Source of the DNA: Tubulanus polymorphus
Lineage: Eukaryota; Animalia; Nemertea
DNA length: 64,000 nt
Direction of reading: 5' to 3'
Assembly: GCF_964204645.1 (NCBI RefSeq)
Contig: NC_134026.1
Coordinates: 14,914,150-14,978,149, forward strand
A program made the translations under genes and the position numbers. Below are positions 1-64,000 of this stretch, in pieces. Numbering within the stretch: position 1 is the stretch's first letter; each line of letters begins with the position of its first letter. The notes under the pieces were generated by a model. That model searched no databases. It was not told the origin of the DNA and saw nothing but the letters and a program-made list of their open reading frames with translations.

Positions 1-1440
1 CTGAATTTTGTTAATAAATCATTTCTGAGTTTTGAAATGGCAGTCTCTTCTAGACAAATCTGGTTAATCTTTTCCTTTGTGTATTCAATCGCTATCATTG
101 AGAAATCAACTACTCCCCTTTGAAATACAGTAGACAGTTCAGTTAACGCAGGAAGAATCTCATTCAAAATGTACAGAACACCTAAAAATTTTATGTTTTA
201 CATTTTACATAGTAGGCCATTGGATGTTGCATCAGACTCTTTCAGCTGTCTCAGTGTTTGAATGACAACATCATATTGTTTCAATAGTGAGCTCACAGAC
301 TTATCAAATAACAACCAGCGGGTCTGGCAGGCCTTTTTCAATTTTTTTGTGATGACTTTCTCAGTCTTGTCACTAGACACCCTTAGAGACTGCAACTGGG
401 CTTGAACTATGATAAAGACTGCCGTTTTCTCAGGAGAATTTTCCAACATCTGTCATAACTGCCTTAGCCCGGTTTGTACATTTTCTATGTAATTTACTTC
501 ATTTAAAGTATCAAGGGCACTTAAGGCAATTCTGTGACAGACACAATGAACATGTATCATCTCTGGATTGGCGGCAGATTTCAGTCTTTGCCCTAAGCCA
601 GATCGTACCCCAAGCATTCTATTGGTACCATCTGTGGCTAGTGAAGAAAACTTTTGCCTTGAAAAATTACAATTTTCAAGCACATCCAAAACTACTCTAC
701 AAAGAGTTTCTGCACCTGCGCTTTCGGCAGTTTCAAAGATATCTTGAATACACAGAAAATAAGTATTGACAACCTCACCTGTTCCGCCAGGGAGTATACT
801 ATCTTTTTCATGGCTATAGACCTGGACAAATATTATCATCTGTTCTTTGACAGATATGTCCGTACATTCATCTAGCTTGAGACCATAGCAGTTTGATTTT
901 TGTATTCTGTTTCTCACCATTTCATCTATAATCTGAACAAGGACTAAAAACATTTCTCTAATGACACTTCTAGATCTGTACTGAAAATATCTTAAATCAC
1001 CAGCATCTCTGTATTTCAGAAAATACAATCATGGCCAAATTTTTTTATTAGAAATTTCTTGTTTCATAATCCAATACATAGCCCTGAAAGCATTTATAAG
1101 CATTGATTGTGATATGAATTGGAAGCAAGGAATACGCTGCATCATCTAGCTGGACTGCATTTTTGTGTTGTTTTGAGGATTGGTTATCATCTAAAGCAAC
1201 AAGTCTAAATCTAGTGCTCAGTTCAGTGTTAAACTTGGAACTTTTATTCTGTGCATTTGATTCAATATGTTTTTTACATAACAGACAATAAAATCCTTTC
1301 GTTTTCAATATATATAGGCCACCACAATGATGATTCTTCACAGTAACATGATTTTTTTTACAGACAACCAGCTGTGCTTAGCCTGGTACTTAAACACTTT
1401 CGTATGTTCAAGTTCGATGTGTGTCCATGATGTACAGTTT
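1..1440 (-). pseudogene. Degenerate hAT transposase (ZNF862-like), runs off the window start
   Basis: Fragmented minus ORFs 1048-1341, 453-1028 and 198-449 give CLLCKKH, LDECTD (first catalytic Asp), LATDG, HCVCHRIAL (hAT C2H motif) and TRW; stops and frameshifts between fragments. Confidence 0.85.
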
Positions 1441-2289
1441 GTTTGCGAGCATATCGCATGATGATGGACGGCTTTACTGTCTACATAACACTTTCCATTT
1501 CTGTAAACAGGTTCATCAGCAAAAATTTCACTGAGGAGTTTTTAACTGCCTGGACACATGGTTTCTCTAGAATACATAAGCATTTCTTTTATTAGTAATT
1601 CCCTGTTTCATAATCCAATTGTTATTATAGTAATTAAAGAAATGTTTTATAAGTTCTTACCATCTGATCGATTATTGACAACGGCATCAACTTGTTCCTT
1701 ACTACATGTACTGATCGTACCAGTAACTACTATAAAAATGGACAAAAACATATCTTTTAAATTCAGTTTGTTTTGAATACATTTGTATCCTGATGAATAT
1801 TTGTCTAAATTTCTTGAAATGGCCGAGGGCCTAATGAAAAGAATCACAAAAAAATTAATCAAAATATACCATCATCTGCGGGGATACTTTCGCGATCATC
1901 GAGCGGATTGTTGTTGTCGTCATTTGGTGGCAATTGTGTAGAATCTACGCTTACTGCTGATTCTGACTCGTTATTAGTACCTAAAAATATTATGTGAATT
2001 TTTTTTGTAAGAATCATTATTTAAAATATAGCTGCAAAGCAGCGATAACGGTTTTCTGCACATTCTCGTTCGTATTCTTGATCTGAATGTTGTGTCGACA
2101 ATCGCGTGTAAGCTGATGCAGCCGCAACATGCCATAAAAATCGAAGGGAAGTTAGAATCCTGTTCAACTGTCAAAACGGTTTTATAAAAGGACGGTTGAC
2201 AAACAGTCAATGAGGCCTACTTTGAAACCATTGATGACTGGACCAGATGGTTATTTGACTCTGAAAATGGACTGTTAGACCGCAATTAA

Positions 2290-2510
2290 TCTTTATGTAT
2301 TTCAAAAAAGCATTTGATAAGGTCCAACATCAGCGATTACTAAATAAGCTATTCGGAAACGGTATCAATGATGGGTCGCTTAAATGGCTCAGCATATTTC
2401 TCTGAACGAACCCAGGTGGCCGAATTCAACGAAACTGTCTCATCTTGGAATAAATCGGTCTAACTAGTGGAGTCACGCAATGTAGTATCCTCAGTCGTCT
2501 TCTCTTCGCT
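2290..2510 (+). pseudogene. CR1-type LINE reverse transcriptase fragment
   Basis: Translates with frameshifts as FQKAFDKVQHQRLLNKL...NGI...W...ERTQ...VTSGVTQCSILSRLLF, matching the RT KAFDKV.H and SGVPQGSILGPLLF motifs. Confidence 0.75.
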
Positions 2511-2719
2511 CTCCTGATAGATGATATACAGAGTAATTCAAAATGTACCGGACAGAGTATATTTCCTAAACGACCTAATTTAAAATGTACCCGACAGAGT
2601 ATATTTCCAAAACGACCTAAACAAGCTGTGTTCCGTTCATGGTCAGAAACATGGAAGATGGGCTTCAACCAGAAAGGGATAATATGGATATTGGATACAA
2701 AGTAAACCCAGGTTCAGAT

Positions 2720-3400
2720 TATACCTTTGTATTCGAATGAGAAGATTATTTTGTTCGAATAAAGATTACTCATTGTAATGAAAAGACTATTTAGTTCCAC
2801 CAGAATTTTGCTCTTTGGAACGAAAAACGCTTCGATCGAACAATATATCTTTTCGAATAAAAAACTTAATGTTCCGATAAGAAAATCTTGTGTGAATGAA
2901 AATGATTCGGTTTGATTGAACAATACGCTTTTTGTTTGAACCAAAACCTTTCTTCATTCTGACAAAAGAATGTGTTCGAATAAAAAGCTATGTTATTGTT
3001 GAAATGAAAAACATTTTGTCCCGGCAAAAAAATTTGGTTGAGCGAAAACAATTTTTTTCGAACGAATGTTTGAATGAAAACAATTCTGTTCGATTGAACG
3101 AAATACTTAATACTTTTGATTCGGAGAAAAAACTTTCTACAATATACTTGTTTGAACGAAAAACTTAATGTTCTGACAAGAAAATTCTGTTCAAATTAAA
3201 ACGATTCTGTTCGATCGAACGATCGTTCGAACCAAAGTACCTTTTGTTTGGACAAAAAACGTTTGTGTAACTTTGTTCTAACGATTTTCCAAATTGGTTC
3301 TATCGAACCGAATATTATTGGTTCGAACGAAAAAATTTTTGTTTCGACAGAAGAATTTTCAAGCGAAAGGTCTTTTGAACGAAAAAAGGATATTTCTGGG
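2720..3400. repeat. TTCGAA/GAACGAA-rich degenerate interspersed repeat; second copy at about 19380-19900
   Basis: Dense recurring ttcgaa, gttcga and cgaaaa motifs; colinear similar sequence at 19.4-19.9 kb. Confidence 0.6.
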
Positions 3401-3417
3401 GCTCCGCGGTAACTTAA

Positions 3418-3729
3418 AGCTGGACGCAGGTCGGCCTGGCGATGCGATCCTTGCGTTGCATCGCAAGTTTTGGTGCGATATGATTGTCAGCGACTGTGTG
3501 CGACTAGTTTCTGCCAGTTGCAAGAGCGCGTAGGTCGGTTGTGACAGTCGTGTCGCGTCACAAAAAGTAGAACACGTGCGACTCCTTGTAACTGGGGTTG
3601 CTGACAGTCGCAACCCGTCGCATGGGAGCATAGGTCGATGAGTCGTTGCGACACAATCGTCGCTGGCGGTCGCACTAAATGGCGTGGCAGTGAGTTACAA
3701 GCCTTCGCAAGGCCGACCTACGCCCGGCT
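3418..3729. mobile_element. Harbinger/Tourist-type MITE
   Basis: TIR AGCTGGACGCAGGTCGGCC ... GGCCGACCTACGCCCGGCT, flanked by TAA on both sides (3415-3417, 3730-3732). Confidence 0.8.
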
Positions 3730-4507
3730 TAAGTCATAGGAATTAATGAAATACCAGTTTCATTTATGATGAAAAAACTCAAATGAAAAGTCTGGCTTAT
3801 AAAGCTGTCTGCTCAGACAAAATTTTCAAAAAAATCTTCATTTTTGGCAATAAAATTGATAATTGTGATTGATCGTTGCACGTCACAACCAGTTAATCAC
3901 TAATGAACATGCATTTTAATAAATCTGATTCCTCCTTTACAGTGAATTTAGCTTTAACCTAGTAGAGGCTACTAGCCTATGTAGGCCTATGTATATGCGT
4001 AGGCCTAACATCCGGACAGATTGGTCGTAGGCGGTTAATTTGGTAAAGAAAAATAGGTATTGTTAAACTAACTACATGAAGCCCGCGGCCAAATCACTGG
4101 TAGTAATAAATTAATTTGTACTCTATTCGATTATAATGCTGAGGTGAAACTCGCAGCTTATCCCCGGAACGACGATGTAGTGACACAAGTCGATTCGTCG
4201 ATGTTTACGGCTCGACAGTGCTTTAAAAATCTAAAGTAGTAAATTTCCTGTGTATCAGTAATATGATTTGATGAGGAAAAGGGCTATTGTTAAAATTAGT
4301 TTTTAAAAACCGCGACTGAATGTGCAATCTTTGGGTAATAAATTTGTTAATTTATGTTTGAATTGATAATCGACGTGACAAGAAACGTGCGGTAGATTTC
4401 GGAAAGACGATTTCGAAAAACATGTTGGCTCTTTGAATGGTGCTAAATTTTCGATGTTTACAGCCCGACTGCTTTTATAACGATGATTCGTGAAAAAACA
4501 CGCTGAG

Positions 4508-5025
4508 CATTTCTATATTATATTCGTACCTATGCATATTTTGTGACCACAATCAATTGGAAAGTTGTAGCTCATGACATCATCTATGATTGTTGCGAGT
4601 TTTAAGGACATTAGTTATTCTATATGGTCACCAGGAGCCGATAAATAGTAGAATAACTTAATATTTCCTTATTATATTGGTACCTAGGCATATTTTGTTA
4701 CCATGATCTATTGCAAAATTGTTGTTCACGACATGTTCTATGATTGTGGTAAGTTTCGAGGTCATTGGGTTTTGAATATGGTCACCAGGGGGCGTTAAAT
4801 AGTAAATAACTTAGTATTTCCATATTAAATTGGTAACGAGGCATATTTTGTTATCACAATCAATTACAAAATTGTAGCTGCTGACATGTTCTATGATTGT
4901 GGTGAGTTTCAAGGTCATTGGTTTTTGTATATGGTCACCAGGGGGCGTTGAATATTGAAATTGTTAGATTGTTGTGCATTTGGAACCACTTCCCAAGTGG
5001 GCATGGTGTCCCTGGACCCCTAGTT
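4508..5025 (+). mobile_element. 5'-truncated HINE-like element with about 3 units of the ~153-bp core repeat
   Basis: Units marked by atggtcaccagg at about 4624, 4777 and 4931; 3' end ttcccaagtgggcatggtgtccctggacccctagtt shared with the 6928-8811 element. Confidence 0.7.
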
Positions 5026-6927
5026 ATTTCTATCTTTTCTAAAGAAAGGGTCGGAAAAATATGAAGAATCTTATTTTGAGTGGCCTTTTATTTATTCAAT
5101 AATCCAGTCTATAGCTTATTGTTATATCAACCAGGGATGAAAATCTTGCGTGGAAACGTGGAAATCCGCCGTTGGATATCTATTTTATCATTCTTGTGAT
5201 TGCGTTGAGAAAATGGGTGGGGGGTACCTGCTAGTGGTAATAGTTTTGAGGAATAGTTGTGAGTTGAGATCATGGCACACTTAATTAACAGACTGTAAAA
5301 GCATCTTATAAAACCACAACCTTGCGAAACATTGTTTAAAGCCACCTGTCAGCGCGAGTTTCAACAAATCAATAATTGTATATAATAGTGCTGCGCGGAA
5401 AATTTATATTTAGAATTTAAGGTTGCCTTCATTCAACACGGAATATATATGATCAATAGAATTAGTCATTGTTTCAATCAACGCACTTTGAGGGAATTAC
5501 CGCTATAATAATATCCAAAATTTGCAACTGCGGATTCGAACCTAACTGCGTTCACTATATGTATCTAAGATTTGGATATTGGCAGCAATCTTATTTTGTC
5601 ATTAGTCAATGCTGAAAAATGGGCCTCAGATGCGCAAAAAACCCCTTGAAATTTCAAAATTTTCTCGGAGGAGGGCCCCCAAATCCCGTGCTCCCAAATC
5701 CCGTGCTCAAGATCACTCTTAGTGATCGGAGAATGCTTTTCATTTAAAAGAAATTTTCTTACCCCTCTCACTTCTGCACCCTGAGCCATGCCCCTTGCAA
5801 TTTTCTTTTATGCCTTGTTGATTCATTTCTAGGTGATGTTCTGATACCAATGGATGCCGGAATCGTTGATAATTATCGAGTTAAAAAGCAGCTCCTTCAC
5901 TCCTGGTAAGCATGTTTTTTTTCGTGAATACAAAGTGTTCTTTTTGAGTACAATTGTAGATGTTGAACGGTTGCCATTTGAAAATTTTTTGGTCATTGGG
6001 CACTTAGTCTTAGCCGGCTATAGCATTCACTTTTCATCCATTGTCCTTCAGTTGTCGGAATCCAGTGGCTCTGGGATGTTTTGAAAAAAACGCTTAAACC
6101 TTTTCATACCAGCCTGTACATAAACAATCAGGGTTCCTAGCGGGTCTTCATAGCCAGTATTTGTTTTTGCTTCATATGAAATAAACAATAAGTCAGTATA
6201 TGTTTGTATTATTTTGATATTTTGTGGATGGATGGATTCTGGATTTGTCAATCTAATATCGCGTCGCGAATACATATGTATATAAGGGCGTCAGCAGTCA
6301 GCTGTGTGTGTGTGAAAATAGGTTACAGTTTATGTCTCTGTGTGATAGTAATCACCTGAGCGAGTCTACAAATAGCACAGTGACTCGGCGATGATACACA
6401 GCTCTCACACATTGGCACGATATTGTCAGCCTCATACATCATCAATTAAGACAAACTAATTGTCAAATCAGTGAATGAAAATCTCCTGATGAAGGGCCTC
6501 GCCTTATACGGCGAAGCTTTATGAAATCATTGTATTTTAGGCTAAACAACTGCCCTCGGCTTATTGGCGGCGTCAGCTTAATCGACAGAAAATGTGGGTA
6601 GTTATGTTGAGAAATCATTGTCATGAACTTTATATGGGACTCGAGTTTCGGCATGACAGTTCTTGATGGTTTGCGCATTTGATTGGCACCTTACAAAGGT
6701 GATGATAAGTCTTGATTTTAACCAAGTTTTGACAACTATGAATCCTGACTATGGTTACTATCGATTCTGGCTGTACTTCAAGACAGGACTTTACAGGCAG
6801 GGGAAAAGTAAAAAACCCAATCAATGTGAAAGATGGTAGTACCTATGAAGCCATAGTGCAGTCAAGAGCTCCAATTGTTGAAACTAGAATTTCCATATTT
6901 TTGTTGTTAGTAAACCTACTTTCAATG

Positions 6928-8811
6928 TTTTAGCCCACTTGGGACTTAAGTCCCAGGGGGCTATTGCGTTCACTTTTCATCCGGAGGCGTTGAATAGTAC
7001 AATAACTTAGTATTTCTATATTACATTTGTACCTATGCATATTTTGTTACCACAATCAATTGCAAAGTTGTAGCTCATGACATCTTCAGAGATGAGAATT
7101 CCCCGCGGATTTCGGTATTGAAAAGATATCAATTTTCCAAATAGTCCAAAAGTGATGTAAAAGTATGGGGTGAGGATCTCACTCAATTGGTCCGGCGCGA
7201 TCGGTAATCAGGTGAACCGTGAAAGTGTTCACTGCCTGTTTTACTTATCGTCGCGTAAAAGTATCGCATTTCAATGCATATTATTCATTGCAACACAGTG
7301 ATTTTGTATCTACATTTGTACTACGATGAGTGTGTATGTATTTTATCGATCATACTGTTGCCGCGTGTGTGTGGCGAACGCCTTCAGATATTATACACTA
7401 CTGGATTTTTTAGTGAGCATTCATCGGCGCATTTTTACTGCAATAATTCAGGGCTCGACCTGTAATGCATGAGATGCTGCATGTCATCGAATGAGGATGT
7501 ACCACATTGGAACTAGCCATTACCTTCCAAAATATAATAGTCGTTCATGGGTTGAAGATTGCTCTTAGTGCTCGGAAAACGCTTTTAATTTCTAAAATTT
7601 TCTTGGGGGAGGACGCCCAAACTCCCCCAAGTAGCTGCGCGCCTTCGGCGGTCGCGAGTGCTAACGGCTACGCCGTCAGCTGGTTCGCGTGTGTAACTCA
7701 ACAAAGAAAAAACGCGGATTTTATATGTCGGCGTTCTCATCTCCGCATCTTCCATGATTTTGGTGATTTTTAAGGACATTAGTTATTCTATATGGTCACC
7801 AGGGGGCGTTTAATAGTAGAATAACTTAGTATTTCCTTATTAGATTGGTACCTAGCCATATTTTGTTACCATGATCAATTCAAAGTTGTAGTTCACAACA
7901 TTGTCTATGATTGTGGTGAGTATTTAAGGACATTATTTTTTCCATATAGTCACCAGGGGGCGTTGAATAGTAGAATAGCTTAGTATTTCCTTATTAGATT
8001 GGTACCTAGACATATTTTGTTACCATGATCAATTGCAAAGTTGTAGCTCAGGACATCTTCCATGATTTTGGTGAATTTTAAGGACATTAGTTATTCTATA
8101 TGGTCACCAAGGGGCGTTGAATAGTACAATAACTCAGTATTTCCTTATTAGATTGGTACCTAGGCATATTTTGTTACCATGATCAATTGCAAAGTTGTAG
8201 TTCATGACATCATCTATGATTGTGGTGAGTTTTTTAAAGACATAAGTTATTGCATATTGTCACCAGGGGGCCTTGAATAGTAGAATAGCTTAGTATTTCC
8301 TTATTAGATTGGTACCTAGGCATATATTGTTACCATGATCAATTGCAAAGTTGTAGCTCATGACATGTACTACGATTGTGGTGAGTTTTAAGGTCATTGG
8401 GTTTTGCATATGGTCACCAGGGGGCGATGAATAGTAGAATAACTTAGTATTTCCTTATTAGATTGGTACCTAGGCATATTTTGTTACCATGATCAATTGC
8501 AAAGTTGTATTTCATGACATGTACTATGATTGTGGTGAGTTTTAAGGTCATTGGGTTTTGCATATGGTCACCAGGGGGTGTTGAATAGTAGAATAACTTA
8601 GTATTCCCATATTAAATTGGTAATGAGGCAAATTTTGTTATCACAATCAATTACAAAATCATAGCTGCCGATATGTTCTATGATTGTGGTGGGTTTCAAG
8701 GTCATTGGTCTTTGTAAATGGTCACTAGGGGGCGCTATGTATTGAAATTGTTAGATTGTTGAGCATTTGAAACCACTTCCCAGTGGGCATGGTGTCCCTG
8801 GACCCCGAGTT
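6928..8811 (+). mobile_element. Helentron-associated (HINE/pearl-like) non-autonomous element with a ~154-bp tandem satellite core
   Basis: Starts TTTTAGCCCACTTGGGA with a nearby inverted repeat; subterminal complement tccca(a)gtgggc near the 3' end, followed by a short hairpin; about 7-8 core units; inserted in a T run with no TSD. Confidence 0.75.
7087..7745. mobile_element. hAT-like MITE with 6-bp TSD, inserted in the satellite core
   Basis: TIR CAGAGATGAGAA ... TTCTCATCTCCG; CATCTT duplicated at 7081-7086 and 7746-7751; removing it restores a normal repeat unit. Confidence 0.8.
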
Positions 8812-9259
8812 ATGGAAGAGTTTACTGTGCTTTTGTCAGACTTATTAACTAGACCTTGGATTATTATTAGTGGTCGGTGATTTTAATTTTCATTTTGATG
8901 TTATAGACGAAATCGAAACTGTCAAATTCCTAGACATTTTACAATCGATGAATCTAGTTCAACATATAACTGAACGCACTCATGATAAAGGTCACATTTT
9001 AGATTTAGTGATAACTCGATCGTCTGATAATTTTCTTAGTGATTACCGAATAAACCGTCTTCTACCATCGGATCATGCCGAAATTATAACCTATTTGAGA
9101 ATTGCTAAACCTTCAATAACCAAATAAACTATTAAATACTGACCTATAGCTAAGTTGGACTTGGAACAGTTCTCAACTAGGTTGCAATCCTTATCAGACA
9201 ATACTGGACCCGTATCTGCAGATAGTCTTTGGTCATCATTTTACTCTGTAGGTCAGGAA
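8812..9259 (+). pseudogene. CR1/L2 LINE ORF2 AP-endonuclease fragment (5' part, interrupted by Academ)
   Basis: GDFNFH, NLVQHI..RTHDKGHILDLVIT and SDH motifs; frame continues after the Academ at 16355. Confidence 0.85.
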
Positions 9260-9559
9260 TAGTCTAGCTCCCACACAGAATAATACTGCACATTATGAGG
9301 ATTTTATGAAATTATCAGGGTTTGATGGTTACATATATGGCTTCAATCTCAGAAGGGGTGCCCACTCATCCGGGCCCTATTTTAAAGATGGCCACCATTT
9401 CTAAAAATGGCTGCCATTTGTCCAAGTGCATATGCTAAAATACGGTATAAATTACCGATTTCAGTCATCTTAGTGTCTATTTATATGTTTTTGACAACAT
9501 TAAAATCAAATATTGGGTTTACAGACTCGAAAAATCAGCACAAAAACCTGTAGCAGCCA

Positions 9560-10150
9560 TTTTTAGCCCACTTGCTCAACGGGCTATTGCGTTAACTTTT
9601 CGTCCGTCCGCTGTCCACAGACGGAATTCAGTTATTTTGGGAAGTTTTGAAGACGTTTCAATGGATTGTCTTGATATTTGGGTTACACATGTATCTACCC
9701 TAGACACATCTTCAGCTCAAAAACTGGCCAGGTCAGAATCAAGATGGTCAACTGGCGGCCATTTTTGTTCGCCGAAATCAGCACTTTATACACATTTCTG
9801 AAGTTTCAAGGGAAATTTTGAAGACGCTTCAATCAGTTATGTGGATCTTTCATATTTGTTTGTATGCCACCATGGCCCGGTTAGTACAAAAAAAATTGGG
9901 TCGATCTTTTTGTGCCCAAAAAGGTAATTTTTGCCCAAAATTCCGATACATAACTGTAGCTACCATTTCTTTTTGAAATTCGCGATGGGTGTACTTAAAA
10001 TTGTAACCACAACCAATTGCAAAGTTGTAGCTGATGACATGTTCTATGATTGTGGAGAATGTCACGGTCACTGGTTTATGTTTGCCAGGGGGTGTTGAAT
10101 ATTGAAATTGTCAGATTGTTGAGCATTTTGGTGTCCCTGTGAACCCAGTT
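9560..10150 (+). mobile_element. HINE-like element inserted into the left Academ TIR
   Basis: Starts ttttagcccactt...gggctattgcg, cgtccgtcc microsatellite, one core-like unit, ends ggtgtccctgtgaacccagtt; TIR match to the right end resumes at about 10152. Confidence 0.75.
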
Positions 10151-10338
10151 CATTTTTTGAAGAAATAATAACTATCTGATTTTCACAATCTCAATTTATA
10201 TGTATTTAAATATAACGAAACAGATTCTGAGGTAAGAAATTTGAAAAGTTCGATATTTCAATCAGTAGCGACCTTCATTGTGGTCATCATTGGTGTTCTG
10301 TCGCAGATAATCATTAGCAGCATCCTACAACTTACGTA

Positions 10339-13300
10339 TTACTCACATTCACCCTGACAGTGGCAAAGAAGAGTACATTTGAGTTGACTTTTTCTGCAGG
10401 AGCAAGCCCTTGCACATCCCTTTATGCATCTGCACCTTACCGACTCTTGACAGGATTTGTAAATTTCATCCAAAGTGGACCATCTGGGCTCCCAGTGGCA
10501 ATCAGTTGTTTTCTGCCATCCCCATGCAATTGGACTTGGGTATGTTGGTTCAGCTTCGTGGGCCTGCCCCCAAATATGGCCACTTTGGTAAGCTGCACGT
10601 AGCGTATGTTGCCTTAATGCTTCATTTGTTGGTGGCAAATTTTCAAGTAATTTGTTCCGAATGGTAAACTGTTCTTTTCTAAGCATATTTACATCTTTGT
10701 GATCAGTGGTAGATGAATACATTAAGCACGTGGAGCTTTCTAAGTTGCTAAATACCTCATCAGGTAATGAAGGTAATGGAGTAGATAAACTGATAAATGC
10801 TGAGGTAACTGGTGGGAATGCCTTCCAAGTCTGCCAGGCTGTTTTCTTCCCTCTGCCAACAAATGCAGACACGGTGTCACACCCAGAATACACGTGGAAG
10901 CCAGGAAGAGCTAAGCACTTTTCAGCACCTATGTCATCAGCAATTCTATGTATGGGAATATTTCTATAGTTCTTCCCTGTCCCAAATAACAACCACAGTT
11001 CTCGTAGGCCTTTGGTATATAACATGTTGAAGCTGGCTATAGCAAGTACTACCACGTCTGTATCTACTGTATGGATGCCTATCTTAGTCACTCCAATTTT
11101 CACCATATCTTTTAGATGTACGAACATCCTGGTATCTGCCTCCTCGTGTTTGATGATATGAGGGAGGGTTGATGCACAGACTGACTGTTGTACACTGTTG
11201 TGGACATTGGATACAACTGCTACCATACTGCCCATCCTTTCAACGACCAAGGATGCAAGTAAATCAAATAATTGTTCTTTGTTTTCTGAATTCCTCAGGA
11301 AATCCTTCCAACTTCTAGGTAGTGCACCTGACAACCGAACAACCATCTTAAGGCCAGCACCTTGAGTCTGTCGCGTTTGCTCTTTCAAACTATCTTCTGC
11401 GTATGTATCCCAAACTACATCTAGACGGGTAGCGTTAACTGCTTTTACTTGTTTTGTAAGATGGGGACCAAACATTTTGGAATAATACTGATCAAATGTA
11501 TTCAGTTCCTTCCCTGGTTGCAAGATGTTTACAAGTGCTGCTCCATCAATGATCAAGCCCTCACATATGACATGGGGCATGCTAAGTTTCCAGCATCATC
11601 TGGCAGCGTTCTAAGCACTGTGAGTAGGTCAGCCTTATGTCCAAGATAGAGGTCACCATTTAAAGACGGGGCAGGAGGAAATGGTTGATTTTCATAATGA
11701 AAGAATGTATCTAAGTCTAGCTGACGGTTCCGGCTGACAATAAACAATCTTGTGAATAAATCTACATCCAATTTTAGGATACGAACATAACCATCAGCCT
11801 TTTTACGGTGCTTTTTCTTGTTTACAAAAAGTGGTAGATTTGCTCTTGTAATTGCTGCATCCATTGGAACTGATCGTTTTACAAATCTTTCTTTTCGAAA
11901 CTGGTTGTATATTTCCAGGCCACTTTGAGTATTCTTTCCATAATGTCAGCTTGAACAACAACTTTTGAATCTAAGACAAACAGCTCTGAACTGTCATCAC
12001 AGAATGGACTACCAAATTCGACAAATGAATTGCGGACTGCTAGGACTCTCTTCATAAAGTTGCTTTCAAAAGATTGATACTGCTCATGCTGTTTGAAATC
12101 TTCGGGAGCAACTTTTTTGTTCAGATCAACTTCAAATTCGGTGATGAGTTCACTCAGTAATGGGCCAACTATATTCCATCGACGTAAGGCATTGTCATCC
12201 TCAGTAAGACCTACAGCACCACCATCACCTTTGACAACTGCGTTGTTTTGCTCATGGGCTTGATCAATTCCAATAGCCGAAAATGGTCTTTTAGTTTTAC
12301 AGATAGCAAAATCGCCGCTGATGAATCTTCTATAGAGGGTAGGTGCAGTTGTATCAAGTTCTAATAGGTCTTTCACATGTACTGAAAGCCAACGCGAGTA
12401 GTTAGGGTGATCCATAACGAAAAACCATGGTAGCATCTTTTTCAGTGAAGTGACATACAATCCAAATTTCCGTTGACGAATCGAGCGGACAAATGTGAGC
12501 AAAAGCTTTAGGAGACAAAGTGTTATAAACCAGTACTTAAACTGTGGATGCTGTTCAGCTTCTTCTGAACACCGATCTTCAAATTCAAGTTGATCGCCAT
12601 GTTTTTCGAACGCTTCTTGCAGGAGGATACCAAGAGAAGCTGCTGTTACTTGAAGCAGATAAGCGGTTTTCTTGATGTTGGAAACTTTAATGCAGGCATC
12701 AATTTTGCTCTCTGTATAATACCAGTCTGTGCCAACACACCTTTCCATCCACTGTGTTTAAGCCATTGTCCAATAACTCGCATGAATGCCTGTTCAATAT
12801 GTAACGAACCTAATACCAAGACGAACGAGATTCACCATATTTCTCAGGCCAAGTCCACTGTATTAGTTTGGCTTTTGCAAACAGTGGTTGTTCCATTGCG
12901 ATCACTGGTACCTGGGATCCATTGACATTACTAACTGCACATCTAATCCGATCCATACCATGAGTGATCATCGAAATTGAAGATGAACCTTCCTTAAACA
13001 GTGGCATAAGGCATGATATGGTCCTTACAATGAGTGGCGCCACTGTATTTGTTGCATGGTACGATGCCCACGATACGTCAATACTAGGTGAAGCATCGTC
13101 ACTTGGTAGTTTACTGGTGCAGTTAACATATTTGAGCCAATCAGTCTCCTTCATAATTTCGTCAGCCATTTCGTTGTCATCTGGTATCATTTGCTTTTAA
13201 ACATCTTCTGTGGTGGCCACTGGTAACCGGAAGATAAACAGGCCGAATAACAGTGAATGAATCGGGAATTACAGCCACATTGCATGATTTTCTCCGAAAT

Positions 13301-15585
13301 AGCTCAGAATCAGTTTTCAAACTACGTATAACACCAGGTATTTCATCAGTTGCAGTTTGAAAAAGTGAAATGCTGGTACCATGGAAAGATCCTTCTGATG
13401 TGTTACTGCTTGGATTGTGGTCGACATTGTCATAGGCAGCTAAAGTGAATAATCCAGCTTTAAGAGTTACTGGACAAACACAGTTTTCAGCTTGATACTG
13501 TCTTGTTAGAACTTCACATAGTGCAGATGAGATTTCAAGCACACGTATATAACTGATTGATAAGCCCAATGAATGGATGTTTTCAATCAATGATTTATTT
13601 CTTGTTTTTCCATGAACTGCCATACCTAAGTAACCCGGCAATGGTGTTTCCATATTCTTCTGATGTCGAGTTATTCCACTCCGTGGTTTTTGTGGGTGCA
13701 TATTGAACATTATCAATTGTGAAATAGTGAGAGCTGCTTGTGGAGACTCTTCAACGGGCAAACTATGACCATACAATATTAGGTTTACTAATGCAGCAAG
13801 CAATGGTAGTACTGACTTTGCTTGTGCATCTGTTGAGAATGATCCATTAAATCCTTGGATTAATTAATCCATTAAATCATTGAATATCGATTTCTCCGTA
13901 GTTTTTTTTTTTAATTTAGAACAGCTTGGGCTTCCTTGTCTGGATTATCCGCTAAGCAGGCTGTGTGAACTGCGTTTCCTACGTGCGACTTTGGCAAAAG
14001 CAGATATTCCCTACCAGATTTCTGTGATTCTAGTAGAGGGAAATCAAATTCTAAACGATTCTGCAATCGAGTTGTGTGCACGTCTGGCACTTCCAGCAAA
14101 TGAGAGTCATTCATTCCACATATGATACCATTTAATCGTTTTTCTAATCTTTGGTCAGCTCACTCATTTTAAAAACTGGAATTTCAGTTGACGTCTGCAG
14201 CACATCTGTAATATCACTAACTAGTTCAGCATAGGCAATTGACTCACACAATTCCGACGAATCTGTTTTTACACATTCCCATTTAACAATTCTCGACATA
14301 TTATGCAATTCAGTTAAACAATTTTTGTGATATTTTGCCTCTAGAGCGATCATGTCACCAGCACTCAGCTTCGCAATTAATTCTTTATTTCCTTGCTCAA
14401 CTGCCCATCTACGGACTTTTGAATCTAACTGCATCGAAGAAGCGTGACATAGGTCAGTTCCCTCTTTATCGCAGAAAAAGCATATTCCTGCGCCGATTGG
14501 AATAGACATGCGGCGTGTACGTTGTGTTGGTGAACCGTTTGTCGAATCTATAGACTTTCATTGGATTTACGTTTTTGACCACAGAGTAGTTTGCTCTCTG
14601 TATATTTTAGCCGACAGTTTTTGTGCCATCGAGCCCGCTTGTTAAGGAGGATGGTTCCAGTGATGTCATTTGTTAATACATTTTGAAGGTAGCGTGGTAG
14701 TAGGTCACTCGCATTAAAAGAATGAAGCATTTGAAGTAGTCATACGTGTCAACTCTTTTGTTGATATCATTACCATTAGCTGGACAGCGTAATTCTGAAA
14801 CATTGAAAACCTCACATAAATTCCTGAAATTATTGCAAATCTAATGAATAATGAATATTCTGGAATTTTATTGGAATGCATATTTCTACAGTCAACCCTC
14901 AATATAGCGACCATACGGTGATTTAGGATATTGACGGTATACAGATTGGTGGTCCGAATGCAATCTAATACATTTTTAGAGGACATAAAACTGATACAGA
15001 AGGTCAAATAAATGCATTCTTTACACTTCTGCCAGGCAGCGAGGCTAATCTCATTATATAATAATTCTAAGGCTGAATCGGGAAGTCACGCAACTTTCCA
15101 GGAGCGTGTCGTCACATACTTTGAATTGATGAGGGGTAGAGATCCAAAAATTTACAAATCTATTCTTGCCCATAGTCTTTGTGGAACTTCCTATGGAGTA
15201 AAGACAATTCATAATGCAAGTATGTCATACATGTATATCATTTGGGTATTATAGAGATATAAGGGACCAACTCTCATCATTTCAATAGAAATGACAAAAA
15301 AATCATTTTAAAAACTTTGTTGTGACTAAAAGGATTGTTTTTTTTTCACACGTAAGGCGGAGGTGGCGGTTTATCGTGGAAGGCGGTATATTGGGGGTTG
15401 AGAGTTATTTTACATTCATATACATTTTTCTCAGGATAGAATTAGAGATATTTGAATTGATCTTAAATACCTCCCAGGTCTTTTCCAGAGTCTTGACACA
15501 GGTAACACAATGACCAGTCTATAGGGGATGGGATGTTCTGTCGTTCAGCTGAAACAACTTTAAAAACCTTGACTTGGCTTGTCAT
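10339..15585 (-). pseudogene. Academ transposase-XPG nuclease-Cys-rich protein, frameshifted, with a predicted intron at 14795-15470
   Basis: IDWSLCYLCQ...|ELRCPAN joined across GT-AG; DMIALEAKYHKNC; YDNVDHN...FHGT; DHPNYSRW; DQAHEQNN; XPG-like HEEADTR, TVDTDV, SGCDTVS..GRGKK; C-terminal CRC..GC...CSCRK...CT.LC.C. Confidence 0.85.
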
Positions 15586-16351
15586 TTCACCTGAAATTAT
15601 GATATTATTGTGAAAGTCAATTACAACAGTCAATTCACTAATCAATCAGACTGGCTAAGGTAATAGCATTTATGATTTACATAAATTATCCGTGTAGGCC
15701 TATATGAAGTAGACGATCATTAGAATATAACGTTACTCACATGAAATTGTGATTAATGTGTGTTTAATATTATTTATTCAGTAGCTTTGACATTTCATGC
15801 AGCCATTTTCAAATACAAACATTATAAAATCGTTACATAGATACTCGGCAACAAGTTGCCAAGGAACACATATATCCAACAAACAATTGAAATGTGAAAA
15901 TCATTCAAAATGTGTCTAGAAACATGAATTGGATGGTATTTACCGCTACCTGAATGGTTTAAAAACATATTAACACCAAGATTGTGGAAATGTGATAATT
16001 ATTATTTCTTCAAAAATGGCCACCATCTTGAAAAATGGCTGCTACAGGTTTCGAGTCTGAAAAACCAATATTTGATTTTAATGTTGTCAAAAACATATGA
16101 ATAGACACTAAGATGACTGAAATCGGTAATTTATACCGTATTTTAGCATATGCACTTGGACAAATGGCCGCCATTTTTAGAAATGGCGGCCATCTTTAAA
16201 ATAGGGCCCGGATGAGTGGGCACCCCTTCTGAAATTGAAGCCATATATGTTACCATCAAACCCTGAAAATTTCATAAAATCCTCACAATGTGCAGTATTA
16301 TTCTGAAATCTGGAGCCAGATCTGGGAGCCAGGGATCTGGGAGCCAGACTA

Positions 16352-16700
16352 GAAGCACTGGATGAACTTGCCCCACTACAGACGAAAACGATAAGTCATC
16401 GTCCTAGGGCACCGTGGTATGATGATGACCTAGCTAATCGGAGAACTAAACTTTGGGCCCTAGAAAAGAAGTGGCTGAAGTCCAAACTTGAAATCGACCG
16501 GCAGACTTTTGTCTTGGAACGAACAGACTATTCCGTTCATATCGATCGTGTTAAATGCGAATATCATCGTCAACGTATTCAACAAGCAGATGATAAACAG
16601 CTTTTTAAAGTGATAGATGACCTCGTCAGCCAAAAACAGAATAGTGCCAGAGTTTCAACTACTGATCTCCGAGATGGCCCTGAGGGTTTTCTGTATTTTT
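16352..16700 (+). pseudogene. CR1/L2 LINE ORF2 continuation after the Academ
   Basis: EALDELAPLQTKTISHRPRAPWYDDDL...LEKKW...LFKVIDDL, in frame with ...YSVGQE before 9260. Confidence 0.85.
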
Positions 16701-18384
16701 TAGCAATAATTGAGCAGAAAACTTTTCTTTTAAGGCAATATTTTAATTGACTGTTCTAATGTATTTTTATAGCCTTGTAAAATACGAACATACGGTAAAT
16801 TCATTTTTCATACACACAATGTGATATTTTGACTGATTTTAAGTGTACTATATGGCTATGAAGGATCCAGTGCTAGCCAGCTGGCTGTACATGGAACTAA
16901 GGCACTGGACCCTGTATACTATTCCAGTGCGGGAAATGCAAATTTTAGTTTTCCAGAAATTATAATTTCAAGTTGTTTATTGATTGATTTTATCGTTTAC
17001 AGAGGGGTGTTGAATATCGAACTTTCAAGAACTGTCAAGTGTTTCACCAAGTGTGCATGGTTCCATATAGGAACCCTATTACTAATCCAACAAAATCCTA
17101 ACTTTTTGATATTTTATTTTCATTTCAGTACTGTGATAGCAAGCAACTTATTGTTAGTTGATGAAATAATGAGGGCTGGAATGACATCACTTAAAGGATA
17201 GTTAATCTCTGTCAAGAAAAAAGCCGGCTGATCAATATTGCGATTTATGTTTTAAGGAGATTTAGATATGTTCTTTTCTCACATATTTTCCATTCCATGC
17301 AAAAGAATCTAAGACTTGGTTTAGGCCTCTAATTCTCAAGTACTACAATTCCAAATACTTCAGTTGACTTTTACCATGATTCCCATTCAAGTGGGAAAAC
17401 GGGAAAAGTAGTGTGTTTTGATATTTGAATTACCTGTCTTAAAAATTATATAATTTGGGGAATTCTCTTTTTTGTTGGTAAAGATTTATTTTTCTGAATG
17501 AAATGAAATCTACCAATTGAATAAACAACGGGGTCAATCCCTATCTAAACATCAAGATTAAATCGATTTTCTATAGAAACTGTCACTTAGCATTGTACAT
17601 ATTATTCGCAATAAACATCAGAGCATGCATATGCAGTACTAGATACATATATTTCAATTCACATGAATTTTATTTGTATGCTTAAATCAGCTGATCATTG
17701 ATGTATGTACGATTGAAAGGCTCTGACTTGAATAAACTTATTCAACTAAAATAGCGTCTAGTTATGAATGCGTGATTTGATTCTCTTTCCATTCCATACA
17801 ACGCAACACGACACGATGAACTGTAAGATATAAATTTGAACCTCTACTAAGTATTGTAGATGCATCAATCTAACTAAATGAAACTTCTATAAAGAATATT
17901 TAATAATGAAATAATAACACGGTTCGTAGCGGGTCCTACAAGTGCTGTACAAGTGCTTATTTTGAAAAATAAATTGTATATAAGTTTTATTTATAAGTGC
18001 TTATTTTTTAATAAAATCTATTCGAAGTGCTTATATTTTGTGATTTTGGTAGGCTGGAAATATTTTGTAATTCTGCCGGTCTGTTTAGAATAGTTCGCCG
18101 AAGTATGTATGTGCTTCACACACTCGTCACTCAGACTGCTGCTGTGTGGTTATCGATCTTATATTATTCACTACTGGTATATCGCTAGCTACGCGAAAAA
18201 CGCGCCGAGATATGTGATCTAGTTAAGGTTTTCCAAGTAACTGCGTTCCAACTAATAGCTTGCCATTCATTCAAGCAACTGCAGCAATTTAAGAATAAAA
18301 TATGCCATGTGCTAGGGAGTCACGGGGAAAACCCATTCCCATGTATATCATCAAAGTTGAATATGCTTGTTACAGTGGTGTTGT

Positions 18385-19055
<671 letters not shown>

Positions 19056-19094
19056 GCCATAACGGGTTTTCTGCACAGTCTTAGAATCCTGTTC

Positions 19095-20505
19095 AACGGT
19101 GGATTTCGACAAAGCATTTGATAAGGCACAACATCAGCCATTACTAACTAAACAGGCTATTAGGAAACAGTATCAATGATAGGTCGCCCAAATGGCTTAG
19201 CAGTTATCTCTGAACGAAAACTTGTAGTGGAAATCAACGGAACGCCTCCTTTTGGAATAAGTCGGTCTTACTAGTGGAGTCACGCAAGGTAGTATCCTAA
19301 GTCGTCTTCTGTTTAATGTCCTGACAAATGACATACACAGTAATCCAAAATATACCAGACCAAGTAAATTTCCAAAACGAACTTAATGTTCCGACAAGAA
19401 AATCGTGTTCGAGTGAAAACAATTCAGTTTGGTTGAACAATACGCTTTTTTTGAACGAAAACTTTCTTCATTCTGACAAAAAAATGTTTTCGAATAAAAA
19501 GCTATGTTATTGTTGAAATTAAAAACTTTTTGTCCCGGCAAAAAAATTTGGTTGAGCGAAAACAATTTTTTAGAACGAATGTTGTGAATGAAAACAATTC
19601 TGTTCGATTGAACGAAATACTTAATACTTTTGGTTCGGAGAAAAAACTTTTTACAATATACTTGTTCGAACGAAAAACTTAATGTTCTGACAAGAAAATT
19701 CTGTTCAAATTAAAACGATTCTGTTCGATCGAACGAAAAACCTTTCGTTTGGAAAAGAAAAGTTTGTTCTAACAATTTTTCAAATTGGTTCAATCGAAAA
19801 GAATATTATTGGTTGGAACGAAATAAATTTTGTTCCGACGAAAGAATTTTCAAGTGAAAGGTCTTTTGAACGAAAAAAAAGATATTTCTGGGGCTCCGCA
19901 GTAACTTAAAGCCGGACGTAGGTTGGCCTTGTGACGCGATGCGATCCTCGCCTTGCATCGCAAGTTTCGGTGCAATTCGGTGCGATACGATTGTGTGCAA
20001 CAAGTTTCTGCCAGTCGCAAGAGCGCGTAGGTCGGTTGTGATAGTCGTGTAGCGTCGCAGAAAGTAGAACGCTTGTGACTCCTTGTGACTGGCGTTGCTG
20101 ACAGTCGCAACGCGTCGCAAGGAGCGTAGGTCGATGAGTCGTTGTGACACAATCGTCGCTGGCGGTCGCAGTGAATAGCGTCGCAGTGAGTCACAAGCCG
20201 TTGCAAAGCCGACCTACGCCCGCCTTAACTCATTAGCAATTAATTTATGATGAAAAAACTCAAATGAAAAGTTTGGCTAATAAAGCTGTCTGCTCAGACG
20301 AAATTTTCAAAAAAAAATCTTCATTTTTGCCAATAAAATAGATAATTGTGATTGATCGTTGCAAGTCAGAACCAGTTAATCACTAATTAACATGCATTTT
20401 AATAAATCTGGTTCCTCCTATACAGTGAACTTAGCTTTAACCTAGTAGAGGCTACTAGCCTATGTATATGCGTAGGCCTAACATCCGGACTGATTTGTCG
20501 TAGGC
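19095..20505 (+). repeat. Diverged duplicate of about 2290-4030 (CR1 RT fragment, TTCGAA repeat, Harbinger MITE at 19910-20225, flank), with an internal deletion
   Basis: Colinear similarity including the same MITE at the same TAA site and the same downstream flank (...taggcctaacatccggac). Confidence 0.9.
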
Positions 20506-20607
20506 CTATCGAATAACAACCCTCCTAAATATCTTAAATTTTGTTTTGAAGTTCAATCCAATGAGTCCGTTAATAACCGCAACATTTATACTGTGTTTGT
20601 TTGAGAC

Positions 20608-20900
20608 AGTAGTAATAGGGATAATGAGGGTTCATACCAAAGGTCGAACGGTCGAGATCATAAAAAATGAAAAAATAAATTCTCGCACACTCGAATTTAT
20701 TTTTCGCCCGCCCCTTCGACCTTTGATATGAACCCCCATTATCCCTATTACTCTTAAAATATTCATATATATGAATAACATATAAATGAATAACTTCTAA
20801 AATCAATTTTAATAAAAAATTTGATATTAAAATGGAAGCAAATAAGAAGTACTACTGTTCAACATGAAAAATCAATATAATATAATACATGACTCTTGAT
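20608..20900 (+). mobile_element. Polinton relic: AGTAGT terminus, hairpin and first codons of pPolB
   Basis: AGTAGTAATAGGG start, palindrome to 20753, then ATG GAA GCA AAT AAG (AAG) TAC TAC TGT at 20832 as in pPolB at 38803. Confidence 0.85.
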
Positions 20901-21589
20901 TTTTTACAAAAACACCTGTTGCTATAGTTGCCATAGTGACACACAGCGCCTGTTGAGTATGTATTGCGACATTATGAGTCATACCTCTGATATTTACTGT
21001 TGCGCAAGTATGTATTACACATACTGGATCGCCGCTCTCTTACTGAACAGACGGCATATACATAACACTTAGGATTTATCTATCGAAACACAATTCGGAG
21101 TTAAGGTTTATAGTTCTAAATGTAAGTACTGTTTTTTGTAGTTATTATGAAGTAGGGAAAGGGGGCTACTAAATATGAAACCTTTAAATATATTTAAGTG
21201 TATTTAGTATATCTTTTAGATAATTAGAGTTACCACTAATATCTGTTAGATTAATAAAATGTCACACGCATCAAGAAGCGATAGAGAAACTCAAGATAAT
21301 CATTCTGAGGAATCGACAGCAATGGATATCGAACCAATAGAAATTGGCGTAGAAGCACAAGAAACACAAAAGATCGACGAAGAAACTATATAAGAATTTC
21401 AAAAAGATTTAGACTACTCCAAAAATTCCAATGATTAAGTTTAACATTTGTTGATGTAGTTAAATATTTACCGGCAATTGAAAAAATGTTTGTAATTATA
21501 AATTCTTATATATATAAATCAAATGATGTATTGGATGAAACGACCGAACATACTTGTATATGTATTGTGTAAATCTGTAGGCGCAACTC

Positions 21590-21920
21590 GGTGAATATTC
21601 TATGTTCGGTCATTTCAATTATGATTAGCGCATGCGCATTGATCAAAAGCGCGCCTGTAAGCGCACTTTTGCCCAGTGCGCATGCGTTTCAATATTTTAT
21701 GTTCGGTCGTTTCAATTTTACAGAATAAATATATAATTATGGTTAGCGCATGCGCATTGATCAAAAGCACCTGTATGCGCGCTTTTGCCCAGTGCGCATG
21801 CGTTTGAATTTTCTATGTTCGGTCAATTCAATTTTACAGAATAAATATATAATTATGATTTGCGCATGCGCATTGATCAAAAGCGCGCCTGTCAGCACGC
21901 TTTTGCCCAGTGTGCATGTG
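21590..21920. repeat. About 3 tandem units of ~100-120 bp containing GCGCATGCGCA palindromes
   Basis: gcgcatgcgcattgatcaaaagc...ttttgcccagtg recurs at about 21628, 21746 and 21862. Confidence 0.9.
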
Positions 21921-22178
21921 GCACGGATATTGTAACTGGTATGATTTAAGGCCCATCTACACGGAGGCACTAAAAAGCCGGCTCCGTTGGAACCGGCTTT
22001 TTTGGGGTCGGTATTTTGAATAGCGCGCGTCTACACGAAGGCTTCTCGAGTGCTGGGGAAGCGAGGTTTTCGGTTACACAAACATAGAGCGGGGTTTTCG
22101 GTTACAGAAACATTGTGGCGCAGGGTTCCGTACTTCGATTCAACATTTAAGAATTTCTCAACCGAGTTGTGATAAAAT

Positions 22179-23945
22179 ATGGAGCTTATGTCACTTTGTA
22201 TGTGGATGCTGTTCCTACAGGTTTTACATAATCGACAACGTAGGCAGGCTTATCGACTAAGGACTTTGAAAAAACGGAAGAGACGTATTATTCAATTCAG
22301 AAGACGGCAACTGCAGCAACGACAAGAAGTTATTAACTTTTTCATGATGAAATTTGACCAAGCTGACCTAAGGAAAGGGCGAATTTGGAGTTTTCCTAAG
22401 AGTTCTGATCTGTGGGATAATATAATGGCCTATTGGACAGATGAACGTTGGTTAGAGAACTTTAGAATGACAAGAAATACATTTCAGGTAGGCCTTGCCT
22501 GAGGATCATAAAGATGTAAGAAAGCAATCTCAATCTCAATAGCTGAATACAGTGGCGACGGAACCGCCGCGGCAGTTTTTTCCCTAATAACCATTTTCTT
22601 TTAACATCGAATTTACTTTGGCCTCATCATAGACATATTTATTCCTTACAAATAAAAACAACTGTTCCAGATACTCGAAAAATGCTTCAAATTTTCTAAA
22701 TTTTCTTGGGGGAGGACCCCCAAACCTCCCTCATGGGCATTCGCACCTTCGGTGCTCGCTCGTCGGGTTAAGAGGCATTGTTTCTGATGAAGTATGTAAA
22801 TTTGTCTTTAGCACCCCCCGAAGTATATGTTTACACCCCCTCCCCCCAAAAAAGCGTACATACTATTTGGACACTCCCATACCTTGCTGTCAAAGTGACG
22901 CATAGGTGCAGAAAATTGCTCAAATATGAAGATAGATTTATTGCCTTATTTTTCAATATCACTAAAAGTAACTAATCCTTATATTTTACAGTATATCTGC
23001 CAGAGTCTGTCAGGAAAACTACAGAAGATGAATACCACTATGAGGGAGCCTTTATCAGTTGAAAAGCGAGTAGCTATAACTATCTGGAGACTGGCAACTG
23101 GTGCCGATTACCGAACAATTTGTTACATTTTCGGTGTAGGTCGGAGTACAGTGGGCGGTGTTGTTCTTGAAGTGACTGAAGCAATTGCAACCATTCTTGG
23201 TCATGAGTGGGTAAAAATCCCAACGGGTGATGACTTATTGGAAAACGTTCAAACGTTTGAAGGAGTTATGGGTTTTCCCCAGTGTTTTGGAGCTATCGAT
23301 GGTACCCATATACCAATAATCGCGCCAACTGATACTCCAAAAGATTATTATAATCGCAAGGGATATTTTAGTCTAAACGTGCAAGCTTTGGTTGACAGCA
23401 GTTACAGGTTCATTGATGTTGTTATCGGATGGCCAGGCAGTGTACATGATGCCAGAATCCTTGGTAACTGTACATTGTATGACAACGCAGAACGTTGCAC
23501 TCTTGTTCCGAATACAAAACGACGCATAAATGGCATTGATATTCCTCTAATGATCTTAGGTGACCCTGCTTATCCATTACTTCCATGGCTTATGAAGCCC
23601 TATTCAGATAACGGATTATTAACAAAATCTCAACATAACTTTAACTACCGTCTTAGTCGTGCTAGAATGGTTGTGGAAAATGCATTTGGCAGGCTAAAAG
23701 GCAGGTGGCGCATTCTCTCGAAACGTCTGGATAATAAACTTGAATATGTTCCGAATGTTATTTTGTCATGTTGTGTTCTTCACAACATCTGTGAAACCTA
23801 TAAAGAGTTATTCGACCAGCAATTGCAAGAAAATTTGGTGGAAATGCGTGAAGAGCCTGTGGCTAGAGTTTGCAATACAAATGTTGAAGAAGCTGGTGAT
23901 ATTCGTCGAGCTCTAGAAAATTATTTTTATTTCCGGGGTAATTAA
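22179..23945 (+). CDS. Harbinger (HARBI1-like) DDE transposase, 2 exons (22179-22487, 22992-23945), about 420 aa, apparently intact
   Basis: GT at 22488 and ttttacAG at 22991 give FRMTRNTFQ|YICQSL; motifs GAIDGTH, GWPGSVHDA, LGDPAYPL, RMVVENAFGRLKGRW, CCVLHN. Confidence 0.92.
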
Positions 23946-24520
23946 CTCTGGGTACATGAGCTATTTTAATGCAAGAATTTAAGTTGAAGTTAGTTGCAAG
24001 AATTTAAGTTGAAGTTAGTTGTCCATCGTGCATTTTGTCTAGTTGTAGTTATAGTTTGATATAAAAGTGACAGCTCCTTAATTGCAATTTGAAATCTGCT
24101 TTAACTAATTAACAGTTTTTGTGCTCTTAATCGGACACGGTAGGCTGGTATTGTGTGTTATGATATAGAAATTGAATAGTTTGTGATGCACACGCCTACA
24201 AAAAATAATGAAAATTGAAATTTGTTTTTTTATACAATGTAGTTTTTGTAATTTTTATACTAATGGCTAATCAAACGTGTTAATTACTGGATGATCAATG
24301 ATTTCTTAGCCAATCGAATTTGGCTAATGTTTTTATTACTGAGAGAGTTTTAGGATTTCAAAAGCGTTGTTTCGTATATAGATGAAAAATGATTACAGTA
24401 TTATTGTTTTAAGTTGTGTAATGGAATCAAAATTGGATTAATTTCAAATAAAGCTGGTGACTAGAATAAAATTATTACAAAGCCTACAGAGAATTGACGC
24501 ACCAGAAGATATACTCTGGT

Positions 24521-25061
24521 CAGGCCTGTACATAGAGGGGGTTCGGACAAACCCCCCTTTTGTGGTGCCCTTTTTCGAATTTTTGACGTCCGAAAATGTT
24601 CTCAAATTTTTTCTCAGGAATTTCATCTCCAAAGAAAAAAGGGCACATGTCGTCCCTATCAATCACAAAAGTAGAAAAGAGCATGCACATTTTTACAAGA
24701 CAAGGAGATAGTTTTCAACAAAAAGGTTTCCATGTTTATTCCCTGGAAACTACATCTCAATGCAGTAAATTTCCTACAAAGCAATTTGCATCAGGACTTC
24801 ATTTGTTGCTTGGAAATTGAACCATAAAGCAGTAATTTTTCTGGGGGAGGACCCACTCATAAATGCCCTTCTTTTATAAGTTGTGTTACAGTAGTCCCTG
24901 GATCCACCCATTGCAGGAAATTGATCTAAAAACAGGTAAAATATCAAAATTTTCTCACCTGGTCCGGGTACCGCCACACCATATTGGATGCCTTTTTTGG
25001 TGACATTGCCCTTCCCCCCCCCCAAGTAGAACCCCCTAAAATAATCCTGTCTACGGGCCTG
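24521..25061. mobile_element. hAT-like MITE with 5-bp TSD inside the Harbinger
   Basis: CAGGCCTGTA ... TACGGGCCTG termini; CTGGT at 24516-24520 and 25062-25066. Confidence 0.75.
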
Positions 25062-25690
25062 CTGGTATCCAGTTGGGATATAGAGATGAACCATTCGAGT
25101 ATCCCCTGGGTCCTTGGACACTGCCTATTTATAGCGCAAAAATCCTGATGGGTTACTTCAGAGGAATAAGCCAGAAAAATTTGTGTAGGCAGTCGGATCT
25201 CTTTGGGCCGAAGGCTCACCAACCCAAAAAGTCAGGTTTTGAAAAAGTCACAAATATAGGAAAAACAACATAATTTGATAAAAAACTTTTTTTTCAAATC
25301 ATCTTTGTTACATTACAAAAGATACATTATCAAACAGATACCTGAATGAATACAATTTTTTTTAAAATTTTCCAGCAGATAGGAACCTAAACTAGAGGTC
25401 CATGGACCTCTTGCCCCATTGAGAGTGTAAGACCCATGAATATTGCAATTAGGAAATTAACTGATTTCTACAGTGGTTTACTAGCAGTCTATTTTTGCAA
25501 CTGCGAAATACAGGTGTGCAAGAAAAAAAAACTTTCAAAGCAGCAACATAAAATTTCAAGTTTCTTTACTAATAATAATAATTCTAATACTTTTTTTGGT
25601 TTGATTGCCATGATAAAATTCATTTAAAAAGTAACATTAATACGCCTAAACTGAACTACTTCGACTTTTATTGCTAAACTAACTAATTCC

Positions 25691-26262
25691 ATATGAGTAA
25701 AATCCCACAATAAATGAATTAAATGTTTATTTAAAACATATAAGAAATATTTCGGGTGGTTACTACCACCCTTCTTCAGTCTAAAATGACTTGCCAAATA
25801 TACACACAGTATTAATGAAATAGGACGCGAATCGCTGCACATTACGTTATGGGGACTAGAGCACTGACATATCTTGAAAGAAGTTTATTATGGGGGCTGA
25901 AACCATTATTAAAGAATGATCGGAATGAGTGTTAAATCAAAGCAGATTCAACTATATGTCGTTTAGTGCGACTATTGTTGGGAAAAATAATATTGGCTCC
26001 AGAAAAATCAAAATTATGTCCGGTAACCAAAGAATGAGAGACTACGCCACTTTCTAATTTAACCCCATTGAATACAACCCGTTTCCCCACCTATTTCATG
26101 TATTAATACTGTGTGTGTATTTGGCAAGTCATTTTAGACTGAAGAAGGGTGGTAGTAACCACCCGAAATATTTCTCATATGTTTTAAATAAACATTTTAT
26201 CATTTAATCCATTTATTGTGGGATTTTACTCATATCGTTTTATCACGGATATTGTGATCTCC
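25691..26262 (-). mobile_element. 5'-truncated Penelope-like retroelement: GIY-YIG C-terminal fragment between inverted pLTRs
   Basis: Inverted repeat 25691-25824 / 26090-26235; minus-strand middle reads SGVVSHSLVTGHNFDFSGANII...RHIVESALI...NNGF; each arm has CTGAAGA-stem-GAAA. Confidence 0.8.
26139..26174 (+). ncRNA. Minimal hammerhead-ribozyme-like motif (mirror copy at 25744-25779, minus)
   Basis: CTGAAGA A GGGTGGT agta ACCACCC GAAA TATTTC: core boxes and a perfect stem II; stem I pairing is weak. Confidence 0.55.
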
Positions 26263-26277
26263 AATTGATTCATTTAA

Positions 26278-28498
26278 CTAATTCCAGCTGTTAAGGGAGT
26301 GTTTTATAAATGAGAAAGCAGAAGGGCGTTCATCATTATTGGATGGAAGTTCAGGTGCTGCTGTTGTATTCTGTAATAAGGAATCAGTTGTTTCCGGCCT
26401 CCATTGTGCCCTTGATGGGCTTGCATACTGACGAGGTTCTAGAATTTGATAATTATTCATTGGCGGTTCCATGGCTCCTAACTGTGGTCCAAACGGCTGT
26501 TGCATATAATTACTTTGCCCAAACATACCACTCATGAGCTGAAATATTTTCAGTTCATGAGCCCAATCATCTCTACGCATGCGTTCCTCTTTTTCACGCT
26601 CTTCTTTTCGCATTTGTTCTTCTTTTTCCAAAAATTTCTCATCTGACCGCTATTGAAACTGAAGAAATGATTCAAACAGTTCACCTTGGCGGGTGAGCTT
26701 CTTCTTTGGAGGTGCTGAAAAATTGAAAAACTCGTGACATATACTTAAACCACTTATAGTACAATGTCCATACAAAATTATAGAATTCGTACAGATATGG
26801 ACACCCAGAATTCCATGATCCACGCTGATCAATCACAAAGGTGCACCAGGGGCCCTCCCCCAGAAAATGGATTTTTCCAAACTGTGAGATCGATTAGTGA
26901 ATCTGGACATGATATATTGTGAGAGGAAATAACATGAATCACCATATTCATCAACTAAAACAATTGATATAGATTGATATAGATTCAATCATAAGTTGAT
27001 TTGCACAATTATGATGATAATAAAAACATAGGCCCTAATCACACATCACAGTCATAATCCAATTCATTCATAGGCACATATTAGACACATTACATTCATT
27101 CATATTAGACCACTTAACAGTCTATTTTCTTTATATATAAGTTATCTTTGTATTGTGTAATTGAAATGGTTGATAATTCAAGAACAATTAATAGACTGCA
27201 TACTGCTTAGAACACAAAACAATGGTATTCGGAATATCTCTGAAATTGAAATTCCCTGACTTTTCCCTGATTCTACGTTATACCCAGAAATTTGGTCAAA
27301 GCCTGAAAAGAACTTCCCTATAAAAACATGATTTCTGTCTACCGGGCAGAGGAATAAAGACGTTAACTGCTGAGGCCCCATGTTCAAAAATTCAAATAAT
27401 ACTACTACCTTTTTCTTTGTCTGTTCTTTGGACTTTATCTGGTTTTCGGGCTTTATTTACTTTTTGAACTTTATCTGGTTTTTGCACTTTTTCAATAGGC
27501 TTCTTTATCTTCGCTTTTTCTTTGGGTGTGCTGGTCGAAATTTCTGCAAATCAAATTCAAAATGGTATATTTCATCAAGAGGTTCTATCACATCTGAAAA
27601 GAGGGCATTGCTATGCTAGTTCACTGCAATCATCTCATACAGGGGTGCTGAAGAAAGTGAATTTCACTAGCATTAAATACATACTTGTTTTTGATCCATG
27701 TGCACTGGTATCTACAGGCTGAATCAGCTTACTTCTTTGTTTCATAAACTTGCTGACAATCTGTGACCCTAAAATGTGTCAATTTATGAATATAAAATTG
27801 CAGTACCATAAACAGAAGTTACTCGAAAAAAGTTTTAACACTGAACTTCAACTGCTTGAAGATTGAATTTACCAGTTTCACATGTCATTATTATGGTACA
27901 TTTTATTAGAAATAATTAAGCTTACCGACACCATCACTGTCATCACCACTACTACAAAGTTCATCATCAACGTCATTTTCTGCCGCAGAATTACTGGTAA
28001 CAGTAGATATAGGACTAAAAGGACTCAACTATCATCATCCTCATCATCATCATCATCGTTGATATCATTATCAGACACGGAACTGGTTTCATCTTCATCT
28101 GATGATGCACTAACACTGGCTGGCTCAGTCTCAATCTCTTCTGGCTCCAAAACGTACTGAGACTGTACCTGTGAGGTCTCCAGCATTACCCTAGGCCTAA
28201 TATTCGGTCTATGGCCTAATATTTCATCTAATTCTTCGTAATAATCCATTGTTATTCTCCCTCTCCCAGATCTTGAGTTGTTGTCTTTAATTTTTTTGAA
28301 TTCCGCCTTCAGTCGTTTCATACGGCTTTTTATCTGTGTTGCCGTTTTCGCTATTCCGTATATCAATAGTTCAGTAGATATCGTTTTGTAAACGAGCGAA
28401 TCCTTTTTCGTTCCGTCGAATTGTGATTGGATATCTTCGCGCTTCCAAATCGCTATTAGCGCCTTGTTTTCTCTACTTGACCACTTAGTCATTTTCAT
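26278..28498 (-). pseudogene. Harbinger Myb/SANT (trihelix) DNA-binding partner, multi-exon, with an apparent frameshift and a stop
   Basis: KWSSRENKALIAIW...YKTIS..L...GIAKTATQIKSRMKRLKAEF...MDYYEELDEILGHRP; acidic tract; predicted downstream exons at about 27768-27684, 27544-27408 and 26716-26278 (coiled-coil REEREKEER..WAHELKIFQLM). Confidence 0.82.
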
Positions 28499-29002
28499 TA
28501 ACTTCTAAATAATACTTCGTAAACAAAAAATACCGGTAACTAAAATGTCAATGAAGTCCGCTGAGTGGAATAATACCGTGGTGATTGAAGCGTTGTCGTG
28601 TTCGTTGTTCGCAAAGCCCGGAAATAAAGCGGAAGCTAAGAACGGTGCTGCCATCTGTTAAGGAACTCAACGGAGCCGCCTTTTCGTGATCGTGCGTCTA
28701 CACGGATGAAAAAGCCGGCTATTTAAAAGCGGCTCCGTTGGGGCCTACTCGCGAGTAGGCCTAAACGGAGCCGCCTTTTTAAAAGGCGGCTCCGATAAAG
28801 GCGGCTTTTTGGGAATTTTCTCCTCGTGTAGACTGAAAATAAAGGATTTTTCCTCTCGTGTAGATGGGCCTTTAGATATCAAGGAACCGAAACGACTTAT
28901 CAAAAGCAGCGAGGAATGAAAAAGGATGACGTTAGTCGAAGATGAATAGATGGAATTTATCAAATAGATTTCAAATAAAATAAGAAATTTCATATATTAC
29001 AA

Positions 29003-29683
29003 ATGGAAAGTAAAAAGCCACAAATCATAAATATTACAAATAACGCTGGTGTTGTTAATATATATCATAAGATATGTACTAAGTGTGAATTAGATAAACA
29101 ATCTTCTGAATATTATAAACAAAAGATTAACAAAGATGGTTTACGAAATATTTGTAAAACATGTTGGAAACAAAATAATGCACAATATCGAGAAAATAAC
29201 CCAGAATACATGAGAGAATGGAAAAAAGATAACCGCGAACATATCAATAATTACCAAAAAGTAAAATATAATTCAGATCCATTATTCAAATTAAAGCATA
29301 CTAACAGAACAAGTTTGAAGAGAGTTTTCAAAAATTTTATAAAATCTGATAGATCAATTGATTATTTAGGATGTTCTATAGAATTTTTTAAATCATGGAT
29401 AGAATATCAGTTCGATAATAACATGAAATTTGAGAATCATGGAGAATATTGGGAGTTAGATCATGTTATCCCATTACCATCAATTGAGGATGAATCTGAA
29501 ATAAAAAAAACATGTAATTGGGTGAATATTCAACCTTTATCGAAAATAGAAAGTAGAATTAAACCTGATAAAATTGATAATGAATTATATGATAATCAAA
29601 TAATTAAATCTGAAAGATTAATACAATTATGGAATAATGATCCAAATAATGACCAATACGTTGAGTCTTTAATAAGTAGTTAA
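29003..29683 (+). CDS. HNH-type endonuclease with N-terminal CxxC...CxxC (copy A)
   Basis: CTKC...CKTC; LGCSIEFFKSWIEYQF...ENHGEYWELDHVIP...NWVNIQPL, a type common in large DNA viruses. Confidence 0.72.
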   Translation: MESKKPQIINITNNAGVVNIYHKICTKCELDKQSSEYYKQKINKDGLRNICKTCWKQNNAQYRENNPEYMREWKKDNREHINNYQKVKYNSDPLFKLKHTNRTSLKRVFKNFIKSDRSIDYLGCSIEFFKSWIEYQFDNNMKFENHGEYWELDHVIPLPSIEDESEIKKTCNWVNIQPLSKIESRIKPDKIDNELYDNQIIKSERLIQLWNNDPNNDQYVESLISS

Positions 29684-29910
29684 AGATTAATATATCTCAA
29701 ATAAAAAATATTAAAAAAACAATAACTTCAACTATCTATTATTTCTATTTTAATTTTTAACATTTTCTTTTACAATTCTTGTTAACACTAGATTGAATAG
29801 AAATTCTTTAACTTTAACTAACCTAGTCAATTTAGTATTAACCTAAAGAGATACTAATATCATTTTATAATACTTATAATATTTTTATCTTGCTTTTTTC
29901 CCCTATATAA

Positions 29911-30525
29911 ATGTCAAAGAAATCGAGTAAGAATAATACCGATATTGAAAAAACATTAGATGATTTAGGTATTAGCGATAATAAGGATATTCCGACCAAA
30001 ATTGAAAATAATATTCAAGTAAATAACAATATTGATTATGAATACTACTTATATTGTAAGCACCATCTTGAGTAACTTATTGCTGGCGGGAAATCTAAAG
30101 AGTTTTTAAATAGAATCATTACTTTTCAAGAACTAGACTCTATGAAACCAGATAAAGTAATAAAATATTTTAAGATTTATGAAGAAGCTAGATTGGCTAG
30201 AATAAATGATTCTATTTCAGATAGCATTATAAAATGTTATTCAAAATTATGTAACCGGTTAGTGTCAATTGATGATGAAAATAAATTATATAGTGATTTG
30301 AAAAATGACTATTTAGTTATGACTGATTTACAAAAATGGATCGGGTATGCTTCATTCCAATTAGGATCGGTTATGACATTAATTTCTACTGGTATCATAA
30401 CATTTTCGAATATCAAACCTATGGAATATAAATCAGGTAAGAACGAAACAGATGGCGCCGTACGACACACAAACGGTGAAACAGAAAATGAATCAGAACA
30501 AAAATTAACTAAAATAAATGAGTGA
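29911..30525 (+). pseudogene. Conserved viral hypothetical protein (one internal stop); paralog at 57824-58425
   Basis: MSKKSSKN... colinear with the minus-strand copy; C-terminal hydrophobic segment. Confidence 0.7.
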
Positions 30526-30904
30526 TGGTCCGTACCCGCACAGTGATGTTAAGAAAAAGGCTAGATCCGAGAAACAAATTAAATGGGCAAGAGAATAAGG
30601 TAAAAGATCTGCAGAATTAAAAAAAGCTAAGAAAAAGAAATTAACTGATATGAATGAATCACAGACTTTATCTGATATTGATTCAAATAACAATCCATCT
30701 GATTCATCTAATAGTGGAAGAAATAATTACTTATATATTACAATTGGATTAGTAACAGTTATTATATTCTCTGGTGTAATATATAAATATAAGTATAAAT
30801 CTGATTATAACAATAATGATTCCGATGATAAACCTATCATACCAGAAAATAAATCAAATCATAAAGTCATTAAAACTAAATCTAAATTATTATTAATGGA
30901 TTAA
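30518..30904 (+). pseudogene. Small basic protein with one TM segment (internal stop)
   Basis: KKARSEKQIKWARE*GKRSAELKKAKKKK...YLYITIGLVTVIIFSGVIY; homolog at about 57430-57830 minus. Confidence 0.65.
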
Positions 30905-30910
30905 AATAAG

Positions 30911-32002
30911 ATGAAAAAAGAACAATATTTAAGAGAGTTATATTACAACCCAGAAAGTGAAGTATCATATTCTAACGTTTCGGAATTATGGGGTAAAATT
31001 AAATCTGATAAAGAAAATGGTAATATAAAATATAGTGAATTAAAATCATGGTTACAAAATCAACCAACATATCAAATCCACAAGAAAATGGATAAAACTT
31101 ATTTAACAAGAAAAGTTATGGTTTCATATATCGATCAACAATGGCAAGCAGATTTAATTGACATGAAGAACTTAGAAGAATACAACAAAGGATATTTCTG
31201 AATATTAAATGTTATAGACATATTCAGTAGATACGCATGGTCAATTCCAATCAAAAATTAAACTGGTATAGAAGTGACAAATGCTTTTAAATCAATATTT
31301 AAAGAAGCTATTCCAGATAAGATACAATTTGATGAAGGTAAGGAATTCTATAACAAACATTTTAAAAAACTATTATCTGATAACGATGTAGATTATTTTT
31401 CAACACACTCAGATAAAAAAGCATCTATTATAGAAAGATTTAATAAAACATTGAAAACTAGAATGTGGAAATATTTTACTGCTAATGAAACATATAATTA
31501 TATCGATATATTAGATGATTTAGTGAAAGGTTATAATAATTCTAAACATAGTTCTATAAATATGAAACCTATACAAGCTAGAAAAGAAGATAATTCAGAA
31601 ATAGTTTGGAATAATTTATATGGAGCATTTGTTACACATGATTTCGGTGAACCTAGATTTAAAATAGGACAACATGTTAGAATATCTAAATATAGAAAAA
31701 CATTTTATAACGGTTATACTCCAAATTTTACTGAAGAAATATTCAAGATTAAAAAGATAATATTAACTAAACCTTTTGTTTATAAATTAGAAGATATAAA
31801 AGATGAAGAAATATTAGGTTATTTCTATGAACAAGAATTATCACTTGTACCAAACCCAGATGAAATAGAAGACGAAATAGAAAAAGTATTGAAAACAAAA
31901 ACTCTTAAAGGAAAAAAGTATTCTTTGGTGAAATATAAAGGGTATGATGATAAATTTAATGAATGGATTTTATCTAGTAAAATTAAAAGAATGAATGAAT
32001 AA
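30911..32002 (+). pseudogene. Polinton RVE (DDE) integrase with C-terminal chromodomain, two premature stops (copy A)
   Basis: QQWQADLID, IDIFSRYAW, IQFDEGKEF, KASIIERFNKTLK, YNNSKHSSI, VKYKGYDDKFNEW. Confidence 0.92.
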
Positions 32003-32604
32003 AGATTTATTTATATTTGAACCGCATAATATGTTGGTTACTGGGGTAACAAACTGTGGTAAAACACATTTCATATTAAACTTGTTAGAAACTATTTATA
32101 AGAATCATTTTGATAATATAACATTATTCTGTCCTACTTATGAAATGAATAAAACATATAATAGGGATATAGTTAAGATAAAAAAGTTTATTTTATTAGA
32201 TACTAAAACAGTAAAAAAATTTAGATAATTGTATTAAAATAGCAATTGATATTTATAAAGGATCAAATGCATTATTCATTATAGATGATTGTGCTAATTT
32301 GCATGATTCAAAAGTTAGAGAAAGTGAGTTATGTTATTTAGCTTTCTCTGGGACACATTTCGGGATAACAACATGGGTTTTAAATCAAAAATATAATTCA
32401 ATTGTTAAAGACTTTAGGGAGAATATAAGATTTCTAGTTTTATTCTACAATAAAGATAGAAAATCTATGCAACAATCATTAGAAGAAAATCAAATTATAC
32501 CTACTGAATTACATGATGAATATATGAATAAATTGAAGAATCATAAAGGTTCAAAATTATTACTGAGACTACAATTTCCCTATGAATATAAATTTATAAA
32601 ATAA
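31995..32604 (+). pseudogene. FtsK/A32-like packaging ATPase, frameshifted (copy A)
   Basis: Walker A GVTNCGKT, Walker B FIIDDCA, SG(R/T)H...QKY...REN. Confidence 0.88.
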
Positions 32605-32629
32605 CCTCAGTAAAAGATATTTCAAATAA

Positions 32630-32930
32630 TACGTATTAGATACGTATCTGATACGTATTAGATACCTTAATGCTTAAAACCCACTTTTTTAAAATAGATA
32701 TTATTTATACAGTTTTAAACCAATTTATTTTTATTTTTTCAACTAAGTTTGAAAATTATAAAGGTTATTTATTATTACTGAGGTTTCAATATAAATTTTA
32801 AAAAAATTATAATTTAAGATATTTTCAAATAATACGTATTAGATACGTATTAGATACCTTAATGCTTAAAACCCACTTTTTTATTAACTATTATTTTATA
32901 CAATTTTCAAACAATATATTAGTTGAGATA
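32630..32930. repeat. Duplicated intergenic unit with atacgtattag short repeats between convergent gene blocks; counterpart at 50410-50790
   Basis: Two copies of aataatacgtattagatac...gataccttaatgcttaaaacccactttttt. Confidence 0.75.
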
Positions 32931-32954
32931 ATTATAATTACCATCTTAATCACT

Positions 32955-33934
32955 TTAATCATCAGACTGTATTTCGTCATCAGCCTCTATTTTGCCATAA
33001 GACTTTAACAATCTATTCAAATGCTCTACCGTATCTTCTTCGAATTCTTCATTATAATCCTTATTCATCCTATTTTCCGAATTTTTATCAATAGTTGTTT
33101 TATTGTTATACTTATTCACCCCTTCTACCGCATCATCAATAGTTTCTACTTTATCTTTCGTTAAAAATGTATCCACATAATCATTATAATCAAAACGATT
33201 TCCTGTAACTATATTTTCATTATCATCTTTCTTAGTGTTCGCTCCTAATATTTCATTTACAATGTTTGATCCTTATACTTTATTAGCATCGGTTAAATCT
33301 AATTCATCTTTATTAGGTGCTGCTAATAAGAAATCACGTAATAAATCTTCATATAATTCTTAACCATTTACATCTTTATTTGAAACAAACTTTGTTACAT
33401 ATCTAAATGGGTGTTCTATAAATTCTCTTATACCAACACGCTCTATTACATTAGTCATATGTACCTTTGTATTCATATGTTTATTCCAATTGGTTGGAAT
33501 GTTTGAAAATTCACCATTACAATAACCACAATAATTTATTCTATCTTTATATTTATTAATATTATTTCAATATTGGGTGTAGAAGGTAAAACATTATTAG
33601 ATGTAGAAGGGAAAACATTATTAGATGTAGAAGGAATAACATTATTAGATGTAGAAGGATGAACATTATTAGATGTAGAAGTTAAAACATTATTAGATGT
33701 AGAAGGTATAACATTATTAGATGTAGAAGGAATATTATCTATATTATCATTAATATTATCTTTTTTATTTATATCATTATTACGTTCAATTAAATATTAT
33801 TTTTATTGATTTAATTCATTTAATAAAAATGTTCCAATATATTCATTTATTCTTTTATAAGGTATTACATAATATGAATTATTATTGATTTCTTTATTAG
33901 CTTTTATTCTTTCATATACTTTACCTCCGTCCAT
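32955..33934 (-). pseudogene. Zinc-finger protein with PSTSNNV repeats (copy A)
   Basis: Homolog of 49591-50247 (YCGYC..EFSN...NWNKHMNT..H); 24-bp tandem repeats at about 33578-33735. Confidence 0.7.
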
Positions 33935-33965
33935 TTATTATATTAAATCTAATAAAGTTAAAATT

Positions 33966-35217
33966 TCAATATTTCATAACACTATTTAATTGAGAATTTA
34001 CAATATTTAATTGTGCGTCAGATATAATATAAATATGCATTTTGAAATGTAAGCTTCCTTTTTTCTTTGTCATGAATAATTGTATTCCATCTTTAGTGTT
34101 ATGTAGTTTTTTCCCAGAACCATGTAATGAATTATCTTCAGTTGTTCTAAAATCTAACCATAATGCATATTTATTACCGGTATAATAATCAATTTGATTA
34201 ATATTACAATTTTCAGATGATTTTACTTTTTCATTCATAAAATGTTTTTTTAATTTCTGGCCATTGATCTATCATTCTCATTCCTTGACAAAATATTTTA
34301 TTTGCTATTCCTTCGATAGTTATTTCTACTTTTGTTATTTCAGGATTATAATAATTATCAACATTTATTGCGCCATTAGAATATGTTGCAATAGTAAAAA
34401 ATATTAATATACCTTTAATAGATCTTCTTGGGAAGTTAATATTCTCATTAATTATTTCATCACCTGCATTAATAGTTACAGTTTTAAATTTATCAATATA
34501 ATCATATAATAATGAAAATCATTGATTGTATTGAGTTTGAATTGTTTTAGCAATATTTTCATCAGTTACTGTATCATATTCTAAACATATATTCGATTAT
34601 TTATAACCCATATCTTTAACAACGCTAGATAATACAATTTCATTTACAGGAGCAAATGTTATGTCAAATGTAACATCTTCTTGAATTGCATATTTATATA
34701 AAGGTGCATTATTATTTATCAATTCAAAGTCTAATGGAATTTTATATTTGCTTCCATAAATCTTTTTTATAAATTTATCTGCATCATTAGTTAATATTGC
34801 GCTATTAGCTTCTGATCTTAATTTATTTTGGTTTTCTGATTGGATGCCTTGAAATATCATATTATTTCTATTTTCTTTAGTTAACCATAAATCTTTATAA
34901 TGCATAAATAAATTAGAATCATCTAATGAGAAAACTGTGTCTGGACCAATCTTTATAGTTAATTTTTTAATCAAATATCTTCCAACATTATCAACAACGT
35001 AATTATTATTATTGCCAGTTACTTTTATATCGGCTGATAAATAAATACTATTTGGAACATAAAAAGTATTTTGTGTTAATCGAGGAATTCTAACATATAA
35101 AGTTTCATCAGGATTAATATTAGAAGGATTATGAGTAATTATATGATGTGATCTTTCTGCTTTAATAGCATTAGATATTCTATGATCCTTAGAAGGACTT
35201 ATATAACTCCCACTCAT
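33966..35217 (-). pseudogene. Probable major capsid protein (double jelly-roll), frameshifted (copy A)
   Basis: About 415 aa, beta-rich, strongly conserved between copies; VGRYLIKKLTIKIG, YKIPLDF, ICLEYD, PRRSIKGILIFF, ALWLDFR, IISDAQLNI; position in the structural block. Confidence 0.68.
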
Positions 35218-35234
35218 TTATTTAACAAAAAAAT

Positions 35235-36688
35235 TAATTATTTATTTTTTATCATATTCACTAACCCAAAAATAATTGCACTTACAACTGTAATTAAAAA
35301 TAAAATAATATGTTCAGCAGCAAAGTTAAGAATATTCCCTGCAGATTTCAATATAAAACCAACAATTGATGCAATAACTCCGGGTAAAGCTGCAGCAGAT
35401 TTTTAGATAGTTCCCATAAATATTTTGCTAATTTCTTTAAACCATCTTTAACTTTATCTTGTATAGAATTATTATCATTTGGCGGTTTATCTGGTTTATT
35501 AGGATTTAGCGTAGATTTCAGTGAATTTGATATAGCTAAACCAATTGTTGTAAATACCATAGTTACAGCTGTTAGAATTGAAAGAATTGTTATACCTTCT
35601 AACTTAAATAATAATTTTATTCTATCTTTCAATGATATTTTAGAATCTGGTTTAATCAACAAATCTTTAAGAATAACTTTTAATCTATTAATATTATAAT
35701 CATGTGATTTTAATAATAATTTAATTTTTTCTTTCTGAAATTCTATGTTATATTCTAAATCATCTTTTTTTATTTTCTAAATATGCATTTGTTTTTTTAA
35801 ATTCGATTTCTTCAATAACTTTATTATCTCTATCTAATTTTAGTTGTTCTATTTCTTTAATTTTATCAGTTCTATCTTTTTCTAACGTTCTAATTTTAAA
35901 ATCTCTTATACTTTTATCATGTGCAATTTTATCAGATGCAAGTCTTATACTAATAATTTCTCTTATTGCTTTATCAGAAAATATATTTAAATCTTCTAAT
36001 TCTGGATCTGTTGCATCAAGTAATCCATTTGGTAAAAGTTTTTCAATTGGTACTTTATTTGATTTTAGTTTACTAGTTTTGGAAGTTATATTCTGTTCAG
36101 AAGTTCTTTCTGTTTCTAAATTATTTTTGATTGTTTCAAATAAATCATTAATTCTTTGTTTAAATACTCTTTTATTTTGATTTATTTCTTCTTGTGTTAC
36201 ATTTTCTATTTCATTACTATTACTTATTCTTTTAATTCTATCTGGTTCTAATTTTTCCAAAGTTGATTCTGCTAATATTTTGTTTTGATTTTTATAAGAG
36301 ATATCAATATAATAATCATCTTTCAAATGATAATAATATTCACCATCTAAAGATTTTAATTCTTGTACTAAAAGTCTGGCGCCTCTATCATTTATATTAT
36401 ACCCAGATCTTTCAAATACAGGTTTGAATCTATAAATATATTCATTATATTCTAATCTTTTTTTACTAAATCTGGATTTTCATTTTCAGGATTTATTCTC
36501 GATTAAGTTCTATCAAATTCATCTGTTGATTGGCCTTTAGAACCACTATCTGCTAAATTAGAATTATATGCTGATTCATCATCATTATCAATATTTGTTT
36601 CTGCATCATTATAATCATCATCAATATATCCTTCATTATTATTTCCCATTTCTCCCATTTCATAATCTTCTCCACCTTCTACATCCAT
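35235..36688 (-). pseudogene. Coiled-coil protein with C-terminal hydrophobic helices (copy A), fragmented
   Basis: Acidic N-terminus, coiled coil, SLKDRIKLLFKLEGITILSILTAVTMVFTTIGLAI and AAALPGVIASIVGFILKSAG; homolog at 46850-48290. Confidence 0.7.
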
Positions 36689-36704
36689 TTACATAATAAA
36701 AAAA

Positions 36705-38157
36705 TTAAAATTTAAAATATAATATTCCTCCAATTACAATTCTTATACAAGTTATAGCTAATTTAGCATTTTCATGGGATTTATTGTCATCATTTAGTTT
36801 AATTATTTCATGTTGAATATTATCAGTTTCATTATTCCTGAAGATGACTATTAGGATATAGTCGAAACGTTGAAATAAACTACTATCTCGAAGTTTCATT
36901 TTCGGACTTTTTATTATCATTGTGGGATTCTCTCCTCATCGCGTCAACACGGATATAGTGTTCTACCAATCGTGATTATCAGTTTTAATATTTTCTGATG
37001 TATTGTAATCTTTTATTTTTGAATCATTATTTAATTTAATATTCTTAGATTTAGTTTCTGTTGATTGAATATGTTTTTTATTTTTTTCACCTTCCATTAA
37101 TTTTGGAGCAGAAATAATCTTTTTATTTATATCATTTAATCCAAATGAATTATTTATTGTTGCAGTCTTAATTAAATTATTATAACCCATCATTATTTCC
37201 CATCTTTAATACTAAATCATTAGAAATAATTAATAGATTAGGGCCTATACAATAATTTAATCTAATATGTGATTTATCTAAATAATTTTGATATCTTACA
37301 ATGTTTTCTGGAATCGATCTATTTTTATCATTATGAATAGAATCTTCAAATAAAACTTTGAATTGTTTCTGCGCATCAAATGAAGTGTTATCATTTCCAA
37401 CTATTGGTGATCTTGTTTCAACTTGCGCACCTAGAATACATATCAAATAAGTTCTAATAGATTGATTTATTCTTTGTATACCTGTTATCGTAAAACCTTC
37501 ACTATTTTCTAAAATGAAATTAATCCAACCATTATTATTATCAATTTTATAATTATGATAAGCTGAAATTCTATGTATATAATCAATTCTTTTTATTTCA
37601 TACTCTTCACCAATACCTTGCAATTTACCATGCGCTCTAAAATCGGAATTAATATTTATATTAAATTCATTACATATTTTAAAAAACTTAGATAGATTAA
37701 TATTATTATCCAATTCTTTAAAATATTTAGATCCGGGCAAAGGACATTCTAATTCATTTAATATTACTCTGATTTGAAAATATGTGTGAAATCTAAATAT
37801 TGTGTGAATCAATTTTAAATCAGAATACTTCAAATTTTTATCTAAGTTATTCAAATGATCATTCCAACTTATACCAGTTGTTGCACAATAAACAGCAAAA
37901 TTTAATTGGTTCTGCCAATATTTCATATTAGATTTTACTTTGTATATATGATATTCATCTCGAGTAAAAGTAACTTCATATGTATTAAATATATTTTCCA
38001 TTTTAGAAATAAAAAACTGTGATTCAGTAACATAAATTTCTAAATTAGTTAATGAATTTAAAACTAAATTTTTATATGTAATATTTTTTTTTAAATCTAT
38101 TGCAGGAATATTATATTTAATTGATTTATTATATTGGAAAGCTTTTGGAAACCCCAT
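36705..38157 (-). pseudogene. Conserved viral protein (YWQNQLNFAVYCATTG family) with C-terminal TM anchor (copy A)
   Basis: Homolog of 45508-46832; interrupted by a frameshift and a 145-bp insertion. Confidence 0.75.
36830..36974 (+). mobile_element. Solo Penelope-like pLTR with hammerhead-like motif, 11-bp TSD
   Basis: Absent from copy B; ATTATCAGTTT duplicated at 36819-36829 and 36975-36985; CTGAAGA T GACTAT taggat ATAGTC GAAA CGTTG followed by AATAAA. Confidence 0.8.
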
Positions 38158-38174
38158 TTATATAATTAAAAAAT

Positions 38175-38425
38175 TAATAATTTATTAATTCTTTTAATAA
38201 TTTATCTTGTTCTTCAAATGTTATATGACCATTTAAACTTATTATATGATCTAGTGTATTTTTTAATTTATTAATTTCTTTTATATTAGTTTTAATGTTT
38301 TCTTTATTACTTTTTATATTTAATTTTGAACTTATGCCAGTTAAAACACTTGAACTTAAACCTAATACACCGATTGATATAGCTAAAGGTGTTAATGGAC
38401 TGAATATAACTATAACTATACTATA
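38175..38425 (-). pseudogene. 3' half of a two-TM protein gene, cut off by a hairpin terminus
   Basis: IFSPLTPLAISIGVLGLSSSVLTGISSKL, homologous to 45051-45490. Confidence 0.75.
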
Positions 38426-38426
38426 C

Positions 38427-38598
38427 TACTCGCGAAACTCATAAAAATGAAAAATAAATTCTCACGCTCGAATTTATTTTTCATTTTTATGAGTTTCACT
38501 CCTAATTCAAGTAGAAATTGTTATTATTTTCATGTTTTTCATTTTTACTCACCCGCCCATTCAACCTTTAACCTGAAAGCCTATTACCCCTATTACTC
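38427..38598. repeat. Partial terminal hairpin of copy B
   Basis: gaaactcataaaaatgaaaaataaattc-loop-gaatttatttttcatttttatgagtttc plus inner arm ending cctattacccctattactc. Confidence 0.85.
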
Positions 38599-38802
38599 TT
38601 AAAATAATCATATACATGAATAACATTTAAATTGACAGATTATTCAATATAAAAGTATATATTTACAACATTATTTCAATATTTATATTTGTATGAGTTA
38701 GATTTTTAAACATTAAAAGTGTTAGTAAAGTGTGATTGAAATAATTCATATATAAATCATTGAACTTCTAAAATCAATTCTAATAAAAAATTTAGTATTA
38801 AA

Positions 38803-41800
38803 ATGGAAGCAAATAAGTACTACTGCCCAACATGTAATATCAATATAGATAAATCCCAAAAAGAAAGACACAATAAAACTAAAACACATTTAGAGAATAA
38901 ATTGAAATTAGAATATGAAGATGGTATATTAGAAACTAAATTAGATGAATTAAAGAATGAAAAAGAAATATATAAATGTGATACATGTAATCAATCATTC
39001 AGTGATAAAAGATATTATAAAGAACATTTAAAATCTAAAAGTCATATTAGAAATAAGAATAATGATATTTTAGGTGAAGATTATTTTGATAAAGATAATG
39101 ATAAGAAACAGAAGACAATTAAAAGCATAAAAAATAAATTAAACAATAAAAGACCATACATGGAAGATGTAAGAAATTATATTAATTCATTAGATAATAA
39201 AAAAGATATAGAGATAACCGAAGCATTTAAAAGTGATATTGGCCCAGCAGCTATTGAGTTTAAATTTCATAAAGGAAAAACATTAGAAGAAAATAAAAAA
39301 CATTAAGAAAATATGAAAAATATTATAAAAATAATAACTAATGTTGAATATCCTAAAATTAGTATATCTTCTAAAGTAAAGTTTATAAAATCTGAAGATA
39401 AACCAATATATAATATAAATTCTCATTCACAACATATTATATCTAAACAACATATAGATGATAAATTAGATAAATGTTATAATGAAGTAAAAACTAAAAT
39501 AGAAGAGAAATATTTTGAAGGATCAGGTTTAATATTTGATGAAATAATATTTATGACTTTACATGTCTATAACACAAAATATAATGAGGAAACTAAATCG
39601 AAACCAATAGATGAAAATAATGTATCATATCATAAAGAACCAGATATTTAAGCATCGAGTTATATTAAACTACCATTTAAAACTAATGCTGTTATAAATG
39701 TACAAAATTTTGATGATAAATGTTTTTTATGGGCAATAATTAGTTGCTTACATGCTGCAACTGATAATATTTGTAGATTAACTCATTATAAACCATTTGA
39801 AAATAATTATAAGATGGATAATTATCCTGTTAGAATTAAAAATATTCCAAAAATAGAAAGAGATAATAATTTAAAAATAAATGTATTTGATTTAATCAAA
39901 TTGCCAAAAACAAAAGGTAACAATATAAAACATTATACATAAGAACCTTTATACCTTTAAGATTATGATTCAAATGATGTTATAGATATATTATAGTATG
40001 AGAATCATTATATGTGGATTAAACAAATCGATTTATTCTTTAGAACAGAAAGTGATCACCATAATAAAATATATCTATGTAGAAAATGTTTACATAAATT
40101 CAGTAATGAAAGTACATTATTAAATCATAAACAATTATGTGAAAATCATGATTATTGTAAATTAGTTTTACCAAATGAAAAGGATAAAATATTAGAATTC
40201 AAAAAATATGATTACAAAAATAAAGTACCATTTGTAATATATGGAGATTTTGAATCATTAAATAAAGAATTAACTGATCAAGATAGAAAAGAAATATATT
40301 ATAAAAGAAAGAAATTAAATTCTAATGAAAATGATATAATTGATTATTCAGATCCCCTTATAACAACTACTATTAAAAAGATTCATCAATCAGCTGCAGC
40401 TTTCGGATTATATATTAAATCTGATTATCCAGAACTAATAAAAAGTGAATATTATCATTATAGAAATTAAAATGTTATCAATCATTTTTGTGACTTATTA
40501 ATTGAATATGAAATAAGATTTAGTAAATTATTGAATACAAATATAGAAATTATAATGACAGAAGAAGATAAAGAAGCATTTGAGTTTGCAGATAAATGTT
40601 ATTATTGTGATAAGATATTTAATTATGAAGATAAAAAAGTAATAGACCACGATCATTTGAATGGAAAGTTTAGAGGTGCAGCGCATGAGAATTGTAATTT
40701 GCAAGCAAAGAAAATAAATTTTGTTCCAGTTATATTTCATAATCTATCAGGATATGATGCACATTTATTCATCAAACAGTTATGCCATAAAATAGAAGAA
40801 ATTAATAATGAAATAGAAAGATTAAATTCAAATAGATCAAAAGATAAAATACCAACTTATAAATTTAAAATGTTAGCTAGAACATCTGAGAATTATATAT
40901 CATTCCAATTTGGGTGTCTAAGATTTATAGATTCATATAGATTTTTAAACAGTTCATTAGATAACTTATCAAAATCATTAGTTGATGATGAATTAAAAAT
41001 ATTAAAACAACACTATCCAAATAATGATAATTTTAAATTAATGAGATATAAAGGCGCAATTCCATATTCATTTTATAAATCACATAATGATTTTAATATA
41101 ACTGAATTATTAAAAGAACAATTTTATGATGAATTAAAAAATGAATATGTTAAAGATGAAGTATATAATAGAACATTGAATATTTGGAATTATTTTGTAA
41201 TGAAAAATCATGGACAATTAGTAGATTTATATTTAAAATCAGATGTATTATTATTAACTGATATATTCGAAAGATTTAGAGATGTAAACCTAAAATATTT
41301 GAATGTTGATCCATGTCATTGTTATTCATCACCAGGATTAACTTGGGATTGTGGATTAAAATTTACAGATATAAAAATGGATTTGTTAACAAATATAGAT
41401 CAATAACTATTATTTGAAAAATCTATAAGAGGAGGAGTTTCAGGTGTATTAGGTGATAGACATTTCGATGTAAATGATAACCCTGGATATAAGTTATTAT
41501 ATATAGATGCAAATAATTTGTATGGATGGGTAATGATGGAACCACAACCTTATGGAGTATTTGAAATAAGTGAAGTTTTACAACATGAAAATAATGATAA
41601 ATTTGATTGGAAGAAAAGAATCCTAGATATTGCAGATGATTCAGATACTGGTTACTTCTTTGTTGTAGATTTAGAATATCCTGAACATATTAAATTTAAA
41701 ACTAGAAATCTAGCATACTGTCCAGAAAATAAAACTGTTACTCGTGAAGAATTATCAAATTATCAAAAAAGAATTAAACCCGAAAATCTTATTCATACAG

Positions 41801-42840
41801 AAAAGTTAATGGTAACTCAAGAAGATAAATATAATTATGTAGTACATTATAAAATGTTAAAGTTTTATTTGAATCAAGGAATGATTCTAAAAAAAGTACA
41901 TAGATATATTTCATTTAGTCAATCTAAGTGGTTAGAAAAATATATGGATTTTAACACCAAACAGAGAACTAAAGCTAAAACTGATTTCGAGAAAGATTTC
42001 TTCAAGTTAATGAATAATGCATTCTATGGTAAGACTTGTGAAAATATTAGAAATAGAAATGATATTGAGTTAGTTAGTAATGGCAAAAGGATAAGGCATT
42101 TACAAACATATCCTAGATTTATAGGTAACAGAATATTTGATGAAAATTTAGCTGCAGTTAAGATGAGAAGAACATCAATGAAATTTAATAAACCAATCTA
42201 TGTTGGCGCTTCAGTTTTAGAATTATCAAAATTACTAATGTATGAATTCTATTATAATGTATTACAACCACTTTTTGGAGAAAAACATATAGAAATATTA
42301 TATTTTGATACCGATTCTTACATATTAAAGATAAAAACTGATAACATAACAGATGATTTAAAAACATTAAAACATCATTTTGATTTCAGTAACTATCCTA
42401 AAGATCATGAATTGTTTAGCAATGATAATAAAAAAGTTCCCGGTAAATTCAAAGATGAATTAGGTGATGAAGAAATGATAGAGTTCATAGGTATTAGATC
42501 TAAAATGTATTCATATAAAACTAAAGAACATGAAGCTAAAAAGTTAAAAGGAATAACCAAAAGTGTAGTAGAAAAGAATATTCATTTCAAAGATTATATC
42601 AATTGTATATTCAAAGAAGAAGTTAGAAAACATAAGATGAGATGTTTAAGATCTGAAGATCATGAAATATTTATTGAAGAAATTGAAAAGATTAGTCTAA
42701 ACCCATTTGATGATAAAAGATATATTTTAGATGATGGAATTCATACAGTTGCTTATGGTTGTAATTTAGATGAATACTTAAAATTTAAAAGAGAAGAAAC
42801 AAAAGAGAACGAGATAATGAAAAGAATTCTAACGTGTTAA
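38803..42840 (+). pseudogene. polB: Protein-primed family B DNA polymerase (copy B), full length, several stops, intein-free
   Basis: N-terminal C2H2 fingers; NVQNFDDKCFLWAI; ExoI YGDFES; EndoVII-like CYYC..DHDHLNGKFRGAAHENCN; FHNLSGYD; RFIDS; YLKSDV; YIDANNLYG; KLMNNAFYGK; YFDTDS at 42301-42318. Confidence 0.95.
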
Positions 42841-42869
42841 TCAAATTTTAATAAAAGTATGTATTATAA

Positions 42870-43223
42870 ATGGAGAGTAAACAAACTCACAGTGAGAACA
42901 ACAAATCATTTCTAGATAGAATAAAAGATACTTCAAATGTCAAATCAGTAGATTATAAATTTAAGAAGTTAAAAGAATACATAATCCATAAGAAATATCT
43001 AATTACAAATATTGATACAGTTACTAACAAATATGGAGATAAATTAGTTATACACTTAGAATATGAAGGATTAAAAGGAAATACACATAAATTCAGAACA
43101 TATTTACCAGATAGATTTCATAGATTATCAAGTGAAGATCTAGAAGAATTATGTTCTGGTGATTTCTATTTCGTATACAAAGGTAAGAATGAAAAAGGGC
43201 ACCACGAAATAGATTTCGAATAA
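42870..43223 (+). CDS. Small conserved viral protein downstream of pPolB (possible OB-fold/SSB-like; unverified)
   Basis: Intact 117 aa; homologs at about 62010-62363 and 18912; FKKL...YLITNI...TNKYGDKLVIHL...RTYLPDRF. Confidence 0.7.
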   Translation: MESKQTHSENNKSFLDRIKDTSNVKSVDYKFKKLKEYIIHKKYLITNIDTVTNKYGDKLVIHLEYEGLKGNTHKFRTYLPDRFHRLSSEDLEELCSGDFYFVYKGKNEKGHHEIDFE

Positions 43224-43240
43224 GAAAATATGTAAAATAA

Positions 43241-44002
43241 ATGGTAGAATTAAAAGAATACAGAATATTTGTTGATTCTAGAAGACTTACAAATTATAAA
43301 TCTCATAATTTACTAGTACAATTAGATAGAGAATATAAAAATTGTGTAGATTTAAAATTAGTTAATATAAGTTTATGTAACTCATTTTACAATATATCGG
43401 ATAAAACTATTGAACATAGAGCCTTTTTAATTTTTAATAAAAATAAAAATGAATGGGCCTATATATATTTAAAACTGGGGTTATATAATTTAGATACATT
43501 AGCGCAAGAGATTAATAGAAAAGCCTGGCACAAGTCAGGTAATAATTCCGGGTTTAATATTAGATTTTTAAAAAGTGAGAGTACTGACAAAATAAAGATA
43601 AGGTTGTCTAATAGTGAAATACATGCATTTATTTATTAAAAAAAACCTATAGCTAAACTGTTAGGAATTCCTCCAGATAAATCTTTTACAAATATTGAAG
43701 CTACACCAAACTTAATACCTTTTACACACTTTTATATTTATTGCAATTTAATCGATCCTACAAAAACATTCGAAGCAACTAAAGATATAACTTGTAATTC
43801 TGGTTTACTAAACATTTTACCATTGAAGAATGTTAAAGAATTTGGAACGCAAATAAAGTATAATTTAACAGAATGTGATTTCAAACCATGCATTCCTCGT
43901 TTTAATAATTTTAGAATAGAAATTAGAAATCACACTGGATACTTAATTGATTTAAATAATTTCCCTGTAATTTATGAATTAGTTATAAGATGTAGAGAGT
44001 AA
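43241..44002 (+). pseudogene. Probable minor capsid (penton-like) protein, frameshift in a poly-A run near 43640
   Basis: RIFVDSR...LVNISLCNSFYNI...GLYNLDTLAQEIN...LAKLLG...FYIYCNLI...IEIRNHTGYLIDLNN.PVIYEL, pattern typical of Polinton minor capsid proteins. Confidence 0.7.
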
Positions 44003-44018
44003 TTTTTTCACTATATAA

Positions 44019-44360
44019 ATGAATATAACGGTTGGACCGAATATATGTTTTGGGTTTGATTTTAAACATGGTAAAGAAATGAGAATTAAACTAAATGATG
44101 TAATTACTAATATAAAAAGTAAATCATTTAACAATGCATCAATGATTAATAAAGAAAATTATAATATAGAAAAAGTAATTGATTTAATTAAATCACCTTT
44201 AGAATATTATGAATTAAATGAAGATGGAATTATTGATGATATTAAAAACATATTAACCAAAATATATGATAATCATAAAAGTAGTAATGAAATAAATGTT
44301 GAATTAATCGTAAATAAGATAACTAAATATTTTGATGATAGTAATTTTTTTGATAAATAA
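44019..44360 (+). CDS. Viral hypothetical protein, 113 aa
   Basis: Intact ORF with TATAAATG start, abutting its neighbours. Confidence 0.6.
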   Translation: MNITVGPNICFGFDFKHGKEMRIKLNDVITNIKSKSFNNASMINKENYNIEKVIDLIKSPLEYYELNEDGIIDDIKNILTKIYDNHKSSNEINVELIVNKITKYFDDSNFFDK

Positions 44361-44582
44361 ATGAGTGATAATAAGTGGATAATAACTGGATTATATAATG
44401 GCGCATTACTATCAGTTGGAACTGTTGGTTATTCAATGGTATTAAAAAAAGTATTTAAAATGGGAAGTGTTAATGTTGATAGATTTGATATCAATGATAT
44501 TTTAAAATTAACATTAGCAGTTACTTAATCTAATTCAACTATTGATTATTTAGAAAAACAAAAATATATTCCTCCCATATAA
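44361..44582 (+). pseudogene. Small hydrophobic viral protein (~73 aa, one stop)
   Basis: MSDNKWIITGLYNGALLSVGTVGYSMVLKKVFKM...DYLEKQKYIPPI; TAAATG start. Confidence 0.6.
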
Positions 44583-44606
44583 ATGCATAATTATTTTACT
44601 AAATAA

Positions 44607-45029
44607 ATGGCTTCTGCAGTTATAACTATTATAGGATCGGCAATTGTTAACGCTTTAGCATTTACTGGTGGCGGTTATTTATTTAAGCATATTGATAAAA
44701 ATGGATCATTAACAGAACAAAAAAGACATAACTTAGCATTAGAGAATTACAATAAAGCAGCAGAAGAATACAGAGAAAAGAGGCAAAACTATATGGATTA
44801 TATTAACAAGGAATTATATGATCAGAAGATTTCACATAGAGATTTTCAATCAGTTGATGATGCAATGAGTTTATATAACGCGGTAACCAATAAAGAAAAA
44901 TTACATCTATACAAACCTAAATTATCAGATTATTATACCCCAAGTAATGAACAGAAGAAATATGAAATAATATGGAATTTAGGCGGAACTGTTATTGTTA
45001 TATTTGTAGCGTATAAGTTTTCTAATTAG
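44607..45029 (+). CDS. Viral protein with N- and C-terminal hydrophobic segments, 140 aa
   Basis: MASAVITIIGSAIVNALAFTGGGYLF...EQKRHNLALE...PKLSDYYTPS..QKKYE...TVIVIFVAY. Confidence 0.72.
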   Translation: MASAVITIIGSAIVNALAFTGGGYLFKHIDKNGSLTEQKRHNLALENYNKAAEEYREKRQNYMDYINKELYDQKISHRDFQSVDDAMSLYNAVTNKEKLHLYKPKLSDYYTPSNEQKKYEIIWNLGGTVIVIFVAYKFSN

Positions 45030-45050
45030 TAATTTTTTTTTGCTAAATAA

Positions 45051-45490
45051 ATGGAAGATAAAGTTGATAATATTGATATTATTCCTCATGATATAAATAA
45101 AACTAAATTAAAAATATATTTAGAAAAACAAATATTAGAATTTGAAAGTTACTTAAAGATAAAAAGAAAAAATATTTAAAAAGTAAAATTATATATTATT
45201 TGATTATAAGTGGTTCGGTTACAACTAGTTCTGTAATAACATTTCTAGCAATATTCAGTCCATTAACACCTTTAGCTATATCAATTGGTGTATTAGGATT
45301 AAGTTCAAGTGTTTTAACTGGTATAAGTTCAAAATTAAATATAAAAAGTAATTAAAACTGAAGAAAAAATTAAAACTAATATAAAAGAAATTAATAAATT
45401 AAAAAATACACTAGATTATATAATGAGTTTAAATGGTCATATAACAGTTGAAGAACAAGATAAATTATTAAAAGAATTAATAAATTATTA
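45051..45490 (+). pseudogene. Two-TM viral protein, frameshifted
   Basis: MEDKVDN...IISGSVTTSSVITFLAIFSPLTPLAISIGVLGLSSSVLTGIS. Confidence 0.65.
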
Positions 45491-45507
45491 ATTTTTTAAT
45501 TATATAA

Positions 45508-46832
45508 ATGGCAGATAGTTTTCCAAAAGCTTTCCAATATAATAAATCAATTAAATATAATATTCCAGCAATAGATTTTAATAAAGATATTACATATAGA
45601 AATGAAGTTTTAAATTCATTAATTGATTTATATATTTATGTTACTGAAAGTAATAATTTTCATGTAAAGATGGAAAATATATTTCATGTGTATACAATTA
45701 ATTTCAAAAATTTAAATGAGGCAAAACAATGGTTATTAAAATCTAATATGAAGTATTGGCAGAACCAATTAAATTTTGCTGTTTATTGTGCAACAACAGG
45801 ATGTGGAATTAGTTGGAATGATCATTTAAACAAACCAAGTTTACCATTGATGTTATCACTTTTTAGATTTCATACATATGTTCAAATAAAATTAATATTA
45901 GATGAATTAGAATGTCCTTTACCAGGTTCAAAATATTTTAAAGAATTGAATAATAATATTAATTTTTCTAAGTTTTATAAAATATGTAATGAATTTAATA
46001 TTAATTCAAATAAAGATTTTAGAGCAAAAATTGGAACAATGGGTGGATTAGGAATATTATATACTAAAGAATTTGGAAAAATAATGACAAATTCAGATAT
46101 AAGAACACTAAATTGGAATGAATTACCAAAATATTATAATAATATACAACAACAAAATAATAATGGTTGGGTTAATTTCATTTTAGAAAATAGTGAATGT
46201 TTTACTAAAGCTGGAATACAAAGAATAAATCAATCTATTAGAACTTATTTGATATGTATTTTAGGTGCGCAAGTTGAAACAAGATCCCCAATAATTGGAA
46301 ATGATAACACTTCATTCGATGCGCAGAAACAATTCAAAGTTTTATTTGAAGATTCTATTCATAATGATAAAAATAGATCGATTCCAGAAAACATTGTAAG
46401 ATATCAAAATTATTTAGATAAATCACATATTAGATTAAATTATTGTATAGGCCCTAATCTATTTATTATTTCTAATGATTTAGTATTAAAGATGGGAAAT
46501 ATAATTGGTTACAATAATCTAATCAAAACTGCAACAATAAATAATTCATTTGGATTAAATGATATAAATAAAAAGATTATTACTGCTCCAAAATTAATGG
46601 AAGGTGAAAAAAATAAAAAACATATTCAATCAACTGAAACTAAAACTAATAATATTAAATTAAATAATGATTCTAAAATAAAAGATTTCAATACATCACC
46701 AAGATATAAAAACTGATAATATTCAACATGATATAATTAAACTAAATGATGATAATAAATCCCATGAAAATACTAAATTAGCTTTAACTTGTATAGGAAT
46801 TGTAATCGGAGGAATATTATATTTTAAAATTA
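45508..46832 (+). pseudogene. YWQNQLNFAVYCATTGCGIS-family protein (copy B); 402 aa open, then a frameshift before the C-terminal TM
   Basis: ORF 45508-46716 plus out-of-frame LALTCIGIVIGGILYFKI; homolog in copy A. Confidence 0.75.
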
Positions 46833-46849
46833 ATTTTTTTATTATGTAA

Positions 46850-48290
46850 ATTGCAGAAGGTGGAGAAGATTATGAAATGGAAAACAGGGGAAATAAAATA
46901 ATGATGATGCCAATACTAACAATGATGATTATATGACTGCTGATAATAATATTGATGATGGTAATGAATCAGCATATAATTCTAATTTAGCAGATAGTGG
47001 TTCTAAAGCCCCATCAACAGATGAACATGATAGAAGAACTAGATCGAGAATACCTATTGAAAATTTAGACCCAGGTTTAGAAAGAGAAAATATAGAAAAT
47101 TATGAATTTATGTATGATTTACAACGTGTATTTAAAGAGTCTGGATATAATATAAATGATAGAGGCGCCAGACCTTTAGTAAAAGAATTAAAGTTTTTAG
47201 ATGGTGAATATTATTGTAAATTGAAAGATGATTATTATATTAACATCTCTTATAAAATCAAGACAAAATATTAGCAAAATCAACTTTGCTTAGGTTAGAC
47301 CTATCTAAAATTAAAAGAATAAGAAATAGTAATGAACCAGAAGATGTAACACAAGAATTAATTGATAAAAATGAAAAAGTATTTAAACAGAGAATTAAAA
47401 AATTATTTGAAACAATCAAAGATAATCCAGAAACAGAAACAACTTCCGAACAGAATGAAACTTCCAAAACTAGTAAACTTAAATCAAACACTGAAGTTCA
47501 AACTGAAAAACTTTTACCGAAGGGATTACTTGATTCAACAGATCAAGAAATAGAAGCTTTAAGTATGTTTTCTAAAAAAACAATTAGAGAAATAATAAGT
47601 ATACGAGATGAAGCTGATAAAATTGCGCGCGAAAAACATATTAGATATAATAAAATTAAACCTTGAGAAAATAAATTATTTGCACCAGAAAAGAATTAGA
47701 ACAATTAAAATTAGATAGAGAATTTAAAGTTATTGAAGAAATTGAATTTAAAAAAAGAAATGCATATTTAGAAAAAGAAATTGATGATTTAGAATATAAC
47801 ATAGAATTTCAGAAAGAAAAAATGAAATAATTATTAAAATCATATGATTATTGTATTAATAGATTAAAAGTTGTTGTTGAAGAGTTAATACTAAAACCAA
47901 ATTCTGACATATCACTAAAAGATAGAATAAAATTATTATTTAAGTTTGAAGGAATAACAATTCTTTCAATTCTAACAGCTGTAACTATGTTATTTACAAC
48001 AATTGGTTTAGCAATATCAAATGCTTTAAAATCTACTCCTACTCCAAATAAACCGGATAAACCCCCGAATGATAATAATTCTATACATATTTATGGGAAC
48101 TATCTAAAAAATCTGCTGCAGCTTTACCAGGAATTATTGCATCAATTGTTGGTTTTATATTGAAATCTGCAGGAAACATTATTAACTTTGCTGCTGAACA
48201 TATTATTTTATTTTTAATTACAGTTGTAAGTGCAATTATTTTTGGGTTAGTAAACATGATAAAAAATAAACATGATCAAAAATAAATAAT
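46850..48290 (+). pseudogene. Coiled-coil/hydrophobic-helix protein (copy B), fragmented
   Basis: ORF pieces 46933-47274 and 47286-47666 plus downstream EGITILSILTAV and AAALPGIIASIVGFIL. Confidence 0.7.
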
Positions 48291-48310
48291 TAATTTTTTT
48301 TGTTAAATAA

Positions 48311-49558
48311 ATGAGTGGGAGTTATATCAATCCTTCTAAGAATCATAGAATATCTAATGCTATTAAAGCAGAAAGATCACATCATATAATTACTCATAAC
48401 CCTTCTGATATTAATCCCGATGAAACTTTATATGTTAGAATTCCTCGATTAACACAAAATACTTTTTATGTTCCAAATAGTATTTATTTATCAGCCGATA
48501 TAAAAGTAATCGGTAATAATAATAATTATGTTGTTGATAATGTTGGAAGATATTTGATTAAAAAATTAACAATAAAGATTGGTCCAGAAACAGTTTTCTC
48601 ATTAGATGATTATAATTTATTTATGCATTATAAAGATTTATGGTTAACTAAAGAAAACAGAAATAATATGATATTTCAAGGAATCCAATCAGAAAACCAA
48701 AATAAATTAAGATCAGAAGCATAATAATGCAATATTAACTAATGCTATAGATAAAGTGATAAAAAGTATATATGGAAGCAAATATGAAATTCCATTAGAC
48801 TTTGAATTGATAAATAATAATGCGCCTTTATATAAATATGCGATTCAAGAAGATGTTATATTCGAAATAACATTTGCTCCGGTAAATGAAATTGTAATAT
48901 CTAGCGTTAATAAAGATATGAGTTTAAATTATCGAATATATGTTTAGAATATGATACAGTAACTGATGAAAATATTTCAAGTATAATTCAAACTCAATAC
49001 AATCAAGGATTTTCATTATTATATGATTATATTGATAAATTTAAAACTGTAACTATTAATGCAAATGATGAAATTATTAATGAGAATATTAACTTCCCAA
49101 GGAGATCTATTAAAGGTATATTAATATTTTTTACCATTGCAACATATTCTAATGGCGCAATAAATGTTGATAATTATTATAATCCTGAAATAACAAAAGT
49201 AGAAATAACTATCGAAGGAATAGCAAATAAAATATTTTGTCAAGGAATGAGAATGATAGATCAATGGCCAGAAATTAGAAAACATTTTATGAATGAAAAA
49301 GTAAAATCATCTGAAAATTGTAATATTAATCAAATTGATTATTATACCGGTAATAAATATGCATTATGGTTAGATTTTAGAACAACAGAGGATAATTCAT
49401 TACATGGTTCTGGAAAAAAATTACAAAACACTAAAGATGGAATACAATTATTCATGACAAAGAAAAAAGGAAGCCTAAATTTCAAAATGCATATTTATAT
49501 TATATCTGACGCACAATTAAATATTGTAAATTCTCAATTAAATAGCGTTATGTATTAA
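48311..49558 (+). pseudogene. Probable major capsid protein (copy B), frameshifted
   Basis: Colinear and highly similar to 33966-35217. Confidence 0.68.
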
Positions 49559-49590
49559 AATTTTAACTTTAATACAAATTTATATAATAA

Positions 49591-50400
49591 ATGGAAGAAG
49601 GTAAAGTATATAAACATATTCCATACATCGATACACATGAAAATAATGATGGTTTATATTATGTAATACCTTGTAATATAGCTTTGATATTTGATCCTAT
49701 TTTCAAAAATTATAAAACTAAACTAATAGAAATAGATAATAATAAAAGTGAAGTTGTTGATAATTTAAGTAATGTAATTGATAATAATGTAATACCTACT
49801 ACATCTAATAATGTAATACCTTCTACATCTAATAATGTAATACCTTCTTCATCTAATAATGTAATACCTTCTACATCTAATAATGAAATAATATTAAATG
49901 TTAGTGAAAATAGAAATTATTGTGGATATTGTAAAAGTGAATTTTCAAACGCTACATCAAATTGGAATAAACATATGAATACAAGGGTACATATAAATAA
50001 TGTTATTGAACGTGTTGGTTTAAAAGAATATATAGAACACCCATTTAGATATGTTACAAAGTTTGTTTCAAATCAAAAAGTAAATGGTGAAAAAATATAT
50101 GAAGATTTATTATTAGCAACACCTAATAAAGATGAATTAGATCTAACCGATGCTAATGAAATATTAAAACCAAACACTGTAAATGAAATATTAGGAGCAA
50201 ACACTAATAAAGATAATAATGAAAATGGCGCCCACATGGTGATATAGTTACAGATAATAAAGATTCTATGAAACATAAAGAAGAAACTATTGATGATGCG
50301 GTAGAAAGGATGAAAAAGTATAAAAATAAAAAAACAATTGATGATGATTCGGTAGAGAATTTGAATAAATTGTTAGGGTCTGATAGTGAAAGTGATTAAA
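49591..50400 (+). pseudogene. Zinc-finger protein with (NNVIPSTS)x4 repeats (copy B)
   Basis: 218-aa ORF plus out-of-frame tail (ETIDDAVE); YCGYCKSEFSNATSNWNKHMNTRVH. Confidence 0.7.
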
Positions 50401-50791
50401 ATATTAATTATATTTAACACGAATAATAATATTGGTTGAAAATTGTATAAAATAATAGTAAATAAAAAAGGGGGTTTTAAGTATTTAAGGTATCTAATAC
50501 ATATCTAATACAATCTAATACATAAAATATCTTATTTTATAAACTGATATTCATATGGAAATTGAAACCTCAGTAATAATAAATAACCTTTATTATTTTC
50601 AAACTTATTCATATATTAGTTGAAAAAATAAAAATAAATTGGTTGAAAATTGTATAAATAATATTTATTTTAAAAAAGGGGGTTTTAAGTATTTAAGGTA
50701 TCTAATAGGCGTATCAGGTATTAGGGTATCTAATAGGGTATCAGGTATTAGGGTATCTAATAGGGTATCTAATACATAGGTATACAAATAG

Positions 50792-51718
50792 TTATTTTAT
50801 AAATTTATATTCATAGGGAAATTGTAATCTCAGTAATAATTTTGAACCTTTATTATTCTTTAATTTATTCATATATTCATCATGTAATTCAGTAGGTATA
50901 ATTTGATTTTCTTCCAATGATTGTTGCATAGATTTTTTATCTTTGTTATAAAATAAAACTAGAAATCTTATATTCTCCCTAAAGTCTTTAACAATTGAAT
51001 TATATTTTTGATTTAAAACCCATGTTGTTATCCCAAAATGTCTCCCAGAGAAAGCTAGATAACATAACTCACTTTCTCTAACTTTTGAATCATGTAAATT
51101 TGCGCAATCATCTACAATGAATAATGTATTTGATCCTTTATAAGTATCAATTGCTATTTTTATACAATTATCTAAATTTTCTTTTACTGTTTTAGGATCT
51201 AATATAATAAACTTTTTTATTTTAACTATATCTCTATTATATGTTTTATTCATTTCATAAGTAGGACAGAATAATATTATATTATCAAAATGATTCTTAT
51301 AAATAGTTTCTAACAAATCTAATATGAAATGTGTTTTACCACAATTGGTGTTTTTGATTGGAATTGACCATGCGTATCTACTGAATATGTCTACAACATT
51401 TAATATCCAGAAATATCCTTTGTTGTATTCTTCTAAGTTCTTCATGTCAATTAAATCTGTTTGCCATTGTTGATCGATATATGAAACCATAACCTTTCTT
51501 GTTAAATAATTTTTATCCATTTTCTTGTGGATTTGATACGTTGGTTGATTTTGTAACCATAATCTTAGTTCACTATATTTTATATCACCATGTGGGTGCC
51601 ATACGGCACCATTTTCTTTATCAGATTTAATTTCATCCCATAATTCTGAAACGCTAGAATATGATACTTCAATTTCTGGGTTATAATATAAATCTCTTAA
51701 ATATTGTTCTTTTTTCAT
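50792..51718 (-). pseudogene. In-frame deletion fusion of the integrase N-terminus to the packaging ATPase (copy B)
   Basis: ...RYAWSIPIKN|TNCGKTHF...; junction near 51350 removes about 0.8 kb relative to copy A, including two integrase catalytic residues and the first Gly of Walker A. Confidence 0.9.
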
Positions 51719-51840
51719 CTTATTTTAATCCATTAATAATATTTAAAATTTAGATTTAGTTTCAATGATTTTATGATTTGACTTATTTTCTGGTATAATA
51801 GGTTTATAATCATCGGAATCATTATCATCAGATTTATACT

Positions 51841-52012
51841 AGTAATAGGGGAAATAGGTTTTCAGATCAAAATGAACGCTCGAATTTATTTTTCATTTTT
51901 TATGAGTTTCACTCCTAATTAAAGTAGAAATTATTATTATTTTCATATTTTTCATTTTTTACTCACTCGCCGTTTCAACCTTTAATCTGAAAGCCTATTT
52001 CCCCTATTACTC
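51841..52012. repeat. Terminal hairpin of copy C (outer arm partly deleted)
   Basis: (act)agtaataggggaaataggttttcagat ... atctgaaagcctatttcccctattactc. Confidence 0.85.
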
Positions 52013-52280
52013 TTAAAATATTTATATACATGAAAAAAAAATATATGAATAACATATAAATTGATAGATTATTCAATATAAAGTGTTAGTAAAAAAGTAA
52101 CGAGTAATTAACGAGCTCTTATAGATAGATAAATAGATATTTTTTAAACATATTTCAATATTTATATTTGTATTTGTAAGATTTTTAAACATTAAAAGTG
52201 TTAGTATAGTGTGATTGAAATAATTCATATTTAAATCATTGAACTTCTAAAATCAATTTTAATAAAAATTTAGTATTAAA

Positions 52281-55200
52281 ATGGAAACAAATAAGTACTA
52301 CTGTTAAACATGTAAAATCAATATAAATAAATCAATCCCAAAAATAATAAGACATAATAAAACTAAAACACATTTAGAGAATAAATTGAAATTAGAATAT
52401 GAAGATGATATATTAGAAACTAAATTAGATGAATTAAAGAATGAAAAAGAAACATACAAATGTGATGCGTGTAATCAATCATTCAGTGATAAAAGATATT
52501 ATAATGAACATTTAAAATCTAAAAGTCATATTAGAAATAAGAATAATGATATTTTAGGTGAAGATTATTTTGATGAAGATAATGATAAGAAACAGAAGAC
52601 AATTAAAAGAATAAAAAATAAATTAAACAATAAAAGACCATACATGGAAGATGTAAGAAATTATATTAATTCATTAGATAATAATAAAGATATAGAAATA
52701 ACCGAAGCATTTAAAAGTGATATTGGTCCAGCAGCAATTGAGTTTAAATTTCATAAAGGAAAAACATTAGAAGAAAATAAAAAACATTTAGAAAATATGA
52801 AAAATATTATAAAAATAATAACTAATGTTGAATATCCTAAAATTAGTATATCTTCTAAAGTAAAGTTTATAAAATCTGAAGATAAACCAATATATAATAG
52901 AAATTCTCATTCACAACATATTATATCTAAACAACATATAGATGATAAATTAGATAAATGTTATAATGAAGTAAAAACTAAAATAGAAGAGAAATATTTT
53001 GAAGGATCAGGTTTAATATTTGATGAAATAATATTTATGACTTTACATGTCTATAACACAAAATATAATGAGGTAACTAAATCGAAACCAATAGATGAAA
53101 ATAATGTATCATATCATAAAGAACCAGATATTTAAGCATCGAGTTATATTAAACTACCATTTAAAACTAATGCTGTTATAAATGTACACAATTTTGATGA
53201 TAAATGTTTTTTATGGGCAATAATTAGTTGCTTACATGCTGCAACTGATAATATTTGTAGATTAACTCATTATAAACCATTTGAAAATAATTATAAGATA
53301 GATAATTATCCTGTTAGAATTAAAAATATTCCAAAAATAGAAAGAGATAATAATTTAAAAATAAATGTATTTGATTTAATCAAATTGCCAAAAACAAAAG
53401 GTAACAATATAAGACATTATACATTAGAACCTTTATACCTTTAAGATTATGATTCAAATGATGTTATAGATATATTATAGTATGAGAATCATTATATGTG
53501 GATTAAACAAATCGATTTATTCTTTAGAACAGAAAGTGATCACCATAATAAAATATATCTTTGTAGAAAATGTTTACATAAATTCAGTAATGAAAGTACA
53601 TTATTAAATCATAAACAATTATGTGAAAATCATGATTATTGTAAATTAGTTTTACCAAATGAAAAGGATAAAATATTAGAATTCAAAAAAATATGATTTC
53701 AAAAATAAAGTACCATTTGTAATATATGGAGATTTTGAATCATTAAATAAAGAATTAACTGATCAAGATAGAAAAGAAATATATCATAAAAGAAAGAAAT
53801 TAAATTCTAATGAAAATGATATAATTGATTATTCAGATCCCCTAATAACAACTACTATTAAAAAGATTCATCAATCAGCTGCAGCTTTCGGATTATATAT
53901 TAAATCTGATTATCCAGAACTAGTTAAAAGTGAATATTATCATTATAGAAATTAAAATGTTATCAATCATTTTTGTGACTTATTAATTGAATATGAAATA
54001 AGATTTAGTAAATTATTGAATAAAAATATAGAAATTATTATGACAGAAGAAGATAAAGAAGCATTTGAGTTTGCAGATAAATGTTATTATTGTGAAAAGA
54101 TATTTAATTATAAAGATAAAAAAGTAAGAGACCATGATCATTTGAATGGAAAGTTTAGAGGTGCAGCGCATGAGAATTGTAATTTGCAAGCAAAGAAAAT
54201 AAATTTTGTTCCAGTTATATTTCATAATCTATCAGGATATGATGCACATTTATTCATCAAACAGTTATGCCATAAAATAGAAGAAATTAATAATGAAATA
54301 GAAAGATTAAATTCAAATAGATCAAAAGATAAAATACCAACTTGTAAATTTAAAATGTTAGCTAGAACATCTGAGAATTATATATCATTCCAATTTGGGT
54401 GTCTAAGATTTATAGATTCATATAGATTTTTAAACAGTTCATTAGATAACTTATCAAAATCATTAGTTGATGATGAATTAAAAATATTAAAACAACACTA
54501 TCCAAATAATGATAATTTTAAATTAATGAGATATAAAGGCGCAATTCCATATTCATTTTATAAATCACATAATGATTTTAATATAACTGAATTATTAAAA
54601 GAACAATTTTATGATGAATTAAAAAATGAATATGTTAAAGATGAAGTATATAATAGAACATTGAATATTTGGAATCATTTTGTAATGAAAAATCATGGAC
54701 AATTAGTAGATTTATATTTAAAACCAGATGTATTATTATTAACCGATATATTCGAAAGATTTAGAGATGTAAACCTAAAATATTTTAATGTTGATCCATG
54801 TCATTGTTATTCATCACCAGGATTAATTTGGGATTGTGGATTAAAATTTACAGATATAAAAATGGATTTGTTAACAAATATAGATCAATTACTATTATTT
54901 GAAAAATCTATAAGAGGAGGAGTTTCAGGTGTATTAGGTGATAGACATTTCAATGTAAATGATAACCCTGGATATAAGTTATTATATATAGATGCAAATA
55001 ATTTGTATGGTTGGGCAATGATGGAACCACAACCTTATGGAGTATTTGAAATAAGTGAAGTTTTACAACATGAAAATAATGATAAATTTGATTGGAAGAA
55101 AAGAATCCTAGATATTGCAGATGATTCAGATACTGGTTACTTCTTCGTTGAAGATTTAGAATATCCTGAAAACATTAAATTTAAATCTAGAAATCTAGCA

Positions 55201-55778
55201 TACTGTCCCGAACATAAAACTGTTACTCATGAAGAACTATCAAATTATCAAAAAAAGAATTAAACCCGATAATCATATTCATACAGAAAAGTTAATGGAA
55301 ACTCAGGAAGATAAATATAATTATGTAGTACATTATAGAATGTTGAAGTTTTATCTAAAACAAGGAATGATCCTAAAAAAAGTACATAGATATATTTCAT
55401 TTAGTCAATCTAAGTGGTTAGAAAAATATATAGATTTTAACACCAAACAGAGAACTGAAGCTAAAACTGATTTCGAGAAAGATTTTTTCAAACTAATGAA
55501 TAATGCATTCTATGGAAAAACTTGTGAAAAATATTAGAAATAGAAATGATATTGAGTTAGTTAGTAATGGTAAAAGGATAAGGCATTTACAATCATACCC
55601 TAAATTTATTGGCAACAGAATATTTGATGAAAATTTAGCTGCAGTTAAAATGAGAAGAACATCTATGAAATTTAATAAACCAATTAATGTTGCAGCATCA
55701 GTTTTAGAATTATCAAAGTTATTAATGTATGAATTCTATTATAATGTATTACAACCTCATTTTGGAGAAAAACATATA
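52281..55778 (+). pseudogene. polB: pPolB copy C, truncated at ...FGEKHI just before motif C
   Basis: Colinear with 38803-42291; joined at about 55779 to a minus-strand ATPase fragment. Confidence 0.93.
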
Positions 55779-55779
55779 C

Positions 55780-56007
55780 ATTTTCTTTTACTGTTTTTGG
55801 ATCTAATATAATAAACTTTTTTATCTTAACTATATCTCTATTATATGTTTTATTCATTTCATAAGTGGGGCAGAATAATTTTATATTATCAAAATGATAC
55901 TTATAAATAGTTTCTAACAAGTCTAATATGAAATGTGTTTTACCACAGTTGGTTACTCCAGTTACTAACATATTATGCGGTTCAAATATAAATAAATCTC
56001 TATTCAT
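55780..56007 (-). pseudogene. Packaging ATPase 5' half (truncated)
   Basis: MNRDLFIFEPHNMLVTGVTNCGKT...DPKTVKEN, then junction. Confidence 0.88.
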
Positions 56008-56663
56008 TTATTCTTTTAATTTTACTAGATAAAATCCATTCATTTATCATCATATCCTTTATATTTCACCAAAGAATACTTTTTTCCTTTAAGAGTTTTT
56101 GTTTTCAATACTTTTTCTATTTTGTATTCTATTTCATCTGGGTTTGGCACAAGTGATAATTCTTGTTCATAGAAATAACCTAATATTTCTTCATATTTTA
56201 GATCTTCTAATTTATAAACAAAAGGTTTAGTTAATATTATCTTTTTAATCTTGAATATTTCTTCGGTAAAATTAGGGGTATAACCTTTATAAAATGTTTT
56301 TCTATATTTAGATATTCTTACGGTTCAAATATAAATAAATCTCTTTTCATTTATTCTTTTAATTTTACTAGATAAAATCCATTCATTTATCATCATATCC
56401 TTTATATTTCACCAAAGATTACTTTTTTCCTTTAAGAGTTTTTGTTTTCAATACTTTTTCTATTTTGTATTCTATTTCATCTGGGTTTGGTACAAGTGAT
56501 AATTCTTGTTCATAGAAATAACCTAATATTTCTTCATATTTTAGATCTTCTAATTTATAAACAAAAGGTTTAGTTAATATTATCTTTTTAATCTTGAATA
56601 TTTCTTCGGTAAAATTAGGGGTATAACCTTTATAAAATGTTTTTCTATATTTAGATATTCTTA
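55978..56663. repeat. Tandem duplication (~343 bp x2) of the integrase 3' end and ATPase start
   Basis: cggttcaaatataaataaatctc...gatattctta occurs at 55978 and again at 56321. Confidence 0.88.
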
Positions 56664-57423
56664 CATGTTGCCTAATTTTAAATTTAGGTTCTCCGAAATC
56701 ATGTGTAACAAACGCTCCATATAAATAATTCCAAACTATTTCTGAATTATCTTCTTTTCTAGCTTGTATTGGTTTCATATTTATAGAACTATGTTTAGAA
56801 TTATTATAACCTTTCACTAAATCATCTAACACATCGATATATTTATACGTTTCATTAGCAGTAAAATATTTCCACATTCTAGTTTTCAATGTTTTATTAA
56901 ATCTTTCTATAATAGATGCTTTTTTATCTGAATGTGTTGAAAAATAATCTACATCGTTATCAGATAATAGTTTTTTAAAATGTTTGTTATAAAATTCCTT
57001 ACCTTCATCAAATTGTATCTTATCTGGAATAGCTTCTTTAAATATTGATTTAAAAGCATTTGTCACTTCTATACCAGTTTTATTTTTGATTGGAATTGAC
57101 CATGCGTATCTACTGAATATGTCTATAACATTTAATAACCAGAAATATCCTTTGTTGTGTTCTTCTAAGTTATTCATGTCAATTAAATCTGCTTGCCATT
57201 GTTGATCGATATATGAAACCATAACTTTTCTTGTTAAATAAGTTTTATCCATTTTCTTGTGGATTTGATATGTTGGTTGATTTTGTAACCATAATCTTAG
57301 TTCACTATATTTTATATTTTCATTATCAGATTTAATTGTATTCCATAATTCTGAAACGTTTGAATATGATGCTTCACTTTCTGGGTTGTAATATAAATCT
57401 CTTAAATATTCTTCTTTTTTCAT
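56350..57423 (-). pseudogene. RVE integrase with chromodomain; 334 aa open with complete DDE core, stop inside the chromodomain
   Basis: WQADLID, FDEGKEF and IERFNKTLK all intact. Confidence 0.92.
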
Positions 57424-57429
57424 CTTATT

Positions 57430-58425
57430 TTAATCCATTAATAATAATTTAGATTTAGTTTCAATGGTTTTATGATTTGACTTATTTTCTGGTATAATAG
57501 GTTTATTGTCTTTTCACAGATAACTAAGTTTCCGATCATCATTGGAATCATCTTTATCATCAGATTTGAATTTTGATTTATATATTACACCAGAGAATAT
57601 AATAATTGTGATTAACCCAATTGTAATATATATAAGTAATTATTTCTTCCACTATTAGAAGAATCAGATGGATTATTATTTGAATTAATATCAGATAAAG
57701 TCTGTGATTCATTTATATCATTTAATTTCTTTTTCTTAGCTTTTTATTAATTCTGAAGATCTTTTACCTAATTCTCTTGCCCATTTAATTTGTTTCTCGG
57801 ATCTAGGCTTTTTCTTAACGCCATCACTCATTTATTTTAGATAATTTTTGTTCTGATTCATTTTCTGTTTCACCGTTTGGTTGTAGTACATCTGTTTCGT
57901 TCTTACCTGATTTATATTCCATAGGTTTGATATTCGAAAATGTTATGACGCCAGTAGAAATTAATGTCATAACCGATCCTAATTGAAATGAAGCATAACC
58001 AACCCATTTTTGTAATTCAGTCATAACTAAATAGTCATTTTTCAAATCACTATATAATTTATTTTCATCATCAATTGGTATTAACTGGTTACATAATTTA
58101 GAGTAACATTTGACAATACCATCTGAAATAGAATCATTTATTCGGGCTAATCTTGCCTCTTCATAAATCTTAAAATATTTTATTACTTTATCAGTTTCAT
58201 AGCATCTAATTCTTGAAAAGTTATTATTTTTCCCAAGAAATCCTTAGATTTCCCGCCAACAATTAGTAATTCAAGATGATGCTTACAATATAAATAGTAT
58301 TCATAATCTATATTGTTATTAACTTGAATAGAATTAGAAACAACTGTATCCTTATTATCACTAATACCCAAATCATCTAATGTTTTTTCAATATCAATAC
58401 TATTCTTACTCGATTTTTTTGACAT
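57430..58425 (-). pseudogene. Two small viral genes (homologs of 30518-30904 and 29911-30525), frameshifted
   Basis: Direct similarity to copy A genes in the same order. Confidence 0.75.
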
Positions 58426-58726
58426 TTATATTAGAGAAATTTAATAAGAAAAATATTATAAGTATTATAAAATGATACTAGATAGTTAAAGTTAAAGAAT
58501 TCTAGTATTGACTACTGATACTAGCTATTTGAATTTAAAGAATTTCTATTTGAATCTATTCAAAATATAAAGTATTCTCTTTTTGAAAAGAAAATATTAA
58601 AAATATAATAGAATTCACTAGCAGTTGAAGTTATTGTTTTTTTATTATATTTTATTTAAATTAGATTTAATATCTCACTACTATTGTCTATCTATTAGGA
58701 GCAGTAATTATAACTGTCCAGATAAG

Positions 58727-59476
58727 TCATTTCGGATCCTCGATAATAAATTCCTCAACGTATTGTTCATTTTTAGGATCATTGTTCCATAATTCAATAA
58801 ATGTCTTTGCTTTATCTAATTTATCCAAATATAACTGAAAATCTAGTTTATTAGATTTGATTTTATTTTCTTTCTTTTCAAGAGGTCTTAGATTCTTCCA
58901 ATTCCATATTAACTTCTGATTGTATTCATCATTCATGTTAAATTTCGAAACTGGTAAAACATTGTCTATTTGAAAATATTCGCCATAATTATTTATATTC
59001 ATTTCATCATTAAACTGATATATTATCCATGATTTTAAGAATTTATCTGTACAACCTAACAAATTAGATAACGTGTATGAGTGTTTGTCTTTACTGAATA
59101 ATTGTGATAATCTATTACCTAGGTATTGTCTCATTTTGAAATTAAAATCTGTTCGGCGCCTCTTTTTTTGATAATTATTATAATATTCTGGATTATTTTC
59201 TCTCCATTGTTTTTTCGTTACTTTACATTTTTCTAGATTATTTAGATAATATTGTTTGTCTTTTTCTTTACATTTTTCAATATTATCTACATAATATTGT
59301 TTACTATATAATTTACTACAAGTTTTACAAATATTTCTTTTACCATCTTTTTAATTGTTATCTTTATTAAATTCTGCTAATAATTTATTTATTTTACACT
59401 TATAACATGTCTTCTGATATATATTTATAACACCATTACTGTTTATATTTATAGTTTGTGATTGTGCGCTTTCCAT
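58727..59476 (-). pseudogene. HNH-type endonuclease, frameshifted
   Basis: MESAQSQTININ...CIKC...CKTC...LGCTDKFLKSWIIYQF...NYGEYFQIDNVLP...NWKNLRPL. Confidence 0.75.
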
Positions 59477-59611
59477 TTATAATACATATTTTTATTAAAA
59501 TTGATTAACATGTAAGAATCCTATTCATAATCTCAAACTGAAAATACATTCAAAGAAACGACTGGTGGAATTACTATTTCATAAACACATATATTTATTA
59601 TGCAAATTTTA

Positions 59612-59832
59612 GCGATCGATAATAGAACAATGGAGAACAATAGAAAAGCGGTCCAATCGGACCGGTTATTGCTCAATACACAGTTATATTTTTATTCTGT
59701 AAACTACAACATTCAAACATAGAAATGTAACCAATCAATATTGAGCAGCTGTTTCCGTCAACAACGATCAATAATAGAACAATGGAGAACAATAGAAAAG
59801 CGGTTCAATCGGACCGGTTATTGCGCAATACT
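59612..59832. repeat. Direct repeat (about 65 bp, spaced about 152 bp) in a non-viral-looking spacer
   Basis: ataatagaacaatggagaacaatagaaaagcggt..aatcggaccggttattgc.caatac occurs twice. Confidence 0.85.
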
Positions 59833-60381
59833 TAGTTAACAGTAAACAATACAATATTAAGACAGATATATACAATCGAGATTACATTTTTGATATCTAT
59901 ATTACAAAGACCTTCAGTGTGTTACGAGAGTTTTATCCTCCATTTCTATTGATTCCTGAGTTTCACTATCCAGCAGCATTAGTTCCTTTTCCGATGGTTG
60001 GCTTAGAATTTCTGGTCGATCTCTGTATTCCATTTTAATCTAAAAGATATCGTGAAAATGAATTACTGTACTTAAATATGTTTAAAGGTTTCCCTACTTC
60101 ATAATAACTACAAAAAACGGTACTTACATTTAGATTTAGAACTGTAAACTGTGTTTTGAGAGAGAATATCCAATACGTACTATGTATGTGAAAGTTGATT
60201 TCTAACTGCCGACGTGGCGCGCGTTCGACCAAACTAATTATTTCTGCACAGATGTTCTTTATGATGAAGTTAATTATTTCTTTAGAATTGAAAACAAGAT
60301 ATATTTGGCAACGTATGTTTTAGTAGTAGGCAAAAGCTATGTATTATAGACATACAAAGCTCAAATAGAATTGCCAGCTTT

Positions 60382-61050
60382 CTAACCACTGATTAAAACC
60401 TCAGAATGCGGTTGATTCTGTGAAATACTATTCCATAATTCAACAAATGTCTTTGCTTTATCCAGTTGATCTAAATATAACTGTAAATCTAGTTTGTTAG
60501 ATTTAATTATGTTTTCCTTCTTTTCTAAAGGTCTTAGATTCTTCCAATTCCAAATAAGTTTTTTATTGTATTCATCATTCATGTTAAATTTAGAAATCGG
60601 CAACACATGATCAATATGGTAATAATCCCCATAATTATCTATATTCATTTTATCGTCGAATTGATATATTATCCATGATTTGAGAAATTCATCTGTACAA
60701 CCCAACAAATTAGATAGTGTTTCTGAATGTATTTCTTTGTTGAATAATTGTGTTAATCTAGATCTTAAACATTGTTTCAATCTAAAATTAAGATCTGTTT
60801 TATATCTTTCTCTCATATATTCTGCCATATAATAATTATAATGTTCTATATTATCTTCTCGATATTGTTTGGTATATAGTTTAGTGCAAGTTTTACAGCA
60901 ATATTGAAAACCATCTTTGCTAATCTTACGCTTACTAAATTCTGTTAAAGCTAATTTATCATATTCACATTTAGAACACTTCTTGTAGTATATGTTTATG
61001 ACACCAGTGTTATTTGTAATATTGATAGTTTGTGGTTGTTCTGATTCCAT
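60382..61050 (-). CDS. HNH-type endonuclease, intact 222 aa
   Basis: CSKC...CKTC; LGCTDEFLKSWIIYQF...NYGDYYHIDHVLP...NWKNLRPL...ENIIKSNK. Confidence 0.78.
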   Translation of the reverse strand: MESEQPQTINITNNTGVINIYYKKCSKCEYDKLALTEFSKRKISKDGFQYCCKTCTKLYTKQYREDNIEHYNYYMAEYMRERYKTDLNFRLKQCLRSRLTQLFNKEIHSETLSNLLGCTDEFLKSWIIYQFDDKMNIDNYGDYYHIDHVLPISKFNMNDEYNKKLIWNWKNLRPLEKKENIIKSNKLDLQLYLDQLDKAKTFVELWNSISQNQPHSEVLISG

Positions 61051-61282
61051 TTATTATACATATTTTTTTACTAAATTGATTTTAGAAGTTCAATGATTTA
61101 TATCATGTATTATTTCAATCACACTTTACTAACACTTTTAATATTTAAAAATCTAACTCATACAAATATAAATATTGAAATAATGTTGTAAATATATCTA
61201 TATATCTATTCTATAAGAGCTTACACTTTTATATTGAATAATCTATCAATTTAAATGTTATTCATTGATATGAATATTTTAA

Positions 61283-61549
61283 GAGTAATAGGAGTAATAG
61301 GCTTTCAGGTTAAAGGTTGAACGGGCGGGTGAGTAAAAATGAAAAACATGAAAATAATAACAATTTCTACTTGAATTAGGAGTGAAACTCATAAAAATGA
61401 AAAATAAATTCGAGCGTGTGAGAATTTATTTTTCATTTTTATGAGTTTCGCGAGTAATTCAAGTAGTTTTGTTATTATTTTCATGTTTTTCATTTTTACG
61501 AGCTCGACCGTTCGACCTTTGGCCTGAAAGCCTATTACCCCTATTACTC
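61283..61549. repeat. Full ~267-bp imperfect palindrome (terminal hairpin)
   Basis: gagtaatagg.gtaataggctttcagg ... cctgaaagcctattacccctattactc; centre aaattc-gagcgtgtga-gaattt. Confidence 0.92.
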
Positions 61550-61994
61550 GTATCCTTACATCTGGGGTTATTCCTAAAATTTTAGCTAAAGGTTTTTTAA
61601 CTAGAAATTGATGTTGATCTTCATTACCTAATTTTATTCTTATTTTATCGGAGCTATCACTTTTAATCAGTCTTAATCCAAATCCAGCAGATGCACCCAT
61701 TTTCAACCTAGCTCTTCTATTAATTTCCTGCGCTAATGTATCTAAATTATATAATCCTGGTTTAAGATAAAGATGAAACCATTTACTTTTATTTCTATCA
61801 TGAATTAAAAAGACTCTATGTTCAATAGTTGTATATGATACATTGTAAAAAGAATTACATAAACTTATATAAACTAATTTTAAATCAACAGAATTCTTAA
61901 ATTCTCTATCTAATTGTACTAGTAAATTATGTAATTTATAATTTGTAAGTCTTCTTGAATCAATAAATATTCTGTATTCTTTTAATTCTACCAT
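61550..61994 (-). pseudogene. Probable minor capsid protein, 3'-truncated by the hairpin
   Basis: Homolog of 43241; similarity ends at ...KILGITPDVRI, after which the ORF reads into the hairpin. Confidence 0.75.
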
Positions 61995-62009
61995 TTATTT
62001 TACATATTT

Positions 62010-62363
62010 TATTCGAAATCTATTTCATGGTGCCCTTTTTCATTCTTACCTTTGTATATGAAATAGAAATCTCCAGAACATAATTCTTCTAAATCTTCAC
62101 TTGATAATCTATGAAATCTATCTGGTAAATATGTTCTGAATTTTATATATATTTCTTTTTAATCCTTCATATTCTAAGTGTATAACTAATTTATCTCCAT
62201 ATTTGTTAGTAACTGTATCAATATTTGTAATTAGATATTTCTTATGGATTGTTAATTCTTTTAACTTCTTAAATTTATAATCTACTGATTTGACATTTGA
62301 AGTATCTTTTATTCTATCTAGAAATAATTTGTTGTTCTCACTGTTTGCTTGTTTACTCTCCAT
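62010..62363 (-). pseudogene. Small conserved gene downstream of pPolB (homolog of 42870-43223), frameshifted
   Basis: MESKQANSENNK...KSVDYKFKKL...GHHEIDFE. Confidence 0.8.
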
Positions 62364-62392
62364 TTATAATACACATTTTTATTAAAATTTGA

Positions 62393-64000
62393 TTAACACG
62401 TTATAGTCCTATTCATTATTTCCTTTTCTTTCTCTTCTTCTCTTTTAAATTTTAGATATTCATCTAAATTACAACCATATGCAACTGTATGAATTCCATC
62501 ATCTAAAATATATCTTTTATCGCCAAATGGGTTTAGACTTACCTTTTCAATTTCTTCAATAAACATCTCGTGGTACTCAGATCTTAAACATCTCATCTTA
62601 TGTTTTCTAACTTCTTCATTGAATATACAATTGATGTAATCTTTGAAATAAATATTCTTTTCTACTACACTTTTGGTTATTCCTTTTAACTTTTTAGATT
62701 CATGTTCTTTCTATCATTTCTTCACCACCTAATTCATCCTTAAACTTCCCGGGTCGCTTTTTATTATCATTGCTAAACAATTCATAGTCTTTAGGATAGT
62801 TACTGAAATCAAAATGATGTTTTAATGTTTTTAAATCATCAGTTATGTTATTAGTTTTTATCTTTAATATGTAACTGTCAGTATTTTTTATGATTAATGG
62901 AAATCCACAATTAAATGTACCATCTTCAGTTGTTAAATCATAAACATATTCTGTAGGATTGGATATTTCAAATAAATCTCTAACTTCTTCTGTTAGTTCA
63001 TCTTCTATATGCGTTAATTGAAATACATTTAGTTTATCTTTTCTAATATTAACTAACATATTAAATCCTAATGAATTGCATAATGTATTTAATCCTGATA
63101 TAGCAACTTTTCCTTTTTGTGTCAAAGATATAGTTTTCTGTTTTTTTGAACCATCTGCAGCATAAAATCCAATGAAGAACCATTTTCTTAAATCATATTT
63201 TGCATTTATTACATAATCTGGAACTACCTTTCTTTAGTTGAAGTATTACTTTTAACTATTGCATGAATATAGAATTCGTAATTATATTTTATAGCAAAAT
63301 CTTTAGGGTTATTTACAAGTATTCTATAAACTGCTGTTGATTTCATATAATCCACGATTCTAAATGTTTTATGTGAATAAACTTCTTCACAGTCTTTCTT
63401 AATTCTTTCTAATAATTTCAAATCTTGATTGCATAAACACCAACAATATTTATAACCACTAACATAATTATACACACCTGCTGAACCATCTCCCATAAAA
63501 AATCCTTTGATAAAATATTCTTTTTCTTCTAATGTTTCGGGTTCTATATTATAAATATTATCAATTATTTCATCAAATGACATATGATTCATTCTTGGGT
63601 AAAATCTTTTATGTAATAATTCATCTCCAATTTTTATATCAGTTGGTTTTATTTCATCACCATTTTATTTAATTAAACTATGATCTTCAGTAACATCAAC
63701 AAATCCTAATTTAGTTCTAACTCTATAGATTTTCTTATTCGCTTTATGCCTAATTATATTCTTTAATTTCACCCATCCATTTTTTGTCCAAACATCCAAT
63801 AATGCATTTATTTCTATTAATTCTTTTTCACCATACGAAATATAAAGTTCATTTTGTTTTGGAATTATTTCTGAAATTCTTCTAATTAACATTTTATTAT
63901 TATATTTTAAAAATATTGGGGTGTCAGCTGTAACAGAATCAAAGTATAGAATTTCTATATGTTTTTCTCCAAAATGAGGTTGTAATACATTATAATAGAA
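62393..64000 (-). pseudogene. polB: pPolB C-terminal part with intein (runs off the window end)
   Basis: FYYNVLQPHFGEKHIEILYFD-[intein]-TDSYILKIK...GKFKDELGG...NPFGDKRYILDDG; small deletion near 62705. Confidence 0.93.
62883..63937 (-). mobile_element. Intein with LAGLIDADG homing endonuclease at the pPolB YFD|TDS site (~352 aa; one stop, one frameshift)
   Basis: Block A SVTADTPIF; block B VDVTEDHSL; block C FIKGFFMGDGS; block E FFIGFYAADGS; block F EYVYDLTTEDGTF; block G LIIKN followed by +1 Thr; precisely absent from copy B. Confidence 0.93.

Follow-up and report, generated by a model that had tools for sequence, protein, structure and literature searches.

A Pol-c-type intein in the protein-primed DNA polymerase of Polinton copies from a probable animal genome

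The Polinton cluster and the interrupted polymerase

The window, that is, the whole stretch of 64,000 nucleotides that was analysed, consists of two parts. The left part carries a Harbinger element, a satellite and remnants of further transposons. The remainder, which begins at about 29 kb, is made up of rearranged Polinton copies with a protein-primed DNA polymerase B (pPolB), an rve integrase, a packaging ATPase and a capsid-like gene. The features are the following (a slash in a motif marks the insertion point).

22899..23945, plus strand: Harbinger transposase, a host marker, with a Myb gene at 28025-28504
31262-32002: further integrase copy, with chromodomain
32215-32604: further packaging ATPase piece
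34-35 kb, minus strand: second capsid gene copy
38803..42840, plus strand: pPolB copy B, intein-free (PF03175, PF02945, tblastn with the relative P0003; zinc fingers, endonuclease VII domain)
48311..49558, plus strand: major capsid protein gene, in pieces (PF16903 Capsid_N, E 0.0011, 19 bits, below the cut-off of 24)
50792..51724, minus strand: packaging ATPase, deletion-fused to an integrase start (PF04665 36.3 bits, cut-off 22.8; PF00665 weak)
52281..55778, plus strand: pPolB copy C, ending 18 nt short of the intein site (PF03175 40.9 bits, cut-off 25.8)
56419..57429, minus strand: retroviral-type integrase (PF00665 38.5 bits, cut-off 32.6)
62474..62882, minus strand: C-extein of pPolB copy A, starting TDS, with a frame change and a short deletion near 62709
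62883..63937, minus strand: intein with LAGLIDADG homing endonuclease at the Pol-c site YFD/TDS, with one stop and one frameshift
62883..62945, minus strand: its C-terminal splicing region, recognised by motifs (block F VYDLTT, block G ending IIKN, penultimate Lys), +1 Thr next
63150..63170, minus strand: LAGLIDADG motif 2, GFYAADG, catalytic Asp present
63485..63505, minus strand: LAGLIDADG motif 1, GFFMGDG, catalytic Asp present
63665..63937, minus strand: Hint-N splicing region with Ser1, block A and block B TEDH (TIGR01445 intein_Nterm 35.9 bits, cut-off 24.5)
63938..64000, minus strand: N-extein of copy A, ending YFD; 63 nt lie in the window and the remainder beyond its end

Of the genes by which a Polinton/Maverick element is recognised, protein-primed PolB, rve integrase and packaging ATPase were found with profile scores above cut-off. 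The Pfam domain scan covered 43 of the 47 long reading frames of the window, and among these 43 no adenain protease was matched; the rearranged copies may lack it. At least four such copies, 84-95% alike and in direct and inverted orientation, lie between 28.9 and 64.0 kb, and the junction at 61280-61552 is hairpin-like. Occurrences of a terminal-type repeat lie at 38460-38659, 51876-52015 and 61222-61552; intact element ends or a 6-bp target duplication were not resolved in the window. The cluster also contains a 402-residue reading frame (45508-46716, with a copy at 37180-38157) without Pfam or Atlas match.

The insert in copy A has a length of 1,055 nt (63937..62883, minus strand) and splits motif C of the polymerase precisely between YFD and TDS. 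In the minus-strand translation, the polymerase reads in from the window end as FYYNVLQPHFGEKHIEILYFD, reaching the junction with HIEILYFD, and continues behind the insert as TDSYILKIK. The insert begins with SVTADTPI, contains TEDH (63691-63680), GFFMGDG (63505-63485), GFYAADG (63170-63150) and VYDLTT (62945-62928), and ends with GFPLIIKN (62906-62883), which is followed by Thr. The motif set of a class-1 intein is thus complete: Ser1, TEDH, the block F Asp, a terminal Asn and the +1 Thr. The penultimate residue is Lys in place of His, which is usual there though not obligatory. Two lesions are present, an in-frame TAA at 63665-63667 (residue 91) and a frame change near 63227-63233, so that the endonuclease reading frame, open in the relatives, is not open here (stop plus frameshift near 63230). 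The window copy is a decayed passenger which, as it reads, would be capable of neither splicing nor cutting. An earlier note on this DNA had described the insert in these terms, with its exact length and position, its motifs and its two lesions, and all of them were found again.

None of the copies A, B and C has an unbroken polymerase; their identity to P0003 is 57-64%. Copy B, which has stops at 40468-40470 and 41404-41406, reads ILYFDTDSYILK at the site. The earlier note had taken its uninterrupted YFDTDS (42301-42318) for an empty allele in the same locus. The uninterrupted reading is correct; however, copy B is a separate paralogous element, about 20 kb from copy A, in opposite orientation and about 86% identical downstream. 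Around the site (42298-42321 against 62871-62882 and 63938-63949), 6 of 24 nt differ between the two copies, all synonymously, against 16 of 204 nt beyond it (Fisher p 0.017, a single post-hoc test). The last 45 nt of copy C equal the copy A flank exactly and differ from copy B at two positions. Its break at 55734-55783 joins integrase/ATPase-side sequence; this single event may be what a cut close to the site left behind, or the breakpoint may have arisen by chance.

The insert, its relatives and their descent

Beside the TIGR01445 match to the N-terminal piece, the C-terminal piece was matched by PF14528 LAGLIDADG_3 (E 5e-4) and PF05204 Hom_end (E 8e-4), both just below cut-off. Pfam by itself missed the N-terminal pieces, and the C-terminal model TIGR01443 matched neither the window intein nor the relatives scanned. 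A profile built from 201 non-pPolB inteins of RNA-primed polymerases gave 224.5 and 114.8 bits for the two window pieces, while the top score among 1,000 shuffles was 11.7 bits. PF14528 exceeds its cut-off in all five intact relatives, PF14890 scores 37.7 bits on P0101 (cut-off 35.8), and PF14890/PF14528 match six of the seven rows of the pPolB intein alignment (A1). Motifs A, B, C, E, F and G are intact in all seven of these inteins at pairwise identities of 40-77%, as are the N-terminal Ser/Cys, TxxH, the block F Asp, the C-terminal Asn and the +1 Ser/Thr/Cys. The penultimate residue is Lys in the window intein and P0006, Ser in P0003 and His in P0101, L147, P0111 and P0112; Lys is common at this position among the viral PolB intein relatives.

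The AlphaFold model of the P0003 intein, computed from the seven-row alignment (pLDDT 76.8, pTM 0.80), resembles TliVMA, PhoVMA, PI-PkoII and PI-PfuI over both domains in the structure search, and PI-SceI and the I-DmoI fold are matched as well. Profile search also retrieves PI-PkoII and the Neq Pol and Aes123 PolB1 inteins. PI-PkoII and the Neq Pol split intein, which we take to lie at the same allele site as the window intein, share its Hint and LAGLIDADG architecture. PI-PkoII (PDB 2cw7; best PDB sequence match E 1.4e-10) differs in its length of 537 residues, its cellular archaeal host and a structural identity of only 14%.

The insert was confirmed as a Pol-c-type class-1 intein with a LAGLIDADG endonuclease, and splicing of the intact form is predicted. 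The pol-c site has been described as YGD/TDS for the Mimivirus PolB intein (PMC549080, consulted in part). That this site is shared with Mimivirus-type PolB had been claimed before and holds here, with insertion before the T of DTDS and the nearest likeness to same-site inteins. A spliceosomal or group I intron was considered and ruled out by the intact relatives, which encode an in-frame Hint protein in the insert. A Hedgehog-type or bacterial intein-like Hint domain was ruled out by the presence of both exteins, of Asn followed by Thr and of an endonuclease inside.

Searches of 5.8 billion proteins were considered through the best 96 and the best 120 of 1,302 matches. At least five clusters contain an intact pPolB with an in-frame, open intein at the same site (P0003, P0006, P0101, P0111 and P0112), and at least four contain truncated pPolB-intein proteins (P0004, P0009, P0011 and P0015); neither an NCBI or UniRef source nor an informative name is listed for any of them. 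L147 came from the metagenome scan, as the one pPolB locus among 42 with the shared GFPL..N end, the other 41 being of RNA-primed type. When 1.84 billion representatives were searched by profile, the best 150 matches contained only one further pPolB-like intein fragment, P0315. The intact relatives at this site span two very distant pPolB classes (PF03175 62 bits for P0003, 52 for P0101 and 111 for P0006). Upstream of the site the hosts read YFD, YMD, YLD, SSD or ASD, the D-T-D-S core being common.

The other close matches, among those listed, are inteins of RNA-primed PolB or topoisomerase II only. In IMG/VR, all 15 loci checked with the shared C-terminal motif are of RNA-primed type and 13 of them are labelled giant-virus MAGs; the remaining unclassified loci reach at most 43% identity over long matches. 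Phage records gave two weak partial matches only. Among the topoisomerase II proteins (P0007, P0035, P0039, P0040, P0042 and others) the related inteins occupy D/TDG sites, and this is a second host gene with a D/TD junction.

It is important to consider whether the insert could be an assembly chimera or a chance look-alike. It lies at the extreme window end within a rearranged repeat cluster, and no contig spanned a junction at the 31-letter threshold. Against this, the same insert stands at the same site in independent intact proteins, reads of the same species skip exactly 62883-63937, the G+C content of insert and polymerase is equal (0.246 and 0.243) and shuffled sequences score below 12 bits. 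The independent intact relatives refute this explanation, and its probability is negligible.

The comparisons support giant-virus-type RNA-primed PolB inteins as the nearest outside relatives of the pPolB inteins. The nucleocytoviral Pol-c inteins (Mimivirus, PMC549080, seen in part; HaV01, phycodnavirus, pandoravirus) share the D/TDS site, the Ser start, the Asn end and the +1 Thr. They are likewise of about 350 residues with a LAGLIDADG domain, and the best marine giant-virus-type, RNA-primed PolB inteins are 40-45% identical to those of pPolB. The first BFVD matches of the P0003 model are phycodnavirus, pandoravirus, marseillevirus and megavirus PolB inteins. The pPolB inteins differ from these viral ones in their host protein, a protein-primed polymerase that belongs to a Polinton, an integrating element, and of the site no more than the D-T-D-S core is in common. 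In addition, the pPolB inteins form a clade of their own and have many paralogous targets in one nuclear genome.

This clade of seven pPolB inteins has a support of 100/100 in IQ-TREE (LG+C20, 50-row subset, bootstrap not fully settled) and of 99 in FastTree with 218 rows. The branch nesting it among viral-type Pol-c inteins has a support of 81/94. All comparison inteins were collected by likeness to the pPolB inteins, and the sample is therefore biased. The earlier note had derived the intein from an RNA-primed viral PolB; the kinship stands, and as to the direction, an AU test did not reject a position of the pPolB inteins beside the outgroup (p-AU 0.497). Transfer from a giant virus to a Polinton appears likely, because the viral inteins are far more numerous and diverse and not because of the root.

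The inteins could instead be as old as both polymerase lineages, or have moved in the reverse direction, or have come from an unsampled donor. The same AU result allows the pPolB inteins to lie outside the PolB inteins, and the stem to their clade is long (0.5). However, RNA-primed viral inteins dominate at this site (149 of 209 non-redundant inteins, beside the 41 of 42 metagenome loci), and the identity of the inteins far exceeds the similarity between pPolB and PolB. Also, most described Polinton pPolBs are without an intein, as far as its absence from the main texts of PMC8502044 and PMC10748475 indicates. We consider such other origins improbable and keep to the giant-virus source as the likely one.

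Among the six hosts of the same class, intein identity (40-77%) tracks extein identity (40-80%), and between the window and P0003 both values are 63%. This tracking suggests long residence under selection. The extein of P0006 is only 15-22% alike to the other class, while its intein is 43-49% alike and groups with those of the window and P0003 (99/95). This points to a jump between pPolB classes, which the AU test does not make significant (p 0.074). The data show what appears to be an old lineage of pPolB inteins, widespread and diverging in step with the host polymerases, and the single transfer into one genome that had been supposed before gives way to this description. The lineage would have begun when an intein was acquired once, long ago, from a nucleocytoviral PolB by way of the shared D/TDS motif; it would then have diverged for a long time together with one pPolB class and have jumped at least once to the other.

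Occupied and empty copies

Copy numbers were taken from the whole-genome read depth of the same species (run X6, 12% of it read); the summed contig depths of X1 and X2 were not used as such. The mean depth is 242 over the intein, 543 over the adjacent polymerase flanks and 6.4 for single-copy sequence (six low-copy bins). These depths correspond to about 85 pPolB copies, of which about 38 (45%) are occupied and about 47 empty. The estimate is rough, since the likeness thresholds differed (85 and 92), copies that have diverged escape the count and the baseline may be specific to one haplotype. The coexistence of occupied and empty copies, claimed before for the window, is supported by these depths. 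The exact interval of 1,055 nt (62883-63937) is skipped by 139 reads; 85 further reads also lack it but show a variant of the site, and the reads include at least three variants of the empty site. The stop of the window is not shared by 232 of 244 reads, nor its frameshift by 118 of 154, and both lesions are therefore taken to be private to the window copy; short reads do not show the openness of a whole copy.

The P0101 cluster contains contigs of up to 1 Mb with both intact occupied and intact empty copies. The 15 members listed (P0101 and P0207-P0220) of its 136 comprise seven occupied copies, six empty copies and two fragments which end short of the site. Of the 16 residues around the site, 7 differ from those of P0101 in each of the six empty copies, while the other six occupied copies show no difference at these 16 residues. 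Elsewhere, five of the six empty copies differ at 10-23 of 434 positions (2-5%; P0215 was left out of this background comparison because of an indel), giving Fisher p values of 2e-5 to 3e-7, which overstate independence because the rows are related. The empty sites fall into three haplotypes, YTD/CDSM, YFD/TDAM and YGD/TDAM, while P0101 reads YMD/TDSF. This site-local divergence may reflect escape of the target or co-conversion from the donor, since both fit the pattern.

These observations allow us to propose the following mechanism. The full polymerase precursor would be made and the intein would splice by the class-1 path, with an acyl shift at Ser1, attack by the +1 Thr and cyclisation of Asn, rejoining YFD to TDS; without splicing the polymerase would lack its active-site motif. 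The freed endonuclease would then cut intein-free sites in other copies, and repair of the double-strand break from an occupied copy would fill them, either during element replication or between integrated copies. Changes at the sites of the persisting empty copies would be likely to blunt cutting.

The intein could, however, be real and yet not home in this host, the occupied and empty subfamilies each having been amplified by transposition, with the intein carried along passively and any homing long past, in free viral ancestors. The parallel intein and extein identities across lineages are those that vertical descent predicts, and the occupied P0101-family copies are 96-99% alike in both intein and extein. 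The C-exteins of occupied and empty copies in this family differ by 6-11%, as separate subfamilies would, and the endonuclease of the window copy is broken. Other observations speak against this explanation. The N-exteins of the same occupied and empty copies differ by just 0.3-3%, which points to recombination at the site. Both catalytic Asp residues of the endonuclease are retained in all seven lineages, and retention of these residues needs recurrent homing, according to the standard argument from the homing cycle. Finally, the inteins of P0101 and L147 (71% identity) are closer than their exteins (61%). On balance, transposition of a passive intein appears unlikely, and homing of intact copies is the preferred reading.

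Host and precedent

The host is probably an animal, an assignment based on the relatives of the flanking Harbinger transposase. Among the best 120 matches to this transposase all seven that carry a species name are animals, 51-58% identical to it: two sponges, two sea cucumbers, a sea urchin, an amphioxus and a fish. The animal host named in the earlier note is thus the probable one. The 6.9-kb Harbinger element itself (21945-28870, transposase and Myb, about three copies by depth) sits in repeated sequence and is skipped by 60 reads. The left part also contains a 154-bp satellite at 4447-8840 and a broken single-copy transposon-like gene at 10339-14557 with a weak DUF6589 match.

A protist, a fungus or a symbiont as the host would make the case similar to the inteins of viral polymerases in algal and protist genomes. 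Such inteins are described in the part of PMC10710043 that was available, where the viral-like DNA polymerases that carry them lie on scaffolds from the nuclei of Klebsormidium, Tetrabaena and a labyrinthulomycete. Polintons occur in protists as well, no intron-bearing host gene was identified in the window, and the transposase is not close to its named relatives. On the other hand, these named relatives are all animals. The same organism carries the intein and the host flank, a contig piece of 3,282 nt with two differences, and the single-copy depth of 6.4-fold implies a genome of roughly 300 Mb. The gene set is also that of the animal adintoviruses, as far as PMC8502044 was consulted. A non-animal host seems quite improbable, and an animal host is likely.

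The adintoviruses of PMC8502044 (again as partly consulted) are alike in pPolB, rve integrase, packaging ATPase and capsid-like gene, and their divergent Beta class matches PF03175 weakly, as P0003 and P0101 do in comparison with P0006. They differ in that the main text mentions no intein, and in that no adenain protease was detected in the window. The cases of PMC10710043, to the extent of the text at hand, are similar in that an intein entered a eukaryotic nucleus within an endogenous viral polymerase; their hosts are algae and protists with a giant-virus context, while here a Polinton pPolB in tens of copies, likely in an animal, is concerned.

In the text available of a review, metazoan genomes are said to have no inteins (PMC8529194). 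The hosts named in a survey of inteins in eukaryotes are, in the part seen, only fungi, algae, some protists and large DNA viruses, among them Iridoviridae (PMC5784728). The available text of the coral polintovirus study PMC11131425 contains no occurrence of the word intein, and the portions consulted of PMC12220804, PMC5718144, PMC3671162, PMC9939771, PMC4104785 and PMC13768754 contain nothing relevant. The earlier note knew of no described case, and within the open literature as partly accessible we likewise came across no intein of the Hint type, either in a pPolB or in the nuclear genome of an animal; supplements, subscription journals, InBase and Repbase lie outside this scope, and an earlier mention in a table or database is possible. 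The element itself is of a canonical kind; what is new is the type of host gene and, probably, the kingdom.

Taken together, and as far as sequence comparison can tell, the locus holds a Pol-c intein in the pPolB of a likely animal Polinton, of which intact versions are predicted to splice and likely to home, with a likely giant-virus origin. We regard this joint reading as quite probable. A wider proposal, which we put forward tentatively and which falls short of being probable, is that working homing inteins exist in animals. According to this proposal, an old lineage derived from giant viruses would reside in the Polinton polymerases of several marine invertebrate lineages, would jump between polymerase classes and convert empty copies in the nucleus, and would be held at partial occupancy by cut-resistant sites, including changes of the catalytic motif.

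The finding points to a route for inteins into animal genomes, inside an integrating virus-like element present in tens of copies. At the molecular level it is also evidence that DNA was exchanged between Polintons and giant viruses in a cell common to both, over the divide between protein-primed and RNA-primed polymerases. Where one genome carries such a family, with many paralogues both occupied and empty, homing and the escape of target sites become measurable in an animal, and natural, mesophilic inteins from a eukaryotic host are added to those at hand for protein-splicing work.

The endonuclease domains of Polinton pPolBs have been suggested to stem from intein invasions (PMC11161782, in the part consulted), and a concrete Hint-bearing case is now available for this suggestion. 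For the pPolB2 of Polintons, inserted nuclease domains of the HNH and VSR types have been reported (PMC10748475, seen in part); the words intein, Hint and LAGLIDADG are absent from the main text of that paper. These inserts, as described there, are similar in being homing-type endonucleases in a Polinton pPolB, but they are bare nuclease domains at other positions, while here a full Hint domain splits the catalytic motif. In the window, the related cysteine-rich reading frames 28979-29683, 58727-59350 and 60382-61050, without Pfam match, carry a D-H-V-x-P motif and look HNH-like by eye. P0006, with the same intein in a pPolB of the other, strong-PF03175 class, has in addition a stretch that resembles a VSR-type nuclease by eye.
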